In this document: one piece after another, positions 1-64,000 of the stretch | Numbering within the stretch: position 1 is the stretch's first letter | Layout: each line of letters begins with the position of its first letter | NCBI GenBank assembly: GCA_016718265.1 | Contig: JADKDZ010000007.1 | Span: 197,622-261,621 of the forward strand | DNA from: Uliginosibacterium sp. | GTDB taxonomy: Bacteria; Pseudomonadota; Gammaproteobacteria; Burkholderiales; Rhodocyclaceae | Reading direction: 5' to 3' | Length of the DNA: 64,000 bases | Notes under the pieces: generated by a model | What the model was told of the DNA's origin: nothing | The model's input: the letters and a program-made list of their open reading frames with translations, nothing else | Database searches by the model: none | Program-made: the position numbers and the translations under genes

Positions 1-128
1 GCGTTGAACACGCGCGCCTGCGCTTTGATTTCTGCTCAAATCTTTGATCCCCGAGCGCCGATCAGTCAAAATGCTCGGCTTACAGCTGGCGCCCTTTTGC
101 GCGACAGCCCAATTGCCGAGATGCCACC

Positions 129-1643
<1,515 letters not shown>

Positions 1644-1669
1644 GCCAGAACCGAACCAGGAGCACAAAT

Positions 1670-2266
1670 ATGCCGCAGAACCTCACGCGACCGTTTCACC
1701 CGCTTGTCCAGCGCATCGAACAGGAGGCCATCGTTCAAGGTCACGAGATTCTGAAGATTGATCACTTTCTCAACCACCGCATAGAGCCGTCGTTCATGCA
1801 AGCCATGGCTGAGGAAGTTGCAGAGCGCCTGCGACCCTTCAAGCCCGAAATGGTGCTGACTGCCGAAGCCAGCGGCATCGCGCCAGGCCTGATGGTGGCA
1901 CTCAACCTGGGCGTACCCATGGTCTTCGGGAAGAAGTATCACCCCGAAGTTGAGACGCCAATGCTGTCGCGTCTTATCCCTTCGCCGACCAAAGGCGGTG
2001 ACGTGCGAATGGTCGTTAGCCAACGTTACCTGAAAGCCGGCCAAAGAATAGCCATCGTGGATGACTTTCTGAGTAACGGGCGCACTGCCATCGCCCTGAT
2101 CGAGATTGCACGCGAAGCGGGCTGTGAGCCGGTTGCAGCGGCCTTCCTGGTCGAAAAATGCTTCAAACGCGGCCATAGCCTCATCCAGGAAACCGGCGTT
2201 CCCGTCATCACGCTAGCGCAGGTCGAACAACTTCTGGACGGGAAAGCGATGTTGCGGCAAGCCTGA
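1670..2266 (+). CDS. xpt: Xanthine phosphoribosyltransferase
   Basis: 198-aa ORF 26 nt after lysS. Xpt-type N-terminus (ILKIDHFLNHRIEP) and PRPP-binding loop (IAIVDDFLSNGRTA). Confidence 0.9.
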   Translation: MPQNLTRPFHPLVQRIEQEAIVQGHEILKIDHFLNHRIEPSFMQAMAEEVAERLRPFKPEMVLTAEASGIAPGLMVALNLGVPMVFGKKYHPEVETPMLSRLIPSPTKGGDVRMVVSQRYLKAGQRIAIVDDFLSNGRTAIALIEIAREAGCEPVAAAFLVEKCFKRGHSLIQETGVPVITLAQVEQLLDGKAMLRQA

Positions 2267-2326
2267 CAAAAAAGCCGCGCCAATGCTGGCGCAAGCCAGT
2301 GCTCCTCTATATAATGCGCGGCTCGC

Positions 2327-2416
<90 letters not shown>

Positions 2417-2432
2417 CCTGATCAAACACTTA

Positions 2433-2465
2433 AGCCCGCCTCGGAAGAAGCGGGCTTTTTGTTTT
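2433..2465 (+). terminator. Rho-independent terminator after tRNA-Ser
   Basis: AGCCCGC / GCGGGCT stem around a CTCGGAAGAA loop, followed by TTTTTGTTTT. Confidence 0.8.
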
Positions 2466-3045
2466 GGCTCTTTGTAGTGCCTCACATCGCAGAGTCTTTA
2501 GTCGCCGACAGCACCCAGAAACGCAGAAGCCCACGTGTTTTAAGTGTGGGCTTCATTCTTATTGAACCAAGGCACTCACGGCCCGGGTTTTCGGCTGTTA
2601 ACCGTGGAAGTGCTAGCTGTAATCTAGAATTTGCGGTGGACTACCAACCATAAGACCTCCAATCTCTAAGAACGCCACCTGACATGAATCTTGAAAATTG
2701 CGAGTGGCAATCTCAGCTTAGTACGCAGGCGCTAAAAGTACAGTAACTCTTCGCGCTATCTCAGAAATGCCGCCTCTGCGACAACCGACTGAGCGGCATT
2801 CAAAATACCCCTTACCGCCTACTTATGTCGTCCGACGCCAACAACGTGGCGCATGACCAACGCCAATCCGCCAACGAACTCCCGTTCCCCCGCCGCGCTC
2901 GGGACCTTCGAACACTCGTCACCCACAGACACGTGGCCTCGCGCATACCCGACTCGGACGCATGACTGCCGCCGTCCCGTCTGTACAAAAATGGCGCATC
3001 GCCCATGCCGTACAATGGCCCGCAACACATAGACGGTAGAGCACC

Positions 3046-4769
3046 ATGAGCCCCACTGAACACTTCATTCCGGGAAAGGATGCCTCACTCGAAGCCTCGA
3101 TCTCGACGCTTCAAAGCACGTTGGTATCCTTGGGCTTCAACACGGTTGAACAGTCTTGGCTAAACCCTGTTGAGAATGTGTGGTCGGTACATCTACGCGA
3201 CACAGAGTGCTCGTTGCTTTATACAAACGGCAAAGGGGCCACTGAGTTGGCGGCGCGTGCGAGCGCGCTGGGTGAGTTTTTTGAGCGGCTATCCTGCAAC
3301 TATTTCTGGTCGCATTACTACTTGGGTGAGACCAACGCGACCAGCGATTTTTGCCACTATCCGCAAGAACGGTGGTTCAAACTGGACGGAGAATGGGACT
3401 GGCCGCAGGGGCTCCTGACGCCGGAGTTAGTGGACCTCTATAACCATCAGCACGAGATAGATCCGGAGACCTTGGTCGACCTGAATTCTGGCAACCTCGA
3501 TCGTGGCATCTGTGCGATACCTTATCGCCGACAAACAGACGGGGAAACGGTCTACTTTCCGATCAATATCATTGCGAATCTCTATGTGAGCAACGGGATG
3601 GCTGCCGGAAACTCGGCGGCCGAAGCGCGAACGCAGGCGCTTTCAGAAATCGTCGAGCGCTACGTCAAGTTCCGCGTCATCCGCGACTGCCTGTGCTTGC
3701 CAAGCGTTCCGGAAGACGTCATCGCGCGCTTTCCGAAAATCGCAGCCGACCTGGCAAGTTTGCGCGAGGCAGGCTTCGGCATTCTCGTTCGTGATGCCTC
3801 GCTAGGCGGCCAATACCCTGTCCTGAACGTCACCTTGTTGAACCCGCATGACCAAGGTTGCTTTGTGAGTTTCGGCGCCCACCCCGCTTTGAAGTAGCAC
3901 TGGAGCGGGCACTTACCGAGCTATTGCAGGGGCGGGCCTTGAATGCGCTAGGGGGCTTTCCTCCGCCAGGGCTGGATCGCGAGGAAGTCGCGTCCGTGCC
4001 AAACCTGGAAATTCATTTTGTCGACTCCAGTGGCATCGTTCATTGGGACTTTCTTGCGGAAACGCCGGACTACATTTTTCACGACTGGAACTTCCTCGGC
4101 TCGACTGCCGAGGAATTCGAGTACCTGGCGAGCTTGATTCAAGCGCCGGGCCACGACATTTACATTGCTGATTTCACGCATCTAGGCGTTTACACATGTC
4201 GAGTCATTGTCCCTGGCATGTCTGAGATATACCCGGTCGATGAGTTGGAGTTCGACAACAACAGTGTCGGCAACGACCTCAGGCCAAGCATACTGGTGCT
4301 TGATCGACTCGACGACGAGCAGATCGCGGACCTTCTGGAAGCGCTGCAAGACCTAGGCCTCGACGATCAAAGACTGGTCGCCGCCATCATCGGCCTCGCG
4401 ACGGATCCCGAGACGATATGGGCGGATCTGCGCGTCGGAGAGCTAAAACTGATGCTTGCACTCGCAATCGGCGACGAAGAAGCCATGCGCGAAGGACTCG
4501 ACTGGGTGCGTCATTTTGGACAGATCAATCCACAGCGAAGCAGGGTATATCGCTGTATCGAAAGCCTGCTCTTGATTGACGAGAACAAGCACTACGATCA
4601 GGCCTTAGCGGCTTTGTACGGGGACGCGACGGTCAGTCAAGCAACCCGCTTGCTCGTCGGAGAAGAGCGTTTCTTTGGCCTCTCCGCCCCGGGAGAGAGT
4701 CTTGAAGGCTGTGTCGCACACCAGGCTCTGCTTGAAGCCTACGCAAAAGTGCAATCCGCTAAACACTAG
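3046..4769 (+). pseudogene. ycaO: YcaO-type protein (E. coli YcaO family), interrupted by one frameshift
   Basis: ORFs 3046-3897 (283 aa) and 3858-4769 (303 aa) align end to end with E. coli-type YcaO (FIPGKDA, NGKGAT, FGAHP | FEVALERALTELLQGR). The frames differ by one base and the junction is at the C4 run 3882-3885. One added base restores a protein of about 586 aa. Confidence 0.85.
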
Positions 4770-4870
4770 CTCGCTACAAAAAGCGCAGCCGCCGGGCGGA
4801 GAGGCGCCCGGCGGCTGCGGTGCACGACTTCGGGCCCTCCTTCCGGACGCGGCGGACCTTGAGCGCGCAG

Positions 4871-5740
4871 TCAGTTCCCACGAATGAGCGTTCTGACGAA
4901 GCTCACCAACTCAGGATTCTCAGCTTTGATCGTGATGTGCTCGGGCACGCGAACCAGGTACCACTGCACACGGTAATTTAGCGACGCGGAAGGCTCGAGC
5001 GCACGGTAGGGGCCATGATTCTCTAGCTCGATGTAGATGCCGCCGTCGTGGCCCCAAATTTCAACTTCACCCTGCTCCGGCGCATAGTCTGCCGGAGACG
5101 TATCCTGGAACGTCTTGACGAAGAGGCAGCGCTCCGGCACAACGTGAGCAAGCCAGCCTTCCTTTGCACCACTGAACAACTTGCATCCAGGGTTCAGGAA
5201 AGTGGCATCGAACGCGTACCAGCAGATCCCCTCACTGCGCGTTACCGGTTGTAGCGCTGTCGCCGGCAGACCCGGCACCTCTTCGTAGGGAAAAAAGCTG
5301 AGCCCTCCCGGGACGCGGGTAACTTCCCACGGGCCGACATTCAGCGTGTTCGTTCCACTGTTTTTGATTCGATACTCAATTTCGAAGCAGCCACGCGTAG
5401 GATCCGTTCGGAATTGCTTCACAAACTGAAGCCCCGACGGATCTACCTTGCTCTCGAGCGTAAGCACACCGTTATCCAAGCCGACCGAATAGGGTTCCGA
5501 ATCCAGTGCAGCTCGCGGAGGCCAATTCCAGTTGACCTGGGGCGCATCCCAGAACGTAGACCCGTAGTTCTCGGCGTGCACAGACGCGGGGGTCAGCATT
5601 TCGATATTGCCGATAGACAGCGAAACGATGCGTCCGCCAGCCAGTGCGTCGACCTCCATTCCCAATTCGCCACAGTGCAATTTCTGCCTGGGCCCCTCGA
5701 CAGCGCCCCCCCTTAGTTCCCCTTGCAAGCGATGACTCAC
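4871..5740 (-). CDS. Galactose-mutarotase-like / DUF4380-like protein
   Basis: 289-aa ORF with a GTG start 6 nt after GGAGGA. All-beta-looking sequence with an LAGGRIVSL strand motif typical of aldose-epimerase-like folds. Divergent from the GH94 genes. Family assignment is from memory and was not searched. Confidence 0.6.
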   Translation of the reverse strand: MSHRLQGELRGGAVEGPRQKLHCGELGMEVDALAGGRIVSLSIGNIEMLTPASVHAENYGSTFWDAPQVNWNWPPRAALDSEPYSVGLDNGVLTLESKVDPSGLQFVKQFRTDPTRGCFEIEYRIKNSGTNTLNVGPWEVTRVPGGLSFFPYEEVPGLPATALQPVTRSEGICWYAFDATFLNPGCKLFSGAKEGWLAHVVPERCLFVKTFQDTSPADYAPEQGEVEIWGHDGGIYIELENHGPYRALEPSASLNYRVQWYLVRVPEHITIKAENPELVSFVRTLIRGN

Positions 5741-5910
5741 GAACTTTCCTCCATTTTATTGGGGCTAACCCCTTTGCAATATGAAAACGTTTTCAGGTAT
5801 AAATAGCGGCGTAGCACATCCGAGGCCGTAAAGCTGTTTGGACAACGCGATTGTACAAACCACCCATGCGGCCGTGCCAGAGATACATAACTGCGAGGAA
5901 GATACGGAAA

Positions 5911-8379
5911 ATGAACGACAAGGCCCCGAACGCCTTTGGCTATTTTGATGATACCGCCCGTGAATACGTCATAACGCGACCGGACACTCCCCTGCCATGG
6001 CTGAACTACCTGGGTCAGGACGAATTCTTCGGCCTGTGCACCAACACGGCCGGCGGTTACACCTTCTGGAAGGATGCCAAGCTGCGTCGCCTGACGCGTT
6101 ACCGTTACAACAACGTGCCGTACGATCTGGGTGGTCGCTACTTCTACGTCAACGACAATGGCTCCGTCTGGAACCCAGGCTGGAAGCCCGTCAAGGCCAA
6201 GAACGTGAGCTACGAATGTCGTCATGGCCTGGGCTACTCCCGCATCGTCGGCGAAAAGGACGGCCTGGAAGTCGAAACACTGTTCTTTGTGCCGCCGGGT
6301 GAAAACCTCGAAGTCTGGAAAGTCACCGTCCGCAACAAGTCTACGGTGCGCAAGGCGCCGAAACTGTTCTCCTATCAGGAGTTCTGTTTCTTCGAAGCAC
6401 TTAACGACATGACGAACTATCAACGCACCTACTCGATCGGAGAGGTGGAAGTTGAAGGCTCGGCGATCTATCACAAGACAGAGTTCCGTGAGCGTCGCAA
6501 CCACTACACGCTGTTCGCCTGTACCCGCCCGATAGCAGGCTTTGACACCTCTCGCGATGCCTTCGTTGGCATTCACGAAGGTCTGCATGAAGCCAAGGTG
6601 CCGTTCGCCGGCAAAGCGACCAACTCGATGGCCTTTGGCTGGAACCCGATCGGTTCGCACCAGATTGATCTGGACCTGGCACCGGGCGCTGAAGAAACCT
6701 TCTCCTTCGTGCTGGCTTATGTCGAGCAGGGCGACGAACCGAAGTTCGATGCCCCCTTCGTGATGAACAAGAAGGTCGGCCGCGAGATTGTCGCCAAGTA
6801 CTCGGCCCCAGGCGCCGTTGAAGCTGCGCTGGCCAACCTGAAAAAATACTGGGACGATCTGCTGGGCAACTTCCAGGCTGATTGCCCGAACGAGCACGCC
6901 AACCGCATGCTCAATACCTGGAACCAGTACCAGTGTATGGCCACTTTCAACATGAGCCGTTCGGCCTCCATGTATGAAACCGGGATTGGCCGTGGCATGG
7001 GCTTCCGTGATTCGAACCAGGATTTGCTCGGCTTCGTGCACATGATCCCGAGCCGCGCACGTGGCCGCATTCTGGACATTGCTGCAACCCAACTGTCGGA
7101 CGGCACCTGCTACCACCAGTACCAGCCGCTGACCAAGAAGGGCAACGCCGACATCGGCGGCGACTTCTACGACGATCACCTGTGGCTGATCCTCTCGACC
7201 TGTTCCTACATCAAGGAGTCCGGCGATACCGACATCCTCTCTGCGCCTTGCGGCTATGCTGACAAGCAGTACGCTTCGGATGCCGAGAAGGAGACCCTGC
7301 TGCACCACCTGGAAACGTCCATCGCCTACACGATGAAGAAGCGTGGCCCGAACGGTCTACCGCTCATTGGACACGCCGACTGGAACGACTGTCTGAACCT
7401 GAATTGCTTCTCGACCGAGCCTAACGAGTCTTTCCAGACTGCAGGCGATGTGCATGACTCAAAGGCCGAGTCCGTGATGATTGCTGGCTTGTTCCTGTAT
7501 GCAGCCCGCGACATGGCCGAGCTCTTCGACTTCCTTGGCAAGGCAGACAACGCCAAGAAGATGCGCGACAACTACGCTGACATGCTGAAGACGGTTGAAA
7601 GCGTCGCGTGGGACGGCGAGTGGTACACCCGCGCTTACGATGCCCGTGGGCAGGTGGTTGGTTCCAAGACCAACGAAGAAGGCAAGATCTTCATCGAAAG
7701 CCAGGGCTGGTGTGTCCTCGGCGGTGCAGGCGCAGACAACGGCCGCGCCCGCCAGGCGATGGAATCGGTCCACAAACACCTGTTCACCAAGAACGGCATC
7801 GTGCTGCAACAACCGGCCTACTCCACCTATGACCTGAACCTGGGCGAAGTCACCTCCTACCCGCCGGGCGTGAAGGAAAACGCGGGTATTTTCAGCCACA
7901 ACAACACCTGGATTCACTTGGGCTGGTGTTTGCTGGGCGAAGGCGACCGTGCGCTGGAGTACTACCTTTCCATCTGCCCGTCTGCCAAGCAAGACCAGAT
8001 CGAAACCTATCGCGGCGAGCCTTATGTCTATCCGCAGATGATCGCGGGCAAGGATGCGCCCTGCTTTGGCGAAGCCAAGAATAACTGGCTCACCGGCACG
8101 GCAGCATGGACATTTGTCGTGGTCTCGCAAGGGCTGCTCGGCATCAAGCCGGACTACACCGGGCTGCGCGTCGATCCATGCATCCCGAAGGGCTGGACGG
8201 GCTTTACCTCGACACGTCGTTTCCGTGGTGATACGTACGAAATCACTGTCAAGAACCCGAACAGCGTCTGCAAGGGCGTCAAGAAGCTGATCGTGGATGG
8301 CAAAGAGCTCGATGCAAGCAAGCCAATTCCGTTCTCGGGAGATGGCAAGTCACATCAGGTTGAGGTCATTCTCGGTTAA
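5911..8379 (+). CDS. GH94 glycoside phosphorylase (cellobiose/chitobiose phosphorylase family), copy 1
   Basis: 822 aa from the ATG at 5911; the longer ORF from 5851 is unlikely. N-terminus FGYFDDTAREYVITRPDTPLPWLNYLG, catalytic-region motif GHADWNDCLNL, and GIFSHNNTW. Confidence 0.9.
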   Translation: MNDKAPNAFGYFDDTAREYVITRPDTPLPWLNYLGQDEFFGLCTNTAGGYTFWKDAKLRRLTRYRYNNVPYDLGGRYFYVNDNGSVWNPGWKPVKAKNVSYECRHGLGYSRIVGEKDGLEVETLFFVPPGENLEVWKVTVRNKSTVRKAPKLFSYQEFCFFEALNDMTNYQRTYSIGEVEVEGSAIYHKTEFRERRNHYTLFACTRPIAGFDTSRDAFVGIHEGLHEAKVPFAGKATNSMAFGWNPIGSHQIDLDLAPGAEETFSFVLAYVEQGDEPKFDAPFVMNKKVGREIVAKYSAPGAVEAALANLKKYWDDLLGNFQADCPNEHANRMLNTWNQYQCMATFNMSRSASMYETGIGRGMGFRDSNQDLLGFVHMIPSRARGRILDIAATQLSDGTCYHQYQPLTKKGNADIGGDFYDDHLWLILSTCSYIKESGDTDILSAPCGYADKQYASDAEKETLLHHLETSIAYTMKKRGPNGLPLIGHADWNDCLNLNCFSTEPNESFQTAGDVHDSKAESVMIAGLFLYAARDMAELFDFLGKADNAKKMRDNYADMLKTVESVAWDGEWYTRAYDARGQVVGSKTNEEGKIFIESQGWCVLGGAGADNGRARQAMESVHKHLFTKNGIVLQQPAYSTYDLNLGEVTSYPPGVKENAGIFSHNNTWIHLGWCLLGEGDRALEYYLSICPSAKQDQIETYRGEPYVYPQMIAGKDAPCFGEAKNNWLTGTAAWTFVVVSQGLLGIKPDYTGLRVDPCIPKGWTGFTSTRRFRGDTYEITVKNPNSVCKGVKKLIVDGKELDASKPIPFSGDGKSHQVEVILG

Positions 8380-8399
8380 TACGACTTTAGTCTAGAATC

Positions 8400-8433
8400 G
8401 CTCGGCGTACGAAATTGTGCGCCGAGCTTTTTT
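8400..8433 (+). terminator. Hairpin plus T-run between the two GH94 genes
   Basis: GCTCGGCG ... CGCCGAGC stem followed by TTTTTT. Confidence 0.7.
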
Positions 8434-8483
8434 GCATTCAGACACTTATCATTCGTTTTCCGCTCTCTGGAGACAGCGCAACC

Positions 8484-10895
8484 ATGAAATACGGTTACTT
8501 TGATGACGCCAAGCGCGAGTACGTCATCACCAATCCGAAAACTCCGGTCAAATGGATCAACTATGTCGGCGGACTCACCTTTGGTGGCTTCATCGACCAG
8601 ACCGGTGGTTCGCTGATCTGCAAGGGCGATCCGGCACTGAACCGCATCGTCAAATACCTGCCGCAAGCGCCAGCATCCGACTTCAAGGGTGAGACGCTCT
8701 ACCTGCGCTTCAAACAGGCCGACGGCAGCTACAAGGTCTTCTCGCCTTTCTTCGTCCCGACGCTGGACAAGTACGACCTCTACGAGTGTCACGTCGGGTT
8801 GGGCTACTCGACCTACATCTCCGAGTTCTATGGCATTCGCACCGAAGTCACGGTTTTCGTGCCTTTTGGCGAAACCCGCGTCATCCGTGACATCAAGGTC
8901 ACGAACAAGACCGGCAAGCCGATCGCAATCGACGCAATCCCGGTGGTCGAATACACCCACTTCGATGCGCTCAAGCAATTCACGAACGCCGACTGGGTTC
9001 CCCAGACCATGCAGAGCCGTGCAGTTCGCGAAGGCGAACTGATGGCGCTGACCCAGTACGCATTCATGAATCGCGACACGGCGGTGAACTACTTCACATC
9101 CAACCTGCCCGTCTCTTCGTTCGAGTCCGACCGTAAGCGTTTCCTTGGCGACAACGAGTATGGCTCGTGGCGCGCACCGCTCGCGCTCGACAACGCTGAG
9201 CTCTCTAACTTCGAAGCAAACCGTGGCGACAACATCGCGGCCCTGCTCCACCACCTCGGCGAGCTTCAGCCTGGCGAAACGCGCCGCCTGATCACTCAGC
9301 TTGCGCAGGCCAAGACCGTTGAGACCGACTCAGTGGCAATAGCCAGGTTCCGGGATCCCGCCAACGTTGATAGTGCCCTCGCCGAACTGGCAAAATTCTG
9401 GGACGACTATCTCGCCGCACTGCAGGTCAAGACACCGGACGCGAACTTCAACAGCATGATCAACGTCCACAACCCGCGCCAGTGCAACACGACCAAGAAC
9501 TGGTCGCGCGATCTCTCGCTCTACCAACTGGGCTTTGGTGGACGCGGCATTGGCTTCCGAGACAGCTCTCAAGACTCGATGGGGATGGTCGCCAACGATC
9601 CGGAAGGTGCGCATGGTCTGATCACCAAACTGCTTCACGTGCAGAACCGCGATGGTTCGGCGATGCATCAGTTTTTCCCTTCCACAATGGTAGCCACCGC
9701 CGGCGACTCGCATGAATTCCCAGATCGCCCGCATTTCTATGGCGACGACCACCTCTGGATCATTCTGGCCGTCAATGCCTATCTCAAGGAAACCGGCAAC
9801 CTGGCGTTTCTGCAAGAGCAGATTCCGTTCTACGACAAAAGCGAAGATGGCAAAGCTATCGAGGCGGGCACCGTATTCGAGCATCTCAAGCGCGCCGTCG
9901 AATTCACCTGGAGCCACCGCGGCAAGCACGGTCTGCCGCTGCTCGGGTTTGCTGACTGGAACGACACCGTCAATCTTCGAACTGGCGCGGAATCGAACTT
10001 CATTGCGCCGCAGTTCGGCCAAGCACTGAAGGAAATGATCGATCTCGCGGAGACGGTCGGTGACCTCGAACTGGTCAAGCGTTATCAGGCCTATTACGCC
10101 GAAATGAAAGAAGCGGTCAACCGTGAAACCTGGGACGGTGAGTGGTATGTACGCTACTTCGATCACGACGGTACTCCGCTCGGCTCCCGCAAGAACACTC
10201 ACGGCAAGATTTACATCAATTCACAGAGCTGGAACGTGCTCTGCGGCTTCGCCGAAGGCGAACGCGCGCAGGTAGCACTGGACTCCGTCAACAAGCACTT
10301 GAACACTACCAACGGCCTCAAGCTCTCGGCGCCCGGCTTTAACGGCTACGACCGCAACCTCGGCGGGGTCTCCACCTATCCGCCCGGGGCCAAGGAGAAC
10401 GGGGGCATCTTCCTGCACACCAACCCCTGGGTGATGATTGCGGAAACCGTAGTCGGCAATGGTGATCGTGCTTACCAGTACTACAACCAGATCAATCCAG
10501 CGTTCAAGAACGACTGCATCGACGAGTTCGAGGCCGAACCCTACTGCTACCCGCAGAATATGCTTGGCGACGAACACCCACAATTTGGTCTTGGCCGTAA
10601 CAGTTGGCTGTCGGGCACATCATCCTGGACCTACCAGGCGGCGACACGCTTCATTCTCGGGATTCAGCCGACCTACAAGGGGCTGCAAATCAACCCGTGC
10701 ATTCCGAAAGACTGGGATGGCTTTTCGGCGACCCGAAAGTATCGCGGCGCAAGCTATGAAATAGTGGTGAATAATGCTGCGCATGTCAGCAAAGGGGTCA
10801 AATCAATTAGCGTCGACGGCAAGCTGATTGACGGTAACGTACTACCTTTGTTCACGAGTGGACACCACAGCGTTGAAGTAATCATGGGCGAATAA
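8484..10895 (+). CDS. GH94 glycoside phosphorylase, copy 2 (diverged paralog)
   Basis: 803 aa from the ATG at 8484 (MKYGYFDDAKREYVITNPKTPVKWINYVGG). Motifs GFADWNDTVNL and GGIFLHTNPW. Collinear with copy 1 but clearly diverged. Confidence 0.9.
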   Translation: MKYGYFDDAKREYVITNPKTPVKWINYVGGLTFGGFIDQTGGSLICKGDPALNRIVKYLPQAPASDFKGETLYLRFKQADGSYKVFSPFFVPTLDKYDLYECHVGLGYSTYISEFYGIRTEVTVFVPFGETRVIRDIKVTNKTGKPIAIDAIPVVEYTHFDALKQFTNADWVPQTMQSRAVREGELMALTQYAFMNRDTAVNYFTSNLPVSSFESDRKRFLGDNEYGSWRAPLALDNAELSNFEANRGDNIAALLHHLGELQPGETRRLITQLAQAKTVETDSVAIARFRDPANVDSALAELAKFWDDYLAALQVKTPDANFNSMINVHNPRQCNTTKNWSRDLSLYQLGFGGRGIGFRDSSQDSMGMVANDPEGAHGLITKLLHVQNRDGSAMHQFFPSTMVATAGDSHEFPDRPHFYGDDHLWIILAVNAYLKETGNLAFLQEQIPFYDKSEDGKAIEAGTVFEHLKRAVEFTWSHRGKHGLPLLGFADWNDTVNLRTGAESNFIAPQFGQALKEMIDLAETVGDLELVKRYQAYYAEMKEAVNRETWDGEWYVRYFDHDGTPLGSRKNTHGKIYINSQSWNVLCGFAEGERAQVALDSVNKHLNTTNGLKLSAPGFNGYDRNLGGVSTYPPGAKENGGIFLHTNPWVMIAETVVGNGDRAYQYYNQINPAFKNDCIDEFEAEPYCYPQNMLGDEHPQFGLGRNSWLSGTSSWTYQAATRFILGIQPTYKGLQINPCIPKDWDGFSATRKYRGASYEIVVNNAAHVSKGVKSISVDGKLIDGNVLPLFTSGHHSVEVIMGE

Positions 10896-10930
10896 AAATC
10901 GAATTTATCGACACAGATTTCAGATAGCAA

Positions 10931-10968
10931 AACGGGAATTCAGTCTCAATCTGAATTCCCGTTTTTTT
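10931..10968 (+). terminator. Rho-independent terminator after GH94 copy 2
   Basis: AACGGGAATTCAG / CTGAATTCCCGTT 13-bp stem followed by a T-run. Confidence 0.85.
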
Positions 10969-11013
10969 GCTCATCAAAGGCGCAGAAAGTCACGCGATGA
11001 CGAGGCGTTTGAG

Positions 11014-11044
11014 CAAAAAAAACGCAGCTCTCTCAGGAGCTGCG
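11014..11044 (-). terminator. Minus-strand rho-independent terminator with no annotated gene upstream
   Basis: CGCAGCTC / GAGCTGCG stem preceded on the plus strand by A9, which is a U-run on the minus strand. No convincing ORF between it and osmC. Confidence 0.5.
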
Positions 11045-11329
11045 CCAAGTCCACACCAAAGGAGGAGGGTGGAGGAGACAATCTACGATTACACCCGGCC
11101 AAAACACTGGCAGACGGCGAATCAACGATTTCATTATGCGCAATCGCCTTGTGCGTTGCAAGATTTATTCGTCGGAATTCGACTCAATCTTTCTATCTAA
11201 AAATCAATGTGACTTATGGGCAGTCCCGTCAACATAAAAGGGCAAAAGCACCCTGCCACGCACCGTAACACCAGCGAAATACGCTGAACAAGCTAGAATT
11301 CCCATCCCGACAGACGAGACAAATAGATC

Positions 11330-11752
11330 ATGGAATGCACAATCAAATGGGCCGGAAACGCTCAGTTTATTGCGGAGACAGGAAGCGGGCACGCAGTCGT
11401 CATGGAAGGCGCTGCAGAACTCGGCGGGAATAACCATGCGCCTCGACCAATGGAAATGATCCTCGCGGGCGCGGGGGGATGTACTGCATACGACGTTGTA
11501 CTAATACTTAAGCGTGGCCGGCACGCGGTTACGGCCTGCGAGGTCAAAATGCACGCAGAGCGCGCTGACACCGACCCGAAGGTATTTACGAAGATCCACT
11601 ATCACTACATCGTATCGGGCCAGCGCCTCAAAGCCGAAGTTGTCGAAAGGGCCATCAAGTTATCGGCAGACAAATACTGTTCAGCTTCTTTCATGCTGGG
11701 AAAAACAGCAGAGATCACACACGATTTCGAGATCCAGGATTCGGACTCCTGA
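11330..11752 (+). CDS. OsmC/Ohr-family protein
   Basis: 140 aa with the two conserved Cys contexts of OsmC-like proteins (GGCTAYD, KYCSAS). Confidence 0.85.
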   Translation: MECTIKWAGNAQFIAETGSGHAVVMEGAAELGGNNHAPRPMEMILAGAGGCTAYDVVLILKRGRHAVTACEVKMHAERADTDPKVFTKIHYHYIVSGQRLKAEVVERAIKLSADKYCSASFMLGKTAEITHDFEIQDSDS

Positions 11753-11759
11753 AGACGCG

Positions 11760-12383
11760 TCAAACCCGGGCTGCAACAGTCGTCATGACTTTCGACGCAG
11801 CCTTCATTGCGACGCGCACCGGCCACGGCAGCTCTGCCGCGCCCAGATTGCGCGCCAGGCTTGCGTGCACGGACTCGTCCTGCTTCATCTGATCAAGGAT
11901 CGCACGCGAGCGCAAATCCTGCGGCAGCAGGCGATCCAAGTGCCCTTGGAGATGCGCTTCGACCTGAGTTTCCGTCTCGGCCAGAAACCCCAGATTCCAG
12001 CGGTCGCCCAAGACACCGGCTGCCACGCCGACAGCCAGAGCCCCGCCGTACCAGAGCGGGTTCAATAGACTCGTCCGCCCTCCGACTTCCTCGATACGCT
12101 GCAAGGTCCACGCCAGATGCTCGACTTCTTCATCGGCAGCAGACTGCAAGGACTCACGTAATCCCGCATCTCGCGCCGTAATGGCTTGCCCTTGGTACAA
12201 GGCTTGCGCGCAAATTTCACCAACGTGATTGACGCGCATCAGCGCCGCAATGTCACCTCGCTGTTGATCATCGAGCTCACATTCTGGCTGCGCGCTGCCC
12301 GGGACCGGTCTGGTACTGGATGGTTTTACCGCCAAGGTCTGCAGGGCCTTGTCGAAATGCTCGATCAGCCCATCAAGCATCAT
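11760..12383 (-). CDS. coq7: Demethoxyubiquinone hydroxylase (Coq7, di-iron carboxylate)
   Basis: About 207 aa from MMLDGL. Repeated E...EXXH di-iron motifs ([15 protein letters not shown]). The longer ORF from 12482 would overlap rppH. Confidence 0.85.
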
Positions 12384-12927
12384 CGGCTCCGGACACTGCA
12401 GGAACGGGGGCTTGCTTGCCCAGCACGTAGCTCTTGGGCCTCGCGCGAATGTCGCCCTGAAACAGGATATCGGCCAGCTCATTCAAAGCGGCCTTATACA
12501 CGCCACGCTTGAACTCGATCACCGATTCAAGCGGGACCCAGAAATCCGTCCAGCGCCAGGCATCGAATTCAGGGTGCCCGCTCGCCCGCAGGCTGATATC
12601 GGTATCGCGCCCAATCAGACGCAGCAGATACCAGATCTGCTTCTGTCCGCGATAGGTACTACGCCATTCGCGCTTGACCCAATGCTTCGGCACGTCATAA
12701 CGCAACCATTCACGCGTGCGGGTAATCACCTGCACATGCTCCGGACGCAGACCGACTTCTTCATAGAGTTCCCGGAACATCGCCTGCTCGGGAGATTCCC
12801 CGTGCTTGATGCCGCCCTGCGGAAACTGCCAGGAATGTTCGCGTATGCGCTTGCCCCAAAACACCTCGTTGCGTGAATTCACGATGACGATGCCGACATT
12901 AGGGCGATAACCATCCCTGTCGAGCAT
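12373..12927 (-). CDS. rppH: RNA pyrophosphohydrolase (Nudix)
   Basis: Start at [14 protein letters not shown]. Nudix box [23 protein letters not shown]. Divergent from proS. Confidence 0.9.
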
Positions 12928-13073
12928 GAAAACCACCTGAATACCATTAAGTTGAAAGGATTCTTTCACAGTTCCGGACTTAAGGAAACATCCCCTGATC
13001 CAATCGGGACGTTCAAACCCTGGCTCAGGTACAATCGCGGGTTATCCCGGACTTTGATCACAGAATATCGACC

Positions 13074-14780
13074 ATGCGTGCCAGCCAGTTCTTCATCTCC
13101 ACCCTCAAAGAAGCCCCCAACGACGCCGAGATTCTCAGCCACAAACTGATGATGCGCGCAGGCCTGATCAAGAAGCTCGGCGCCGGCATCTACAACTACA
13201 TGCCGATGGGGCTGCGGGTGATTCGCAAGGTCGAGAACATCATCCGCGACGAGATGAACCGCGCTGGCGCGATTGAACTCCTGATGCCGGTCGTACAGCC
13301 AGCCGAGCTATGGCAGGAGACCGGTCGCTTTGAAAAGATGGGTCCCGAGCTGCTGCGCTTCAAGGATCGGCACGAGCGCGATTTCGTCATCCAGCCCACC
13401 TCGGAAGAAGTCATCACCGATATCGTCCGTCAGGAGATCCGCAGTTATCGCCAGCTGCCGAAAAACCTCTACCAGATCCAGACCAAGTTCCGGGACGAGC
13501 GTCGCCCCCGTTTCGGCGTCATGCGCGGCCGCGAATTCACGATGAAGGATGCCTACTCCTTCCACGTCGATTTTGACGATCTGAAGCGCGAGTACCAGAA
13601 CATGTTCTCGACCTACGCGAACATCTTTACCCGCCTGGGCCTGCAGTTCCGCGCCGTGGCGGCGGATACCGGCGCCATTGGTGGCACGGGTTCGCATGAA
13701 TTCCATGTCATCGCCGACACCGGTGAAGACGCCCTGGCCTACTGCCCGGATTCCGACTTTGCCGCCAACGTCGAGCTCGCCGAAGCCGTGCTGCCGAGTG
13801 CACCGCGTCCCGCGCCGCAAGAGGCCCTCACCAAAATCCATACCCCCGCGATCAAGACGATTGAGCAGCTCGCGGGCTTCCTCAAGATCGACATCCAACG
13901 CACGGTCAAGGCCGTGGTCGTTGAAGGTGAAGACGGGGTCCCGGTTCTGCTGATGCTGCGCGGCGATCACGAAATGAACGAGATCAAGGCCGGCAAGCTC
14001 CCCGGCGTATTCTCACCCCTGCGCTTTGCCACGCCGGCAGCCATCCGCGAGGCCTTCGGTGCCGAGCCGGGTTCGCTTGGACCGATCGGCTTCAAGGGCC
14101 GTATTTTCATGGACCGTGCCGTATCGGTGATGAGTGACTTCGTCATTGGTGCCAACGAAAGCGACTACCACTTCACCGGCGCCAATATCGGCCGCGATTT
14201 TCCGGAGTCCGAGCTCGTCGACATCCGCAACGTCGTTGAAGGTGATCCTTCGCCCGACGGCAAGGGGAAGATTGCAATCTGTCGCGGTATTGAAGTCGGC
14301 CACATCTTCCAGCTGCGTACACGCTACTCCGCGGCCATGGGCTGCAAGTTCATCGGCGAAGACGGTAAAGAACAGGTCATGGAAATGGGCTGTTACGGCA
14401 TCGGAGTCACCCGCATCGTCGCTGCGGCCATCGAGCAGAACAATGACGCCCGCGGCATCATCTGGCCCGATGCAATTGCCCCCTTCCAGCTCGTCATCGT
14501 CGCGCTGGGCTGGGGCAAATCCGAAGCCGTGCGCGAAACCGCGCTGGCACTCTACGCGGAGCTGTCGGCAGCTGGTATCGAAGTCATTCTCGACGACCGC
14601 GACGAGCGCCCCGGTGTGATGCTCGCAGACTGGGAGCTCATTGGCATTCCGCATCGCGTTGTTGTCGGCGACCGTGGTCTCAAGGAAGGCGTTGCCGAGT
14701 ATCAGGGCCGGCGTGACGAGGCCGCCACGAAGATTGCAGTTGGCGAGATTACGGCTGCGCTCAAGTCAAAGCTGTTGTAA
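13074..14780 (+). CDS. proS: Proline--tRNA ligase (bacterial type with insertion/editing domain)
   Basis: 568 aa, [15 protein letters not shown]..., class II motifs and a C-terminal anticodon-binding domain. Confidence 0.97.
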
Positions 14781-14789
14781 GCCGTATTC

Positions 14790-15443
14790 GTGCGTATGCG
14801 CTTCATCACCTCCCGCACTGTTCTTCCAATCCTGCTCAGCGTCGGGCTGGGCTTGCCGCTCGCCCATGCGGGCGCGCAACGGGAAGAAGCACTGGCCGCC
14901 AGCGTTCAAGCTGCGCTGCGTGGCAGCGTGGCTGACATGGCCTCGCCCGAGCCGGTTTTTGCAAGCATGGAAGACAAGCTCCACTGGCTGAACGAGATGA
15001 CGCCACGGCTCGCCAAGAAAATTCCGGACACGCACGAACGCGTCGCATTCCTGAAAACCGTGTACTACGAGGCGCAGCGCGCCGGGCTCGACCCGCAGCT
15101 CGTGTTGGGCCTGATCCAGGTCGAGAGCGGCTTCAAGAAGTACGCGGTCTCGTCGGCCGGCGCACGCGGCTTGATGCAGGTGATGCCGTTCTGGGTGCGG
15201 ACCATCGGCACACCCGACCACAATCTGTTTCACCTTCGCACCAATCTGCGTTACGGCTGCACGATCCTGCGTCACTACCTCGACATTGAAAAAGGCGACC
15301 TCTATCGCGCCTTGGGCCGCTACAACGGCAGCCTGGGCAAGCCGGAATACCCCAATCTGGTTCGCGGTGCCTGGCAGAAGAGCTGGGCATATCAACCGCT
15401 CAGATTGGCCCAGCTGCCCACCAGCACGGCCTCTACCCGCTGA
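14790..15443 (+). CDS. Lytic transglycosylase (SLT domain), secreted
   Basis: Signal peptide (LGLPLAHAGA). SLT catalytic region LIQVESGFKKYAVSSAGARGLMQVM. Confidence 0.85.
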   Translation: MRMRFITSRTVLPILLSVGLGLPLAHAGAQREEALAASVQAALRGSVADMASPEPVFASMEDKLHWLNEMTPRLAKKIPDTHERVAFLKTVYYEAQRAGLDPQLVLGLIQVESGFKKYAVSSAGARGLMQVMPFWVRTIGTPDHNLFHLRTNLRYGCTILRHYLDIEKGDLYRALGRYNGSLGKPEYPNLVRGAWQKSWAYQPLRLAQLPTSTASTR

Positions 15444-15503
15444 CCCCTTTCCTCACTGCCACGCGCCTATCCCTGGCGATGTGACAGCTTACCGAGCCTT
15501 ACC

Positions 15504-17767
15504 ATGACCGATTCGAAACCCCGTCGCCTGTCGTTGCCTGCAAAAACCTCAACGACTGAAGCTGAACCCAGGCGCCGCCCGCCGCTTCGTGGCCCCAACA
15601 AAGCCCTGCAGGTTCGCGACGGCAAGCCCCCGCGCCACGCATTCAAGGCCGGCGCAGACAAGCCCGAGCGCCCGCATGCCGGGCCGCGTCCGGACCGACG
15701 CGACGACCGCGGCGGCTTCCGCACCGAAGGCCCGCGCGACGGTCGCCCGGATGCCCGCGGCGAGCGCCCTGCCCGCCCGAGTTTTGGCGACCGGCCACCA
15801 CGGAGCAGCGAAGGCGGTGAGCGTCGAGATTTCCGCGAGCGCACGCCGAGCGAGCGCCCACGTTTCCGTTCCGACGAAGAACGCCGCCCGCGCCCAGAAT
15901 CCCGCGAAGGCGACAGCCGTCCGCCGCGTCCGCGCTTTGAAGGCAGCCCGGAGAGGCAAGCGGGGCGCGGCTCTTGGGGCAACAGTTCAGGCCCGCGATC
16001 CGACGCGCCGCGCGAAGGCCGCAGCGGCTTCCGCGAACAAGCACCGAGTGATCGGCCGCGTTTCCGTTCTGACGATGAGCGCCGCCCACGTCCGGAATCC
16101 CGCGAAGGCGACAGCCGTCCGCCGCGTCCGCGCTTTGAAGGCAGCCCGGAGAGGCAAGCGGGGCGCGGCTCTTGGGGAAACAGTTCTGGCCCACGATCCG
16201 ATGCACCACGCGAAGGCCGCAGCGGCTTCCGCGAACAAGCGCCGAGTGATCGGCCCCGTTTCCGTTCCGACGAGGAGCGCCGTCCGCCCTTCCGCGAAGG
16301 CGACAGCCGTCCGCCGCGTCCGCGCTTTGAAGGCAGCCCGGAGAGGCAAGCGGGGCGCGGCTCTTGGGGCAATAGTTCTGGCCCACGATCCGATGCGCCA
16401 CGCGAAGGCCGCAGTGGTTTCCGCGAACAAGCACCGAGTGATCGGCCGCGTTTCCGTTCCGACGACGAGCGCCGTCCGCGCCCGGAATCCCGCGAAGGCG
16501 ACAGCCGTCCGCCGCGTCCGCGCTTTGAAGGCAGCCCGGAGAGGCAAGCGGGGCGCGGCTCTTGGGGCGGTAATTCCGCTCCTCGATCCGATGCGCCACG
16601 CGAAGGCCGCAGTGGTTTCCGCGAACAAGCACCGAGTGATCGGCCGCGTTTCCGTTCCGACGACGAGCGCCGTCCGCGCCCGGAATCCGCGAAGGTGACA
16701 GCCGCCCGCCGCGTCCGCGCTTTGAAGGCAGCCCGGAGAGGCAAGCGGGGCGCGGCTCTTGGGGCGGTAATTCCGCTCCTCGATCCGATGCGCCACGCGA
16801 AGGCCGCAGTGGTTTCCGCGAACAAGCACCGAGTGATCGGCCGCGTTTCCGTTCCGACGACGAGCGCCGTCCGCGCCCGGAATCCCGCGAAGGTGACAGC
16901 CGTCCGCCGCGTCCGCGCTTTGAAGGCAGCCCGGAGAGGCAAGCGGGGCGCGGCTCCTGGGGTGACAAACCCCAGCGCGAACGCAGCTTCGCGCCGACGC
17001 CCGCTGCACCCGCAGGTGAGGCCATCCGCCACGATGATGGCACGGTACGCCTCTCCAAGCAGATGGCGGAACTCGGCCTGTGCTCGCGCCGCGAAGCCGA
17101 TGAATACATCGAGCGCGGCTGGGTCTCGGTCGATGGCGTCGTCGTGAGCGAGCTGGGCAGCCGCGTGCGTCCCGAGCAAAAGGTGGTACTCGATCCGGCG
17201 GCAGAAATCATCCAGAACCAGCGCGTCACCATCCTCATCAACAAGCCCGTCGGTTACGTCTCGGGCCAGGCTGAAGATGGCTACGAGCCTGCCGTCGTCC
17301 TCATCACCAGCGAGAATCAATGGGAAGAAGACCCCTGCCGCATCCGGCTGGAGCCACGTTTCCTGCGCAAACTCGCCCCGGCCGGCCGGCTGGATATTGA
17401 TTCGACCGGCCTGCTCGTCCTCACCCAGGATGGTCGCATTGCCAAGCAGCTGATCGGCAACCACAGCGACATCGAGAAAGAATATCTGGTGCGCGTGGAA
17501 GGCACGCTCTCCGAGGAAGGCATGCGCCTGCTCAACCACGGTCTGGAACTTGACGGTGTGGAATTGCGCCCCGCCAAGGTCAGCTGGCAGAACGAAGATC
17601 AGCTTCGCTTCGTCCTGCGCGAAGGCCGCAAGCGCCAGATCCGCCGCATGTGTGAGCTGGTCGGCCTGAACGTCGTCGGGCTCAAGCGCGTCCGCATCGG
17701 GCGAATCACGCTCTCGAAGCTGCCGCCCGGCAATTGGCGTTATCTGGGCGAACACGAGAAGTTCTGA
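15504..17767 (+). pseudogene. RsuA/RluB/RluF-family pseudouridine synthase with a long repetitive Arg/Glu/Pro/Ser-rich N-terminal extension; one frameshift inside the repeats
   Basis: The frame from 15504 encodes the repeats. The S4 domain ([31 protein letters not shown]) and catalytic domain ([17 protein letters not shown]) are read one frame over and end at 17767. The frames are reconciled by a single missing C: GAATCCGC at 16684-16691 versus GAATCCCGC in the other units. Confidence 0.8.
15831..16963 (+). repeat. Tandem coding repeat, about 5.7 units of 198 bp (66 aa)
   Basis: Unit starts at 15831, 16029, 16227, 16419, 16617 and 16814. Unit lengths are 198, 198, 192, 198 and 197 bp, with a partial last unit. 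Unit peptide [66 protein letters not shown]. The later units are near-identical at the nucleotide level. Confidence 0.92.
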
Positions 17768-17799
17768 AACGCGGCGCCCCGGTTCGCGCCTGGGCGCCC

Positions 17800-19587
17800 T
17801 CAGCGCGGAACAGGCTCCGCTATTGGCGCCAGGCGAAACCGCACACAGCCTGCGCGGTTCTCCACGAGCGTCAGTCGATAGGCCATCGATTCGGCCAGCC
17901 GGCTGGCCTGGTAAAGGCCGATTCCGAGGCCGGAATCCGAGGCCTGCGGGGCCAGAAAGAGCGACTCGACCCGGGCCTGCGGAATCGGCTCTCCATCGTC
18001 GGCCACGTCCAGCGTGCAGGCGCCGCCGTCCGCGCTCAAGGTCACACGCACCGATAGCGACGCTCCCGAGCCGGGGCGCTTGCCCAGTGCATTCTCAAGC
18101 AGGTTGTCCAGCACGTTGTCGAACAGGGCTGCCGGCAGCGGGCCGCATGCGGCCGGATCGCCGACGGCGTGCCAATCGAACGCCCGCCCGCCGAGCCGCT
18201 CCTGCTGGCGCACCCACCAGTGCGGCGCGGGCTCCATCCGCATGCTCTCGTCGCTCGGGCGGCGTATACGTGCGGCAGCCTGTTCCAGCCGCTCGACAAT
18301 GCGCGGCAGCTGGCTGGCGAGCATCTGTTGCGCGCGCGGATCCTCCCGTTCGTTCAAGGCGAGCGCGGCAAAACACAGCCCATGCAAGGACTGGAGCAGG
18401 TTCTTCACTTCGTGGGTCACCCGCGCCCCAGTCTCATAGACCGCGCGCAAATACGAGTCCGACTGCAGTTGCCGCGCCTGCTGCTTGCCCGCGTGGATTT
18501 CCGCCAGAATGTGCAGCATCAGGTCGAGCTGCCAAAGCGCCGCATTCGCCAGGGTCTTGCGCGCATAGAGCTTGACCTGCAGCCCCCGTAGCGAAAAATC
18601 ATAGTCCGTCGCCGAGACCACGCCACATTGCCCGGTGCCTGACACAAAAGCGTCCGGCAAGGGTTGCCACTGCAAGCCCACCACGTCTGACCAGGCCAAA
18701 AGATGCTCGGCCCCGCGCTGCAGAAATTGCTCCGGATGGATCTGTTCGTGGGCCAACTCGTTCACGTGCGCCAACCAGCGATCCAGCGGCATGCGATGCA
18801 CTCCGCCCGAGAGCATCCGCCGAGACACTTCCAAGCCCAATCCGGCGAAATTCCCGTGCTGCCCCCAGAACCACGCCAGGACCAGCAGACCGCCGGCAAT
18901 CAGCGCAAGGCCGGTCAACAGGGCTTCCAGATACGCCATTTTCTGCAGGAACATCAGCGCCAGCGCGCCGAGGATCACGCCCGTGAGGGCCAGCACGATC
19001 AACAGGCTCCCGACCAGATCCAGCGCCGTGGCCTCCTCCCGTGCCTCAGCCAGTACCGGGAAGATCAGGATCAAAGCCAGCAGGGGAAAGATCAGCCAGG
19101 TCGCAAGCGCGTTCAAGCCCGGCTCGCCGGGGTGGCCGGCCAGCTGCAGCAGCGCGGGCACGATCAGGCCGACCAGATCGATCACCAGCGCCACCAGCGC
19201 CAGCCAGTAAGGAATCCTTGCACGTGGCCGCGCGTAGGTGAAGAGCCGCCCGCCCAGCACGCCCGCCAGCATCAAGGCCCACACCAATGCGGCCCCCCAG
19301 GACAGCATGAGCCCCGCCACCAGCACCAGCGCCACAATGGCTGCCATCTCCCGCCACGACAGGCGACGCTGGGCACTCACCACCGGCTGCCAGAGCAGCA
19401 CGACGCCAAAATGCACCAAGGAAACGGCCTTGCCCAGCCAACCGGCGGGCTCCTGCAACAGGCCAAGATGGAAACTCACGAGCACAAGCAGCAGCATCGC
19501 GGTCTCGCGCCGCTGGACTCTGCCGCTTACTGAATCACGCATCGCCGCCCCGCTCACGCCTGCTCCTCGCTGCACACGCAGTGCCAC
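17800..19587 (-). CDS. Polytopic membrane sensor histidine kinase (orphan)
   Basis: About 8-9 hydrophobic segments in the first 260 aa or so, H-box ARVTHEVKNLLQSL, C-terminal HATPase region (DNLLENA ... SGLGIGLYQ). The start is uncertain (19587, 19542 or 19497). No response regulator is adjacent. Confidence 0.8.
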   Translation of the reverse strand: MALRVQRGAGVSGAAMRDSVSGRVQRRETAMLLLVLVSFHLGLLQEPAGWLGKAVSLVHFGVVLLWQPVVSAQRRLSWREMAAIVALVLVAGLMLSWGAALVWALMLAGVLGGRLFTYARPRARIPYWLALVALVIDLVGLIVPALLQLAGHPGEPGLNALATWLIFPLLALILIFPVLAEAREEATALDLVGSLLIVLALTGVILGALALMFLQKMAYLEALLTGLALIAGGLLVLAWFWGQHGNFAGLGLEVSRRMLSGGVHRMPLDRWLAHVNELAHEQIHPEQFLQRGAEHLLAWSDVVGLQWQPLPDAFVSGTGQCGVVSATDYDFSLRGLQVKLYARKTLANAALWQLDLMLHILAEIHAGKQQARQLQSDSYLRAVYETGARVTHEVKNLLQSLHGLCFAALALNEREDPRAQQMLASQLPRIVERLEQAAARIRRPSDESMRMEPAPHWWVRQQERLGGRAFDWHAVGDPAACGPLPAALFDNVLDNLLENALGKRPGSGASLSVRVTLSADGGACTLDVADDGEPIPQARVESLFLAPQASDSGLGIGLYQASRLAESMAYRLTLVENRAGCVRFRLAPIAEPVPR

Positions 19588-19735
19588 ATTCTCAACGCAC
19601 CGTCAGTTTTTCAACACTTTGGCGCCAGTATCGGCTGGAATATTCCGCATTTTCGTCATTTTTCACAGGCATTCTATTTGCTAAAGCCATACGCATCTAA
19701 ACTCGCGATCCCCGATAGATAGAGGACAAGAAGAA

Positions 19736-20410
19736 ATGAAAGCTTACACACTCTCCCGACGACAACAGTCCGGCTTCACCCTGGTCGAAATCGCCATCGT
19801 GCTGGTCATTATCGGCCTCTTGCTCGGTGGCGTGCTCAAAGGGCAGGAGTTGATCAACAGCGCCAAAGCCAAAGCCGTCATCACCGATTTCCGCAACACG
19901 GCCACCATGATAGCCGCGTATCAGGATCGCTTCCGGGCGCTGCCGGGGATGACCCCAGTGCGGGGCAGCACCTGAGAGGCGCAACCCCAGCGACCACACC
20001 GGATAAACAGGAGATGGCCTGGTCGGAGGATCATGGAACGCCGAAACCCTTACTGACGAGTCGGTACTGCTCTGGCAGCACTTGCGGCTTGCCGGGCTCG
20101 CATCGGAGATACCGAACCACCTTCAACGGCGCAGTCAAAGACTGGCTTCCCGAGAAATACAGAAGGTGGCAAGATCGGTGTTCAGAGCACGCAGCCTATT
20201 GATACTTGGCAAGGACGGCTCTTTGTGTGCCAAGGCAGTATTTCAGGCCGCATTGCGCAGCAAGTCGACACGACAATGGATGATGGGAAGCCGACCAAAG
20301 GGTCCATCCGCTACGGCAGCGACGCGGCCAATGCCGCTGGAACCATCACTCCGGTAGACGCCGATAAGTTGGAGGAAGGTGAGCTCTACACGATCTGCGC
20401 CAGCTTCTAG
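19736..20410 (+). pseudogene. Prepilin-type (type IV pilin / T2SS pseudopilin-like) protein, three frameshifts
   Basis: The N-terminus has the cleavage/methylation motif QSGFTLVEIAIVLVIIGLLLGGVL. A family-like sequence continues through frames 2, 1, 0 and 2 (GDDPSAG..., SWNAETLTDESVLLWQHLRLAGLAS..., GGKIGVQS...CQGSISGRIAQQVDTTMDDGKPTKGSIRYG...YTICASF). The switches fall at G4 19945-19948, A3 20005-20007 and GG 20105-20106. Confidence 0.75.
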
Positions 20411-20562
20411 CTTCCTGCCTGATCCAGACCTGAAAGGCGCCCAGTGTGGCGCCTTTTTCCCTGGCCTGGACCGGCCCCGGCCGCACCACTCAGCCCAAAG
20501 CCCTTGCCCGGCCGGAGCAGTTTGGGCATAGTCCCGCCCCACTCCCCACTCCCCATAAAAAC

Positions 20563-22905
20563 ATGCTGCCCCCCATCGAACAGCGCATTGCCCTGGAACT
20601 CGCTGCACAGCCTCGCCAAGTCATTGCGGCCATCGAGCTGCTCGATGGCGGTGCGACCGTGCCTTTCATTTCACGCTACCGCAAGGAAGTCACCGGCGGG
20701 CTGGACGACACCCAGTTGCGCACGCTGGAAGAGCGCCTGGGCTACCTGCGTGAGCTGGAAGAGCGGCGCAGCGCGGTGCTCGCCAGTATCGAAGAACAAG
20801 GCAAGCTGACGCCGCAATTGCGTCACGACATTGAGCATGCCGAGGCCAAGCAGCGCCTGGAAGACTTGTACCTGCCCTACAAGCAGAAGCGCCGCACCAA
20901 GGCCCAGATCGCCCGCGAGGCTGGTATCGAGCCGCTCGCCGACGCACTGCTGGCGGATCCGACTTTGAAGCCGGAAGACGCGGCTGCGCCCTATCTGAAT
21001 GTGGACGCTGGTTTTGCTGACGCCAAGGCGGTGCTGGATGGCGCACGCCAGATCCTGATGGAGCGCTTCGCCGAAAACGCCGAGCTGGTCGGCAGCCTGC
21101 GCGAGTATGTGAGCGAGCATGGCGTGGTGCGCGTCGAAGTCGCCGAGGGCAAGGAGAACGACACCGAAGCCGCCAAGTTCCGCGACTATTTCAGTTACAG
21201 CGAGAAGCTGGGCAACATCCCTTCGCACCGCGCGCTGGCGCTGTTCCGGGGCCGCAACGAAGAATTCCTGCGCGTGAAGCTGGCGCTGGATACCGACCCG
21301 GAAGATGGCTCGCGCTCAGCCGAGCCGAACCCTTGCGAGCGCAAGATCATGGTTGCTGCGGGCATCCGCGATCAGGGTCGCGCCGCGGACAAATGGCTGG
21401 TCGATACCGCGCGCTGGACCTGGAGCGTGAAGCTCGCGCTGTCGATGGATCTGGATCTGATGGGCAAGCTGCGCGAACGCGCCGAAGAAGAGGCGATCCG
21501 CGTTTTCGCCCAGAACCTGAAAGCCCTGCTGCTCGCCGCACCGGCCGGCCCGCGCGTCACCATGGGCCTCGACCCCGGCATCCGCACCGGCGTGAAAGTA
21601 GCGGTGGTCGATGCCACCGGCAAGCTGCTGGATACCGCCACGGTCTACCCGCACGAGCCGCGCAAGGATTGGGATGGCTCGCTGCACACCTTGGCCAAGC
21701 TGGTCGAGAAGCACGGCGTGCAGCTCATCGCCATCGGCAACGGCACGGCCAGCCGCGAGACCGACAAGCTCGCAGGTGAGGTCATCAAACGTGTCGGCAG
21801 CAACGCAAGTGCGGCCAAGCTCACCAGCATCGTCGTCTCCGAAGCCGGCGCCTCGGTGTATTCGGCGTCCGAACTGGCGGCAAAAGAATTCCCGGAACTG
21901 GACGTGAGCCTGCGCGGCGCGGTATCGATTGCCCGCCGCCTGCAAGACCCGCTGGCCGAGCTGGTGAAGATCGAGCCCAAGGCCATCGGCGTCGGCCAGT
22001 ATCAGCACGACCTCAATCAATCGAAGCTGGCGAAGTCGCTCGACGCAGTGGTGGAAGACTGCGTGAACGCGGTGGGTGTGGATGTGAACACGGCTTCAGC
22101 AGCCCTCCTCACCCGGATTTCGGGCCTCAACACCACGCTGGCGCAGAACATCGTGGCGCATCGCGATGCCAATGGCGCTTTCGCCAGCCGTGCCGCCTTG
22201 AAGAAAGTGCCGCGCCTGGGCGACAAGACTTTCGAGCAGTGCGCGGGCTTCCTGCGCATCAACGACGGCAGCAACCCGCTGGATGCCTCGGCGGTCCACC
22301 CGGAAGCCTATCCGGTGGTGGAGAAGATCCTCGCCGACGTGCAAAAGCAGGCCCGCGAGCTGATTGGCGACTCCAGCACGCTCAAGCAGATTGACGCGAA
22401 GAAATACACCGACGAGCGCTTCGGCCTGCCCACGGTGCAGGACATCCTGCGCGAGCTGGACAAACCCGGCCGCGACCCGCGTCCCGAATTCAAGACCGCC
22501 TCCTTCCGCGAAGGCGTCGAATCGCTCAAGGATCTGGAACCGGGCATGCTGCTCGAAGGCGTGGTGACCAATGTCACCAACTTTGGCGCCTTCGTCGATA
22601 TCGGCGTGCATCAGGACGGGTTGGTACACGTCTCGGCGATCGCCAACCGCTTCGTCAAGGACCCGGCCGAGGTCGTGAAGGCGGGTGACATCGTCAAAGT
22701 GAAAGTGGTCGAGGTCGACCTGGCCCGCAAGCGCATCGCCCTGACCATGCGGCTTTCTGACGAAGTCGCCCGCAAACCCGCATCAGATAAGGCTCCGCAA
22801 GGTGCTACTCCAAGAGGCAAGCCCAGTGCGGCTCCCCGAGCAGCCGAGAAGCCGCCTGTCAACAGTGCTTTCGCCGCGGCTTTTGCCAAGGCGAAGCAAC
22901 GCTGA
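20563..22905 (+). CDS. tex: Tex transcription accessory protein (YqgF/HhH/S1 domains)
   Basis: Start at [21 protein letters not shown]-terminal S1 domain ([31 protein letters not shown]). About 780 aa. Confidence 0.93.
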
Positions 22906-22914
22906 GTCGCCACG

Positions 22915-23523
22915 ATGAGCATCTACGCCCTCAAACCCAAGTTCCAGGCCCTGCTGCGCCCGCTAGTGCGCGGCTTGTTCCAGGCCGGCGTCACGGCGAA
23001 CCAGGTCACGCTCGCCGCCTGCATCGTCTCGGTGGCGCTCGGCCTGTGGCTGGCGGCGGTGCCACGCCCGGCGCTGTTTCTGCTGATCCCGCTGTGGATG
23101 TTTATCCGCATGGCCTTCAACGCCATCGACGGCATGCTGGCGCGTGAATTCGGCCAGCAATCCCGTCTCGGCGCCTATCTGAACGAGCTGACCGACGTGG
23201 TCTCCGACGCCTGCCTTTACCTGCCCTTTGCTTTCCTGCTGCACTTTCCAGTGCTGTGGGTGGGCGTGTTCATCGTGCTCTCGGTCGTCGTCGAGATGAC
23301 CGGCGTGATCGGCCTCATGGTGGGCGCTTCGCGCCGCTACGACGGCCCGTTCGGCAAGAGCGACCGCGCCTTCGCGATCGGCGCACTGGCGCTGGCGGTC
23401 GGGCTCGGCCTGCCGGTGCAGGGCTGGCAGGCGCTGGTGTTCCCGGCGATGAGCCTGCTCTGCGCCTGGACCATCGTACGCCGCGTGCGCCAGGGTTTGC
23501 GCGAGTCGGCTGCAAAGCCCTGA
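22915..23523 (+). CDS. CDP-alcohol phosphatidyltransferase family protein
   Basis: 202-aa polytopic protein with signature region NAIDGMLAREFGQQSRLGAYLNELTDVVSD (DG-x2-AR-x8-G ... D-x3-D). Starts 10 nt after the tex stop. Confidence 0.85.
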   Translation: MSIYALKPKFQALLRPLVRGLFQAGVTANQVTLAACIVSVALGLWLAAVPRPALFLLIPLWMFIRMAFNAIDGMLAREFGQQSRLGAYLNELTDVVSDACLYLPFAFLLHFPVLWVGVFIVLSVVVEMTGVIGLMVGASRRYDGPFGKSDRAFAIGALALAVGLGLPVQGWQALVFPAMSLLCAWTIVRRVRQGLRESAAKP

Positions 23524-23650
23524 CACAGAACAGCTTTCAGCCCGTCGTTCATAAACGCTTACAAGTCTGTCGGCAAACATTTCGACATATCGAGCAACTT
23601 CGATATATTATCCGTGACACCAGCGTGTGCTGTGTCTCCCCGGAGGATCC

Positions 23651-25405
23651 ATGAGTCGTCAGCCTATCGAAAGTCGCTTCACCGCCTCGGATGGCGAATC
23701 CCTGTTCTACCGCCACTGGCCGGCGCAGACCGCCAAGCCACGCGGCGTGATCGTGATGGCCCATCGTGGCCACGAGCATTCGGGCCGCATGGCGCATGTG
23801 GTCGATGAACTCGATCTGCCCGACTTCGCGTTTTTCGCCTGGGATGCACGCGGTAATGGCCAGACTGGCGGGCCGCGCGGTTTCTCGCCGAGCTTCGGTC
23901 GCTCGATCCGCGATGTGGATGAATTCGTCCGCTTTGCCGCCGCCCAGTACGACCTGCCGCTGAGCGAGGTGGGCGTGATCGCCCAGAGCGTCGGCGCGGT
24001 CACCGTCAGCGCCTGGGTGCATGACTACGCGCCGCAGATCCGCTGCATGACGCTGGCTTCGCCGGCCTTCAAGGTCAAGCTCTACGTGCCGTTCGCCGTG
24101 CCCGGCCTCACGCTGATGCACAAGCTCTTCGGCAACTTCTTCGTCAATTCCTACGTCAAGGCCCACTACCTGACGCACGACCCGGCCCGCATCGCGTCCT
24201 TCAATGCAGACCCGCTGATCGCCCGGCCGATCTCGGTCAACATCCTGCTCGCCCTGTATGAGACCGCCGAGCGCGTGGTGAAGGATGCCGGCGCGATCCA
24301 TGTACCGACGCAATTGCTGATCTCGGGGGCCGACTGGGTGGTGCACCATGGCCCGCAGCACGCGTTCTTCGAGCGGCTTGGCAGCACCGTGAAGGAAAAG
24401 CATGTGCTCGACGGCTTCTATCACGACACCCTGGGCGAGAAGGATCGCAAGCTCGCCCTCGACAAGCTGCGTGCCTTCATCCTCGCGCGCTTCGCGACTG
24501 CCCCGGTGAAGCCCGAACTGCTCGATGCGCACCAGCGCGGCTACACCTTCAAGGAATTCCAGCAACTCAGCCAGCCCCTGCCCGCCCTGAGCCCCAAGCA
24601 GTGGGGATTCGCCCTCACCCGCTTGTCGATGCGCACCTTGGGCCGCCTCTCCTCCGGCGTGCGGCTGGGCTTTGCCACCGGTTTTGATTCCGGCAGCACG
24701 CTCGACTACGTGTATCGCAACGAAGCGCGCGGCCGCGGCCTCCTCGGCAAGCTCTTCGACCGCAATTACCTCGACGCGATCGGCTGGCGCGGCATCCGCC
24801 AGCGCAAGCTCCACGTCGAGCAATTGCTGCAGGACGCCATCGCCCGGCTGCGCCAAGCACAGCGCCCGGTGCATGTGCTCGACATCGCCGCCGGGCACGG
24901 CCGCTACGTTCTGGAGGGCATCGCCAATCTGGCCCAGAAGCCGGATTCGATCCTGCTGCGCGACTTCAGCGAACTGAATGTGGAAAAGGGCAGCAAGCTG
25001 ATCGCCGAGAAAGGTCTGCAGAGTATTGCCCGCTTCGTGCAGGGCGACGCCTTCAACCGCGCCTCGCTCGCCAGCGTCCAGCCCAAGCCCACGGTGGGTG
25101 TGGTTTCCGGCCTCTACGAGCTGTTCCCGGACAACGTCATGCTGCGCGAGTCTTTGGCAGGGCTCGCGGACGCGGTCGAACCCGGCGGCTACCTGATCTA
25201 CACCGGCCAGCCCTGGCATCCGCAGCTCGAATTCATCGCCCGCGTGCTCTCCAGCCACCGCGACGGCAAGCCCTGGATCATGCGCCGCCGCGTGCAGGCC
25301 GAGATGGACCAGCTCGTCGAAGCGGCCGGTTTCACCAAGCTGCAGACGCTGGCCGATGAGTGGGGGATTTTCACGGTCTCGATTGCGAAGCGAAACGAGG
25401 TTTGA
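23651..25405 (+). CDS. Bifunctional alpha/beta-hydrolase / class I SAM-dependent methyltransferase
   Basis: N-terminal half is lysophospholipase-like (HRGHEHSGR, nucleophile elbow AQSVGA). C-terminal half has methyltransferase motif I VLDIAAGHGRYVLE. Start taken at MSRQPIESRF. Confidence 0.8.
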   Translation: MSRQPIESRFTASDGESLFYRHWPAQTAKPRGVIVMAHRGHEHSGRMAHVVDELDLPDFAFFAWDARGNGQTGGPRGFSPSFGRSIRDVDEFVRFAAAQYDLPLSEVGVIAQSVGAVTVSAWVHDYAPQIRCMTLASPAFKVKLYVPFAVPGLTLMHKLFGNFFVNSYVKAHYLTHDPARIASFNADPLIARPISVNILLALYETAERVVKDAGAIHVPTQLLISGADWVVHHGPQHAFFERLGSTVKEKHVLDGFYHDTLGEKDRKLALDKLRAFILARFATAPVKPELLDAHQRGYTFKEFQQLSQPLPALSPKQWGFALTRLSMRTLGRLSSGVRLGFATGFDSGSTLDYVYRNEARGRGLLGKLFDRNYLDAIGWRGIRQRKLHVEQLLQDAIARLRQAQRPVHVLDIAAGHGRYVLEGIANLAQKPDSILLRDFSELNVEKGSKLIAEKGLQSIARFVQGDAFNRASLASVQPKPTVGVVSGLYELFPDNVMLRESLAGLADAVEPGGYLIYTGQPWHPQLEFIARVLSSHRDGKPWIMRRRVQAEMDQLVEAAGFTKLQTLADEWGIFTVSIAKRNEV

Positions 25406-25440
25406 GGAGCGGTGCCGGGTAAACACCTGAGACATCGGAA

Positions 25441-25524
25441 CCCCGTCATTCCCGCGCAGGCGGGAATCCAGCGGCGTTCGCAACGCTGTGCCAGACACTG
25501 GGTCCCCGCCTCGCGGGGACGACG
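25441..25524. repeat. REP-type double-hairpin element, intergenic copy
   Basis: CCCCGTCATTCCCGCGCAGGCGGGAATCCAGCG, then a spacer, then CACTGGGTCCCCGCCTCGCGGGGACGACGG. Each half is a short perfect hairpin (TTCCCGC/GCGGGAA and TCCCCGC/GCGGGGA). Confidence 0.75.
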
Positions 25525-25624
25525 GGAGCCCGGATTCCGGCTTACCGCCTACTTCCAGGCTACCCGTTGCGCTTCTTCGCTGAAGGTCGTCGCCCTCCTG
25601 AAAAATGATTGCGAGAACCTATCC

Positions 25625-27082
25625 ATGACAAATAGTGCCGTCTCCGTCAAACGTCCCTGGCCCTGGGCCCTGCTCTGGGGCGCCCTGCTGGGCACGCTCT
25701 TCTTCACCAGCTATGGCGCGGCCAACCACTTCACCGCCCAGCGCGGCGACGTGGGCAGCTATGTCTTCGGCTGGGAGCACGCGATTCCGCTGCTGCCCTG
25801 GACCATCCTGCCCTACTGGAGCATCGACCTCTTCTATGGCATTGCCCTGTTCGCAGCGCGCAGCAAGGTCGAGCTCTTCCGGCTGGTGCGGCGCCTGCTC
25901 GCTGCGCAGCTGATCTGCATCACGGGCTTCCTGCTCTGGCCGCTGCGCTTCTCCTTCACCCGACCTGCCACCGAAGGCTGGACGGGCGCCTTGTTCGATG
26001 CGCTCACCGGCTTCGATCTGCCCTACAACCAGGCGCCCTCGCTGCACATCTGCCTGCTGGTGGTGCTGTGGCGCTTCTATGCAGACCTGCTCCAGGTCCC
26101 CACACCCCGTCATTCCCGCGAAGGCGGGAATCCAGCGTCTTCCTTCCCACCAGCCGCTGAGCCACTGGGTTCCCGCCTCCGCGGGAACGACGGTCTTAAT
26201 TTGCCAACGCTCCATGCCACGCGCGAACAACCACGAACAACGCGGCACCTCTGGCTCCAGGGCCTACTTCATGTCTGGTTCACGCTGATCGCCCTCTCGG
26301 TGCTCACCACCTGGCAACACCACTTCATCGACGTCCTCTTGGGTTTCTGGGCCGGGGCGCTGTGCCTGCTGCTCGTGCCTGAGAACGAAGCGACGTGGCG
26401 CTGGCGCGGCCATGAGCCGGGCCGCCTGCGCCTGGCCCTCGCCTATCTGGGCGGCGCCTTGCTGGCTGCGGGTCTGGGCTATGCGCGCTTCCCCGCCGCC
26501 AGTGCCTGGCTGTTGTATTGGGCGGCCGCGGCCCTGGCTGGCGTCGCCACGATCTATCTGTTTGGCGAAGCCGCGCATTTCGGCAAGCAGGCGGGGCGCC
26601 TGCCCTGGCGTAGCTGGATGGTCTTCGGCCCTTACCTGATCGGCGCCCGCCTCAATGTCTGGTGGTGGACGCGCACCCTGCCGGCAGGCGCCGAAGTGCT
26701 GGAGGGTGTCTTCCTCGGCCGCCAACCCGACGCCGCCACGCTGGCCCAGCACCAGATCGATTGCGTCGTGGATCTCTGCGCCGAGCTGCCGTTACCTGCT
26801 CGCCCAAGCGCCGCCCGCAGCTTGCCTCTGCTGGATCTCCTCCCGCCCAGCCGCGCGCAGCTTGCCTCTGCAGCCCATGCCATTGAAGAAGCCCGCCAGC
26901 AAAGGCTGCGCGTATGGGTGTGTTGCGCTCTCGGATTCTCGCGTAGCGCGGCAAGCGTGGCCAGCTGGCTGGTCCAGCACCGCGGCCACAGCCCGGAGCA
27001 GGCGCTCGCCAGGATCCGGCAGGCACGCCCGCAAGTGGTGCTCAACCCGGCACTCCTCCAGACCGAGAGCTCGTCCGCATGA
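25625..27082 (+). CDS. Fusion phosphatase: PAP2 (acid phosphatase/lipid phosphatase) domain plus dual-specificity (CX5R) phosphatase domain
   Basis: PAP2 motifs PSLH and TWQHHFIDVLLG in the membrane half. The C-terminal half has the P-loop VCCALGFSRSAA. Start taken at MTNSAVSVKRPW. Confidence 0.8.
   Translation: MTNSAVSVKRPWPWALLWGALLGTLFFTSYGAANHFTAQRGDVGSYVFGWEHAIPLLPWTILPYWSIDLFYGIALFAARSKVELFRLVRRLLAAQLICITGFLLWPLRFSFTRPATEGWTGALFDALTGFDLPYNQAPSLHICLLVVLWRFYADLLQVPTPRHSREGGNPASSFPPAAEPLGSRLRGNDGLNLPTLHATREQPRTTRHLWLQGLLHVWFTLIALSVLTTWQHHFIDVLLGFWAGALCLLLVPENEATWRWRGHEPGRLRLALAYLGGALLAAGLGYARFPAASAWLLYWAAAALAGVATIYLFGEAAHFGKQAGRLPWRSWMVFGPYLIGARLNVWWWTRTLPAGAEVLEGVFLGRQPDAATLAQHQIDCVVDLCAELPLPARPSAARSLPLLDLLPPSRAQLASAAHAIEEARQQRLRVWVCCALGFSRSAASVASWLVQHRGHSPEQALARIRQARPQVVLNPALLQTESSSA
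26105..26193. repeat. REP-type double-hairpin element inserted in frame inside the PAP2/DSP phosphatase gene
   Basis: Same element as 25441-25524: CCCCGTCATTCCCGCGAAGGCGGGAATCCAGCG ... CACTGGGTTCCCGCCTCCGCGGGAACGACGG. It is translated as PRHSREGGNPASS...LGSRLRGNDG between the PAP2 PSLH and HHFID motifs. Confidence 0.75.
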
Positions 27083-27513
27083 AAGCGCAAGCCCTCGCGA
27101 CCCTCACCGCTGCTTTCCTCCACAGCACGCGGCCGATTCAAGCCTTGGGTGGCTTGCTGGCGCTGACGGCAGCCGGCGGCGGCATTCTGGCTGCCAGCCT
27201 TGGCTTCACCTGCGCCAGTGCAGCTTTCGGCCTCGCCTTCAGTCTAACGGCCGTGCTGGCCTGGTACGCGCTGCGCATCCACTTCGACGCCCAAGTCTTC
27301 GCCTGGCTGGCCGCTCAGCCTGAAAGCGAAGCCGCGCTGGCAGACTTCGATGCAGCCCTCGCCATGCTCGGCCTGCGCCAAGGCGGCGATACTCGCGATC
27401 TGGCACCGCGCGCCCGCGGCGCCCGTCGCCTGGTCACGCGGCTGGCCCAGGTCGTTCTGGGGCAGCTCATCCTCGTCCTGCTCGGAGGCGTGTTTCTGTA
27501 TGCGCATCTTTGA
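27079..27513 (+). CDS. Small membrane protein, function unknown
   Basis: 144 aa with 3 hydrophobic segments. The start overlaps the upstream stop (ATGA) and the end overlaps the next start by 14 nt, which suggests translational coupling inside the operon. Confidence 0.55.
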   Translation: MKAQALATLTAAFLHSTRPIQALGGLLALTAAGGGILAASLGFTCASAAFGLAFSLTAVLAWYALRIHFDAQVFAWLAAQPESEAALADFDAALAMLGLRQGGDTRDLAPRARGARRLVTRLAQVVLGQLILVLLGGVFLYAHL

Positions 27514-28123
27514 TCGATTCGTCGGCAGGCTGCTGATCTCGGCCGCACGCCTGCTGACCGGCGCCTATGCCAACTGGCTGGGCTGCAAGCCGGAACCCCG
27601 CCAGCGCCTGTATTTCGCCAACCATGCGAGCCACCTCGATTTCCTGCTGCTGTGGGGCATGCTGCCGCCCGCACTGCGCCACAAGACCCGGCCCGTAGCC
27701 GGCGCGGATTACTGGAACGCCTCGGCCCTGCGCCGCTACGTGATCCATCGCGTGTTTCGCGGCGTATTGGTGACGCGCGGTGGCGGCGCAGCGGGGAGCG
27801 ATCTGCTCGCCCCGCTGCGCGAGGCGCTGGCCGCAGGCGACTCGCTGATCTTCTTTCCCGAAGGCACGCGCTCGCCCGACGGCGAGATCCAGGCCTTCAA
27901 GAGCGGGCTCTACCACCTGGCACACGATTACCCGCAGGTCGAATTCGTGCCGGTGCTGATGGAAAACCTGTCGCGCGTGATGGGCAAGGGCGAGTTCCTG
28001 CCGGTGCCGCTGATCTGCGTGCTGAGCTTTGGCACACCGCTGGCATTGGCGCCTGACGAGGCCAAGCCGGCATTCCTCACCCGTGCGCGTCAGGCCCTGA
28101 TCGACCTGCTGCCCGCGCGCTGA
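27500..28123 (+). CDS. Lysophospholipid (1-acyl-sn-glycerol-3-phosphate-type) acyltransferase
   Basis: Start at MRIFDRFVG. Acyltransferase motifs NHASHLD (HX4D) and FFPEGTRS. Confidence 0.85.
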   Translation: MRIFDRFVGRLLISAARLLTGAYANWLGCKPEPRQRLYFANHASHLDFLLLWGMLPPALRHKTRPVAGADYWNASALRRYVIHRVFRGVLVTRGGGAAGSDLLAPLREALAAGDSLIFFPEGTRSPDGEIQAFKSGLYHLAHDYPQVEFVPVLMENLSRVMGKGEFLPVPLICVLSFGTPLALAPDEAKPAFLTRARQALIDLLPAR

Positions 28124-28152
28124 ACACCTCCCCGCCCCCGACGAGACTCGCC

Positions 28153-29139
28153 ATGACACTCTCCGCCGACCTGCCCCTCCAGCTCTCTGCCCGCGTCCCC
28201 GAAGCCGCCCGCGAGGCGACCCTGTGGCTCTTTCTCGGCGTCGGTGCTGTTCTCGTCTTCGCCAGCCTGGTGGGCGCGCTGCTGCGCTGGCGCCTGGGGC
28301 CCCAGAACAGCGTCGTCGCCAACCTGAATGCGCGCATCAAGGCCTGGTGGGTGATGGTGGCCGTGATCGGCCTGGCGATGCTGGGCGGCCACACCGGCGT
28401 GGTGCTGCTCTTCGGCCTGGTGTCTTTTCTCGCGCTGCGCGAGTTCATCACCCTCACCCACACCCGCCGCGGCGATCATCTCGCGCTGCTGGCCTGCTTC
28501 TTCCTCTTTCTGCCGCTGCAATACCTGTTCGTGTGGCAGAACTGGTACGGCATGTTCTCGATCTTCGTGCCGGTGTACGCCTTCCTGCTGATGCCGTTTC
28601 TCGCCTGCCTCGGCCACGACACGACAAACTTCCTCGCCCGCGCCACGCAGACGCAGTGGGGGCTGATGATCTGCGTCTATGCCATCTCGCACGTCCCGGC
28701 CCTGCTCGCCCTGCAGATCCCGGGCTTTGCGGAGCGCAACCTGCTGCTGGTGATCTTCCTGATCCTCGTCGTGCAGTCCAGCGACGTGCTGCAGTACGTG
28801 TGGGGCAAGCTCCTGGGGCGGCGCAAGATCGCGCCGAATGTGTCGCCCTCCAAGACCCTGGAAGGCTTCCTCGGGGGCGTAGCAAGCGCCACCGCACTCG
28901 GCGCAGCGATGTGGTGGATCACGCCTTTCACGCCGTTGCAGGCGGCCGGCATGGCGCTGGCGATCACGCTGATGGGCTTCGCCGGTGGCCTGGTCATGTC
29001 AGCCATCAAGCGCGACCGCGGCGTGAAGGACTGGGGCCACCTCATCGAAGGCCACGGCGGCATGCTCGACCGCCTCGACTCGGTGTGCTTCTCGGCACCG
29101 ATCTTCTTCCACCTCGTGCGCTACTTCTTTACACCCTGA
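28153..29139 (+). CDS. Phosphatidate cytidylyltransferase (CdsA family paralog)
   Basis: 328-aa polytopic protein. CdsA signature SAIKRDRGVKDWGHLIEGHGGMLDRLDS. Confidence 0.85.
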   Translation: MTLSADLPLQLSARVPEAAREATLWLFLGVGAVLVFASLVGALLRWRLGPQNSVVANLNARIKAWWVMVAVIGLAMLGGHTGVVLLFGLVSFLALREFITLTHTRRGDHLALLACFFLFLPLQYLFVWQNWYGMFSIFVPVYAFLLMPFLACLGHDTTNFLARATQTQWGLMICVYAISHVPALLALQIPGFAERNLLLVIFLILVVQSSDVLQYVWGKLLGRRKIAPNVSPSKTLEGFLGGVASATALGAAMWWITPFTPLQAAGMALAITLMGFAGGLVMSAIKRDRGVKDWGHLIEGHGGMLDRLDSVCFSAPIFFHLVRYFFTP

Positions 29140-29420
29140 GCCCCTGCCTGCACAGCCGCGCGGCACGGGCCTCTGCAGCACTGCCAGCCTGAAACCAAGG
29201 AAAACAAAGGCTCGGCGAAGCATCTACCCGAAGAACAAGGCGGCGTGCGCCTCTACAAGCATCGGCTTAGCGGCCCGGAATTCACACGGGTCGCGCCTTC
29301 CCGCCGGCTGATCGTCGGCGCAGGAAGAGACTGCCAAAACCCGAAAAAGCGGCCTATAGTGGAACCGGGCGCGAAAGCGGTCAGCCCTCGCGCTTTTTGC
29401 CATCCACTCAGGAGGAGTTT

Positions 29421-29555
29421 ATGAGCAATAAGGAACAGCACAGCAACAAGCAGTCGAAGAAAACCCCTGCCCTGACGCTGAAAGAAAAGCGCCAGCACAA
29501 AGCCGAAAAACGCCACTCCAAAACGATCCAGCAGTTGTTCCCCAGCCCGCGCTGA
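29421..29555 (+). CDS. 44-aa lysine-rich basic protein (below the ORF-track cut-off)
   Basis: GGAGGA 4 nt upstream of the ATG. Sequence MSNKEQHSNKQSKKTPALTLKEKRQHKAEKRHSKTIQQLFPSPR. A strong terminator follows at 29627-29655. Confidence 0.6.
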   Translation: MSNKEQHSNKQSKKTPALTLKEKRQHKAEKRHSKTIQQLFPSPR

Positions 29556-29626
29556 CCGCCCCGATACGCTCCCCATCGCGATTCAATTTGCGAACCGGCG
29601 CCTGACCGCGCCGACACCACGATAAG

Positions 29627-29655
29627 ACGCCCCGCTCAGCGGGGCGTTGTTTTTT
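29627..29655. terminator. Rho-independent terminator between convergent genes
   Basis: ACGCCCC GCTCAGC GGGGCGT followed by TGTTTTTT. Confidence 0.8.
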
Positions 29656-29710
29656 GAGGGCGCCTCCACCGATCTTTTGCCCGCCGCGATTCGGCGCTGG
29701 CCGCCCGGGC

Positions 29711-30838
29711 TCAACGCCGGCGTAAGGCCAGATACTGCTGCTGCAGCCCCTGCACCACCGAGTCCAGCCCGTAGTGCTTCACTACCCGCTCGCGCGCGGC
29801 CGGGCCCATGGCGGAGGCATCCTGGCTGAGTTCATCGAGCGCCGCGGCCATGGCATCCGCCTCGTGGGTGACGATTCTGCCGCAGTCGCCGACAATGTCA
29901 CGCGCGTCGCCCACGTCGGTGCTGACGACCGGCACGCCACAGCTCATGGCCTCGACCAGCACGTTGGGGAAGCCTTCGCTGCGCGAGCTGAGCGCGAGCA
30001 CGTCAAACGCCGGATACACCGCGTGCACCTCACTCAGCGGCCCCAGCAGGTAGCAGGCATTCTCCAGCCCAAGCGCTGACAACACACGCATCAACTCGGG
30101 ATTGTCGGCGTCCAGCCCCTTGCCGACGAGCACCGCACGGGCCGTCGGGCGCAGTTTCAGCAAGGCGGCAAAGGCGGCGAGGAACAGGGCGTGATTTTTT
30201 ACCGGGCTCCAGCGGGCGACCATCCCGATCACCGGAACATCGTCGGCCAGGCCCAGTTGGCCTCGCAGGCGAGCGCGTGCGTCCGCGTCGGGCGTGAACA
30301 GCCCGGTATCCACGCCGTTAGGCAGCAGCGCGGTCCGCTCGGCTGGCCAGCCGAGGTTGCGGGCGCAGTACGCGGCACTGCGTGCCGAGACGTTGAAAAT
30401 GGTCGCTACGCGGGCCAGATACAGGCCGGAAAACCGGATCACCAGGCGCGTGAACAGGCTGTGGGCGTGGGCCGCGTCAGGCGTGTCGCGCACGCTCCAG
30501 CACACCGTCGGCGCCGGCTGCAGGCGCGCGGCGGCGAACGAGGCGGCGAGGTTGCCGTGGTACATCCAGCCTTGCAGGATGTCTGGCTGGATTTCGCGCA
30601 CTGCGGCCAGAAAACGTCCGATCTCGGCCAGTGGCCAGCGGCCGGGCGTAAGGCGCAGCATCACCGGCTCAATGCCGATTGCTTGAAAGCGCGGCAGGAG
30701 ATCCTCCTGCTGGCCGAGCACGATCAGGCTCGGCTCAAACAGCTTGCGATCAAGCCGGCTGAGGAGCTTGAGCAAGGCATGCTCGGCGCCGCCGACGCCC
30801 AGCGCAGTGATCACGAAACACAGGCGGATCGGTCTCAT
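29711..30838 (-). CDS. Glycosyltransferase family 4 (GT-B)
   Basis: 375 aa. N-terminus MRPIRLCFVITALGVGGAEHALLKL and a C-terminal E-x7-E-type region (SEGFPNVLVEAMSCGVPVV). Confidence 0.85.
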   Translation of the reverse strand: MRPIRLCFVITALGVGGAEHALLKLLSRLDRKLFEPSLIVLGQQEDLLPRFQAIGIEPVMLRLTPGRWPLAEIGRFLAAVREIQPDILQGWMYHGNLAASFAAARLQPAPTVCWSVRDTPDAAHAHSLFTRLVIRFSGLYLARVATIFNVSARSAAYCARNLGWPAERTALLPNGVDTGLFTPDADARARLRGQLGLADDVPVIGMVARWSPVKNHALFLAAFAALLKLRPTARAVLVGKGLDADNPELMRVLSALGLENACYLLGPLSEVHAVYPAFDVLALSSRSEGFPNVLVEAMSCGVPVVSTDVGDARDIVGDCGRIVTHEADAMAAALDELSQDASAMGPAARERVVKHYGLDSVVQGLQQQYLALRRR

Positions 30839-31878
30839 GGCGCCGGCTCCGCATCAACACTTTCCCACACCCGCAGCCAGGCCATCTTCGCCAGCAGCAA
30901 GCCGATGAAGACCAGCAGCAACAAGCCCGCCGACGCCCCCAGTCGCCACAGAACCAGGCCCAGACCGGCCAGCGCGGCATCCAGCGCCCACAGCATCGGC
31001 ACCGAAAGTTCGACCGAATAGCCCTTGTAGAGCAGCAGATGATGCAGATGGCTGCGGTCGGCGCGCATCGGGCTGACGCCGCGCAGCATGCGCCGCACGC
31101 TCACCGTCACCATGTCCATCACCGGCAGCGCGGCGGCATACAGCAGCAGGACCGAGGGCATCGCCGGACGCGGCCCGCGCGCCAGCATCAGCGCAAACCA
31201 GCACAGCAGCAGGCCCAGCGCCAGGGCGCCGGCATCGCCGAGAAAGACCCGCGCCCGTGCCTGCCAGGGGTGGCGGGCATTGCAGGCCAGAAAACCCAGC
31301 AAAGCGGAAATCAGGCCCGCGATGAGCAGGAAGCTTGTGCCATCGCCGCCTTGCCAGGCCACCACGGCCAGCGTGAGCAAGGCGACCAGCAGATAACCGC
31401 CGGCAAGGCCATCGGCACCGTCGGCCATGTTGATCGCGTTCGTCACCGCCACGATCACCAGCAGCGACACCGGCACCGCCAGCACATCGAGCGGAATGCC
31501 CCCGGCCAGCCCCGGCACGGGAATTGACGCGAGCACGAAGCCGCTGGTGCGCAGCAGAAGCCAGGCGGCAAAGAACTGGGCAACGAGCTTCACACGCGCG
31601 GACAGCGGCCGCATGTCATCCAGGATGCCAACCGCCAGCATCAGCCCCACCGGCACAATCGCATGGCTGAGGTTGCCGCTGATACCGCGCACCTTCACCG
31701 CCAGAATGTAGGCCAACATGATCGCGATGCCACCCACCACCGGCACCGCGCCGACGTGCTGCTTGCGCGCATCCGGCTTGTCGACCAGCGCGAGCCAGGG
31801 CGCGAGCCAGGCCAGCAGCAGACAGGCAGACAGCGCCGTCAGGAAGGGAAACACCACGAAGTTGAAGGTCAGGCCCAT
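30835..31878 (-). CDS. Polyprenol-phosphate HexNAc-1-phosphate transferase (MraY/WecA family)
   Basis: 347-aa polytopic protein. Motifs DKPDARKQH and NAINMADGADGLAGG. The stop overlaps the downstream GT4 start. Confidence 0.85.
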   Translation of the reverse strand: MGLTFNFVVFPFLTALSACLLLAWLAPWLALVDKPDARKQHVGAVPVVGGIAIMLAYILAVKVRGISGNLSHAIVPVGLMLAVGILDDMRPLSARVKLVAQFFAAWLLLRTSGFVLASIPVPGLAGGIPLDVLAVPVSLLVIVAVTNAINMADGADGLAGGYLLVALLTLAVVAWQGGDGTSFLLIAGLISALLGFLACNARHPWQARARVFLGDAGALALGLLLCWFALMLARGPRPAMPSVLLLYAAALPVMDMVTVSVRRMLRGVSPMRADRSHLHHLLLYKGYSVELSVPMLWALDAALAGLGLVLWRLGASAGLLLLVFIGLLLAKMAWLRVWESVDAEPAP

Positions 31879-31884
31879 CTCGGC

Positions 31885-33000
31885 TTAATCATCCCGCAGC
31901 CCGTAGGCGCGAAAACTGTGCGCCACCACGCACGCATCGGAATATAGGGTTACAACAGTCTTTCTAGCGGATTGCCCCAAGAGCCTTGCCAGATGCGGGT
32001 CTTCAAGCACGCGCTGAATGGCCGCCGCCAGCGCCGCCGCATCGCCCGGCGGCACGAGGAAGCCGTTTTCGCCATTCACCACCAGCTCGCGCGACCCCGC
32101 CACATCCGTGCCCACCATCGGCTTGCCGCAGGCCGCGCCTTCCAGCAAGGCGCGCGGCATGCCTTCGCCCTGGGTGCTGGCCAGCACCACCACGTCGGCC
32201 GATTGCGTGAGCGCCAGCACATCGCTGCGCTGGCCGAGGAATTCTACCGCCCCTTCCGCCTGCCATTCGGCCAGTTGCGCCGCGGCGATGCATTCCGGAT
32301 TGCCGGGATCGGGCGCGCCGGCGAGCAGAAAGCGCGCATCCGGCAGCGCCCCACGCACGATGCGCGCCGCTGCCACGTATTCCGCGATGCCCTTGGAGGC
32401 CAGCAGCCGCCCCATCATCAGCACCACGCGACCGGGCACATGGTCCACTGGCGGCGCGAACAAGGCCGTATCGATACCATCCCCCGGCACCACGCGCGCA
32501 TTGGCGTGGCGCAAGACGCCGAAATCGGCCAGCGTCTTCAGATTGTCTTGATTCTGAAACAGCACCTGGCTGCCGCGCAGCGCAAAACGATACAGCGCCA
32601 GCACCACCGGCCGGATCAGTCGCGCCTTGGGCGTATCCGCCAGCATCGCGAAGCCCAGCCCGGTGATCGAATTCACCACCCGCGCCACGCCCGCCAGCCG
32701 CGCCGCAAACGAGCCATAAATCACGCACTTGATCGTGAAGTGATGCACCACGTCTGGCCGGATCTCGCGATACAGCCGCCACAGGCGCCAGATCGTCAGC
32801 AGCTCGGCGAGCGGATTGATGCCACTGCGCGACACCGCAAACGGTCGCCAGTCAAAGCCCTCGTCGCGCAGGCGCTGGGCGAACTCCCCTGGCGGACTCA
32901 GCAACACCAGCTCATGCCCGGCCGCGCGCAAGGCGCGGGCAAGCGCGCGCTTGAAGTTGAAGAGGAACCAGTCGGTGTTGGCGAAGAGGAGAATGCGCAT
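31885..33000 (-). CDS. Glycosyltransferase (GT4/GT1-like)
   Basis: 371 aa, MRILLFANTDWFLFNFKRAL..., C-terminal GEGMPRALLEGAACGKPMV. First gene of the three-gene minus-strand operon. Confidence 0.85.
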   Translation of the reverse strand: MRILLFANTDWFLFNFKRALARALRAAGHELVLLSPPGEFAQRLRDEGFDWRPFAVSRSGINPLAELLTIWRLWRLYREIRPDVVHHFTIKCVIYGSFAARLAGVARVVNSITGLGFAMLADTPKARLIRPVVLALYRFALRGSQVLFQNQDNLKTLADFGVLRHANARVVPGDGIDTALFAPPVDHVPGRVVLMMGRLLASKGIAEYVAAARIVRGALPDARFLLAGAPDPGNPECIAAAQLAEWQAEGAVEFLGQRSDVLALTQSADVVVLASTQGEGMPRALLEGAACGKPMVGTDVAGSRELVVNGENGFLVPPGDAAALAAAIQRVLEDPHLARLLGQSARKTVVTLYSDACVVAHSFRAYGLRDD

Positions 33001-33218
33001 CAGGGAGAACGGCTCGGGGCGAACAGATCGCGAAGCTTGGCGCGTCCCGACGCCATGCCAGCAGGGCCCCGGATGTTACCGCGAGATGGGCGGCTCACCA
33101 CCACAGTGCCGTCACGGCGGCACGAAATCTTCGCCCTGCTTGACGCACGCGGCCATCCGGCCGCGCCATGCAAAAAGGGGCTTTCGCCCCTTTTTAGAAC
33201 CTGCACTGACCGCCCGAC

Positions 33219-33443
33219 TCAGCTACCGCGCTCGTACACGATCTGCTTGCTGCCCGCCTCGCAGCTACCGACCACTTTCTTGCCGCTGGCCTCGCCCGCA
33301 GGAACGACCTCCAGCGTGAACTGTTTCACGCCATGGCCCTGGATCTTTGCTTCAATTTCTGCCTTCAGCTCATCGCATGACTTGGCGGCATGGGCCGGGC
33401 CCGCCAGCACCATGACGCAGACTGCCACCCATACTGCTCGCAT
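33219..33443 (-). CDS. DUF1161-like small periplasmic protein
   Basis: About 74 aa from MRAVWVAV. Signal peptide, then CDELKAEIEAKIQGHGV...VVGSCEAGSKQIVY (two-Cys pattern). Family recalled from memory. Confidence 0.7.
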   Translation of the reverse strand: MRAVWVAVCVMVLAGPAHAAKSCDELKAEIEAKIQGHGVKQFTLEVVPAGEASGKKVVGSCEAGSKQIVYERGS

Positions 33444-33536
33444 TGTCGCCCCCTCGCACACACAGATGCCACATGGCAAATCGAGTGTAGGCCTGTGCTT
33501 TGGTACCTGCGATACCGACCAAGGGGCATTTCTTCA

Positions 33537-34250
33537 TCAACGCAACACCAGGCCAGACACCCAGTTGGCGTAAAGTTGCCGGGTGACCTGGCGCATGGCC
33601 CCCAGCTTTTGCTCAAGCTGGGCGTACTGGCTCGCGGGCGGCTGAACAGAAGCGGGCAAGCGCTCTGCCTGTGCAAATTCACTTGACCAGTCACGGTTCC
33701 AGTCATGAATCATGGCTTCGGTCATCTCGACGTGGCCCTGCATGGCCAGATGCGGCCCGAGCACGAAGGCCTGATTCGCACAGGCGTCATTCGTCATGAT
33801 CCGCTCGGCGCCAGGGGGCAGCGAAAATGTCTCGCCATGCCATTGATAGACCGGAAAACGCGTCGCCCCTCCCAGCCAGTGCCGGGCCGCCGGCGTAGGC
33901 GTCGCAAATACCTCGCTCCAGCCGATTTCCTTGCAGGGATTCCGGCGCACCTCGCCGCCAAGCGCCTTCGACATCAGTTGCCCGCCAAGACAGTGGCCGA
34001 TCACGGGAACGCCCGCTGCGACGGCCTGGCGAATCAAGGCAAGCTCTGGCTTGATCCAGGGCAGCGGGTCATTCACGCTCATCGGCCCCCCCATGAAGCA
34101 CAGTCCGCCAAACGCGAGCGGCGAGGCGGGAATCGACGCGCCTTCATCGACCGCGACAAGCTCCCATGGGATGGCAAGCTCATCGAGGTATTCAGTGAAA
34201 TGGCCGGGGCTCACCTGGGGCGCATGACGAAAGACGGCAACGGGCTTCAT
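33537..34250 (-). CDS. Class I glutamine amidotransferase-like protein
   Basis: 237 aa from MKPVAVFRH. Nucleophile elbow IGHCLGGQ. The 376-aa ORF in the track has a 5' extension without support. Confidence 0.85.
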   Translation of the reverse strand: MKPVAVFRHAPQVSPGHFTEYLDELAIPWELVAVDEGASIPASPLAFGGLCFMGGPMSVNDPLPWIKPELALIRQAVAAGVPVIGHCLGGQLMSKALGGEVRRNPCKEIGWSEVFATPTPAARHWLGGATRFPVYQWHGETFSLPPGAERIMTNDACANQAFVLGPHLAMQGHVEMTEAMIHDWNRDWSSEFAQAERLPASVQPPASQYAQLEQKLGAMRQVTRQLYANWVSGLVLR

Positions 34251-34388
34251 GAGGTGTGTGTGTGCAGGAAGATATGGACGCCAGCCCCAAGCACAACCCG
34301 AGCCAGCCCGCCCCTGCCGGCGGCGCGACGCAGCCGCGCCCTGCATTATTCGGGCAGCACTGACAGCCTGACACCGTGACGGCGTATC

Positions 34389-35021
34389 ATGGCCGCCCTG
34401 GATTGCATCACTGAAATGGACCCCGTCATGACCCTGTCTCCCTCCCCGATCTCTGTGCCGTTTACGGATGACGAGCTTGACGAACTGGCTGATTTTCTCG
34501 ATTCGGATCTGGTGCCGACCGAAGCGATGGATATCTCCATGCTGCATGGCTTCCTGACTGCCCTGGCACTGAGCCCGGAGCCCGCCGCAACCGAAACGTG
34601 GTACCCCATGATCTGGGGCGAAGATGACGCGGCGCCGGAATTCAGTTCCGCGACACAGCAAGCCCATGTGGAATCACTCGTGCAGCGGCTTTTCGCCCAG
34701 ATAGCCAACACCATCGACCAATCCCTGCCCAGTTTCGAGCCCGTGCTCTATGTGGATGACGCCGACAAGCTGGACGTTGCGCGCCCCTGGTGCTTCGGTT
34801 TCTCGCAGGGCGTCTGGCTCCAGGAGGAAGCCTGGGCGCCCTTGTTCGAAGACGACACGCTGGGCGCCTTGCTCGACCCGATACTCGACTGTGCCGACGA
34901 CGAGGCGCGCGCGGCCCTCGAGAAAGCCGGCGAGGATCTGACAGCGTGGGAACACGAGGTCGCCGCAGCCCTGCCAGACATCGTGGCGGAGATCCAGACT
35001 TTCTTGCACCGCAAATCCTGA
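34389..35021 (+). CDS. UPF0149 / YecA-family protein
   Basis: Acidic protein of about 200 aa with MLHGFLTALALSPEP...WYPMIWG...WCFGFSQG typical of the family. The start could instead be 34428. Confidence 0.7.
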   Translation: MAALDCITEMDPVMTLSPSPISVPFTDDELDELADFLDSDLVPTEAMDISMLHGFLTALALSPEPAATETWYPMIWGEDDAAPEFSSATQQAHVESLVQRLFAQIANTIDQSLPSFEPVLYVDDADKLDVARPWCFGFSQGVWLQEEAWAPLFEDDTLGALLDPILDCADDEARAALEKAGEDLTAWEHEVAAALPDIVAEIQTFLHRKS

Positions 35022-35163
35022 ACCGGGGCCCGGCAGCCGCAAACGGGGGGATTGGCGGGAGCGGCGATACTTTCTATATTGCAGTGCACAACACCTGAAA
35101 GCGGCCGCGGGCCTTCGCGGCGATTGTTGCACCCGGCTGCCGGGTGTCTCTGAGGATGCGGCC

Positions 35164-37872
35164 ATGGAAGACAAGCATTACCTTTCTCCGCTGTTCGAGC
35201 CACGCAGCGTCGCCATCATCGGCGCCACCGAGCGCGAGGGTGCGCTAGGCTCGATCCTTGTCCGCAACATGCTTGGCGCGGCATTCCGGGGCCGACTGTA
35301 TGCGGTGAATCCGAAGTACGCGCGCGTTCAGGATCTGCCCTGCTTTGCGAAGATAGCCGACGTCCCCGAGAAGATTGATCTCGCCATCATTGCCACCCCG
35401 GCGAGCCAGACGCCTGAGCTTGTCGAGGCGTGTGGCGCAGCCGGCGTCAAATGCGCAGTCGTGGTCTCAACCGGCTTCAGCGAAAGTGGTGCGGACGGCA
35501 CCTATCTGGAACTGCAATTGATCCGGAGTGCGCAGAAGTACGGCTTGCGGATTCTCGGGCCAAACAGTCTTGGCCTTGCGCGACCCTTGGCCGGGCTCAA
35601 CGCTACCCTGGCAGAAGGGCTCGCCCTGCCCGGCTCGATCGGCTTCGTCTCCCAGTCGGGAGCCTTGTGCGCCGCCGTGCTGGACTATGCCCGTGCCAAT
35701 CGCCTCGGTTTCTCCAGCGTCGTATCGCTGGGTGTATCGGCCGACCTCGATTTTGGCGAGATCCTCGACTATCTGGCCTCGGACTACCGCACCGATGCCA
35801 TCCTCGTGCACGTGGAAGGAATCCGCGATGCGCGGCGGTTTGTCAGCTCGCTGCGCGCGGCAGCACGCGCCAAGCCGGTGATGGTTCTCAAGGTCGGGCA
35901 CCACCCCCTGGCGTCGCGCGCTGCACATGCGCATACGGGCTCGATCACCGGAGACGACGCGGTTTTCGAGGCCGTGTTCCGGCGCTCTGGCGCCGTGCGT
36001 CTGGACTCGCTGACCCAGCTCTACAGCAACCTCAAAGGTCTGTTCCTCCACGTCCGCCCGCGCGGCAACCGCCTCGCCATCATCACCAATGGCGGCGGCC
36101 CCGGCGTGATGGCCGCCGACCGGGCGGGCGACCTCGACATTCCCCTGGCGCAGCTCTCGCCTCAGACCATCAGCCGTCTGGGCGCAGTACTTCCGCCACA
36201 CTGGCCGCGCGAGAATCCGATTGATCTGGTCGGCGAGTCCAACCCCGACCGCTACTCCGAGGCCCTGCAGATCGTGCTGGCCGATGAAGGCGTCGACGGT
36301 GTGGTATGCCTGCTCTCGCCGCTGGCCAATAGCCACCCCGACGAGGTCGCGAAACGCATCGTCGCGCTCCGCGCCTACAGCGAGAAACCGATCCTGACTT
36401 GCTGGCTGGGCGACGATCTTTGCCGCGCGGCCCGCGAGACTTTCGTGTCGGCCAATATCCCCACCTTGCGCACCCCGGAGAGCGCGGTCGATGTGTTCTC
36501 GCACATCAGCGCCTACTACCGGAACCAGCAGCTACTCTCGCAGGTTCCCGCGCCACTGGGCGATGAACGCCCACCGCAGGTGATCGCAGCGCGCCACATC
36601 ATTGACCAGGCTTTGCAGGAGCGGCGCACCACGCTCATGCGCCACGAAGCGCTGGCCGTGCTGGCGGCCTTCCACATTCCGGTGGTCGAAGCCCGTGTGG
36701 TGCACGACAGCAAGGAAACCGTTGAGACTGCGATGGAGATGGGCTTCCCCGTCTCCATCCGGCCGAACGCGCCGCTGCCGGAATCACGCGCACAATTCAC
36801 GGGCGGCCGCGACAATCTCGCCAGTTCGGTCGCCTTGCACTTGGCCTGTGAGGAGCTGCGCGCAGAGATCGGCCGGATCATGCCTGCCGCACTGGCGGCC
36901 GGCCTGTGCATTGAGCCCTATGCGCGAACACCTTACACGCGGGAGCTGACGCTGCGCGCATGGCGCGACCCGGTATTCGGCCCGGTGATCGGCTTCGGCG
37001 AACGCAGCCTGGACCCCGGTTACTGGCCGGATCGCGCCATTGCGCTGCCGCCGCTCAACAGTTTTCTGGCGCGCGACCTGATGCGTCACACGCGCGCGCA
37101 CAAGCTGCTCTGCGCAATGGATGGCCTGCCGGCAGCCAACATCGATGCGGTCGAGAGCCTTCTGTTGCGTTTTTCTGAACTGCTCTGCGAGTTGCCCTGG
37201 CTGCGCGCCGTCGAAATCAATCCCTTGTATGCAGATGAACGTGGCGCACTGGTCGCCGACGCTCGCATCGAGATCGGCCAGACTGCTGCCACAGCCGGTC
37301 GTTACGAGCACATGGCCATCCACCCCTACCCGGCCGACCTGATGAGCCGCTGGACACTCGCGGACGGACGCCCGGTCACCATTCGCCCGATCAAGCCGGA
37401 AGACGCGGCCCTGAAGCAGAATTTTGTCCGCGCCCTGTCGCCAGAGACCCGCTATCTGCGCTACATGAGCGCGATACGCGAACTGTCGCCCTCGCTTCTG
37501 GCAAAACTCACGCAGATCGACTACCACCGGGAGATCGCCCTGATCGCAGTGACAGAAGCCGATGGCAACGCGCCAGCGCAGATGCTGGGCGTCTGCCGTT
37601 ACGCGACCAACCCGGATGGCACGAGCTGCGAATTCGGTATCGTGATAGCCGAGAGCTGCCAGCGCTGCGGCCTGGGTACGCAGATGATGCACGCGCTGAC
37701 GACGATAGCGCAGCAGCGCGGGCTCTCCACCATGCGCGGGATTTTTCTGGCCAGCAACGATCACATGCTGCGTTTTGTTGAAAGGCTCGGCTTCACGCTG
37801 AGTAACGACGCGGAAGATCCGACCGTGAAGCATGGCGTGCTGCGCCTTGCCAAGACGAGCGAAACCGCCTGA
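35164..37872 (+). CDS. pat: Protein lysine acetyltransferase Pat-type (ADP-forming acyl-CoA synthetase-like region plus C-terminal GNAT)
   Basis: 902 aa. N-terminus YLSPLFEPRSVAIIGATEREG (CoA-binding) and C-terminal GNAT motif (QRCGLGTQMMHAL). Confidence 0.9.
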   Translation: MEDKHYLSPLFEPRSVAIIGATEREGALGSILVRNMLGAAFRGRLYAVNPKYARVQDLPCFAKIADVPEKIDLAIIATPASQTPELVEACGAAGVKCAVVVSTGFSESGADGTYLELQLIRSAQKYGLRILGPNSLGLARPLAGLNATLAEGLALPGSIGFVSQSGALCAAVLDYARANRLGFSSVVSLGVSADLDFGEILDYLASDYRTDAILVHVEGIRDARRFVSSLRAAARAKPVMVLKVGHHPLASRAAHAHTGSITGDDAVFEAVFRRSGAVRLDSLTQLYSNLKGLFLHVRPRGNRLAIITNGGGPGVMAADRAGDLDIPLAQLSPQTISRLGAVLPPHWPRENPIDLVGESNPDRYSEALQIVLADEGVDGVVCLLSPLANSHPDEVAKRIVALRAYSEKPILTCWLGDDLCRAARETFVSANIPTLRTPESAVDVFSHISAYYRNQQLLSQVPAPLGDERPPQVIAARHIIDQALQERRTTLMRHEALAVLAAFHIPVVEARVVHDSKETVETAMEMGFPVSIRPNAPLPESRAQFTGGRDNLASSVALHLACEELRAEIGRIMPAALAAGLCIEPYARTPYTRELTLRAWRDPVFGPVIGFGERSLDPGYWPDRAIALPPLNSFLARDLMRHTRAHKLLCAMDGLPAANIDAVESLLLRFSELLCELPWLRAVEINPLYADERGALVADARIEIGQTAATAGRYEHMAIHPYPADLMSRWTLADGRPVTIRPIKPEDAALKQNFVRALSPETRYLRYMSAIRELSPSLLAKLTQIDYHREIALIAVTEADGNAPAQMLGVCRYATNPDGTSCEFGIVIAESCQRCGLGTQMMHALTTIAQQRGLSTMRGIFLASNDHMLRFVERLGFTLSNDAEDPTVKHGVLRLAKTSETA

Positions 37873-37913
37873 GAATCCGCCACAACCCCTGACCGATAAA
37901 GCACCCGACAGCC

Positions 37914-38222
37914 ATGCCTTCCCTGCCCGTCCAGATTGTGACCCTCGCTGAAGCCCTGCCGGAGTTCCGCGATGAGGTTTTCTCGGTGCTGAGCGAACTC
38001 GCGGAGTTGTGCCGACAGGAAGAAGGCTGCCTGCGTTTTGACCTCTATTGCGATGCGGCCAACCCGAACAAGCTCAACACGATCGAACTGTGGGAAAGCC
38101 TGGAAGCGCACAACCGTCACCTGAATTCCACGCACGTCGGCCGAGGTGTGCTGATCCTGATCGGCAAGGTCAAAGGTCTGCCCGACATCAGGATTCTCAA
38201 GCCGCTCAATGAGCTGACATGA
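37914..38222 (+). CDS. Antibiotic-biosynthesis-monooxygenase (ABM) family protein
   Basis: 102 aa. Ferredoxin-like ABM pattern (CLRFDLY...ELWESLEAHNRHLNSTH). The stop overlaps the tag start. Confidence 0.75.
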   Translation: MPSLPVQIVTLAEALPEFRDEVFSVLSELAELCRQEEGCLRFDLYCDAANPNKLNTIELWESLEAHNRHLNSTHVGRGVLILIGKVKGLPDIRILKPLNELT

Positions 38223-38824
38223 TGGAGGCGGAACTTCGACGTTGTGCCTGGCTGGGCACCTGGGCAGGCGCGGCGGACCCGGTCTACCGTCGTTATCATG
38301 ATGAAGAATGGGGCATCCCGTGCCGGGATGAGCGCCAGCTTTTCGAGATGCTGCTGCTGGAGGGTGCGCAGGCCGGACTCTCGTGGATCACCGTCCTGAA
38401 GAAGCGCGACAACTATCGTCAGGCATTTTCCAATTTTGATTCTGATGCCATAGCGGCCTACACGGAAGCAGACGTACAACGCCTGATTGCCAACCCCGGC
38501 ATCATCCGGAACCAGGCCAAGATTCGCGCCTTCATCGGCAATGCGAAAGCATGGAACGCACTGCGCGCACGCGAAGATGCTGTTGCCTGGCTCTGGCAGT
38601 TCGTCGGCGGCAGTCCCGTTCAGAATCAATGGCAAACCATCGCCGAGGTACCGGCTTCAACGCCGGCCTCCGACGCCATGGCGCATGCGCTGAAAAAGCT
38701 CGGCTTCCGCTTTGCGGGCACCACCATCTGCTACGCTTTCATGCAGGCTACCGGCATGGTCAACGACCACACCACCGACTGCTACCGCCATGCTGCGCTG
38801 CTGCATGCCTCGGGCGGTACCTGA
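38219..38824 (+). CDS. tag: DNA-3-methyladenine glycosylase I
   Basis: 201 aa. Motifs YHDEEWGIP, LLLEGAQAGLSWITVLKKR and C-terminal zinc-ligand region HTTDCYRH. Confidence 0.9.
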   Translation: MMEAELRRCAWLGTWAGAADPVYRRYHDEEWGIPCRDERQLFEMLLLEGAQAGLSWITVLKKRDNYRQAFSNFDSDAIAAYTEADVQRLIANPGIIRNQAKIRAFIGNAKAWNALRAREDAVAWLWQFVGGSPVQNQWQTIAEVPASTPASDAMAHALKKLGFRFAGTTICYAFMQATGMVNDHTTDCYRHAALLHASGGT

Positions 38825-38858
38825 CACCATCAATTTTCATTCACCAGACTGTATTGAC

Positions 38859-39710
38859 ATGCCCCAAGCTCTTGCTGAAGACACCCTGTACCGCAACGCA
38901 CCGGCCATTTTGCTCCGGGCCCCTGATGGCGCTACGGCGACAGTCCTGCTGCACGGCGGGCACGTTGTGTCCTGGACCCCGGCGGGTGGTCAGGAAAGGC
39001 TCTACATGTCGGAGTTGGCGCAAGTCACGCCCGGCAAGGCCATGCGCGGAGGCGTACCGGTGATTTTTCCGCAGTTCTCTGACCGCGGCCCCCTGCCCAA
39101 GCACGGCTTCGCCCGCACCCTGGTCTGGGAGAAAACCGCGGCACGAACGGGTGACGACTACGCCATGGCCTCGCTCTGTCTGAAGGACAGCGAAGCCACG
39201 CGCGCCATCTGGCCGCACGCCTTCACGCTGGAGCTCTCGGTCGGCGTAACCAGCCACCGGCTGGACCTCGAACTCGAAGTCTGCAATCTCGGTGATTCCG
39301 CATTGAGTTTTACGACCGCCCTGCACACCTATCTGAAGGTGAAGGAAGTCGAAGAAGTCCAGCTGGAAGGGCTGAACGGGCACATGTATACCGATTGCAT
39401 GAAAAACAAGGTTCAACGGACCGATACCGGCGTTTTTCTCGCCATCGACCAGGAAACCGATCGTGTCTATCACGACGTCAAGCGCCCGCTGCTGATGCGC
39501 GAGAGCCACAGCGCCCTGGGGATCAACGCTGAGAACATGCCTGACGTGATCGTGTGGAATCCGTGGGAAACCGGCATCAAGAATTTTAGCGACATGCCGC
39601 CTAAAGATTTCCGCCGCATGCTCTGCATTGAAGCAGGTGCGGTAGAAACCCCGGTCACGCTTGAACCCGGTGCAAGCTGGTGGGGACGGCAGACACTGGT
39701 CGCGATGTGA
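38859..39710 (+). CDS. yeaD: D-hexose-6-phosphate mutarotase (aldose 1-epimerase family, YeaD-like)
   Basis: 283 aa from MPQALAED. Motifs GGVPVIFPQFSDRGPLPKHGFAR and CIEAG. Confidence 0.85.
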   Translation: MPQALAEDTLYRNAPAILLRAPDGATATVLLHGGHVVSWTPAGGQERLYMSELAQVTPGKAMRGGVPVIFPQFSDRGPLPKHGFARTLVWEKTAARTGDDYAMASLCLKDSEATRAIWPHAFTLELSVGVTSHRLDLELEVCNLGDSALSFTTALHTYLKVKEVEEVQLEGLNGHMYTDCMKNKVQRTDTGVFLAIDQETDRVYHDVKRPLLMRESHSALGINAENMPDVIVWNPWETGIKNFSDMPPKDFRRMLCIEAGAVETPVTLEPGASWWGRQTLVAM

Positions 39711-40191
39711 CACGCGACACCGCAGAATGTGAGCACGCGAGCGTGCTCGCTCGCACGCGAGATCGTGCGCCAGGCGCGGTCTCCCGATCCGCGCACGATG
39801 CCTTCCAGCTCACGATAAATGTGCAGGGCTGAAAGCCGCCTTCTGGCGTGCATTCGTGACGGTTGAACCCCACGGACATTCATTTTCGCCCTGCCACTCG
39901 ACAACATGCGGGGAAGACATGTTGTGCACCGCACTCGTCTACACAACTATCAATGAATTAACAACAACTTAATAAGACTTAAATAATGATGCAGTGCACC
40001 TTCACATTCCTTTATCCGAGCATCCGAACATTCGATTCGGCAAGGAACGAAGCACCTACTAGCATTACGGTCAAGCTAGTTGCAGACGGCGAATCGGTGG
40101 TCTAGCGCTGCGAAATTCCCGAGTAAATTCATAGGGTAAGCAGTCGCCGAGATACAACTTCCGTTAGAAATCAAGTCAGGTTCAAATAAAC

Positions 40192-40205
40192 TTGATCTGG
40201 CTCAA
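40192..40205 (+). promoter_or_regulatory. Candidate FNR/CRP-family box of a class II promoter for pflB
   Basis: TTGATCTGGCTCAA versus consensus TTGAT-N4-ATCAA (9/10). GATAAT at 40229-40234 puts the box centre about 42-44 nt upstream of the predicted start. Lies in an AT-rich region 130 nt upstream of the pflB ATG. Confidence 0.5.
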
Positions 40206-40333
40206 GAATATGACGATTATTAGCCTAGGATAATGCCACACTACTGATTTGCTTGCCTTGTGCGGCGGGCAGCGAAACGTGGCCTTAACAAGGCGCTACA
40301 GAATTCAGACAACACCCATTACAGGAGGCTTTA

Positions 40334-42595
40334 ATGTCAGAACGCGACAATCTCTCCCTCGACAGTGCGGTAGCGCATGCCTGGCGCGGTTTCAAACCCG
40401 GTGCCTGGCAGCAGTCCATTGACCTGCGCAGCTTCATCCAGGCCAACGTCACCTCCTACGACGGTGACGACACTTTCCTGTCGGGCGCAACGGCCCGCAC
40501 GACCGGCATCTGGGCCAAGCTCTCCGAACTGTTTGTCAAAGAGCGTGAGAAGGGTGTTCTCGACGTATCGCAGATCCCGACGTCCATTACAGCGCACGAT
40601 GCTGGCTATATCGACAAAGACAACGAAATCATCGTTGGCCTGCAGACCGATGCCCCGCTCAAGCGCGCCATTTTCCCCAATGGCGGTTGGCGCATGGTGG
40701 AAACCAGCCTGAAGGCGTTCGGTTTCCCGGTTGAGGAGAAGAATCGCGAGATTTTCACGAAGTACCGCAAGACCCACAACGACGGCGTTTTCGATGCCTA
40801 CCCGGAAGATGTGCGCAAGGCGCGCTCTTCCCACATTGTGACCGGTCTGCCGGATGCGTACGGTCGTGGTCGAATCATCGGTGACTATCGTCGTGTGGCC
40901 CTCTACGGCGTCGACAAGCTGATGGAAGCCAAGGCGGCGGAAAAGCGCAGTCTGGACAACGCACATTCGACCGACGAAATCATTCGCGACCGCGAAGAAC
41001 TGTCAGAACAGTACAAATCCCTCAAAGAACTCAAGATCATGGCCGCCAAGTACGGCTTTGATATCTCCAAGCCGGCTTCGACCGCCAAGGAAGCCGTGCA
41101 GTGGCTGTATTTCGGCTACCTCGCTGCGGTGAAGGAACAAAACGGCGCCGCCATGTCGCTGGGCCGTACCTCGACCTTCCTCGATGCGTATTTCGAGCGC
41201 GACCAGCAAGAGGGCACGCTGACTGAAGCGCAAGCCCAGGAAATCATTGACGATTTCGTGATCAAGCTCCGGATCGTTCGCTTCCTGCGCACGCCGGAAT
41301 ACGACGCGCTGTTCTCTGGCGACCCGACCTGGGTGACGGAGTCCCTCGGCGGCGTCTCCGAAGATGGCCGTTCGCTGGTCACCAAGACCAGCTTCCGTTA
41401 CCTGAATACCCTTTACACGCTGGGACCGGCACCGGAACCCAACATGACGGTGTTCTGGTCGCCCAAGCTGCCCGAAGGCTTCAAGAAGTTCTGCTCCAAG
41501 GTTTCCATCGACACTTCTTCGGTTCAGTATGAATCCGACGAACTGATGCGCCCGGCCTGGGGTGACGACACTGCGATCGCGTGCTGCGTGTCCGCCATGC
41601 GCGTGGGCAAGCAGATGCAACTCTTTGGCGCTCGTGTAAACCTCGCCAAGTGCATGCTGTACGCAATCAACGGCGGTCGCGACGAAGTCTCGGGCGATCA
41701 GGTCATGCCGGCGTTTGATCCGGTCAAGACTGAATACCTCGAATTCGACGATGTGATGGCCAAGTTTGACATCGCGATGGAATGGCTGGCCCGTACGTAT
41801 GTGAATGCCATGAACTGCATCCACTACATGCACGACAAGTACGCCTACGAGCGTATTGAAATGGCGCTGCATGACTACAACCCGCTGCGCACCATGGCCT
41901 TCGGTATTGCCGGTCTGTCCGTCGTGGCGGATTCGCTGTCTGCCATCAAGTACGCCAAGGTCAAGGTAGTGCGTGACGACAAGGGCCTGATCACCGATTA
42001 CGTCACCGACGGCGATTTCCCGACATTCGGCAACAACGATGATCGTGTCGACCAGTTCGGTACCTGGCTGGCTGAAACCTTCATGAACAAGCTGCGCAAG
42101 CACCGCACCTACCGTGACGCGCTGCACACCCAGTCTGTGCTGACCATCACCTCCAACGTGGTGTACGGCAAGGCCACGGGCAATACGCCGGACGGCCGTC
42201 GTGCGGGCGAACCGTTTGCACCGGGTGCCAACCCGATGCACGGTCGCGACAAGCTGGGCTTCATCGCTTCGGCCATGTCTGTTGCCAAGATCCCGTACAA
42301 GGATTGCCAGGACGGTATCTCCCTGACGTCTTCGATCGTTCCGAGTGGTCTGGGCGCTACCCGCAGCGACCAGGTGACCAACCTGGCCCGCTCGCTGGAT
42401 GGCTTCTTCGGCACCACGGGTTTCCACGTCAATATCAACGTGCTGAACCGCGATACGCTGATCGATGCCATGGAAAAGCCGGAAAAGTATCCGCAACTCA
42501 CGATTCGCGTCTCAGGTTACGCGGTGAACTTCATCAAGCTCACCAAGGAACAGCAAATGGACGTGATCAACCGGACCTTCCACGGCGAAGTGTGA
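40334..42595 (+). CDS. pflB: Formate C-acetyltransferase (pyruvate formate-lyase)
   Basis: 753 aa. Active-site CC context ([13 protein letters not shown]) and C-terminal glycyl-radical motif RVSGYAVNF. Confidence 0.97.
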
Positions 42596-42600
42596 TCCCC

Positions 42601-42627
42601 AAGCGCCTCGCTTGAGACGAGGCGCTT
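42601..42627 (+). terminator. Hairpin after pflB (no T-run)
   Basis: AAGCGCCTCG CTTGAGA CGAGGCGCTT, a perfect 10-bp stem 6 nt after the stop. Confidence 0.45.
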
Positions 42628-43086
42628 GCACTAGAACCTCGTCCTGCTATCAGGATCTGGCGCGGCCCCACATCTGGACAGGTGTGGGGCCGTTATTGTT
42701 AGCAGCCAGCCATCCCGATCAAGCCGTCACGGGTGGCCTCGCTGCTTGCGCGATGCGGCTCTCTACCTATCCCCCACACACTGTTCGTGCGCCGGCTGCG
42801 CGGTGAGACAAGGTGGTCTGGATAGAGTCCGACCCCTGTATTCCTTACGCCCTGCGGGATTTTTTTGCCGCGTCGATGCCGCGACGGGCCAAGACACTGA
42901 GCATCTGCACACGCATACCCCGACAAGCACTGCCTGTTGTCACGAGCCCAAAGGCGTGACGACAACGCGTCCTGATCTCCTCTGCCTCCACCGCCATCAC
43001 GCGTGCAGCTTGCCTCGGCAGCTGCGGCCGCATGCCGGACTATGGCAAGATCACGCCAAGAATCCATCTGCACAGGGAGCCCGCCC

Positions 43087-43740
43087 ATGAATCTCGCTAG
43101 CATCGTTCATCACCGCCACGCCACCAAGGCCTTCGACCCGAGCCGCAAAATTTCCGCCGAAGCCGCGGCGCAACTCGAAGACTTGCTGCGCTTTGCGCCG
43201 TCTTCCATCAACTCGCAACCCTGGCATTTCGTGATCGCCAGCAGTGAAGAAGGCAAGGCGCGCATTGCCAAGGCTACGCAGGGGGTGTCGGCCTACAACA
43301 CCCCGAAGATCCTGAATGCCTCGCATGTCGTCGTCTTTTGCGCCCGGCAGAATTTTGACGACAGCCACTTTGCTGCCGTCATCGATCAGGAAGAAGCCGA
43401 TGGCCGCTTCGCCGGACCGGACGCGAAAGCCGCGCAGCTCAAGGGGCGCGGCTACTACATCAACTTTCACCGTTTCGACCGCAAGGACACTCAGCACTGG
43501 ATGGAGAAGCAGGTCTACATCGCACTGGGGACCTTGCTGCTTGGCGCATCGGCACTCGAGATAGACGCCTGCCCGATCGAAGGATTTGAGCCCGGCATTC
43601 TCGATGAGGAACTCGGCTTGCGCGCCAAGGGCCTGACCAGCATTGTCATCGCCGCGCTGGGCTACCGCAGCGCCGAGGACTTCAACGCCAAACTCGCAAA
43701 GTCCCGCCTGCCTGCCGAGCAAGTGATCACTCGACTCTGA
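43087..43740 (+). CDS. nfsB: Oxygen-insensitive NAD(P)H nitroreductase
   Basis: 217 aa, collinear with E. coli NfsB (HRHATKAFD, SSINSQPWHFVIASSEEGKARIAKA, KSRLP). Confidence 0.85.
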   Translation: MNLASIVHHRHATKAFDPSRKISAEAAAQLEDLLRFAPSSINSQPWHFVIASSEEGKARIAKATQGVSAYNTPKILNASHVVVFCARQNFDDSHFAAVIDQEEADGRFAGPDAKAAQLKGRGYYINFHRFDRKDTQHWMEKQVYIALGTLLLGASALEIDACPIEGFEPGILDEELGLRAKGLTSIVIAALGYRSAEDFNAKLAKSRLPAEQVITRL

Positions 43741-43987
43741 GCACGGGCGCGTCATCTCGCACAGTGACGCACCGGCCGCCTCAGTATCCGCCAGGTTTGC
43801 CGAAATACCCCTTGGAGAGCCGCATCCAGCCTGGCTCTCCAAGGGGTATCGGGCGGGCCCCTGCGCTCGCCAGGCCTCATAAGAATCCGGGCCACTGACT
43901 GCACCTTCTGGCAAGATACCGGCCTGGATCGACGCACAAGATGGCTCGGGATGCCCTAACCCGATGACCCCCACGAGAGGACACACC

Positions 43988-45025
43988 ATGCCAGCGCCAC
44001 GCTTTCACACGCTCGCCCTGCTGGGCGCACTGACGATCAGTGCCTTGACCACCACACCCGCGCAGGCCGGCAAAACCCTGGACGCCATCAAGCAGCGCGG
44101 CACCATCCAGTGCGGGGTCAGCACAGGCGTAGCGGGCTTCTCGCTGCCGGATAGCCAGGGCAAGTGGTCGGGCTTCGATGCGGATTTCTGCCGCGCACTG
44201 GCGGCCGCCGTGCTGGGCGACGCCAACAAGGTGAACTTCGTGCCGCTGAACTCGCAGCAGCGTTTCTCGGCCATCCAGTCGGGCGAGGTGGACCTGCTGG
44301 CGCGCAACACCACCTGGACGCTCAACCGTGACGCCTCGCTGGGCCTCTCCTTTACCGGCGTGACCTACTACGACGGCCAGGGCTTCCTGGTGCCGAAGAA
44401 GCTTAAAGTCACCAGTGCCAAGCAGCTCAAGAACGCCGAGATCTGCGTGCAGTCCGGCACCACCAACGAGAAAAACCTGGCGGATTACTTCCGCGCACAG
44501 AACGTGAAGGTCAAGCCGGTGGTCTTCGAAGGCTTCGAGGCCTCGTTCAAAGCTTTCTTCTCGGGCCGCTGCCAAGCGTATACCACCGATATCTCAGGCC
44601 TCGCCGGCGTCCGCAACAAAGAGACCAAGAACCCCGACGACTATGTGATCCTGCCCGAGGTGATCTCGAAAGAGCCGCTCGGCCCGGCCGTGCGCCGTGG
44701 CGATGACGAATGGTTCGCCATCGTGCGCTGGGTGGCGTTCGCCCTGATCGAGGCGGAGGAATACGGCATCACCCAAGCCAACGTCGAACGCATCAAGGCC
44801 GAAAGCCAAGACCCCAGCATCGGCCGCCTGCTGGGCTCAAGCGAAGACACGGGCAAGCTGCTCGGCCTGAATCGCGACTGGGCCGCCCGCGCCATCAAGG
44901 CCGTGGGTAACTACGGCGAGATCTTCGCCCGCAACGTCGGGCCGGATTCGGTGCTGAAATTGCCGCGCGGGCTCAACAATCTGTGGAACAAGGGCGGTAT
45001 TCTCTTTGCGCCCCCTGTCCGCTGA
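43988..45025 (+). CDS. aapJ: General L-amino-acid ABC transporter substrate-binding protein
   Basis: Signal peptide then GKTLDAIKQRGTIQCGVSTGVAGFS...; AapJ/BztA-type. Confidence 0.85.
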   Translation: MPAPRFHTLALLGALTISALTTTPAQAGKTLDAIKQRGTIQCGVSTGVAGFSLPDSQGKWSGFDADFCRALAAAVLGDANKVNFVPLNSQQRFSAIQSGEVDLLARNTTWTLNRDASLGLSFTGVTYYDGQGFLVPKKLKVTSAKQLKNAEICVQSGTTNEKNLADYFRAQNVKVKPVVFEGFEASFKAFFSGRCQAYTTDISGLAGVRNKETKNPDDYVILPEVISKEPLGPAVRRGDDEWFAIVRWVAFALIEAEEYGITQANVERIKAESQDPSIGRLLGSSEDTGKLLGLNRDWAARAIKAVGNYGEIFARNVGPDSVLKLPRGLNNLWNKGGILFAPPVR

Positions 45026-45091
45026 TGGGCACTTTGAATCCCTCACCCTGAGGACAACATCTGGGCCGGACCTCCGGCCCGTTTCATTGGC

Positions 45092-46087
45092 ATGCCCCAG
45101 ACAGCCGCCCACCGCTTGATCGTGATCGCCCTGCGCCGCTGGCTGCCCCAGATCGGCGTGCTGGCGCTGCTCGTCCTGTTGCTGGGCTGGCTGGGCCACA
45201 ACGTGCTGGAGAACATGCGCGAGCGCGGCATCCGCGCCGGTTTCGACTTCCTGTTCGATCCGGCCGGCTTCGAGATTGGCGAAAGCCTGCTCGACTACGA
45301 TGCCTCGCAGCCCTTGTGGCGGGCGTTTGCCACCGGCATCCTGAATACCCTGCGCGTGGCACTCCCGGCCATCGCGCTGGCCACCCTGCTTGGCAGCCTG
45401 ATAGGTCTGGGTCGCTTGAGCCGCTCGGCGCCGCTGCGCGGTTTGTGTGGGCTCTGTGTCGAAAGCCTGCGCAACATCCCGCTGCTGCTGCAATTGCTGA
45501 TGTGCTATTTCGCGCTGACCAGCCTGTTGCCGGATGTCAGCGAAGCGCTGCGCCCCCTGCCTGGCGTGATCCTCAGCAAGGGCGGCCTGTTCCTGCCCGC
45601 CTGGCACTGTGACGCCGGCTGTGGCTGGGACCTGCCGCAGCCCGCCGGATTCGGTGTTGAAGGCGGCTGGTCGCTCAGCCCGGAGTACCTGGCGGTGTTG
45701 ATCGCGCTCAGCGCCTACAGCGCGGTATTCATCGCCGAGATCGTACGCGGCGGCATCCAGTCGGTGTCGACGGGCCAGATCGATGCGGCACGGGCATTGG
45801 GCATGCGCCGCCTGCAGGTGTTGCGCCATGTCATCGCACCGCTCGCCCTGCGGGCCATCGTGCCCGCCCTCACCAACCAGTTCCTCAACCTGAGCAAGAA
45901 TTCCTCGCTCGCCGTCGCTGTTGGTTATCCAGAGCTGGTGTCGATCGCCAATACCTCGATCAATCAGAGTGGGCGCGCCTTCGAGTGCATTGTGGTCGTG
46001 ATGGCGGTGTACCTCAGTCTGTCATTGCTCACCGCGCTCATCATGAACCGCTACAACGCCCGCGTGGCACTGCGGGGCACGCGATGA
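45092..46087 (+). CDS. aapQ: Amino-acid ABC transporter permease (AapQ/BztB-type)
   Basis: 331-aa polytopic protein. EAA-like loop IQSVSTGQIDAARALGM. Confidence 0.85.
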   Translation: MPQTAAHRLIVIALRRWLPQIGVLALLVLLLGWLGHNVLENMRERGIRAGFDFLFDPAGFEIGESLLDYDASQPLWRAFATGILNTLRVALPAIALATLLGSLIGLGRLSRSAPLRGLCGLCVESLRNIPLLLQLLMCYFALTSLLPDVSEALRPLPGVILSKGGLFLPAWHCDAGCGWDLPQPAGFGVEGGWSLSPEYLAVLIALSAYSAVFIAEIVRGGIQSVSTGQIDAARALGMRRLQVLRHVIAPLALRAIVPALTNQFLNLSKNSSLAVAVGYPELVSIANTSINQSGRAFECIVVVMAVYLSLSLLTALIMNRYNARVALRGTR

Positions 46088-47109
46088 TGCGCTGGCCGGC
46101 CATAAGCACCCTTTTCTGGGCAGTGCTCGCAGGCGTCCTGCTGTGGCCGGTCTTCAACTGGGGGGTGCTGCACGCCATATGGGGCGCAGATCTTGAGGCA
46201 TGCCGGGCGGCACGCGGCGTGGGCGCCTGCTGGGGTGTGATTGCCGAGAAACACCGCCTGCTGCTGTTTGGCCGCTACCCCTTCGCCGAGCAATGGCGGG
46301 CGCTGCTGGCCACGCTGTTGATCCTCAGCCTGTTCGGCCTCGCCGCTTGGCGCCGCTATCAGCAGCCCCGCTTCATCGGCGTGGGGCTTGTCGGCATCCT
46401 GCTCGCCGTCGGCTTGATGCACGGCGGCGTGTTCGGCCTGGCCAGCGTGCCGACCAAGCTCTGGGGCGGGCTGCCGCTCACCTTGCTGGTCTCGTTGGGC
46501 GGCACCTTATTGGCCTTCCCGCTCGCGATCCTGCTGGCCGTCGGGCGGCGCTCCCGCCTGCCGCTGGTGCGCAGCCTGTGCGCGGCGTACATCGAGCTGA
46601 TCCGGGGCGTGCCGCTGATCAGCCTGTTGTTCATGGCCGCCTTCCTGTTCCCGCTGATGCTGCCGGCACACTGGCGCCCGGATATCCTGCCGCGCGTGAT
46701 TGTCACCATCGCCGCCTTCGCCGCCGCCTACCTGGCCGAGGTGATTCGTGGCGGCCTGCAGGCGGTGCCGCCCGGTCAGCTCGCCGCCGCCCAGGCCCTT
46801 GGCATGCGCACCTGGCAGGCGCTGGCCTTCGTCGTGCTGCCACAAGCGCTGCGCGCCGCCCTGCCCGCGCTCGTTAACAGCTTCGTCGGCATCTTCAAGG
46901 ACAGTTCGCTGATTTCCATCGTCAGCCTGCACGAGCTGACCGGCGCCCTGTCCCTCTCGCTCGGGGGCGACGCCGACTGGCGCAGCTTCTACCTCGAAGG
47001 CTATCTCTTCATCGCCTTCATCTACTGGATCTGCTGTTTCTCGCTGTCACGCGCCGCGCGGCGCCTGGAGCAGCGCCTGGGGTCAAGCCGATCCACCGCG
47101 CCTGCCTGA
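46084..47109 (+). CDS. aapM: Amino-acid ABC transporter permease (AapM/BztC-type)
   Basis: The start ATGATG overlaps the aapQ stop. Loop LQAVPPGQLAAAQALGM. No ATPase gene follows. Confidence 0.85.
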   Translation: MMRWPAISTLFWAVLAGVLLWPVFNWGVLHAIWGADLEACRAARGVGACWGVIAEKHRLLLFGRYPFAEQWRALLATLLILSLFGLAAWRRYQQPRFIGVGLVGILLAVGLMHGGVFGLASVPTKLWGGLPLTLLVSLGGTLLAFPLAILLAVGRRSRLPLVRSLCAAYIELIRGVPLISLLFMAAFLFPLMLPAHWRPDILPRVIVTIAAFAAAYLAEVIRGGLQAVPPGQLAAAQALGMRTWQALAFVVLPQALRAALPALVNSFVGIFKDSSLISIVSLHELTGALSLSLGGDADWRSFYLEGYLFIAFIYWICCFSLSRAARRLEQRLGSSRSTAPA

Positions 47110-47128
47110 GGCGAGGCATTCGGCATCT

Positions 47129-47778
47129 TCGGCGTATTCGCCGACGTATTGGCGGTGGATCGTGCTCAGCGCGTCGGCTGTCTGGCCAAAGGCGTCGGTG
47201 CGCTCGCCGAAGGCATCAAAGCTCGAGGATTTCCTGGATGCTTTGCGCAGGGTCGGTGACGAGGCGAGCGGCGCCTTGGCCTCCGGCGTGGTAAGACCGC
47301 CTGTATTCGTTAGCTCTTTATATCGAGCCATGAACTGCGCCCATTCCTTGTCCGGGGTGTGGAGGTAGCGGGTCTCAGCGTTGCCGGTCTTGTCGAGTGT
47401 AACTTCGGCGCAGGGCCGCGCAGCGTCGATGAGGTGCAGCGTCTCGACCGTCTTGCCGCCCATGGTGACGCGGGGTTTTGATGCGCTGGCCCTGGGCGTC
47501 GCGTTCGTACTCGGTCTTCTGGCTACCAGTGTCGACAAGGATCAGGCCGTTGCCGGCTGTCCCAGCGTAGCTGGTGCTGTTGCCGTCGGGGCTCTGCTTC
47601 TTGAGCAGATTGCCGTTGGCATCCCAGCTGTAGGTAGTGATCAGGCCATCGCTGTCTTCGCTGAGCAGGCGATCGTTGCTGTCGTACTGGTAGCGGGAGG
47701 TGAGGGTGCTGCCGCCTTGCGTGACCTGCTGGCTGAGGCGGTTGCCGACGGCGTCGTAGCGATATGTCTGCCAAGCCG
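47129..47778 (-). pseudogene. RHS/YD-repeat core fragment 1, truncated at both ends and internally disrupted
   Basis: Near-identical at the nucleotide level to 52953-53585. Reads ...GGKTVETLHLIDAARP...FDAFGERTDAFGQTADALSTIHRQYVGEYA and then stops being RHS at 47129, 20 nt from the aapM stop. An AT-rich patch of about 56 bp (47295-47350) replaces about 49 bp of core. Confidence 0.8.
47304..47349 (+). repeat. 46-nt AT-rich element, copy 1 (embedded in RHS fragment 1)
   Basis: TATTCGTTAGCTCTTTATATCGAGCCATGAACTGCGCCCATTCCTT. About 90% identical to 59978-60025 in the same orientation. Confidence 0.85.
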
Positions 47779-48045
47779 CCCGCAGCGGCGATCTTCACGG
47801 AGGCGTCGCTGTCAGGCAGCAGGCATCGGCATCACAGCGATGGATGGCTGAAGACTCTTGCTGCAGGCGGGTGCTGGCGTGGTTGGCTTGTTAAAGAGCG
47901 GGATGGGTTTAGTACAGCAGGCAAAACGTCAATTGAACCAAGGCCTCAAAACGACATTGACATCGCCTGCGGCGACCCGGATTACGCTGCGATGCAGCGA
48001 ATCCAGGCTACTCCCTTGCTACGGAGTACGCCGTACGCGGTGCTT
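47779..48045 (-). repeat. Conserved cassette leader, copy 1
   Basis: Shares blocks GCAGCGGCGA-CTTCA, CATCACAGCGATGG, TTAAAGAGCGGGAT, ACGACATTGACATCGCCTGCGGCGACCC, GATTACGCTGCGATGCAGC-AATCCAGGCTACTC and CTACGG...CCGTA with the other leader copies. Confidence 0.75.
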
Positions 48046-48099
48046 CAATTGACTTTGCGAACCTCTGCATTTCAAGCGCTTTGGCCTGTTGCTTGTCGG

Positions 48100-48712
48100 A
48101 CCACGGCCCCATCTATCAGTCCCCAAAAAACTCTTCTCTTGAAACCGAGAAATACAATTTCTTTCTGTTTCTTACTTCGAGTCTTTCGTCACTGTCAAGC
48201 CGAAAAATGCCTTAAGGGAAGAGAGTCCTGGGGCTAATACCGAATTCTCTCGTATTGAATGCTTCGATAGAGGCAACATCCATCGGATCGCAACTCATCT
48301 CTCTGAGATCGGCAAACTCGGATGGATCTCCCGGTGCAATCAGCACCGATCACCTTCAAAACCCAGAAACAAGGCGCGGATAAACGACGACGGCAAACGG
48401 TCCAGGCCGCATGTCAGCCAGCACATACTGGCGTCCTCAAGCGTAAAGACCACGGCGAACTGTGTGACCGCTACGCTGAACTCAGCAAAGCCGAATACAT
48501 CGAAATCGAGCAGACCGTCCCCCAGAACCTCTTCACCCGCTCTGCCAGCGGACAGTATCCTATCTGGGCGCGTCCACTCGGAAAGCGATCTATCTGGAAC
48601 CCTCTGCGACGAATATCTTTTCAATAACCCTTTCTGTGTCGCAAATCTCGGTCACAGCAAGGCAATGATCGATGGCGATTCGGATTGGGATATAAAAATT
48701 TCTATAAATCAT
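48100..48712 (-). pseudogene. Immunity-position gene ImmA, frameshifted copy
   Basis: The ATG at 48712 lies 2 nt after the toxin stop. MIYRNFYIPIRIAIDHCLAVTEICDTERVIEKIFVAEG then loses frame (GAGGGTTCC versus GAGGGCTTCC in the intact copy at 56214-56831). Homology resumes in ORF 48340-48624. Confidence 0.7.
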
Positions 48713-48713
48713 A

Positions 48714-50358
48714 TCAGGGCCAATAAATAATAGAGCCGTCACCGAGGATAGCGATTATTTCAGTTGGGGAGCGTCCATTTCTTTCGAGCCTAGCGATCTC
48801 GCTGTCAAGCAACTCACGCGTCAGGCCGCCGTAGTCGCCATCGATAATGAAACGATCTGGCTGTCCTTTCTTTAGCGATTCTCGAATGTTTTGGTACACG
48901 CCATTCTTGCCTTTCACGGTTTTGATGTCATACATGTGTCCATTGTAAGGGGGCGTCAGCTCTGCCCCCACCTTCTCCGCGCAGGTAAATCCTCGCCCCA
49001 GTCTTCTCTGCCAAATGCTCTGCAGCAGCGATTTCTTTAGCGGTCGCAGGCGTTTTCTTCGACCACCGAACCCATCCCAATCCCTTTTTTGATTGAATCA
49101 AACCGCGGGTGATCAGCTTGGCACCCCAAGGCGCTACGGATGCGATCACCCCCCAGCCCATTGAACTGCTGTAACTTGCACCGCCATCCAGTGCATTTGA
49201 TATCAAGTTGCTGCCAAAGTCGGCCTGAATGTTTGCCAATACACTCTGGATATTGGACGCGGCCCCCAGACCACCCAGCGTAAACAACCCACTCGGATCC
49301 CGCCCGCCAACCGGATCCCCATGCGCATACCCATACTTGTTCAACGACAAAGGCTGAGTCAGCCTCCCCGCAAACTCATCCATCGACACAAAGCGCCCAA
49401 GCTGCGGGTCGTAGTGGCGGGGGCGCAGGTTGTAGAGCCGGTGCGGTCGGCGTATTCGCCGACGTATTGGTGGTGGATCGCTCGGCGCGTCGGCGGACTG
49501 CCCGAAGGCGTCGCTGCGCTTGCCGAAGGCGTCAAAGCTAAGGATTTCCTGGATGCTTTGCGCGGGGTCGGTGACGAGGCGGGTGCTGCCTGCTGTCGGC
49601 GTGGTAGAGCCGGGTCTGGCTGCCATTTTGCTCGGCGATGAGGTCGCCGAGTCCGTCCGGGGTGTGAGGTAGCGGGTTTCGCTGCTGCCCGTTTTGTCGA
49701 GTACAACTTCGGCATAGGGGCGTGCCTCGTCGATGAGGTGCTGGGTTTCAACCGATTTTGCCGCCCATGGTGACACGGGTTTGATGCGCTGCCCCTGGGC
49801 GTCGCGTTCGTACTCGGTTTTCTGGCTGCCGGTATCGACGGATCAGGCGGTTGTGGCTGTCCCAGCCGTGGGTGGTGCTGTTGCCGTCGGGGCTCTGCTT
49901 GAGAAGATTGCCGTTGGCATCCCAGCTGTAGGTAGTGATCAGGCCATCGCTGTCTTCGCTGAGCAGGCGGTCGTTGCTGTCGTACTGGTAACGGGTGGTG
50001 AGGGTGCTGCCAGCTTGCGTCACCTGCTTGCTGAGGCGGTTGCCGACGGCGTCGTAGCTGTAGCGGGTGAGCCGGATGTCGCCAGCTTCGTCCACCTGTT
50101 CTTCCAGCAGTTTGCCCGCCTTGTCGTACTGGTAGGCGATCTGGCGCTGGCCGCTGGCGAGCTTTTCGGTGACGGCCTGCTTGCGGCCGTTGGCATCTCA
50201 GCGTGTAGTTGAATTGGGCAGAGACTGCCGTCGGCTTTCAGATGCTCGACTTCGGTGAGCTGGTTGGCGTCGTTGTAGCGGTAGTGGCTTTGTGCGCCGC
50301 TGGCGTGGGTGATGCCGGTGCGGTTGCCGATGGCGTCGACGCGATGGGTCTGATGAGC
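48714..50358 (-). pseudogene. RHS core fragment 2 fused to toxin C-terminal domain CT-A (multiple frameshifts)
   Basis: YD repeats (RVDAIGNRTGITHASGAQSHYRYNDANQLTEVEHL, YSYDAVGNRL, YSWDANGN). Core end RHYDPQLGRFVSMDEFAGRLTQPLSLNKYGYAHGDPVGGRDPSGL. Then CT-A: ...AAEHLAEKTGARIYLRGE...YNGHMYDIKTVKGKNGVYQNIRESLKKGQPDRFIIDG...ILGDGSIIYWP. Confidence 0.8.
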
Positions 50359-50585
50359 CGCTTGCAGCGGCGACCTTCATAGGGGTGTCGCTGTCAGCCA
50401 ATAGGGCATCAGCATCACAGCGATGGCAGGCTGAAGCCCCATGCTGCAGGCGGGTTCCGGCGTAGTTGTGTTTTTAAAGAGCGGGATGGGTTTGGCGCAC
50501 GGCAACTCAGTCCAAAGCTTCCAAACGACATTGACATCGCCTGCGGCGACCCTCGGATTACGCTGCGGTGCAGCTAATCCAGGCT
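50359..50585 (-). repeat. Conserved cassette leader, copy 2 (left part; continues at 51808-51845 after the IS110 insertion)
   Basis: Collinear with 55995-56204. Homology stops exactly at AATCCAGGCT (50576-50585) and resumes at CTACTCTCTTGCTACGG (51808 onward). Confidence 0.8.
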
Positions 50586-50841
50586 TGTATGTTCTGTCTG
50601 CGCCCTTATGAAGCAGCGGATAGGGGCGCCGAGGTGGAGGGACGATCCAGGCTATCTGCCGTGTCAGCGGACAGACTTCCGTAGAAATGTCCCCATTTCG
50701 TTTGCGTCAGCGTCGATTAGGAATGCAGCGCGTGGCAGCCCTGTCGTGATCGCCACGACGGCCAATAGAAGCAAGCACGCCAAAGCAAACGCCTCCTCAG
50801 CAAGTCCATTTTAGCCGCAGCACTGGCCCAGATCTGTACGC
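50586..50841 (+). ncRNA. Candidate bridge (guide) RNA region in the IS110 left end
   Basis: Non-coding left end upstream of the recombinase ORF, as in IS110-group elements. It contains ATCCAGGCT (50645-50653), identical to the 9 nt of target immediately left of the insertion including the CT core (50577-50585). RNA ends and fold were not determined. Confidence 0.35.
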
Positions 50842-51804
50842 ATGAATACGCAAGCCTTATCTATCGGTGTGGATGTCAGTCTCGCAGAATTGGTCATCGC
50901 CCACTTTGGTGACACGACGCCACTCATCAAAATCCCCAACAATGCAGTGCAAATCAAGCGCTGGCTCAAAGCCTTACCGCCCGCCTGCACGATCGGTATG
51001 GAAGCGACGGGCGCCTATCATCGTCTGCTGGCCGACCTGGCTTTTGCTGCGGGCCATACCGTCTTTGTACTCAATCCACGTGACGTTGCGCTCTACCTCA
51101 AGAGCTTGCGCACTCGTGGAAAGACCGATGTGCTTGATGCACGCGGCATTGCCCGTTACACGCACAACGAGACAGACAAGTGCCATGCGTACGTGCCACT
51201 CACGGCACAGCAACAGACGATCACGACGCTGATTCAGCGCCGTCATCAAGTCGTTAAAAGCCGCACCAGCTTGCGCATGAGTTTTGCCGACACAACGCTT
51301 TGCACCAAAGCGTGCTCCAAACTGATGTGCGCCTTTGACGCCTTGCTTGCCGATATCGACAACCAGCTCAAAGCGCTGATCGCAGCCGATGAAGCCTTGA
51401 ATGCACGTTGCAAGCACTTGCGCTCCATTCAAGGTGTCGGTCCTTTGATCAGCGCCGCATTGGCCATGCGTATGAGTCGAGTACATTATGCCAACAGCGA
51501 TGCACTGGTGGCTGCCATCGGGCTCGACCCCAGGCCACGTGAGTCAGGTCAATACACTGGCACACGTCACCTCTCCAAGCGCGGAAACCCAGAAGAGCGG
51601 CGATTGCTCTATCTGGCCGCAGTCAGTGCTTGTCGCAACCCAACCTGGAAAGCCATTCAGACCACACTGCTCGGCAAGGGACTGCCTTCCACTGCGGTCT
51701 ATTGCATCATCGCCCGCAAGATCTGCGCATTGCATTTGCTATCTGGAATACAGGGGTGCCGTACGACCCGAACCTCGTCGGAAAATGCTTGCTCTCCAAC
51801 ATAG
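50842..51804 (+). CDS. IS110-family (DEDD) transposase; C-terminal approximately 25 aa possibly frameshifted
   Basis: 320 aa. IGVDVSLAEL (DEDD N-domain), GMEATGAYH, C-terminal HhH region IQGVGPLISAALA. A family-like tail LRIAFAIWNTGVPYDPNLVGK is read in another frame from about 51725. Confidence 0.85.
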   Translation: MNTQALSIGVDVSLAELVIAHFGDTTPLIKIPNNAVQIKRWLKALPPACTIGMEATGAYHRLLADLAFAAGHTVFVLNPRDVALYLKSLRTRGKTDVLDARGIARYTHNETDKCHAYVPLTAQQQTITTLIQRRHQVVKSRTSLRMSFADTTLCTKACSKLMCAFDALLADIDNQLKALIAADEALNARCKHLRSIQGVGPLISAALAMRMSRVHYANSDALVAAIGLDPRPRESGQYTGTRHLSKRGNPEERRLLYLAAVSACRNPTWKAIQTTLLGKGLPSTAVYCIIARKICALHLLSGIQGCRTTRTSSENACSPT

Positions 51805-51929
51805 AATCTACTCTCTTGCTACGGCGTACGCTGTACGCGGTGGCGCGAAGATAAATCGCCGAATCGGCTTGACTTCGGCATATAGAATTGCGCACGCATC
51901 GCCGCCGCAATACGGATAATCAGAGTCAC

Positions 51930-52256
51930 TCACGATAAACCGTAAGCTATTCCTGTCGCCGCAAGAGCATTGTTTGCTACAAATATATTAAGTTCGCTAC
52001 CTAAAGGTACTATTTCAGTTATTAAGCATCCAAAATAGTTCTCCATTTCTTTGACAGCACTAATACAAATAACGGAGTCGTACTGCCGGCCTACTCTAAT
52101 TATATCTCCTTCAATTTTATCGAAACCGCAAGAGGCCATTACTCCCCAGGTAGCATTAGCAAAGGTCGGTAATGACTGACAATCTCTTCTGGCAAAGCGC
52201 CATCTAAGGATGGATCCAAAATTTTAGCTAGACTTTATAAGAGCTCTAGAATACAT
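51930..52256 (-). pseudogene. Immunity-position gene ImmC (possibly SUKH/SMI1-like), apparent frameshifts
   Basis: Low-GC segment 25 nt downstream of the CT-C stop. Pieces read MYSRALIKS / AKILDPSLDGALPEEIVSHYRPLLMLPG / GVMASCGFDKIEGDIIRVGRQYDSVICISAVKEMENYFG... The LPEE...Y...GG pattern resembles SUKH immunity proteins (weak, from memory). Confidence 0.4.
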
Positions 52257-52280
52257 GTGCTAATGAAATGATCGATTTAT

Positions 52281-53605
52281 TTAAAAGTTCAAGATCGAAA
52301 ACGTCAAGACGCCATTCTTAAATATCCAAGGATCGATAGATCTTGAGAAGTTTGCGACCGACACGGCAGAATCGTTGATGGTGACTTTAATAATCGCAAC
52401 ATACGCGGGGTTGGTGTTTGCATAAGCGATAGCTTCTTCCATAGTGAAAGCAAACTGCTTCATACCTGTCGGTCTTGGCCCCCAAGAGAATATTTTACCC
52501 GCTATGATCGACTCATACTCAGCCACTTCCACTGCTCGAAATAAGGTTACAGTTTTGCCACCTCGAGCTATCAAAGAAAGCGAGCCAAGATTCTTTTCTA
52601 TCAAACTTATAGAGCCAGCAGAAGCACCTACAGCAAGTTTATTAATGATAAGAGAGATAAGCAGCTCTTTCGCCGCACCGCTATAGTCACCCTTAAGCAG
52701 ACTAGATGTCACGCAATACGACGTAATAGCAACGTTTGCCAAAATTGCAGATATATTGACGCCCGCCATTACTCCCCAAGCGTCATCCGCCCACTCGGAT
52801 CCTGCCCGCCAATCGGATCCCCGTGCGCATACCCATACTTGTTCAACGACAAAGGCTGAGTCAGCCTCCCCGCAAACTCATCCATCGACACAAAGCGCCC
52901 AAGCTGCGGGTCGTAGTGGCGGGCGCGCAGGTTGTAGAGGCCGGTGTGGTCGGCGTATTCGCCGACGTATTGGCGGTGGATCGTGCTCAGCGCGTCGGCT
53001 GTCTGGCCAAAGGCGTCGGTGCGCTTGCCGAAGGCATCAAAGCTGAGGATTTCCTGGATGCTTTGCGCAGGGTCGGTGACGAGGCGGGTGCTGCCTTGGC
53101 CGTCGGCGTGGTAGAGCCGGGTCTGGCTGCCGCTTTGCTCGGCGATGAGCTCGCCGAGCCCGTCCGGGGTGTGGAGGTAGCGGGTCTCGCTGCTGCCGGT
53201 TTTGTCGAGTACGACTTCGGCATAAGGGCGTGCCTCGTCGATGAGGTGCAAGGTCTCGACCGTCTTGCCACCCACGGTGACACGGGTCTTGACGCGCTGA
53301 CCCTGGGCGTCGCGTTCGTACTCGGTTGTCTGGCTGCCAGTGTCGACGCGGATCAGGCGGTTGTGGCTGTCCCAGCCGTAGGTGGTGCTGTTGCCGTCGG
53401 GGGGCTTCTTGAGAAGATTGCCGTTGGCATCCCAGCTGTAGGTGGTGATCAGGCCATCGCTGTCTTCGCTGAGCAGGCGGTCATTGCTGTCGTACTGGCA
53501 GCGGGTGGTGAGGGTGCTGCCCGCTTGCGTGACCTGCCTGCTGAGGGCGGTTGCCGACGGCGTCATGGCTGTAGCGGGTGAGCCGCCCGCAGAGGCGATC
53601 TTCAC
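52281..53605 (-). pseudogene. RHS core fragment 3 fused to toxin C-terminal domain CT-C
   Basis: ORF 52769-53605 carries the RHS core end (…RHYDPQLGRFVSMDEFAGRLTQPLSLNKYGYAHGDPIGGQDPSGRMTLGE*). ORF 52281-52769 (MAGVNISAILANV...TVTLFRAVEVAEYESIIAGKIFSWGP...) is its continuation. One extra G in the run at 52774-52777 gives MTLGGVMAGVNISAILANV, parallel to FTLGGLGAASNIQSVLANI (CT-A) and MSLGGMMSGLNGSVSLALL (CT-B). Confidence 0.75.
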
Positions 53606-53935
53606 AGGGCATCGCTGTCAGCCAGTAGGCATCACCATTACATCGGTGGCAGGTTTTACTCAGAAGTCAGTATTTAGAAGACACATTTTGTGCAGACAGC
53701 ACTTGTTTACTGGCGGATAACAATTCTCACTGTCCGCTAAGTTACTGACTTCTGAGTAAGACTCTTGTTGCTAGCGGGGTGCGGCGTAGTTGGATTGTTA
53801 AAGAGCGGGATTGGTTTAGCGCACGGCAACTTGGCCCATGGCTTCAAAACGACATTGGAATTGCTTGATGCAATCCGAATTACGCTGCGATGCAGATAGT
53901 CTGGCTACTCTCTTGATGCAGAGTATCACGTACGT
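53586..53935 (-). repeat. Conserved cassette leader, copy 3 (carries a MITE-like insertion)
   Basis: Same blocks as the other leaders but more diverged (…AGTCTGGCTACTCTCTTGATGCAGAGTATCACGTACG…), interrupted at 53656-53759. Confidence 0.7.
53656..53759. mobile_element. 104-bp MITE-like element with perfect 17-bp terminal inverted repeats
   Basis: TTACTCAGAAGTCAGTA (53656-53672) and TACTGACTTCTGAGTAA (53743-53759). Absent from the three other leader copies at the equivalent point (GGCTGAAG|ACTCTTG). Confidence 0.65.
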
Positions 53936-53943
53936 AGGCTCTC

Positions 53944-54388
53944 TTAACCACGCTGTAGGCTATCGAGAAATGGAAAGCCCTTTTCCATCAGTTTTGTCAT
54001 AACAAAATCGATTGCCTCCGCCACAGAATCGGTACTAACAGGCAACCAATCAAATTCCCTGTCGCAAAGAGCATGAATCCGTACGGACCTCTTGAAGTTC
54101 ATGAGCCGTTAAAAGTCCTCCTTTGTTACCAACCAGGGGCGCTGCATAAGCTCCGGAAAGCGCTTAAGGCGAGACCATGCCAATTCAAGTGTCACTTTGT
54201 CTTCGCCCCTCTTGAGTTCGGGTGTCAAGATCAAAAAATAGCAGCAGATCTCCGTGCTCTTTTGCCATACAGTTTCTGCAGGCCAGACGTACATCGACTT
54301 AATCTTCGTTTGTACAAATTCTGGAGCGGCCTGCGTGATTTTCGTAATCCAATTCCTTAACGATTTTCAGCCGTAACTTTTTATCCAT
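53944..54388 (-). pseudogene. Immunity-position gene ImmB, apparent frameshifts
   Basis: The ATG at 54388 lies 4 nt after the CT-B stop. Pieces read MDKKLRLKIVKELDYENH / PEFVQTKIKSMYVWPAETVWQKSTEICCYFLILTPELKRGEDKVTLELAWSRLKRFPELMQRPWLVTKEDF / NFKRSVRIHALCDREFDWLPVSTDSVAEAIDFVMTKLMEKGFPFLDSLQRG. Low GC. Confidence 0.45.
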
Positions 54389-54392
54389 CTCA

Positions 54393-55994
54393 CTAAATCC
54401 CCATCAAGAAAATCCGTAGGTACTGCCCCAGCTCAACAAGTCCCTGGACATGCTTGATTGCGCCTGCCGTTTCCCCAAGCTCAGCAAGCACTAAGGCCAT
54501 CTGCGCTTCGCTCGGTGCTGCCCAGGTAAAACAGCACAACTTCTGCGCCCTTGACTTCAGCCACCGCCGTCGCTGTGCGCATTTGTCCAACCAAGCGTGT
54601 CAAAGCGCCGCCTGCCTTCCTGGGGAGTCCGTATTTCACCTCCAGATAAGACAATCGATTCCCCCGCTGTAATAAGGAAGTCGATCACCCTCCGTCCGCC
54701 AGGCCCAAACAGTTCGACGCCGCCTTCTACCACACCGCGCGATCCTACGCTACGAACAAGCACGGTCTCAACAGCTTTCTCCACAGCCACACCAAGATTT
54801 CGTAATGCTAAGCCACCTGCGGCACGCGAAAGAGCGAATCCCGCCTGAACCTGCAGCAATGCTAGGCTGACGCTTCCATTGAGGCCTGACATCATCCCGC
54901 CAAGCGACATCTGACCACTTGGATCAATGCTGTTTACAGGATCCCCATTCGCATACCCATACTTGTTCAACGACAAAGGCTGAGTCAGCCTCCCCGCAAA
55001 CTCATCCATCGACACAAAGCGCCCAAGCTGCGGGTCGTAGTGGCGGGCGCGCAGGTTGTAGAGGCCGGTGTGGTCGGCGTATTCGCCGACGTATTGGTGG
55101 TGGATCGCGCTCAGCGCGTCGGCGGACTGCCCGAAGGCGTCGCTGCGCTTGCCGAAGGCGTCAAAGCTAAGGATTTCCTGGATGCTTTGCGCGGGGTCGG
55201 TGACGAGGCGGGTGCTGCCTTGGCCGTCGGCGTGGTAGAGCCGGGTCTGGCTGCCATTTTTGCTCGGCGATGAGGTCGCCGAGTCCGTCCGGGGTGGAGG
55301 TAGCGGGTTTCGCTGCTGCCCGTTTTGTCGAGTACAACTTCGGCATAGGGGCGTGCCTCGTCGATGAGGTGCTGGGTTTCAACCGTTTTGCCGCCCGTGA
55401 CACGGGTTTTGATGCGCTGGCCCTGGGCGTCGCGTTCGTACTCGGTTTTCTGGCTGCCGGTATCGACGCGGATCAGGCGGTTGTGGCTGTCCCAGCCGTA
55501 GGTGGTGCTGTTGCCGTCGGGGCTCTGCTTCTTGAGAAAGATTGCCGTTGGCATCCCAGCTGTAGGTAGTGATCAGGCCATCGCTGTCTTCGCTGAGCAG
55601 GCGGTCGTTGCTGTCGTACTGGTAACGGGTAGTGAGGGTGCTGCCAGCTTGCGTCACCTGCTTGCTGAGGCGGTTGCCGACGGCGTCGTAGCTATAGCGG
55701 GTGAGCCGGATGTCGCCAGCTTCGTCCACCTGTTCTTCTAGCAGTTTGCCCGCCTTGTCGTACTGGTAGGCGATCTGGCGCTGGCCGCTGGCGAGCTGTT
55801 CTGTCACGGCCTGCTTGCGACCGTTGGCATCCAGCGTGTAGCTGAATTGGGCAAGCAGACTGCCGTCGGCTTTCAGATGCTCGACTTCGGTGAGCTGGTT
55901 GGCGTCGTTGTAGCGGTAGTGGCTTTGTGCGCCGCTGGCGTGGGTGATGCCGGTGCGGTTGCCGATGGCGTCGACGCGATGGGTTCTGATGAGC
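54393..55994 (-). pseudogene. RHS core fragment 4 fused to toxin C-terminal domain CT-B (frameshifts)
   Basis: The longest core fragment (LKADGSLLAQFSYTLDANGRKQAVTEQLASGQRQIAYQYDKAGKLLEEQVDEAGDIRLTRYSYDAVGNRLSKQVTQAGS...). Core end ...NKYGYANGDPVNSIDPSGQMSLGG, then CT-B ...VRSVGSRGVVEGGVELFGPGGRRVIDFLITAGESIV / YLEVKYGLPRKAGGALTRLVGQMRTATAVAEVKGAEVVLFYLGS... The D...EVK spacing resembles PD-(D/E)xK nucleases. Confidence 0.75.
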
Positions 55995-56240
55995 GCTTGC
56001 AGCGGCGACCTTCTCAGGGGGTGTCGCGGTCAGCCAAGAGGCAGCAGCATCACAGCGATGGAAGGCTGAGGCGCCTTGCTGCTGGCGGGCTTGTTAAAGA
56101 GCGGGATCGTTTTAGCGCACGGCACTTCGGTACAAAACTTTAAAAACTACTTTGGCATCTTTTTCGGCGACCCAGATTACGCTGCGATGCAGCTAATCCA
56201 GGCTACTCTCTTCTTACGGAGGACGCCGTATGCGGTATCC
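55995..56240 (-). repeat. Conserved cassette leader, copy 4
   Basis: Best-preserved uninterrupted copy. Contains ATCCAGGCT|ACTCTC (56196-56210) and the palindrome TACGGAGGACGCCGTA overlapping the ImmA stop. Confidence 0.75.
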
Positions 56241-56831
56241 ATCAGCCCCAAAAAACTCTTCTCTGGATACAGAGAAATAGAAGTCTTTCTTTTGCCCGAG
56301 CCTTTCATCACTGCTCAAGCCGAAATACGCCTTAAGGGAAGAGAGTCCTTGAGGGCTAATGCCATATTCTCGAAAATTAAACGCTTCGATAGAAGCAACA
56401 TCCATCGGTTCGCAACTCATCTCTTTGATGTCGGCGATCACAGATGGCTCTTCTGGTGCGATCAGTACTCGATCACCTTCAAACCCCAGAAACAATACGC
56501 GGATAAACGATAGCAAACGGTCGAGACTGCATGTGAGCGCACACATGTTGGCGTCCTCAAGCTCAAAGACCACGGCGAATTGTGTGACCGCTACGCTGAA
56601 CTCAGCAAAGCCGAATACATCGAAATCGAGCAGACCGTCTCCCAGAACCTCCTCTACCCGCTCTGCCAGCGACAGTGTCCTATCTGGGCGCGTCCACTCG
56701 GAAAAGCGATCTATCTGGAAGCCCTCTGCGACGAATATCTTTTCAATAACCCTTTCTGTGTCGCAAATCTCGGCCACAGAAAGGCGATGATCGATCGCGA
56801 TTTCAATTGGAATGCGGAAATTTTTATACAT
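56214..56831 (-). CDS. Immunity-position protein ImmA, intact copy (orphan)
   Basis: 205 aa from the ATG at 56831, 4 nt after the toxin-tail stop; the same relative position is used by the 48712 copy. The track ORF extends to a GTG at 56864. Acidic protein with no family recognised by eye. Low GC. Confidence 0.6.
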   Translation of the reverse strand: MYKNFRIPIEIAIDHRLSVAEICDTERVIEKIFVAEGFQIDRFSEWTRPDRTLSLAERVEEVLGDGLLDFDVFGFAEFSVAVTQFAVVFELEDANMCALTCSLDRLLSFIRVLFLGFEGDRVLIAPEEPSVIADIKEMSCEPMDVASIEAFNFREYGISPQGLSSLKAYFGLSSDERLGQKKDFYFSVSREEFFGADGYRIRRPP

Positions 56832-56835
56832 CGTA

Positions 56836-57044
56836 TTAAGGCCAGTAAACAATCGAGCCATCACCCAGGATAGCGACTATTTCAGTTGGCGAATCACCAT
56901 TTCTTTCAAGCCTAGCGATCTCGCTGTCAAGCAACTCACGAGTCAGGCCGCCAGGCCTGCCATCGATAATAAAGCGATCCGCTTGTCCTTTCTTTAGCGA
57001 TTCTCGAATGTTTTGGTACACGCCATTCTTGCCTTTCACGGTTT
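56836..57044 (-). pseudogene. 3' remnant of toxin domain CT-A (last about 67 codons)
   Basis: VKGKNGVYQNIRESLKKGQADRFIIDGRPGGLTRELLDSEIARLERNGDSPTEIVAILGDGSIVYWP. Nucleotide homology to 48714-48915 breaks at about 57044. Confidence 0.7.
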
Positions 57045-57663
57045 GCTCTCGGAGAACTGCAAATCAAGCCCAGTTCGACTGATCTCCTCGGTAACTAAAC
57101 CTACCCTGCTGTCTTCATATACTTGAGCTGCCGTTTTCAGGAATAGGCTCAGGCGTTCAATCCGTACAGCGGCTATAACGGCACTATTCTCCAAGACAAG
57201 CACAAGGGCGAGGGCAAATCGGAGCAGATGGGTGTAAGGCATAAATATGAAGTTGCGGAAACCGGATTGAACAAAATATGTGGCGCGAACTGAAGCGGCG
57301 ACTGTACTCGACACATCACCGAAGGAAGAGCCTGGAGACTAGCCGGGCGAGCGCTTCCCAGCCAAAAAACTCGCAATTGTATCTTTTCGTGAATTCGAAC
57401 CCCGCACCTCCCGACGAACGTTAAGTTTCATCGAGAGGAAAGAAGATCGTCTGGCGGCCTTGAAACTGTCAGCTGTTCGGCAGTGACTAAAATGGCTCAA
57501 GCAGACCTCTGCCATGGGCGCGCTCAAGCGCCCGCCTGAAGCGTGTTGAACGAAGCCGCTCCGCGGAGGATTCGCGTGTTGCTGCGGGCCGAAATATCCT
57601 GCACGTCCATCCCCCTCGTGTGTGAGGGGGTGATTGTGCAATATTTCGCGAGGACCTTCCATC

Positions 57664-58608
57664 ATGCAAAGCGACTTCCCTGAGCCATTTGCCCAGCAGT
57701 ACCAGAAGCATCTCAAACATCTTCGCCTGCAGGGGCTGCAACCCAAGACCATTGACGCGTATGCACGTGCGATTCGTTGCCTGGGCGCGCACTTCTCGTT
57801 TCGGATTGATGACTTGTCCGAGGCCCAACTGCTGGACTATTTCAGCGCACGTCTGGCCTCACATTCGTGGAGTGCGGTCAAACTCGATCTGTACGGCTTG
57901 AAGTTCTACACCGAGCACGTCTTGCGCAAACCTTGGGTCATGCCCCGGCTGATCAAGCCGCCGAAGTGCGTGCGCCTGCCGGACATCGTGACGGTCGAGG
58001 AAGTACAGCGGATCGTGGCGGCGACACGGGTGCTGAGCTACCGCGTGTTCTTCTTCACCTCTACAGCCTGGGGCTGCGTCTGGGGGAGGGGCTGCGCCTT
58101 GAGGTGGGGGACCTTGATGCAGTGCGTGCCCGCGTGCATATCCGGGACGCCAAGGGCAACCGGGATCGCCTGGTGCCACTGCCCACGGCGACGCTCGATC
58201 TGTTGCGCAGTTTCTGGCAAACCCATCGCAATCCGGTGTTGTTGTTCCCCAACCGTCACGGCGGTTTGTCGGGTGCGCACACGGCGGCAACACCACTTGA
58301 TCGCGGAGGCGTGCAGATCAGCTTGCGCAAGTGGTGGCCGCCTGCGGCCTAAAAAGATCTCGCCCCACAGCCTGCGTCACAGCTATGCCACGCACTTGAT
58401 CGAAGCGGGTGTCGATCTGATCGAAGTGCAGAAGATCCTCGGCCACCACAGCATCCTCACCACGGCGCGCTACACCCACCTGACCGATCAGACCAAGCAC
58501 CACGCCATCGACCGCATCAACAGCTTGATGGATGGTTTTACGGTGCGCTGGGGACGGTGCAGGAGCGCTCGCAATGATCCGTCTGGCCTCTGTCATCGAA
58601 ACCTTTGA
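57664..58608 (+). pseudogene. Tyrosine recombinase (phage-integrase family), three frameshifts
   Basis: N-terminal SAM-like domain ([23 protein letters not shown]). The catalytic region is readable only by switching frames ([20 protein letters not shown]...[14 protein letters not shown]...; ...[42 protein letters not shown]). Switches at CC 58058-58059, G 58331 and A5 58351-58355. Confidence 0.8.
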
Positions 58609-59699
58609 AGCCGACTTTCTGGCCCGCTACGGGGACGCATCCGTCGCGAACACTTGCAGGCACTTTCTGCGATCAAGCAGTGCCGCACCCAGGCCAGCCC
58701 GAAGATGCTGAGCCGCTGCACGGACACAGGCTGTGCGCACCAGAAACTCGTCCCGCATTCCTGTGGCCATCGTCACTGCCCGCACTGTCAGCATCATGAG
58801 GAGCCAGCAATGGCTTGAGCGTCAGCTCAAGCGCCAACTGCCCGCCGAGTACTTTCTGCTGACCTTTACCGTACCGGCCCAGTTCAGAGCACTGACCGCT
58901 GCAGCGCCAGCGCTGATCTACGATCTGCTCCTCACGTGTAGCTGGGAGACGGTACGAACCTTTGCCCGCAACGACAAGCAGCTACGCGGTGAGAGCGGCG
59001 CCATTGCCGTGCTGCACACGCATACGCGCCGACTCGACTATCACCCGCATGCATCTGGTAATGCCCGCTGGCGCTATTGATCAGCGCACTCGGCAATGGC
59101 GCACCAAGCCCAAGCGGAAGAAGGCCGCTGGCGCTTACCTGTTCAATCACAAGGCGCTCGCCAAAGTGTTTCGGGCCAAGCTCTTGGCAGCCCTCGAAGC
59201 CGCTGGCTTGCACTTGCCCCCGGCGTATCCCGCGGACTGGGTGGTCGACTGCAAATCGGTGGGCAATGGCCAATCGGCGCTGGTCTATCTGGGGCGCTAT
59301 CTCTATCGGGGGGTGATCCGCGAGCAGGACATTGTCGTCTGTGCCGATGGCAAGGTCACTTTCCGCTATCGCGATGCCCAAAGCGGCAAGATGATGCTGC
59401 GCACGGTGAGCGGGCCGGAGTTTCTGTGGCTTGTCTTGCAGCACGTCTTGCCCAAGGGCTTTCGACGAGCGCGCAATTTCGGCTTTCTGCATCCGAACTG
59501 CAAACACTTGATCGCCTTGCTGCATCTGTTGCTCAAATTCATCCCGACGCTGGCGAGTGACTGCGTCAAGCCCCGTCCTGCGGTGCGGTGCCCGTGTTGT
59601 GGGGCGGCGATGAAGATCGTCAAGACACGTATCCCGGCATCGGGGCCACCACGAACACCGCCGCCCGTGCACACCGCGAGGGCAACAAGCGCCCGGTAA
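58574..59699 (+). pseudogene. IS91-family HUH (Y2) rolling-circle transposase, at least 3 frameshifts
   Basis: N-terminal zinc-binding region (CGHRHCPHCQHHE) in one frame, HUH region VLHTHTRRLDYHPH in another, Y2 region YLGRYLYRGVI and the C-terminal CPCCG zinc ribbon in a third. One switch (HPH|HLVMPAG) is not a homopolymer event. Confidence 0.8.
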
Positions 59700-59977
59700 A
59701 ACACTGCGCATCCTCACAACACACTCGGCATTCAGCACTTCCCCAGGCTGAGCATGGCGTACGTCTGAAAACAGGCTAAAACCGGCAAGCCGAGGCCCAA
59801 AACCCGGCTTTGCCGGCACGTGCGGCCCATGCAAAACATCCGCCCGCCACACGCTTCATGGCGAAGGCATTCTGGCGGCCATTTCCAAAAGAGATATTTT
59901 CTGGGAGCCAGAAAACGGCTCAGGGACCGGGCTTGTTCAACAAACGGATCAGATCGTGGCTGCGCACGATCTATCCT

Positions 59978-60025
59978 TATTCGTTAGCTATTTATATCGA
60001 CAGCCATAAACTGCGCTCATTCCTT
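59978..60025 (+). repeat. 48-nt AT-rich element, copy 2 (about 280 nt downstream of the IS91 transposase stop)
   Basis: TATTCGTTAGCTATTTATATCGACAGCCATAAACTGCGCTCATTCCTT. See copy 1 at 47304-47349. Confidence 0.85.
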
Positions 60026-60131
60026 ATAACGCAGCGTGCGCATGGCCGTGTTCGGTCCACCGCTCAGGGGTTGGCGGGCTTCAAACTGAGGCCGGGTAAC
60101 TCGCTGCTGTACTTGCTTCAGGAATCTGACC

Positions 60132-61070
60132 ATGAACTTCCAGCAATTGCGCATCGTGCGCGAGACCGTACGCCAGAACTACAATCTGACGGAAGTCGCC
60201 AACGCGCTGTTCACCTCGCAGCCCGGCGTCTCGAAACACATCAAGGACCTCGAAGACGAGCTGGGCGTCGAACTCTTCATCCGCCGCGGCAAGCGCCTGC
60301 TGGGGCTCACCGAACCCGGCAAGGAGCTGGTGGTGATCGTCGAACGCATGCTGCTGGATGCGCGCAACATCAAAATACTGGCCGATCAATTCACCCAGCG
60401 CGACCAGGGCCAGCTGACCATCGTCACCACCCACACCCAGGCGCGCTATGCCTTGCCGAAGGTGGTGACGCAATTCAAGGATGAGTATCCGAAAGTGCAT
60501 CTCGCCTTGCATCAGGGCAGCCCGCAAGAGATCGTGCAGCAGCTGCTGTCCGGTGATGCGGATATCGGCATCGCCACGGAGTCGCTCCACAACCAGCCCG
60601 AACTGGCGACCTTCCCGTTTTACGACTGGCACCATGCCGTACTGGTACCCGCCAATCATCCTCTCCTGCAACTTCCAGAGCTGACGCTGGCTGCATTGTC
60701 GGAGTATCCGCTGATCACCTACCACAGCGGTTTCACCGGCCGCGGGAAGATCGATCGCGCCTTTGCCGAGGCGAGTCTGGTGCCCGACATCGTGATGTCT
60801 GCATTGGACGCCGACGTCATCAAATCCTACGTCGAGCTGGGTCTGGGCATCGGCATCATCGCCCCCAGTGCCTACAACCCGGCACGTGACAACGATCTGC
60901 GTCTGATCGACGCCTCGCACCTGTTTGCCCGCAACACGACCCTGATTGCCGTGCGTCGCGGCCACTATCTGCGTGGCTATGCCTACCGCTTCATTGAGCT
61001 CTGCTCACCCGAGCTGACCGAAGCCACGGTTCGTGCCGCCGTCGCGCCACACCGCGAGAGCGGATTCTGA
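60132..61070 (+). CDS. cysB: LysR-family regulator of the CysB/Cbl type
   Basis: 312 aa. MNFQQLRIVRETVRQNYNLTEVANALFTSQPGVSKHIKDLEDELGVELFIRRGKR is the characteristic CysB/Cbl N-terminus. CysB versus Cbl was not resolved. Confidence 0.8.
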   Translation: MNFQQLRIVRETVRQNYNLTEVANALFTSQPGVSKHIKDLEDELGVELFIRRGKRLLGLTEPGKELVVIVERMLLDARNIKILADQFTQRDQGQLTIVTTHTQARYALPKVVTQFKDEYPKVHLALHQGSPQEIVQQLLSGDADIGIATESLHNQPELATFPFYDWHHAVLVPANHPLLQLPELTLAALSEYPLITYHSGFTGRGKIDRAFAEASLVPDIVMSALDADVIKSYVELGLGIGIIAPSAYNPARDNDLRLIDASHLFARNTTLIAVRRGHYLRGYAYRFIELCSPELTEATVRAAVAPHRESGF

Positions 61071-61622
61071 GGCCTGCACGGGTGGCGCGAAGCGCATCTT
61101 CCACGCTGGGCAGGCGCGGTCCGCCATGAACTGGTGCGAACCAAGGCTCATGTGTGGATCATTGCGCACGGCTTCGGCTGCCTCGCTGCCGCACACGCCG
61201 CAGCCGACCATCACGACAAGGTGGCGGGGATCATGTTCGTTGCGCCCGCGGACCCGCAACGATTTGGCGTTTCCAGCATGCTCCCGACCGGGCGGCTTGC
61301 TTTTCCGAGCGTCGTGGTGGCCTCAAGCAACGATCCCTGGATGCGCCTGACGCAAGCCGGGTACTGGGCAGACCTCTGGGGCTCGCGGCTGATCAACCTT
61401 GGCAACGCTGGTCATATCAATGTCGACTCCGGTTTTGGCCCCTGGCAGGACGGGCTGGATATCTTTGAACAGCTGCGCCGCACGCAGTGCGATCTGCCGC
61501 TAGGCTCTCTGGACCCCGACTTCAGGTTCTCGGGGCCACGCAAGCGCGCTGCCCCGCCTGTCCGCCTGGGAGAAAACCTGGTCTGGCCCGGCCCACACAT
61601 CAGCCGGGGCGACCCGGCCTGA
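61071..61622 (+). pseudogene. RBBP9/YdeN-like alpha/beta hydrolase remnant (N-terminally truncated, nucleophile replaced)
   Basis: The frame is open from the codon right after the cysB stop (GLHGWREAHLPRWAG...). There is no start codon before a GTG at 61134. The nucleophile elbow reads AHGFGC where the family has AH-S-xGC. Confidence 0.5.
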
Positions 61623-61735
61623 TCCGGAAACTTTGCTTCACGGCTGTTTGCGAGTCCGCGCGAGTACGTCACAATCCAGACTCAGGCCACCAAAGTGGCG
61701 CCCAGTCTTCTGATTGACAACCCTGCTGAACCGCT

Positions 61736-62578
61736 ATGACGACACCTGAGAAACAAGGGGAGCGCTCGCTCAAAGGCAGCCGCTTCGAGCTGCGTACCGT
61801 TGAAAACACCATTGACGACTCCGATGCCGACCGGCTCGCGCGCGAGGGGCGCTGGGGTTTCGTCCACTCTGAGGAAACCGGCTCCGCCGTAGACGGCCCC
61901 GGCATGCGGGTGGTGTTCTGGACTACCGGCTGCGAATTCCGCTGCCTGTACTGCCACAACCCGGATACCTGGAAGCTCAAACACGGCCAGATCACCTGTG
62001 TGGATGACGTGCTGGATGAGCTCAAGAAGTACAAGGATTACCTCTCCTTCTCGGGCGGCGGTTTGACCATCTCCGGCGGCGAGCCGCTCGTGCAGGCGCC
62101 CTTCGTGATGAACATCATGCGCGGCGCCAACGCCATGGGCATTCACACGGCGCTCGACACGAACGGTTTTCTCGGCGATCGCCTCTCGGATGCCGATATC
62201 GACGAGATCGACCTGTTCCTGCTCGACATCAAGAGTTGGGATCCGGAGACCCATATCCGTGTGACGGCCAAACCGGTTGAGCCTGTGCTCAAATTTGCCC
62301 GTCGCCTGGCGGAGCGCAAACGCCCGGTCTGGCTGCGCTTCGTACTGGTCCCGGGCTTCACCGATGCGCCGGAAAATATCGAGGGGATCGCGAAGTTTGT
62401 CGCCTCACTCGGCAACATCGAGCGGGTCGACGTCCTGCCCTTCCACCAGTTGGGCAAATTCAAGTGGGAGCAGATGGGCATGAAGTACGAACTGGGCGAC
62501 ACCCCCACCCCGACGCAGGAATCCACCGAAGCGGCCAAGGCGATTTTCCGCGCCCACGGGCTGAACTGCCCGAGCTGA
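61736..62578 (+). CDS. pflA: Pyruvate formate-lyase activating enzyme (radical SAM)
   Basis: 280 aa. GSAVDGPGMRVVFWTTGCEFRCLYCHNPDTW (CX3CX2C). About 34 aa longer at the N-terminus than E. coli PflA. Confidence 0.93.
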   Translation: MTTPEKQGERSLKGSRFELRTVENTIDDSDADRLAREGRWGFVHSEETGSAVDGPGMRVVFWTTGCEFRCLYCHNPDTWKLKHGQITCVDDVLDELKKYKDYLSFSGGGLTISGGEPLVQAPFVMNIMRGANAMGIHTALDTNGFLGDRLSDADIDEIDLFLLDIKSWDPETHIRVTAKPVEPVLKFARRLAERKRPVWLRFVLVPGFTDAPENIEGIAKFVASLGNIERVDVLPFHQLGKFKWEQMGMKYELGDTPTPTQESTEAAKAIFRAHGLNCPS

Positions 62579-62600
62579 GCAGGCTCAAGCGCCGCTTGTG

Positions 62601-62641
62601 ATAAGGCTCTTCGGCATGGCATGCCGAAGAGCCTTATTTAT
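62601..62641. terminator. Bidirectional terminator between pflA and gltX
   Basis: Perfect 17-bp inverted repeat ATAAGGCTCTTCGGCAT / ATGCCGAAGAGCCTTAT with a 3-nt loop and flanking T/A-rich bases. Confidence 0.8.
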
Positions 62642-62710
62642 ATTGGACCTGCGGCAATGCATCGCCAAGGCCCTTTCCGGGAGCGGGTCTTCAGCCTGCC
62701 GTGCGAGGCA

Positions 62711-64000
62711 TCAGCTCAGCCGACTCAATACCCGCGCACGTCCCAACACTTCGAGCACCGCGTCGATCGAGGGCGTCTGCGCCACTCCCAGCAGCTTGAC
62801 GCGCAGCGGGATGGCCACCTGCGGCATCTTGAGCCCCTTCTCGGCACAGGTTTCCTTGATCGCGGCGTTCAGCGAAGCCTTGTCCCAGCTGACCGTTTGC
62901 AGACGCGTCGCCAGGGCTGCCAAGGCGTCTTTCGCCCCATCGGTGAGATGCTGCGCGACAAGCGCTTCGTCCGCCTGCGGCTCTTGGTAGTAGGCCGCAA
63001 CGCTTTCAGCCAGCTCGACCAGGGTCGACACCCGCTCACGGTACAGCGCCACAACGGCCGCCAGATCGGGCCCGCCGTCAAGGCTGATACCGCGCGCGGC
63101 CAGACGCCGTGCCGTGTCGGCCGCGAGCACAACAGGCTCTGTCTGCTTGATGTAGTGGGCATTCAGCCACTTGAGCTTTTCGGTATTGAACTGCGCGGCA
63201 GAAGGCGTGATGTGGTCAAGGTCAAACCATTCGACGAACTGCTGGCGCGAGAATACTTCGTCGTCACCATGGCTCCAGCCCAGGCGCGCCAGATAGTTGA
63301 TGACGGCCTCGGGCAGGAAGCCCTCCTCGTCGTACTGCATCACGCTCACCGCTCCATGGCGCTTGGATAGCTTGGTGCCGTCATCGCCGAGAATCATCGA
63401 CAGGTGGGCGTACTGCGGCACTGTCGCGCCCAGCGCCTGAAGGATGTTGATCTGGCGAGGAGTGTTGTTGACGTGATCATCACCACGGATGACCTGGGTG
63501 ATGCCCATATCCCAATCATCCACCACCACGCAGAAGTTATAGGTGGGCGTGCCGTCCGCACGCGCGATGATCAGATCGTCGAGTTCGGCGTTCGCGATCT
63601 CGATGCGCCCCTTGACGAGATCGTCCCAGGCCACAACTCCTTCCTGCGGATTCTTGAAGCGCACGACGGGCTGCACGCCTGCCGGCACCGGCGGCAGCAC
63701 TTTTCCTGCTTCGGGCCGCCAGCGCCCGTCGTAGCGGGGCTTCTCGCCGCGCGCGCGTTGTGCCTCGCGGATCACTTCCAGCTCTTCCGGCGTGGTGTAG
63801 CACTGGTAGGCCAAGCCCTTCTCAAGCAACTGCGCCAGCACTTCACGGTAACGATCCATGCGCTGCATTTGATAGAACGGCCCCTCGTCGTGCGACAGCC
63901 CCAGCCATTGCATGCCATCGAGAATGGCCTGCACGGCTTCAGGCGTCGAGCGCGCGACATCGGTATCTTCGACGCGCAAAACGAAGGCGCCCCCATGGCG
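62711..64000 (-). CDS. gltX: Glutamate--tRNA ligase, 5' end beyond the window
   Basis: The reading frame is open to the window edge (…[33 protein letters not shown]…). KLSKR (KMSKS-type) motif present. Confidence 0.95.

Follow-up and report, generated by a model that had tools for sequence, protein, structure and literature searches.

Closest described systems

In E. coli, the genes of the ynbABCD operon (b1408-b1411) are co-directional and adjacent; H-NS keeps the operon silent, and BglJ-RcsB activates it (PMC3950696). In the literature found on the four Ynb proteins, only YnbB has been studied. YnbB forms CDP-diacylglycerol (CDP-DAG) in vitro, does not substitute for CdsA in bulk phospholipid synthesis, failing in a cdsA mutant, and is dispensable, with growth unimpaired in its absence (PMC6362211, PMC7018664). 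Over-production of YnbB raises the level of the glycolipid MPIase, and MPIase synthesis has been described as its dedicated role (PMC6362211, PMC7018664, PMC11413397); deletion of ynbB leaves the MPIase level unchanged, and the published model has GlcNAc-PP-DAG made directly by CdsA or YnbB and not by YnbA (PMC6362211). Cold induction has been reported for ynbB along with cdsA (PMC11413397). The preliminary description of the locus analyzed here knew of no lipid product assigned to such genes, and the literature that we could search likewise assigns none to an operon of the ynbABCD type, that of E. coli included.

Two known routes follow a similar logic. In mycobacteria, Bacteroides and archaea, a PIP or archaetidylinositol-phosphate synthase with the CDP-alcohol transferase fold is followed by a dedicated PIP phosphatase. 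In the PG pathway, PgsA couples CDP-DAG to a phosphorylated alcohol, and a PGP phosphatase then dephosphorylates the product; eukaryotic PTPMT1 is an enzyme of the dual-specificity phosphatase (DSP) fold that acts on a lipid head-group phosphate.

Gene organization and conservation

The window, i.e., the whole 64,000-nucleotide stretch of Uliginosibacterium sp. DNA that was analyzed, carries six co-directional ORFs on the + strand at 22915-29139, each present in its ORF listing:

22915-23523, + strand, CDP-alcohol phosphatidyltransferase, ynbA-like, 202 aa
23651-25405, + strand, hydrolase-methyltransferase fusion, ynbC-like, 584 aa
25625-27082, + strand, PAP2-like and DSP fusion, ynbD-like, 485 aa
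27079-27513, + strand, small membrane protein, 144 aa
27500-28123, + strand, PlsC-like acyltransferase, 207 aa
28153-29139, + strand, CdsA paralog, ynbB-like, 328 aa

The six genes had been described from the sequence with two overlaps, both of which we saw on inspection, namely an ATGA at 27079-27082, where the start of the small-protein gene lies over the ynbD-like stop, and 14 nt (27500-27513) common to the small-protein and PlsC-like genes. The domains had also been named correctly: the Pfam families are CDP-OH_P_transf, Hydrolase_4 with Methyltransf_20, DSPc, Acyltransferase and CTP_transf_1, PAP2 being sub-threshold. For the ynbC-like gene, the ORF lister gave a GTG start at 23627; a GGAGGA site precedes ATG 23651 instead, and the database copy (P0121) has 584 aa, which matches the ATG. 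The lister placed the ynbD-like start at 25412, the extra upstream stretch being a repeat element, and the PlsC-like start at 27500 is consistent with homologs.

Full-length orthologs of all four E. coli K-12 proteins are encoded (46% identity for YnbA, 40% for YnbB, 58% for YnbC and 37% for YnbD), with the same domain fusions. Judged by these comparisons, the locus belongs to the widespread operon type of E. coli ynbABCD, which is named and uncharacterized, and shows the common, long form with six genes. It differs from the E. coli operon by the addition of the PlsC-like acyltransferase and the 144-aa membrane protein, whose genes were not found in the 20 kb around the E. coli operon, and by its gene order, A-C-D-small-PlsC-B as opposed to A-B-C-D.

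Based on a neighborhood comparison of 80 fetched loci from Alpha-, Beta-, Gamma-, Delta- and Zetaproteobacteria and Acidobacteriota, the six-gene form is the majority form. The same gene order recurs in most of these loci; thus, the arrangement is not due to chance. The order is shared by at least five proteobacterial classes and Acidobacteriota with varying flanks, alongside which no other gene family recurs in the 80 loci. The co-conservation of the six genes, on which the preliminary description depended, was therefore found in most loci, its view of a self-contained module was borne out, and the co-occurrence that it gave for other proteobacterial genomes was seen in Acidobacteriota too. 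The hydrolase-methyltransferase is about 65% identical between classes, and predicted fusion proteins join the transferase to PlsC-like, CdsA and YnbC parts. Five loci carry the YnbC, YnbD and small-protein genes but have no transferase, CdsA or PlsC gene close by; they come from Methylococcales, Crenothrix, a Thermoanaerobaculia genome and an alphaproteobacterial genome.

Acyltransferase and CdsA paralog

The PlsC-like acyltransferase (PF01553, 58.6 bits) falls under the cut-off for the AGP-acyltransferase subfamily. Its gene is a conserved part of the module and has no counterpart in E. coli ynbABCD. The CdsA paralog (PF01148, 233 bits) scores 88.7 bits against the housekeeping CdsA family, for which the cut-off is 385. 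The following motifs were located:

27623-27640, + strand, HX4D motif HASHLD of the PlsC-like acyltransferase
27854-27871, + strand, FPEGTR motif of the PlsC-like acyltransferase
28999-29079, + strand, cytidylyltransferase signature SAIKRDRGVKDWGHLIEGHGGMLDRLD of the CdsA paralog

Homology, together with the E. coli experiments, shows that the paralog converts phosphatidate to CDP-DAG as a dedicated low-flux supplier and not as a bulk enzyme.

The YnbA-type transferase

The transferase belongs to PF01066 (36.8 bits, cut-off 22). Among curated families, it scores best with the archaetidylinositol-phosphate and PIP synthases, in both cases far under the cut-off (65.7 against 180, and 47.7 against 170), and it also lies far under the cut-offs for PgsA (26.8 bits, cut-off 109) and PssA. 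These nearest curated families use phosphorylated polyols. The protein matches M. tuberculosis PgsA1 with an E-value of 1.6e-8. Its active site, placed by sequence coordinates, carries a variant motif:

23119-23208, + strand, N69-x2-D72-G-x2-A-R-x8-G-x3-N90-E91-x2-D94-x3-D98

The preliminary description had read two canonical Asp positions as Asn. This was confirmed by the alignment with PgsA1, in which N69 and N90 align with D68 and D89, and by 72 homologs, in which the N...N motif is invariant; E. coli YnbA has the motif too. The full pattern, N-x2-DG-x2-AR-x8-G-x3-NE-x2-D-x3-D, was present in 119 of the 150 best cluster representatives. The Asp-to-Asn changes are a hallmark of this transferase family. 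In relatives of solved structure, the first and third motif Asp are ligands of the catalytic metals (PMC6506517); ordinary phosphatidyl transfer is therefore not guaranteed. R94 of PgsA1, the Arg that marks users of inositol-phosphate, is replaced by Val in the family, so that the window enzyme departs from the PIP route at this residue as well as at the first and third Asp. In the neighborhood comparison, no inositol-phosphate synthase was linked to the module. In the pairwise alignment, an invariant GPFGKSDR of the transferase is matched to the FIERPER loop of PgsA1, the site of the phosphate-binding residues Arg152 and Arg155 (PMC6506517).

The YnbD-like fusion and the small membrane protein

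The ynbD-like product had been taken for a PAP2 and CX5R phosphatase fusion. The features of the fusion are as follows, the motifs being invariant in the homolog alignment:

25625 to about 26674, + strand, N-terminal multi-helix PAP2-superfamily membrane domain (sub-threshold PAP2 score)
26036-26047, + strand, PSLH motif
26096-26248, + strand, in-frame 51-aa insertion (two-hairpin repeat element) in the loop between PSLH and QHHFID
26315-26332, + strand, QHHFID motif
26831-26839, + strand, candidate general-acid Asp in LDL
26924-26947, + strand, CX5R loop CALGFSRS

The phosphatase assignment stood for the C-terminal half, a Cys-based DSP domain with a CX5R loop (DSPc, 44.9 bits, cut-off 33.5), but not for the membrane half, which scored 16 bits for PAP2, reached none of three Pfam cut-offs (PAP2, PAP2_3, PAP2_C) and does not have the first-motif Lys of PAP2 enzymes. 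The best PDB match of the membrane-domain model (pLDDT 85) was the human sphingomyelin-synthase-related protein, SMSr (8ijq_A, E 1.4e-3, TM 0.53). The sphingomyelin/inositol-phosphorylceramide synthase branch of the PAP2 superfamily has the His...His-x3-Asp motifs (PSLH, QHHFID) in common with YnbD, and the first-motif Lys is absent from both. Nevertheless, the match to this branch is modest (E 1.4e-3, TM 0.42-0.53), YnbD keeps an invariant Arg-Pro, as in phosphatases, and the likeness implies no ceramide pathway. On the basis of the model, the membrane half may transfer head groups instead of acting as a phosphatase.

The DSP domain is weakly similar in sequence to PTPMT1 (E 2.7e-4) and is nearer to DUSP23 and an unnamed bacterial DSP. 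It differs from the phosphatase of the PIP route by its Cys-based DSP fold and from PTPMT1 by being anchored through its own membrane domain.

The 51-aa insertion is absent from E. coli YnbD, and 118 of 120 YnbD homologs have none at this site. The core of its repeat occurs in three copies in the window, compared with zero expected, a sister copy being intergenic (25440-25525), and the ynbD-like reading frame is still open through the insertion.

A family profile search placed a homolog of the small membrane protein directly 3′ of the YnbD-like gene in 70 of 80 loci. The 144-aa protein is a conserved partner of the ynbD-like gene and no loose extra. Its invariant residues are R66, D70, F74, D91, R106, R111 and Q129, and it has no relative in Pfam or the PDB.

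The YnbC-like hydrolase-methyltransferase

The ynbC-like product combines two enzymes:

about 23735-24445, + strand, monoacylglycerol-lipase-like alpha/beta hydrolase half (PF12146, 220 bits)
about 24470-25393, + strand, Methyltransf_20 SAM methyltransferase half (PF12147, 498 bits)

The hydrolase half matches monoacylglycerol lipases in the PDB (E 7e-19) and shares its fold and candidate Ser/Asp/His triad (AQSVG, SGADW, FYHD) with monoacylglycerol lipase (Rv0183, human MGLL) and lysophospholipase L2 (PldB), from which it differs by its permanent fusion to the Methyltransf_20 domain. The methyltransferase half contains the SAM motif DIAAGHG, and its model (pLDDT 82) has a class I fold, the nearest structures being an uncharacterized Bordetella protein and natural-product small-molecule methyltransferases. 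Across the module, the catalytic motifs are intact, i.e., HX4D, the CdsA signature, CX5R with its Asp, the Ser/Asp/His triad and the SAM motif.

Proposed pathway and alternatives

The lipid-head-group pathway of the preliminary description is plausible, and the module is probably a self-contained, CDP-DAG-dependent route to a minor membrane lipid. We infer the role of the hydrolase-methyltransferase, the order of the steps and the alcohol substrate as follows. The PlsC-like enzyme would supply phosphatidate or re-acylate a lyso form. From the CDP-DAG made by the CdsA paralog, the YnbA-type enzyme, its metal site remodeled by Asn for the first and third Asp and an invariant Glu beside the second Asn, would move the phosphatidyl group to an acceptor that would be anionic and probably phosphorylated. 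The Cys-based domain of YnbD, anchored in the membrane, would strip a head-group phosphate on the cytoplasmic face, while its PAP2-superfamily domain, with the small protein, would either hydrolyze the product or transfer its phospho-head group; soluble YnbC would deacylate and methylate the product or a by-product.

We consider it rather unlikely that the genes serve a diacylglycerol-pyrophosphate pathway of the MPIase type. Here, the YnbA-type enzyme would attack CDP-DAG with the phosphate of a sugar-1-phosphate or another phosphate ester, giving X-PP-diacylglycerol; once the head group has been used, diacylglycerol pyrophosphate would be left for the PAP2-like domain to turn into phosphatidate, which would re-enter through the CdsA paralog in a cycle resembling that of undecaprenyl-phosphate. 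PAP2-superfamily enzymes, such as those of the PgpB and BcrC types, are commonly lipid pyrophosphate phosphatases, as this pathway would have it, and two acidic-to-Asn changes would lessen the repulsion of an anionic phosphate nucleophile. The effect of YnbB over-production on MPIase and the dedicated role given to YnbB also speak for it (PMC6362211, PMC7018664, PMC11413397). However, the published GlcNAc-PP-DAG maker is CdsA/YnbB and not YnbA, and MPIase persists unchanged in the ynbB deletion (PMC6362211). Moreover, a literature search gave no link of YnbA, YnbC or YnbD to MPIase, sugar-nucleotide and glycosyltransferase genes are not co-conserved with the module, and the Cys-based phosphatase and the methyltransferase would be left without a role.

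A lipid turnover or remodeling unit with YnbC, YnbD and the small protein at its core is improbable. This trio would act on existing phospholipids by phospholipase-C-like or head-group transfer, deacylation and methylation, and PlsC, CdsA and YnbA would recycle the resulting diacylglycerol or phosphatidate. Its favorable points are the five trio-only loci, the monoacylglycerol-lipase-like hydrolase, and the likeness of the membrane domain to SMSr, whose family moves head groups, releasing diacylglycerol. Nevertheless, the recycling of diacylglycerol needs a kinase, and the module encodes none; furthermore, the co-occurrence of the six genes in most loci and the fusions of the transferase to YnbC, PlsC-like and CdsA parts argue for one pathway centered on the transferase.

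Finally, a back-up route to phosphatidylglycerol, phosphatidylinositol or another ordinary phospholipid, used under particular conditions and giving no new head group, is improbable too: the series PlsC, CdsA, PGP- or PIP-synthase-like step and phosphatase parallels the housekeeping PG route, the DSP domain weakly resembles a PGP phosphatase, PTPMT1, ynbB is reported to be cold-induced with cdsA (PMC11413397) and the E. coli operon is under H-NS and BglJ-RcsB control (PMC3950696), but the transferase, with its invariant non-canonical motif, is far under the PgsA, PIP synthase and PssA cut-offs, YnbB does not restore phospholipid synthesis in a cdsA mutant (PMC6362211, PMC7018664), and the strictly conserved hydrolase-methyltransferase, the SMS-like domain and the extra membrane protein would be unexplained.

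Since five loci have the trio without the other three genes close by, the YnbC, YnbD and small-protein steps of the proposed CDP-DAG-dependent route could use lipids from other routes. The operon almost certainly serves the synthesis or remodeling of a minor membrane lipid.

Gene organization of the module

The preliminary description placed six co-directional genes at 22915-29139, and six plus-strand ORFs are indeed present there; in the following gene table, the starts of three ORFs were corrected relative to the ORF listing.

22915-23523 (+): ynbA-like CDP-alcohol transferase, 202 aa
23651-25405 (+): ynbC-like hydrolase-methyltransferase fusion, 584 aa, start corrected
25625-27082 (+): ynbD-like fusion of a PAP2-like domain and a dual-specificity phosphatase (DSP), 485 aa, start corrected
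27079-27513 (+): small membrane protein, 144 aa
27500-28123 (+): PlsC-like acyltransferase, 207 aa, start corrected
28153-29139 (+): ynbB-like CdsA paralog, 328 aa

The ynbC-like start was assigned to the ATG at 23651 because GGAGGA lies 6 nt upstream and the database copy P0121 has 584 aa. The ynbD-like start was set at 25625, since P0001 has 485 aa and the 5′ part of the longer listed ORF is a repeat element, while the PlsC-like start at 27500 follows from agreement with homologs. Direct reading of the sequence shows neighbouring genes overlapping in an ATGA at 27079 and by 14 nt at 27500-27513. The ynbA-like gene begins 9 nt past the stop of a Tex-like gene, and a 127-nt gap with a promoter-like match (a consensus match only) separates the first and second genes. 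Most of the domain roles initially proposed were recovered with Pfam (CDP-OH_P_transf, Hydrolase_4 plus Methyltransf_20, DSPc, Acyltransferase and CTP_transf_1); the exception is PAP2, which remained sub-threshold at 16 bits.

A 52-aa Lys-rich ORF further downstream, at 29397-29555 (+), does not belong to the module and may represent a small gene of its own. A promoter-like site at 29331-29360 and a strong terminator-like hairpin at 29626-29648 (10 bp, GC-rich, with a T run) flank it. Directly beyond, at 29711-33000 (-), lies a polysaccharide set of two GT1/GT4 glycosyltransferases and a WecA/MraY-type family 4 sugar-phosphate transferase, which does not adjoin the module in the other genomes examined. 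Elsewhere in the window, Rfam reported a tRNA at 2327-2413 (+) and a "Betaproteobacteria toxic small RNA" at 11015-11080 (-), with 56 bits against a gathering score of 50. This small RNA is consistent with a betaproteobacterial origin, as are the closest homologs of the module. The G+C content is 0.52-0.58 at 1-14000 and 48000-58000, versus 0.64-0.68 around the module; these low-G+C stretches may be acquired regions.

Relationship to the E. coli ynbABCD operon

In the E. coli K-12 record, ynbA, ynbB, ynbC and ynbD are adjacent and co-directional, and are annotated as encoding a CDP-alcohol phosphatidyltransferase-domain protein, a putative CDP-diglyceride synthase, a hydrolase/methyltransferase-domain protein and a phosphatase-domain protein, respectively. 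One homolog is itself annotated as "putative protein YnbC". BLASTP analyses showed identities of 46% for YnbA (across 199/202 residues), 40% for YnbB (296 residues), 58% for YnbC (583 residues, with both fusion domains present according to Pfam) and 37% for YnbD (459 residues, with the invariant motifs kept). Given these full-length matches to all four proteins, the module is an ortholog of ynbABCD with two extra genes. The four ynb-like genes of the window are likewise adjacent and co-directional; however, the gene order is not the same, and the window adds the PlsC-like and small membrane protein genes. Neither of these was found within 20 kb of E. coli ynbABCD, which makes the E. coli operon the reduced form. 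ynbABCD occurs in 4623 of 5426 complete E. coli genomes, and the six-gene form is already annotated with identical product names in many genomes. The operon type is already known and named, and the window adds no new kind of system.

BglJ-RcsB has been reported to activate the ynbA promoter, and relief of H-NS repression may be its mode of action at some loci (PMC3950696). In the searchable literature, we found no study of Ynb proteins other than YnbB; YnbA, YnbC and YnbD appear in gene lists only. A search for the methyltransferase domain by its Pfam name and accession returned nothing, and one on the combined enzyme names returned only a 2026 Pseudomonas protegens comparative-genomics table, which lists the cluster, without a product, as a "membrane phospholipid remodelling/biogenesis module" (PMC13541209).

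Conservation of the module across genomes

Scanning with the hydrolase-methyltransferase, at one genome per species, yielded more than 553 loci, 80 of which were fetched and searched with six tblastn queries. The expected co-conservation of the six genes was borne out, as most of the 80 loci keep the order transferase, hydrolase-methyltransferase, PAP2-like/DSP, a gap of ~500 nt, PlsC-like and CdsA. Loci with this commonest order come from Beta-, Alpha-, Gamma- and Deltaproteobacteria, and the hydrolase-methyltransferase is ~65% identical between classes. The closest homologs are from Uliginosibacterium and Viridibacterium, and copies also occur on Shinella and Sinorhizobium megaplasmids. Five loci (L007, L016, L021, L041 and L046) have the alternative order transferase, CdsA, PlsC-like, hydrolase-methyltransferase, PAP2-like/DSP.

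The ~500-nt gap is filled by the small membrane protein. Using a profile built from 20 copies, we detected it directly 3′ of the PAP2-like/DSP gene in 70 of the 80 loci. Eight of the ten remaining loci are contigs that end before that point, so the protein is truly missing only in two Casimicrobiaceae loci, L026 and L043. The small protein, listed in the preliminary description with an unknown role, is a conserved partner of the YnbD-type gene. Five loci (L045, L053, L055, L065 and L069), from Methylococcales, Crenothrix, Thermoanaerobaculia and an alphaproteobacterial MAG, contain only the trio of hydrolase-methyltransferase, PAP2-like/DSP and small protein; their fetched flanks hold neither a transferase nor a CdsA or PlsC-like gene.

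All-against-all clustering of the flanking ORFs of the 80 loci revealed no further co-conserved family beyond narrow groups of related genomes, which indicates that the module is self-contained and resides in varied genomic contexts. The Tex gene and the downstream glycosyltransferase genes were considered as partners and rejected, being unlinked to the module elsewhere. Predicted proteins in which the transferase is joined to the PlsC-like enzyme, to CdsA or to the hydrolase-methyltransferase were also found (P0181/P0243, P0280, P0324 and P0383), mostly on metagenome contigs, and some may be gene-calling artefacts.

The transferase and the CdsA paralog

The transferase matches PF01066 with 36.8 bits (threshold 22), and its closest solved relative is the M. 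tuberculosis phosphatidylinositol-phosphate (PIP) synthase PgsA1 (E 1.6e-8). In PgsA1, four Asp residues bind two metal ions, the fourth being the proposed catalytic base (PMC6506517). The initial reading of Asn for Asp at two positions of this signature was correct: in a pairwise alignment, N69 and N90 face PgsA1 D68 and D89, while D72 and D94 are retained. The sequence therefore departs from the canonical D-x2-DG-x2-AR-x8-G-x3-D-x3-D at the first and third Asp and keeps the second and fourth. The resulting motif, N-x2-DG-x2-AR-x8-G-x3-N-E-x2-D-x3-D, is invariant in 72 homologs, both Asn included, is also present in E. coli YnbA, and is carried by 119 of the 150 top-ranking representatives of a family that comprises 239 clusters at E <= 1e-30. 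The Glu beside the second Asn is invariant in the family and is Ala in PgsA1; judged from this residue, the metal site seems to have been remodelled and not lost.

The Arg that follows the fourth Asp (R94 of PgsA1) is conserved in enzymes that use inositol phosphate (PMC6506517); in the transferase family this position is replaced, with Val95 in 70 of the 72 homologs. An invariant GPFGKSDR aligns with the loop of PgsA1 in which Arg152 and Arg155 bind phosphate (PMC6506517), a hint, though no proof, that the acceptor may be anionic. The curated models that rank first are those of PIP synthase and archaetidylinositol-phosphate synthase, both far under their NCBIfam cut-offs (47.7 vs 170 and 65.7 vs 180, respectively). 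The CdsA paralog has an intact cytidylyltransferase signature and 233 bits to PF01148; it scores below the housekeeping CdsA equivalog (NF008635, 88.7 bits vs 385), as befits a paralog.

The YnbD-type fusion

The ynbD-like protein had been described as a fusion of a PAP2 and a DSP phosphatase, and the DSP half stands. It exceeds the PF00782 threshold (44.9 bits vs 33.5) and carries the CX5R loop and a general-acid Asp ~30 residues upstream; the Cys, the Arg and this Asp are invariant (A1 positions C435, R441 and D405). It is a standard Cys-based DSP whose nearest solved structures are an unnamed bacterial DSP and DUSP23, with PTPMT1 a weak match. The N-terminal half, in contrast, gave 16.1 bits to PF01569 against a threshold of 27.2 (relatives, 11-26 bits), and PAP2, PAP2_3 and PAP2_C are all sub-threshold in this protein and its relatives. 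Its invariant motifs are NQAPSLH, QHHxxD and a single Arg-Pro. Compared with the lipid-phosphatase motifs KxxxxxxRP, PSGH and SRxxxxxHxxxD, the Lys is missing and PSLH replaces PSGH, while HxxxD is present. An AlphaFold model of the membrane domain (pLDDT 85) gave human sphingomyelin-synthase-related protein (SMSr) as its best Foldseek match (E 1.4e-3); G6PC1, B. subtilis PgpB, IPC synthase, Aur1 and LpxE followed with low similarity. At the level of the fold, the modelled helical membrane core resembles solved enzymes of the PAP2 superfamily. Taken together, the Pfam scores, the motifs and the SMSr-like model suggest that this domain may act on a phospho-head group, by transfer or cleavage, instead of stripping a terminal phosphate. 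In PAP2-superfamily enzymes the active site faces the periplasm; for the YnbD membrane domain, a positive-inside charge count over 30 homologs gave no decision on sidedness.

A two-hairpin repeat with core CATTCCCGCGnAGGCGGGAATC occurs three times in the window, with 0 occurrences expected. Two copies lie in or near the ynbD-like gene:

25440-25525: two-hairpin repeat copy between the ynbC-like and ynbD-like genes
26096-26248: two-hairpin repeat copy in frame in the ynbD-like gene, 51 extra loop residues

No insertion of any kind occurs at this loop in 118 of 120 homologs. In the Uliginosibacterium sp. 31-16 homolog P0003, a different stretch of ~49 aa is inserted at the identical site, and the loop thus seems to tolerate or attract insertions. 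We rejected the possibility of a pseudogene because the frame is open, the catalytic motifs are intact and the insertion falls in an inter-helix loop.

The YnbC-type fusion, the acyltransferase and the small membrane protein

The ynbC-like fusion contains a Ser/Asp/His set and a SAM motif. Its hydrolase half resembles monoacylglycerol lipases (E 7e-19), and its methyltransferase half is modelled with a class I fold (pLDDT 82). The fold search for the latter returned only an uncharacterised Bordetella protein and generic small-molecule and natural-product methyltransferases; these nearest structures indicate only that it probably acts on a small molecule or on the head group of a lipid. The PlsC-like acyltransferase has the HX4D and FPEGTR motifs and a PF01553 domain, and scores 42 bits against 103 for TIGR00530. 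No relative of the small membrane protein was found in Pfam or the PDB.

Proposed function

The best-supported reading is that the module constitutes a dedicated CDP-diacylglycerol branch to a minor lipid, whose last steps would be carried out by the always linked trio of YnbC, YnbD and the small protein. The pathway scheme of the preliminary description was close to this, but needs the ynbABCD link and corrections to its "PAP2" half and to the status of the small protein.

Among the alternatives, an MPIase-type pyrophosphate-linked lipid or carrier cycle comes first. Over-production of E. coli YnbB raises the level of the glycolipid MPIase, for which GlcNAc-PP-diacylglycerol is the proposed first intermediate (PMC6362211; PMC7018664; PMC11413397); in a September 2026 preprint, CdsA and YnbB were still the sole enzymes named. 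In the flanks of the 80 loci, no sugar-nucleotide enzyme, inositol-phosphate synthase or kinase was co-conserved. A second alternative is a back-up route to an ordinary phospholipid. YnbB, a CdsA paralog, makes CDP-diacylglycerol in vitro, is non-essential and does not substitute for CdsA in bulk phospholipid synthesis (PMC6362211; PMC7018664). Lastly, the module might be a lipid turnover or remodelling unit.

A tentative and somewhat doubtful reading is that the module builds a lipid class not so far known from bacteria. In this scheme, phosphatidate would be joined to an anionic acceptor, perhaps via a pyrophosphate link, by a CDP-alcohol-type transferase whose remodelled metal site is less acidic. 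The product would then be processed by a two-faced enzyme, with its Cys-based phosphatase on the cytoplasmic side, its sphingomyelin-synthase-like transferase on the opposite one and the small membrane protein as a dedicated helper subunit. Methylation would fall to the fused esterase-methyltransferase. As a whole, the route could work as a diacylglycerol-phosphate carrier cycle, handing over a phospho-head group to an acceptor in the envelope. There is a substantial chance that something in the lipid product of the module is new.

The ynb genes belong to those membrane-lipid genes of E. coli K-12 that still await characterisation. Our analysis adds that E. coli carries a cut-down version of a six-gene module widespread in proteobacteria, with strong cross-class identity in the hydrolase-methyltransferase, an invariant non-canonical transferase active site, a sphingomyelin-synthase-like half in the "phosphatase", and a previously unnoticed small membrane protein nearly always beside that fusion. 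These points provide handles for the product hunt, namely genes to co-express, residues to mutate and substrates to try, and they also make the disputed YnbB-MPIase connection testable.

Follow-up and report, generated by a model that had tools for sequence, protein, structure and literature searches.

In the 64-kb window, by which we mean the whole stretch of DNA that was analysed, four fragments of an rhs core lie as direct copies on the minus strand between 47129 and 57044, as detected both by self-BLAST and by a repeat finder. Coordinates are reported in Table 1. The first-pass annotation had proposed four such copies, and this stands, but its description of them as near-identical was too strong, as identities are 85-93% with many indels. 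Copies c2 (49310-50585) and c4 (54936-56204) share 93.2% identity over 1294 nt, c2 and c3 92.5% over 797 nt, c3 and c4 91.1% over 838 nt, and c1 (47129-47843) is 85-86% identical to the other three (E-values of 0 to 1e-180 for all pairs). The RHS-core and YD-repeat profile searches proposed as a check were run, and matches to TIGR03696, PF05593 and TIGR01643 were obtained. TIGR03696 (Rhs_assc_core, cut-off 32.5 bits) scored 65.9 bits on c3 and 46.8 bits on c2, both above the cut-off. The short c4 ORF, with 22.1 bits, falls under it because no more than the final 24 core residues are left in this ORF. The c2, c3 and c4 fragments were also matched by RHS_repeat (PF05593) and YD_repeat (TIGR01643).

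Cores c2, c3 and c4 end in LNKYGYA and DPSG (49344-49288, 52846-52790 and 54970-54914, respectively). That three copies share an NKYGYA...DPSG terminus had been seen correctly, with the exception of the spacer, which has four residues (GDP-VGGR-DPSG) and not five. The three cores then continue into low-GC tips, CT-A', CT-C and CT-B, which are mutually unrelated, as already noted in the first pass. The reported drop in composition was found as well, with a GC content of 0.39-0.55 in tip and immunity parts vs 0.62-0.65 in cores and flanks. The remaining copy, c1, is cut at QYVGEYA (47131), lacks a core end, a tip and an immunity gene, and contains an aberrant 60-nt patch (47290-47350).

Small ORFs follow the tips closely. 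The gap is 1 nt between the CT-A' stop (48714) and the ImmA' ATG (48712), and 4 nt between CT-A (stop 56836) and ImmA (ATG 56831). It is also 4 nt for CT-B (true stop 54393) and ImmB (ATG 54388), visible only once two frameshifts are bridged with the sister-strain contig L031 as a guide. The short spacings announced for CT-A and CT-B thus held, the latter after frameshift correction, while the gap of about 25 nt announced for CT-C did not. At the DPSG junction this tip and the core are in different frames, and a second frameshift follows near the end of the tip. The stop that CT-C seems to have, at 52281, is 25 nt ahead of the ImmC ATG (52256), but the real end of the tip, ...SLAHVF* at 52246, located with the help of the homologues P0082 and P0083, overlaps that ATG.

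Table 1. Features of the rhs island remnant and its borders, in window coordinates.
Feature	Position	Strand	Evidence or remark
Left copy of the 16-20-bp direct repeat bounding the rhs island, CGCCTGCCTGAGGCGA	47099-47114	+	right copy in L031
c1, distal rhs-core fragment, ~216 codons	47129-47778	-	85-86% identical to c2, c3, c4
c1 leader, conserved, non-coding, between ImmA' and c1 core	47779-48041	-	self-BLAST and leader alignment
ImmA', diverged ImmA allele, frameshift-split as sequenced	48116-48712	-	three-frame translation
CT-A', CdiA_C (PF18451) type toxin tip, at least one frameshift	48714-49287	-	PF18451, E=6.6e-7
c2, long-form rhs-core fragment, ~343 codons	49288-50358	-	repeats, HMM matches
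c2 leader, 5' part interrupted by IS110-family element	50359-50585	-	leader alignment
IS110-family insertion sequence between ImmC and c2 leader, ends approximate	50586-51925	+	PF01548 and PF02371
ImmC candidate, ~108 codons, over three frames as sequenced	51930-52256	-	ATG overlaps true CT-C stop
CT-C, toxin tip without known family	52246-52789	-	homologues P0082, P0083
c3, short-form rhs-core fragment, ~265 codons	52790-53585	-	TIGR03696 65.9 bits, PF05593 56.9 bits
c3 leader with MITE-like insertion of ~100 nt	53586-53925	-	leader alignment
ImmB, 148 aa, broken up by three indels as sequenced	53944-54388	-	three-frame translation
CT-B, toxin tip, two frameshifts as sequenced	54393-54913	-	intact as C-terminus of P0076
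c4, long-form rhs-core fragment	54914-55994	-	98.9% identical to 3' core of full-length rhs in L031
c4 leader	55995-56236	-	leader alignment; adjacency to ImmA and c4 confirmed by L030
ImmA, 205 codons, in frame	56214-56831	-	~97% DNA identity to L030 ImmA region
CT-A tail, last 67 codons; distal end-point of deletion	56836-57045	-	PF18451 match
Former rhs upstream region with 92-aa ORF of unknown function, fused to CT-A tail	57046-57543	-	98.6% identical to L031 9265-9763
Tyrosine recombinase and IS91-family (Y2_Tnp) transposase, both frameshifted	57544-59976	+	PF00589, PF13495, PF04986

The PF18451 family (CdiA_C) to which CT-A' belongs is listed as a PD-(D/E)xK tRNase in a review table (PMC9990079), and P0002, an intact homologue of CT-A', matches it over the cut-off (37.9 bits). 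The ImmA' and ImmA regions are 86% identical at the DNA level (self-BLAST). CT-B contains a motif, IDF...LEVKYG, resembling PD-(D/E)xK nucleases, and Pfam and PDB searches gave no relatives of it. For CT-C only two homologues were found among 5.8 billion proteins; in P0082, ...DPSGLMTL stands upstream of the CT-C-homologous domain. ImmC had no family match in the profile search.

Every cassette opens with a conserved, non-coding leader of 230-330 nt. The c1 leader contains a hairpin, GGATTCGCTGCATCGCAGCGTAATCC, at 47979-48004, the MITE-like insertion of the c3 leader is also present in L030, a contig from the same metagenome as L031, and the alignment of the c2 leader stops at about 50585, at the IS110-family element (transposase gene 50842-51804). 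No in-frame start codon was found for the toxin fragments: in c2 and in L030 alike, the ATG of the leader is in another frame, and the core is preceded, 13 codons upstream, by a TGA. Promoter prediction in the leader and upstream region gave none. The array of orphan rhs toxin-tip/immunity cassettes is real, and the proposal of displaced rhs-CT/immunity modules is supported by core fragments with the Rhs motif, unrelated low-GC tips, tightly linked small ORFs and the lack of an in-frame start.

As first reported, the window contains no full-length rhs, VgrG or PAAR gene. L031, which is ~98.6% identical to the window, carries a 3187-aa Rhs protein, P0076, between a cysB-like gene and sequence matching c4. 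The window flank (64000-59977) is 98.6% identical to this contig, and the last 2 kb of its rhs locus are 98.9% identical to c4, CT-B and ImmB. The region matching L031 9265-9763, a segment 237 nt ahead of the rhs ORF, is fused in the window to a fifth remnant already recognised in the first pass, made of the last 67 codons of CT-A (57044-56836, PF18451) and ImmA (56831-56214), whose C-terminus is lengthened by 9 codons through a 1-nt deletion at 56249. The junction, ...CCGAGAG followed by CAAACCGTGAAAGG, was read directly at 57046/57045. These alignments indicate that the main rhs was lost by an in-place deletion of at least ~9.6 kb, and not by translocation, which is why the array is detached from any full-length rhs. 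One end of the deletion would lie 237 nt ahead of the rhs ORF and the other inside a CT-A tip, 67 codons short of its end, so that nothing but the cassettes was left. It may have taken more than the main rhs, because in L030 CT-A stands behind a leader and a short core. Both L030 and L031 were assembled from a single metagenome and break off in repeats, so the path from main core to CT-B in L031 could be chimeric, and CT-B may then not be the tip that this rhs natively carries. P0076 has a signal-peptide-like segment, eight He_PIG and five Big_9 Ig-like domain matches, DUF6531 and RHS repeats, and no PAAR in the domain search. Since the parent Rhs itself has no PAAR, the missing VgrG and PAAR genes are expected.

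Flanking the island are an aapM-like gene for an amino-acid ABC permease and the cysB-like regulator gene, and a direct repeat of 16-20 bp marks its borders. Two other sister genomes (L097 and L098), with flanks 98.4-98.9% identical to the window, lack the whole island and have only a single variant copy of the repeat; by this comparison, the rhs island is strain-variable. Independent assemblies reproduce three junctions of the window, namely ImmA-leader-c4, c4-CT-B-ImmB as far as the beginning of the c3 leader, and c1-aapM. The last, at the end of the permease gene, is present in three independent metagenome contigs (L032-L034) as an in-frame 112-aa product, P0075. Moreover, L030 independently shows the order core, CT-A, ImmA, leader, c4 core. 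The middle of the array (c3, CT-C, ImmC, IS110, c2, CT-A', ImmA', c1) is known from the window contig alone, and no CT-C or c2 ORFs were found outside this contig. On the other side, the recombinase/IS91-family element displaces 228 nt of native intergenic region and is missing from L031, L097 and L098; judged by these genomes, it is a neighbour and no part of the rhs system.

The cassettes contain more than 25 frame-breaking indels of 1-2 nt, about 10 of them in c2 relative to the intact core, whereas some 16 kb of flanking DNA are almost free of such indels. The first-pass annotation did not mention these frameshifts, the splitting of ImmA', ImmB and ImmC, or the leaders. We counted 9 substitutions vs 10 indel events over 2 kb for c4, and 18 vs 12 for the c2 core compared to L031; the flanks had 56 vs 0 over 4 kb and 188 vs 3 over 12 kb (Fisher p 1e-7 to 1e-9 for the indel excess). 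Affected sites are mostly homopolymers or dinucleotide repeats. Between the L030 orphan core and the main core, 62 substitutions and zero frame-breaking indels were scored. Most probably, the frameshifts are assembly consensus errors in a strain-variable repetitive stretch. Real decay by 1-2-nt indels after loss of the main rhs, which would make the array a pseudogene graveyard with neither toxin reservoir nor immunity function, is a less likely reading, in favour of which frame breaks occur in all cassettes, ImmA', ImmB and ImmC are each broken into several ORFs as sequenced, the main rhs is gone, elements of the IS110 and IS91 families have entered the locus, and other strains carry IS-truncated or empty versions of it. 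However, natural decay should yield far more substitutions than indels, and a ratio of indels to substitutions of ~1:1 at 0.45-1.7% substitution divergence, against ~1:60 in the flanks, speaks against it. The adjoining recombinase and transposase genes are frameshifted as well, which points to a regional sequence-quality problem, and the orthologous cassettes of L030 and L031 have unbroken frames, with ImmB whole at 19569-20009 of L031. As the indels are probably consensus errors, pseudogenisation is unproven.

Poor consensus quality across the cassettes also raises the question of whether copy number, order or the rhs-deletion junction might result from mis-joined strains, or from expansion or collapse of a 1-kb repeat. 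The locus does exist as several haplotypes in the population (empty, full, IS-cut and main-deleted), and L030 joins a c3-type leader and core to CT-A, a pairing absent from the window. We nevertheless hold such an artefact to be improbable, given the three junctions reproduced in independent assemblies. With 7-15% divergence and different tips, the copies are not one locus counted twice, and the deletion junction connects two sequences that lack homology and are largely single-copy, a join that assemblers do not make up. Expression of the fragments as independent short Rhs genes, starting at the end of the leader, is very doubtful. A conserved (A/G)TG AAG (A/G)TC GCC is found there, c3 forms a 278-aa ORF from the leader GTG, and database relatives of the core are mostly 350-490 aa long, many of them, however, on short contigs. 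In c1, c2 and L030 this start and the core are in different frames, in c4 it is mutated, and the c3 frame hinges on one extra C in a C-run, at 53547, missing from the orthologous L030. Some 300 residues of YD repeats would in addition be too few for an Rhs shell, going by the established structure of Rhs proteins. Hardest to sustain is a recombinase-driven cassette system, integron-like or of the Bacteroidales type, in which recombination would take place at the leader and cassettes would be inserted by the tyrosine recombinase. The recombinase gene (57634-58608) does adjoin the array, in divergent orientation, and the hairpin-bearing leader precedes each cassette and is absent from the rest of the window. 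Yet this gene is part of a 2.4-kb IS91-family element that is missing from L031, a contig with rhs and the same cassette sequence; the leader has no covariation and an insignificant fold (z = -1.4); the common core of 0.65-1.07 kb is ample for ordinary homologous recombination; and the short form of c1 and c3 is accounted for by a deletion between two DA(I/V)GNR repeats.

We favour, with a probability of roughly 0.8, the reading that what is left here is the distal portion of an rhs island, variable among strains, in an uncultured relative of Uliginosibacterium (Rhodocyclales), and that deletion of the giant rhs left a silent cassette array. The original island would have consisted of a gene for a giant Rhs toxin, with a secretion-signal-like segment and many Ig-like domains, followed by tandem silent cassettes, each with a leader, a 0.65-1.07-kb piece from the 3' end of the rhs core, a toxin tip and an immunity gene. 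The shared leaders suggest tandem duplication and homologous recombination as the way in which the array expanded. The leader/core junction common to the four cassettes indicates one founder unit that was duplicated in tandem, with tips and immunity genes replaced afterwards, rather than several independent displacements. By analogy with orphan rhs systems studied elsewhere, the direct repeats of leader plus core (0.8-1.3 kb) could serve as homology arms for unequal recombination that adds, deletes or swaps cassettes, and where a main rhs is present, the same recombination would join a stored tip to it. The toxin fragments are predicted not to be produced, as both an in-frame start codon and a delivery domain are lacking. 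The immunity genes may still guard against sibling strains deploying the matching toxins; ImmA now lies directly behind the former rhs 5' region.

Bacteroidales recombinase-associated orphan immunity islands and integron arrays consist of cassettes with a conserved intergenic repeat and a tyrosine recombinase gene nearby. The cassettes described here are likewise separated by a conserved intergenic repeat beside such a gene, but it belongs to a secondary IS91-family insertion absent from the sister strain, long homologous core segments are present, and an attC-like structure is unsupported. The WapA type of Bacillus subtilis comprises Sec-dependent YD-repeat toxins. P0076 resembles it in its signal-peptide-like segment, long extracellular-type region, YD-repeat shell, Rhs motif, polymorphic tip and lack of PAAR, and differs from it in its host, a Gram-negative betaproteobacterium, and in its 3187 aa with the Ig-like domains counted above. 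Non-T6SS Rhs classes are known among polymorphic toxin systems (PMC4436062).

Orphan rhs-CT/rhsI modules lie downstream of full-length rhs in Dickeya dadantii (rhsC), Yersinia pseudotuberculosis and Salmonella Typhimurium (STM0292) (PMC3150448, PMC3967940), and recombination with the main rhs activates the orphan tip (PMC3967940). The units described here are built alike, with a core fragment that ends in the Rhs motif, then an unrelated tip and, next to it, an immunity ORF. Their toxin fragments likewise lack a start for translation, and homology to the main core (0.65-1.07 kb, 85-99%) permits tip switching. L031, in which the main core continues straight into CT-B, resembles such a switch when compared to the window and L030. 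Unlike those modules, the main rhs is missing here through in-place deletion, four cassettes and a remnant are present, each cassette opens with a common non-core leader, and the parent Rhs, with its Ig-like domains and a signal-peptide-like segment, is not of the form linked to PAAR or VgrG. Orphan immunity arrays in Vibrio cholerae T6SS clusters are leftovers of sequential effector displacement (PMC5361080), and up to 11 orphan cdiA-CT/cdiI pairs are found in E. coli EC869 (PMC3150448). Our array is similar to both in having strain-variable tandem toxin 3' ends with immunity genes, read as an immunity repertoire and toxin reservoir; those arrays differ in their delivery (T6SS effectors, CdiA) and in that the active effector gene is normally still upstream.

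Self-BLAST of 47.0-57.5 kb and a repeat finder revealed four direct copies of an rhs-core fragment (c1 to c4) on the minus strand, as the first-pass annotation had proposed. Their identity of 85-93% makes the earlier description of near-identical copies an overstatement. By HMM search, the copies correspond to the 3′ portion of an rhs core: against a TIGR03696 cut-off of 32.5, c3 reached 65.9 bits and c2 46.8, and RHS_repeat and YD_repeat also matched the fragments. The short, truncated c4 ORF reached 22.1 bits; it is intact in the orthologue P0076, a 3187-aa Rhs protein. The terminal core motif expected in three copies was recovered, with a spacer of x4 instead of the x5 first reported, and c1 lacks it because it is truncated. 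GC falls from 0.62-0.65 before the core end to 0.39-0.55 after it, where the sequences diverge, in agreement with the drop already noticed in the tip and immunity parts. The core exists in a long form (c2 and c4, starting ...DAIGNRTG) and a short form (c1 and c3), the short one being the long one minus ~290 nt between two DA(I/V)GNR repeats. Since the short form is derivable from the long one, all four copies share one leader/core junction by descent.

The putative toxin tips were then compared with known families. CT-A falls in PF18451 (CdiA_C): its intact homologue P0002, from a metagenome contig, scored 37.9 bits (cut-off 26.6), and in the window a frameshifted piece of the related tip CT-A′ scored 29.9 bits and a 67-aa tail 23.4 bits. 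PF18451 is listed as a PD-(D/E)xK tRNase in a review table (PMC9990079), and CT-A is predicted from its sequence to be a tRNase domain of this CdiA_C type. The motif IDF...LEVKYG of CT-B is PD-(D/E)xK nuclease-like by sequence reading only, and HMM and PDB sequence searches gave no support for this resemblance. For CT-C, unrelated to CT-B, a search of 5.8 billion proteins yielded only two homologues, one of them preceded by a ...DPSGLMTL motif; the AlphaFold2 model of CT-C, built on a three-sequence alignment, was unusable (mean pLDDT 36). No significant match to CT-B, CT-C, ImmA, ImmB or ImmC was obtained in Pfam, NCBIfam and PDB sequence searches, which places these two tips and three immunity proteins outside all described families. 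Exact-sequence look-up of ImmA (with two start codons), the binding-protein gene, P0001 and most array ORFs returned no record.

Small ORFs do follow the tips closely, at 4 nt for ImmA, 1 nt for ImmA′ and 4 nt for ImmB; ImmC, however, overlaps the CT-C stop, and was not ~25 nt away as first read. ImmA′, ImmB and ImmC are interrupted as sequenced. The fifth remnant was found as described: it keeps the last 67 codons of the CT-A tip (PF18451), and ImmA starts 4 nt after them.

The non-coding leader ahead of the core fragments begins at most ~20 nt from the preceding immunity stop codon and contains a hairpin, GGATTAGCTGCATCGCAGCGTAATCC. Within the window this hairpin is confined to the array, and a genome-wide REP was rejected for the window on that account. 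A structured RNA was also rejected (fold z = -1.36, 0 compensatory pairs among the four copies). Rfam gave no match over 46.5-60.5 kb at E≤1, and a promoter and terminator scan gave nothing above shuffled expectation. That the non-coding leader is shared points to growth of the array by tandem duplication. The c3 leader carries a ~100-nt insertion (~53600-53700), also found at ~125-230 of the metagenome contig L030, whose long terminal inverted repeats (ACTCAGAAGTCAGTAAC ... CTGACTTCTGAGT) make it look like a MITE. The first ~35 nt of the c2 leader have given way to an IS110-family element, whose target may have been the leader hairpin, since repeated hairpins are a frequent target in this family.

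The cassettes thus carry a core motif, a variable tip and an adjacent immunity ORF, and have no start or delivery region of their own. The orphan fragments start at residue ~2693 of P0076 or beyond, and the N-terminal delivery region is absent. ATG or GTG codons in the leader are out of frame in c1, c2 and L030, with a TGA upstream in the core frame. The orphan rhs-CT/immunity architecture put forward earlier was therefore confirmed in every sequence-level feature except an upstream full-length homologous rhs, which was not found within the window and which a sister strain (contig L031) carries at this locus. Elsewhere, a scan of genome contigs with the c3 core gave a best match of 49% identity, no close relative, and the intact 357-aa core matched metagenome contigs at 39% at best, with no further array copies.

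Cluster look-ups assigned the window to an uncultured member of the Rhodocyclales, with Uliginosibacterium sp. and Candidatus Dactylopiibacterium MAGs as its nearest named relatives. The parent gene was reached through the 90% cluster of the c3 ORF, which includes P0076, a 'RHS repeat-associated protein' encoded on L031. Alignment of L031 with the window (see table) located the junction: ...CCGAGAG (L031 position 9763) directly abuts CAAACCGTGAAAGG, inside CT-A. From this position within CT-A, we concluded that the remnant is what a deletion of the main rhs left at its distal end. At least ~9.6 kb was lost, and more if an orphan CT-A cassette like that of L030 lay between. The earlier view of an array detached from its parent gene holds for the window, and the puzzle it posed is resolved in an ordinary way, the parent being kept in the sister strain.

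Coordinates and comparisons of the array, its flanks and the sister-strain locus (window positions unless a contig is named)
Feature	Position	Identity or differences	Remarks
Core copy c1	47129-47843	85-86% with other copies	
Core copy c2	49310-50585	93.2% with c4 over 1294 nt; 92.5% with c3	Core vs L031: 18 substitutions, 12 indel events, 1 kb
Core copy c3		91.1% with c4	
Core copy c4	54936-56204		vs intact L031: 9 substitutions, 10 indel events, 2 kb
Core end LNKYGYAxGDP-x4-DPSG	49344-49288, 52846-52790, 54970-54914		
Leader, conserved non-core, 230-330 nt	47779-48041, 50359-50585, 53586-53925, 55995-56236		Ahead of every core fragment
IS110-family element	~50586-51925 (transposase 50842-51804)		PF01548 and PF02371; between ImmC stop and c2-leader hairpin
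Recombinase/IS91-family element, 2.4 kb	57544-59976		Tyrosine recombinase (two frameshifts) and Y2 transposase (split)
gltX, pflA, hydrolase gene, cysB-like gene	L031 5013-9036 vs 64000-59977	98.6%; 56 substitutions, 0 indel events, 4 kb	Flank
Segment next to the junction	L031 9265-9763 vs 57543-57046	98.6%	
rhs ORF	L031 10001-19564		Starts after 237 more nt
Last 1.6 kb of L031 rhs and ImmB	vs 55973-53951	98.9%	c4, CT-B, ImmB
Flank vs L097		188 substitutions, 3 indel events, 12 kb	
Island direct repeat	47099-47114; L031 ~9250-9265		
Empty-site repeat, one slightly different copy, GTTCCGCCTGAGGCGAAAGGCA	L097 and L098 ~12040-12065		

P0076 contains eight He_PIG, five Big_9 and other Ig-like domains (Ig_SIBA-E_2nd), DUF6531 and 17 RHS repeats, and its C-terminal part carries the core motif and CT-B. 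The segment at about residues 250-275 resembles a signal peptide (...RALFGALIVVALGISDAHA|VFENG). Within residues 1-275 (L031 10001-10800), the first ~240 residues look like a separate module, ending in a hydrophobic, basic, sorting-signal-like tail VPAISSVGLALTLLLMLAVASLKGRRK that runs in frame into this segment, so that the true Rhs start may be near residue 240. PAAR is absent among the P0076 domain matches. No vgrG or PAAR gene was seen among the 10 genes upstream in L031 or the large ORFs of the window, all housekeeping, as already stated for the window. The locus therefore does not have the make-up of a PAAR/VgrG-linked T6SS Rhs effector, and P0076 is not of the T6SS type. To our knowledge, no Gram-negative export route is known for a giant Rhs that combines a signal-peptide-like segment with numerous Ig-like domains. 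The locus differs from textbook orphan rhs modules in its shared non-coding leader, its non-T6SS, Ig-rich parent protein and its rare core (at most 49% identity in scans of two large collections); it adds an Rhs lineage rich in Ig domains, and close relatives of its core are almost absent from public data.

Three-frame translation showed that, as sequenced, the reading frames of the cassettes are broken. The c2 core has about 10 frame changes and the c4 core 3; one frame shift lies exactly at the c3 core/CT-C junction and a second near the CT-C end, CT-B has two, and CT-A′ one or more. Relative to substitutions, indels are far more frequent in the array than in its flanks (Fisher p 1e-7 to 1e-9). 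Array indels are of 1-2 nt, mostly in homopolymers or dinucleotide repeats; the orphan core of L030 shows 62 substitutions and 0 frame-breaking indels relative to the main core, and the recombinase and transposase genes beside the array have broken frames as well. On this sequence evidence, the frameshifts are probably errors left in the consensus of a long-read metagenome assembly, in a stretch that is repetitive and varies between strains. A true pseudogene graveyard, in which the cassettes decayed once the main gene was lost, would also produce broken frames; we regard such decay as a realistic, if minority, explanation. Frameshift clusters of a MAG that are confined to strain-variable repeats call for a check of the reads before pseudogenisation is claimed. 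That the cassettes are independently expressed short Rhs genes is very improbable: c3 does offer a 278-aa ORF with an in-frame GTG start, which hinges on one doubtful base, an extra C at 53547 absent from L030, and the frame analysis contradicts this explanation. Mis-assembly of cassette order or copy number is unlikely. As a continuous stretch, the array centre (c3 to c1) is known from the window's own contig only; the outer parts recur elsewhere. L030 aligns with window 57044-55586 at 97.3% identity, and contigs L032-L034, from three metagenomes, all carry the same junction of a truncated c1 with the permease gene, where a 112-aa product reads in frame (two of them bear k127/k141 contig names and were taken as short-read assemblies). 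A 60-nt patch of c1 (47290-47350, reading ...DKEWAQFMARYKELTNTGG...) aligns with the other copies and with L032-L034, and differs at ~40% of positions; either poor consensus or gene conversion could account for it.

The locus takes several forms. L030 and L031 come from the same metagenome, and L030 reads c3-type leader and core, intact CT-A (P0002, 352 aa), ImmA, leader and start of the c4 core. In the sister MAGs L097 and L098 (98.4-98.9% identity in the 12 kb flank), the cysB-like gene lies 388 nt after aapM and the island is entirely absent. Comparison of empty and filled sites revealed that each island end carries the direct repeat CGCCTGCCTGAGGCGA(A)GGCA of 16-20 bp, which suggests that the island inserted by a site-specific or microhomology-mediated event; no integrase was seen on the island of L031. 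In L032-L034, c1 is cut at ~47410 by an unrelated IS-like end (their positions 1-185) holding the inverted repeat GTGTCCATAAATTCCGTTTGTGGACAC, where all three contigs end. The sequence probably represents one end of a different multi-copy IS, which would give the locus a further decay state. From these varied forms, the rhs island is strain-variable, with at least four states.

The mechanism we propose builds on the orphan-module model (PMC3150448, PMC3967940). Having neither start codon nor delivery region, orphan tips would be silent, as expected from that literature. The 0.8-1.3-kb leader-plus-core repeats could recombine, so that cassettes are added, removed or swapped, and with the main rhs present, recombination could join a stored tip to it. 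The passage of the main core into CT-B in L031, versus leader, c4 core and CT-B in the window and L030, looks at the sequence level like such a tip switch; possibly, the L031 path is a short-read chimera. With the main gene gone, immunity is plausibly the sole function that would remain in the window strain. Leader and core might further act as a portable pair of homology arms, forming a self-contained cassette shufflon, with the window haplotype in a 'cheater' state of toxin loss and immunity retention; we give this reading roughly one chance in five. A single deletion would have dropped a costly 9.5-kb toxin gene and put ImmA behind the former rhs 5′ region, with ImmB and ImmC retained. If so, the species would hold empty, armed, IS-cut and immunity-only island states side by side, and toxin/immunity dynamics would be directly observable in wastewater communities. 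An integron-like array driven by a recombinase, for which a tyrosine recombinase gene lies nearby, is very improbable: that recombinase belongs to a secondary IS91-family insertion absent from L031, the leader shows no covariation (fold z = -1.4), and the expected pairing of a conserved recombinase with structured sites was not found. Current understanding of orphan toxin cassettes is unchanged; the locus adds a clear natural example of rhs locus evolution, one chromosomal site within one species showing insertion, apparent tip switching, main-gene loss and complete absence.

The recombinase/IS91-family element took the place of 228 nt of native intergenic DNA. Mobilisation of the island by it (one-ended transposition) was rejected, since the island is present in L031 and the element is not. 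The element opens with CGCCCGCCTGAAGCG, similar to the direct repeat bounding the island, and ends in a hairpin, GATCGTGGCTGCGCACGATC; a plasmid search for it gave one weak 126-nt match only. On the other side of the array, 43964-47109 holds an amino-acid ABC transporter operon with a binding-protein gene and two permease genes and no adjacent ATPase gene, likewise missing in the empty-site sister genomes. Unrelated to the array, two adjacent paralogous GH94 genes (cellobiose/chitobiose phosphorylase-type, 842 and 826 aa) lie at 5851-10895.

What the first reader, a model, noticed from the sequence alone, without database searches (positions are those of the whole stretch)
50577..51809. IS110-family element inserted at a CT core in one leader; its non-coding left end contains a 9-nt copy of the target flank (bridge-RNA guide candidate)
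- **Junctions.** Comparison with the uninterrupted leader gives base-exact junctions: AATCCAGG-CT | IS | CT-ACTCTC. CT is present on both sides.
- **Guide candidate.** The 256-nt non-coding segment upstream of the transposase contains ATCCAGGCT at 50645-50653. This is identical to the target sequence immediately left of the insertion including CT (50577-50585).
- **Chance.** A given 9-mer is expected in 256 nt with probability of about 0.001.
- **Context.** Work published in 2024 on IS621 showed that IS110-family recombinases use an IS-encoded bridge RNA. Its target-binding loop matches the target flanks around a CT core, and in the IS110 subgroup the RNA is encoded upstream of the recombinase.
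- **Other sites.** Two other leaders retain the intact site ATCCAGGCT-ACTC (48001-48013 and 56196-56208), so they are predicted further targets.
- **Not found.** I could not find a convincing right-target or donor guide by eye. Only 6-nt matches to the right end ATAGAA(T) were seen, near 50690 and 50765.
Basis: partly seen in the sequence, partly recalled or inferred. Interest (0 to 1): 0.65.

Follow-up and report, generated by a model that had tools for sequence, protein, structure and literature searches.

The report
IS110 insertion sequence with bridge RNA
This is an ordinary IS110-family mobile element whose non-coding left end encodes a bridge RNA, and the RNA's guide segments match both the site it sits in and its own ends, as already described for IS621.

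Summary

**The element.** A 1,224-bp IS110-family element (50586-51809) interrupts one copy of a repeated intergenic "leader" at AATCCAGG-CT|IS|CT-ACTCTC.

**The guides.** The 256-nt left end folds like the IS621 bridge RNA.

**Evidence from 80+ relatives.**
- LTG matches the left flank at 7.98 of 9 positions, against 4.72 for non-cognate pairs (p<1e-4).
- RTG matches the right flank at 3.57 of 5 positions, against 1.74 (p<1e-4).
- The LDG 4-mer equals the right-end 4-mer in 46 of 46 elements, across five different 4-mers.
- The Vogesella relatives carry ATCCGGG in both flank and guide, where the window has ATCCAGG in both.
- A covariance model built without the window finds only 50629-50800 in the 64 kb (E 7e-25).
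- Near-identical copies in other samples lie in different flanks but share ATCCAGG-CT-AC.

**Caveats.** This copy carries five private indels. Three lie in the donor loop and two put residues 295-314 out of frame. They may be recent decay or assembly error. There is no direct RNA or activity evidence for this locus.

**Verdict.** A new member of a known kind, of modest interest.

The parts
50577..50585 (+). Left target half ATCCAGG plus core CT. It forms the 3' arm of a REP-like hairpin in the leader.
50586..51809 (+). IS110-family element: 1,222 bp plus one copy of the CT core (51808-51809).
   Evidence: Leader alignment. Coordinates. Contigs from other samples match only 50577-51811.
50588..50593 (+). 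TATGTT, the -10-like half of the predicted circle-junction promoter (inferred).
   Evidence: Same geometry as IS621 TTGCAG-N17-TATTAT, read from L085. Only 7 of 12 positions match the consensus.
50600..50629 (+). 5' stem-loop (GCGCCCUUAU / AUAGGGGCGC). Position 50600 is the predicted start of the bridge RNA.
50632..50698 (+). Target-binding loop module. The basal stem is 50632-50643 with 50689-50698.
   Evidence: Stem is 98.7% paired and 8 of 8 pairs show compensatory changes. Also.
50645..50653 (+). Left target guide (LTG) AUCCAGGCU.
   Evidence: Identical to 50577-50585. Covaries with the flank in relatives. Model positions 17-25.
50655..50675 (+). Inner hairpin of the target loop (UCUGCCG..CGGACAGA, with one unpaired A).
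50681..50686 (+). Right target guide GUAG (50681-84), the reverse complement of CT-AC, followed by the handshake positions AA (50685-86).
   Evidence: A50685 is complementary to the last base of the left donor (T51807) and not to the last base of the left target (G50583).
50699..50791 (+). Donor-binding loop module. Basal stem CGUUUGC/GCAAACG (50699-705 with 50785-791). Upper stem GCGU/ACGC (50710-13 with 50777-80).
   Evidence: The basal stem varies in sequence but stays complementary across clades.
50716..50726 (+). Left donor guide AU[UA]GGAAU, followed by GC where many relatives have CU.
   Evidence: The 4 nt GAAU equal the right-end GAAT. The 4-mers match in 46 of 46 relatives across 5 variants.
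50727..50763 (+). Inner hairpin of the donor loop (CGUGGC..GCCACG, with a bulged A). It carries two of the private deletions.
50765..50776 (+). Right donor guide AU-[AGAA]-GCAAG, which pairs discontiguously with CT-TGTAT. The handshake base is C50776.
   Evidence: GAU..GCAAGC is conserved in all relatives. The layout matches IS621 A157-U158/G161-G165 (PMC11208158).
50792..50798 (+). CCUCCUC, a post-loop segment complementary to the 5' arm of the target-loop stem. Its role is unexplained.
50842..51804 (+). DEDD/serine recombinase ORF, 320 aa. D11, E54, D96, D99 and S235 are present.
51723..51782 (+). Stretch read out of frame relative to all relatives (residues 295-314).
51789..51794 (+). TTGCTC, the -35-like half of the predicted junction promoter. 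It lies inside the coding region (inferred).
51801..51811 (+). Left donor ATAGAAT (it overlaps the stop codon TAG), the right core CT, and the right target AC.
48001..48011 (+). Intact 11-bp target ATCCAGGCTAC in another leader.
56196..56206 (+). Intact 11-bp target ATCCAGGCTAC in another leader.

Best explanation
The segment 50586-51809 is an IS110-group insertion sequence, that is, a bridge-recombinase element.

**The RNA.** Its left end encodes a bridge RNA of about 190-200 nt, roughly 50600-50795. The RNA has a 5' hairpin and two internal-loop modules.

**Target loop.**
- It reads the host site ATCCAGG-CT-AC.
[quoted passage not shown] **Donor loop.**
- It reads the element's own joined ends, ..ATAGAAT-CT-TGTAT..
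- LDG (50716-24) pairs with the right end.
- RDG (50765-75) pairs with the left end.

**Reaction.** The DEDD/Ser recombinase (50842-51804) bound to this RNA would exchange strands at the CT core. That inserts the circular form into the 3' arm of a REP-like hairpin and leaves CT on both sides.

**Shown here**
- The junctions.
- The protein family and catalytic residues.
- The RNA fold, by covariation.
- Covariation between guides and target, and between guides and donor.
- The same target at independent insertions.

**Inferred**
- Transcription from a promoter rebuilt at the circle junction.
- The RNA's ends.
- The handshake pairing.
- The actual activity of this copy.
For: **Junctions and chance**
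- Junctions and CT duplication.
- The 9-mer statistics.

**Protein**
- PF01548 plus PF02371.
- NF033542 scores 167.7 bits against a cut-off of 140.
- The catalytic residues align with IS621 D11/E60/D102/D105/S241.

**Compensatory change**
- Vogesella and MAG relatives have flank ATCCGGG-CT with guide AUCCGGGCU.
- The window has an A at that position in both flank and guide.

**Statistics over relatives**
- LTG vs LT: 7.98 of 9 cognate against 4.72 non-cognate, 0 of 10,000 permutations.
- RTG vs RT: 3.57 of 5 against 1.74, 0 of 10,000 permutations. Twelve elements match 7 of 7.
- LDG vs LD 4-mers: 46 of 46 across GAAU, GGAU, GGAA, GAAC and GAAA.

**Fold**
- 96-97% of cells are paired, against 38-45% when partners are slid.
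- 17 of 25 and 22 of 25 pairs show compensatory changes.

**Independent covariance model**
- One hit in the window, 50629-50800, 111 bits, E 7e-25.

**Independent insertions**
- In runs X1, X2, X3, X5 and X7, near-identical copies lie in other flanks.
- Each match to the window starts at 50577 and ends at 51811 (X1-X3), 51812 (X7) or 51818 (X5).

**Published layout**
- It agrees with IS621 (PMC11208160, PMC11208158).
- My recalled IS621 RNA sequence was verified at 100% identity in E. coli genomes.
Against: - The single-sequence fold energy is no better than shuffles (z +0.64).
- Rfam has no matching family.
- The clade model does not detect the IS621 RNA. The protein is only 28% identical to IS621. 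The link to the experimentally characterised RNA therefore rests on architecture, not on sequence homology.
- RTG complementarity here is only 4 nt. The fifth position, C50680, mismatches all three leaders.
- The LDG is short and does not pair with the core (GC instead of CU).
- The junction promoter matches only 7 of 12 consensus positions. No promoter is found inside the integrated element.
- There are no RNA reads for this locus. Only low-depth contigs of relatives appear in RNA-type libraries.
- The copy has five private indels that may disable it.
Confidence: 0.9

Rival explanations
1. The element is what it looks like, but this copy is a dead relic. Its donor loop and the recombinase C-terminus have been damaged by slippage mutations. 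It can no longer move, and the two intact sites nearby are not at risk from it.
For: - There are five private indels: GC missing after 50727, A missing after 50745, CA missing after 50775, C missing after 51722, and one extra A at 51782. The four runs that hold the same flanks or other copies across these places carry the family state throughout; two more runs carry it except at one place each, X5 at 51722 and X7 at 50727.
- Residues 295-314 are out of frame.
- The model score is 111 bits against 117 for the Vogesella copies, with gaps in the donor loop.
Against: - Run X6 matches the window with no substitutions but has the family state at the two ORF indels.
- Four of the five indels lie in homopolymer or dinucleotide runs. 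That pattern also fits assembly error.
- The family frame is still perfectly readable (LRIAFAIWNTGVPYDPNLVG), so any damage is very recent.
- The catalytic residues are untouched.
Confidence: 0.35
2. The 9-nt identity is not a guide. It is either a chance match, or target DNA picked up by the element's end during an aberrant recombination. The left end would then serve only as a 5' UTR or protein-binding site.
For: - An E. coli IS621 copy (L085) has a duplicated left-end segment joined exactly at its own LTG. This shows that recombination at guide DNA does happen.
- No transcript has been shown for this locus.
Against: - Chance is about 0.001.
- The guide lies at a fixed position in a conserved, covarying fold in 80 relatives and tracks their different flanks.
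- Three further guides behave the same way.
Confidence: 0.03
3. The repeated 'leaders' are integron attC sites, and the element is an attC-targeting IS1111-type element working with the nearby tyrosine recombinase.
For: - A tyrosine recombinase ORF lies at 57634-58608.
- The cassettes are repeated.
- GTTAAAG-like motifs occur in the leaders.
Against: - The recombinase is far below the integron-integrase cut-offs (70.8 against 265 bits).
- The cassettes are orphan Rhs C-terminal fragments (TIGR03696 and YD repeats).
- The long non-coding end is the left one (256 nt against 3 nt) and holds the RNA. That is the IS110-group layout, not IS1111.
- The target is a REP-like hairpin.
Confidence: 0.02

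Closest known systems
IS621 (E. coli), the prototype bridge-RNA IS110 element
   Same: - Domain pair and catalytic residues.
- CT core.
- The left end begins TGTAT and the right target begins AC.
- 9-nt LTG that includes the core, and 4-nt RTG GUAG.
- RDG of the form AU..GCAAG, with flipped-out bases and a G·T wobble.
- First handshake position complementary to the non-cognate DNA in both loops.
- Target at the end of a REP hairpin (IS621: ATCAGGCCTAC; here: ATCCAGGCTAC).
- Junction promoter geometry of -35, then 17 nt across the core, then -10 at left-end bases 3-8.
   Different: - Only 28% protein identity.
- The clade RNA model does not detect the IS621 RNA.
- The right end is 3 nt, so the donor sequence and the -35 lie inside the coding region and the stop codon.
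- The LDG appears discontiguous (AU-nn-GGAAU) and here does not pair with the core.
- About 45 nt lie between the RNA and the start codon.
ISPpu10 (Pseudomonas putida), bioRxiv 10.64898/2026.03.19.712850
   Same: - The target lies in a REP-type intergenic repeat.
- The left target forms the 3' arm of a stem-loop (section 7 of the preprint).
   Different: - No sequence comparison with ISPpu10 was made here.
- Whether the hairpin adds specificity for this element is untested.
Unnamed copies in Vogesella amnigena, V. urethralis and a MAG (L001-L004)
   Same: - 81-83% protein identity.
- Same ends and same RNA.
- Same target type, a REP-like hairpin.
   Different: - LTG and target are ATCCGGG instead of ATCCAGG.
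- RTG is CCAGUAG, matching up to 7 nt.
- They lack the window's five indels.

Membership tests
IS110 family, IS110 group (bridge recombinase element) | [quoted passage not shown] | tested here: met
   PF01548 at E 6.6e-18. D11, E54, D96 and D99 are conserved in the family alignment and align with IS621 E60/D102/D105.
IS110 family, IS110 group (bridge recombinase element) | C-terminal Tnp domain (PF02371) with the conserved serine | tested here: met
   PF02371 at E 1.2e-17. S235 aligns with IS621 S241 and is invariant.
IS110 family, IS110 group (bridge recombinase element) | Curated family model score above its cut-off | tested here: met
   NF033542 'IS110 family RNA-guided transposase' scores 167.7 bits against a cut-off of 140.
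IS110 family, IS110 group (bridge recombinase element) | No terminal inverted repeats, and a 2-bp core (CT) on both sides of a site-specific insertion | tested here: met
   Ends are TGTATGTT.. and ..CATAGAAT, which are not inverted repeats. CT lies at 50584-85 and 51808-09.
IS110 family, IS110 group (bridge recombinase element) | The long non-coding end is the left end and holds the RNA (in the IS1111 group it is the right end) | tested here: met
   The left end is 256 nt and the right end 3 nt. The RNA model hit at 50629-50800 lies in the left end.
IS110 family, IS110 group (bridge recombinase element) | An RNA with two internal loops flanked by stems (target loop and donor loop) | tested here: met
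   Four helices are 96-97% paired, and 17-22 of 25 pairs show compensatory changes.
IS110 family, IS110 group (bridge recombinase element) | Target-loop guides match the insertion site: LTG matches the top strand of left flank plus core, and RTG is the complement of core plus right flank | tested here: met
   9 of 9 and 4 of 4 here. Covariation across relatives has p<1e-4.
IS110 family, IS110 group (bridge recombinase element) | Donor-loop guides match the element's joined ends | tested here: met
   LDG 4-mer equals LD 4-mer in 46 of 46 elements across 5 variants. RDG GCAAG/AU matches CTTGT/AT. Pairing of the invariant parts is inferred.
IS110 family, IS110 group (bridge recombinase element) | Handshake guides complementary to the non-cognate DNA | tested here: inconclusive
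   The first position fits in both loops here (A50685 with donor T, C50776 with target G). The target-loop position does not covary across relatives.
IS110 family, IS110 group (bridge recombinase element) | A promoter rebuilt across the circle junction | tested here: inconclusive
   TTGCTC-N17-TATGTT has the same geometry as IS621 but matches only 7 of 12 positions. Relatives have TTGACC-N17-TATGGT.
IS110 family, IS110 group (bridge recombinase element) | The RNA is transcribed and bound by the recombinase, and recombination is RNA-guided | not testable with these tools
   Only low-depth contigs of close relatives appear in RNA-type libraries. There is nothing for this locus.
IS621-type bridge RNA (sequence/structure homology) | Detectable by a common covariance model | tested here: not met
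   The clade model R1 gives no hit at E<=10 on the IS621 locus L085. Rfam holds no bridge-RNA family that matches. The similarity is one of architecture only.

The most novel reading that the evidence does not exclude
**This clade's bridge RNA may differ mechanistically from IS621 in three ways.**
1. The 5' arm of the target-loop stem has a second covarying partner downstream of the donor loop (CCACCCCAG; CCUCCUC in the window). This could be a closing helix or a conformational switch. Such a switch might link RNA folding to translation of the recombinase about 45 nt further on.
2. The left donor guide seems to pair discontiguously (AU-nn-GGAAU). In the window's subclade it has lost pairing with the core.
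3. The donor sequence and the -35 box are embedded in the last codons and the stop codon of the recombinase gene.
Probability: 0.2. Interest if true: 0.4.

Novelty: new member of a known kind. Interest (0 to 1): 0.3.

Why it matters
**A positive control.** A reader working from sequence alone correctly located a bridge-RNA guide, and comparative data then recovered all four guides.

**For the genome.**
- It explains an interruption in an array of orphan Rhs toxin cassettes.
- It predicts two further insertion sites, at 48001 and 56196.

**For the field.**
- It adds a well-sampled clade of 80+ natural guide/target/donor sets with a 3-nt right end and a short left donor guide.
- It does not change the picture published in 2024-2026.

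Tried and rejected
- **Rfam scan of 50300-52100.** Only chance-level snoRNA and sRNA matches.
- **Single-sequence MFE fold.** Not better than shuffles. The structure became clear only from alignments.
Rejected. One lies in the RTG/handshake stretch (50682-88). The other lies in the variable bulge of the RDG (50765-70), which differs among relatives (AGAA, AGAU, UUGACC and others).
- **My first gapped guess for the LDG, A(U)UAG(G)AAU(G)C.** Replaced by AU[nn]GGAAU once the right-end variants showed which four positions covary.
- **Regex anchoring of the loops.** Gave false anchors, so alignment columns and a covariance model were used instead.
- **Integron/attC reading of the leaders.** Rejected.
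- **Clade model against IS621.** No hit.
- **Exact-protein look-up of the window's recombinase.** Not on record.
- **PolyA RNA run X21.** No reads.
- **Plasmid collection.** Only relatives at 32% identity or less.
- **Organism of the window.** Not determined. The nearest copies of the IS are in Vogesella.
Full report
**Observation**

The region was read directly. It was compared with the two uninterrupted copies of the same repeated segment at about 47700-48120 and 55900-56320.
- The interrupted copy lines up base for base on both sides of an insertion: ..GCAGCTAATCCAGG-CT | 50586..51807 | CT-ACTCTCTTGC..
- CT is present at 50584-85 and at 51808-09.
- ATCCAGGCT occurs four times in the window, at the three leaders and at 50645-50653 inside the insertion. 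Shuffles give 0.56 expected occurrences for the whole window, and none of 100 shuffles reached four.

**The protein**

- The ORF 50842-51804 (320 aa) matches PF01548 and PF02371.
- It also matches NCBIfam NF033542, 'IS110 family RNA-guided transposase', above the curated cut-off.
- D11, E54, D96, D99 and S235 are conserved. They align with the IS621 catalytic residues named in PMC11208158.
- Identity to the IS621 recombinase is only 28%.

**What a guide should look like**

The two 2024 papers give the IS621 layout.
- The LTG is 9 nt on the 5' side of the first internal loop. It pairs with the bottom strand, so it reads like the top-strand left flank plus CT.
- The RTG is 4 nt on the 3' side and is the complement of CT plus two bases.
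- The second loop holds an LDG for the right end.
- It also holds an RDG that pairs discontiguously with the left end.
- Two handshake positions follow RTG and RDG.

I checked my recalled IS621 RNA sequence against E. coli genomes. It matches at 100% and sits directly upstream of the annotated IS621 transposase.

**Relatives**

- A genome scan found four loci in Vogesella amnigena, V. urethralis and a MAG, at 81-83% protein identity.
- A metagenome scan with a family alignment gave 80 more loci at 42-58% identity.
- In the three full Vogesella-type loci the left flank is TTATCCGGG-CT and the loop reads AUCCGGGCU. In the window both carry an A at that position.
- All of these elements end in ..CCAACATAGAAT-CT and are followed by AC.

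**All four guides**

An alignment of the left ends shows that nearly all elements start CT|TGTATG and share one architecture.

Window coordinates:

| Feature | Coordinates | Sequence or note |
|---|---|---|
| 5' hairpin | 50600-29 | |
| Target-loop basal stem | 50632-43 / 50689-98 | |
| LTG | 50645-53 | AUCCAGGCU |
| Target-loop inner hairpin | 50655-75 | |
| RTG | 50681-84 | GUAG |
| Handshake (target loop) | 50685-86 | AA |
| Donor-loop basal stem | 50699-705 / 50785-91 | |
| Donor-loop upper stem | 50710-13 / 50777-80 | |
| LDG | 50716-24 | AU[UA]GGAAU |
| Donor-loop inner hairpin | 50727-63 | |
| RDG | 50765-75 | AU[AGAA]GCAAG |
| Handshake (donor loop) | 50776 | C |

Guide statistics across relatives:
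- LTG vs left flank: 7.98 of 9 in 44 unique cognate pairs, against 4.72 for non-cognate pairs, with 0 of 10,000 permutations as high.
- RTG vs right flank, non-core positions: 3.57 of 5 against 1.74, with 0 of 10,000 permutations. Twelve elements match 7 of 7, for example CCAAAAG/CTTTTGG and GCGAAAG/CTTTCGC.
- The four LDG bases next to the core equal the last four bases of the right end in 46 of 46 elements. Five variants occur: GAAU, GGAU, GGAA, GAAC and GAAA.

Further points:
- The RDG motif GAU..GCAAGC and the left-end start TGTATG are invariant, so they fit the model but cannot covary.
They are not the donor guide.

**Fold**

- RNAalifold and explicit pair counts support four helices.
- 96.1% of cells are paired on the 49-sequence alignment and 97.0% on the 80-sequence model alignment. 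Sliding the partners gives 38-45%.
- 17 and 22 of 25 pairs show compensatory changes.
- The basal stem of the donor loop is different in sequence but complementary in every clade inspected.

**Independent model test**

- A covariance model was built from 49 distant relatives, leaving out the window and the Vogesella copies.
- It gives a single hit in the 64-kb window: 50629-50800, 111 bits, E 7e-25. Its target-guide positions fall on 50645-53.
- It does not detect the IS621 RNA, and Rfam has nothing.
- The tie to the characterised RNA is therefore architectural.

**Other insertions of the same element**

- Contigs from other public runs carry near-identical copies.
- In X1, X2, X3, X5 and X7 the flanks differ from the window. 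Each match starts at 50577 and ends at 51811 (X1-X3), 51812 (X7) or 51818 (X5).
- The shared sequence is therefore the element plus ATCCAGGCT on the left and at least CTAC on the right.
- X4 and X6, both wastewater, share the window's own flanks.

**The target and its setting**

- The left target is the 3' arm of an imperfect palindrome, CCyGGATTA..TAATCCAGG, which folds as single-stranded DNA. The Vogesella targets fold likewise.
- IS621 and many IS110 elements target REP sequences (PMC11208160).
- A stem-loop with the left target as its 3' arm has been described as a specificity element for ISPpu10.
- The 'leaders' are intergenic units of about 330 bp that precede orphan Rhs C-terminal cassettes on the minus strand (YD repeats, TIGR03696).
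- Exact 11-bp targets remain at 48001 and 56196.
- A fourth leader has a degenerate site at 53898-53908.

**Expression**

- No sigma-70-like promoter is found in the integrated element.
- Joining the ends gives TTGCTC (51789-94), a 17-nt spacer across the core, then TATGTT (50588-93).
- IS621 has the same geometry, TTGCAG-17-TATTAT. Relatives have TTGACC-17-TATGGT.
- This agrees with the published junction promoter and with weak RNA expression from integrated copies (PMC11208160, PMC13626964).
- The match here is weak, at 7 of 12 positions.
- RNA-type libraries hold low-depth contigs of close relatives that cover the left end. A polyA run gave nothing.
- Transcription of this locus is inferred.

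**State of this copy**

Compared with the copies laid on it from other runs, with two single-site exceptions, including those in the same flanks, the window differs at five places:
- GC is missing after 50727.
- A is missing after 50745.
- CA is missing after 50775.
- C is missing after 51722.
- There is one extra A at 51782.

The first three lie in the donor loop, and the model alignment shows the gaps. The last two shift residues 295-314 out of frame. Reading with the family states restores LRIAFAIWNTGVPYDPNLVG and raises identity to L001 from 83% to 89%.

Four of the five indels lie in short repeats, and run X6 shows no substitutions at all. Assembly error and very recent slippage are therefore both possible.

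**Comparison and verdict**

- The element works like IS621 and meets every sequence-level criterion of the IS110 group that could be tested.
- It differs in having a 3-nt right end, so the donor and the -35 lie inside the coding region.
- It also has a short, apparently discontiguous LDG without core pairing.
- A third segment (50792-98) is complementary to the 5' arm of the target-loop stem and covaries in part (87% paired, 6 of 9 pairs with compensatory changes).
- It is a new member of a known kind.

Noticed in passing
window 47129-57021, minus strand: Array of four repeated modules, with start-to-start spacings of about 2.3, 3.5 and 2.1 kb. They are orphan Rhs C-terminal fragments (YD repeats plus the Rhs-associated core). 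Each is followed by variable sequence and preceded by the 'leader'. No full-length rhs gene was seen next to them.
   Followed up: partly
Its hairpin and target are degenerate (AGTCTGGCTAC at 53898-53908). An AT-rich stretch of about 120 nt (53640-53760) that the other copies lack lies next to it.
   Followed up: partly
window 57634-58608, plus strand: Tyrosine recombinase ORF (Phage_integrase plus SAM-like N-terminal domain) at the edge of the Rhs cassette array. It scores far below the cut-offs of the XerC, XerD and integron-integrase models.
   Followed up: partly
window 50727, 50745, 50775, 51722, 51782: Five indels private to the window, relative to otherwise near-identical public copies. 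Most lie in homopolymer or dinucleotide runs. If they are assembly errors, other genes in the window may carry similar frameshifts.
   Followed up: partly
window 50792-50798 with 50631-50637; alignment A7 columns 1-9 with 231-239: A segment after the donor loop (CCACCCCAG in most relatives) is complementary to the 5' arm of the target-loop stem and partly covaries with it. It overlaps the well-supported stem. It may be a closing helix or an alternative fold.
   Followed up: partly
window 50645-50655: As DNA, the LTG plus the next base (ATCCAGGCTAT) is a 10-of-11 copy of the element's own target. The element therefore carries a near-target inside itself.
   Followed up: no
L085 1483-1620 (E. 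coli IS621 locus): The first 72 bp or so of the IS621 left end are duplicated in tandem. The joint lies exactly after the LTG DNA ATCGGGCCT, as if the element had recombined at its own guide sequence.
   Followed up: no
L052 about 1600-1700; L024 about 400-450: L052 has a tandem duplication of the last 45 bp or so of the right end (..CCTTGACCTGAACCATAGAAT twice). The upstream flank of L024 contains another right-end-like CAACATAGAATC. Both suggest nested or half-site recombination products.
   Followed up: no
window 25525-25563 and 38741-38751: One-mismatch copies of the 11-bp target (TTCCAGGCTAC and ATGCAGGCTAC). The first lies 28 nt from an inverted ATCCGGGCTCC, which looks like a REP pair. 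These may be further weak targets.
   Followed up: no
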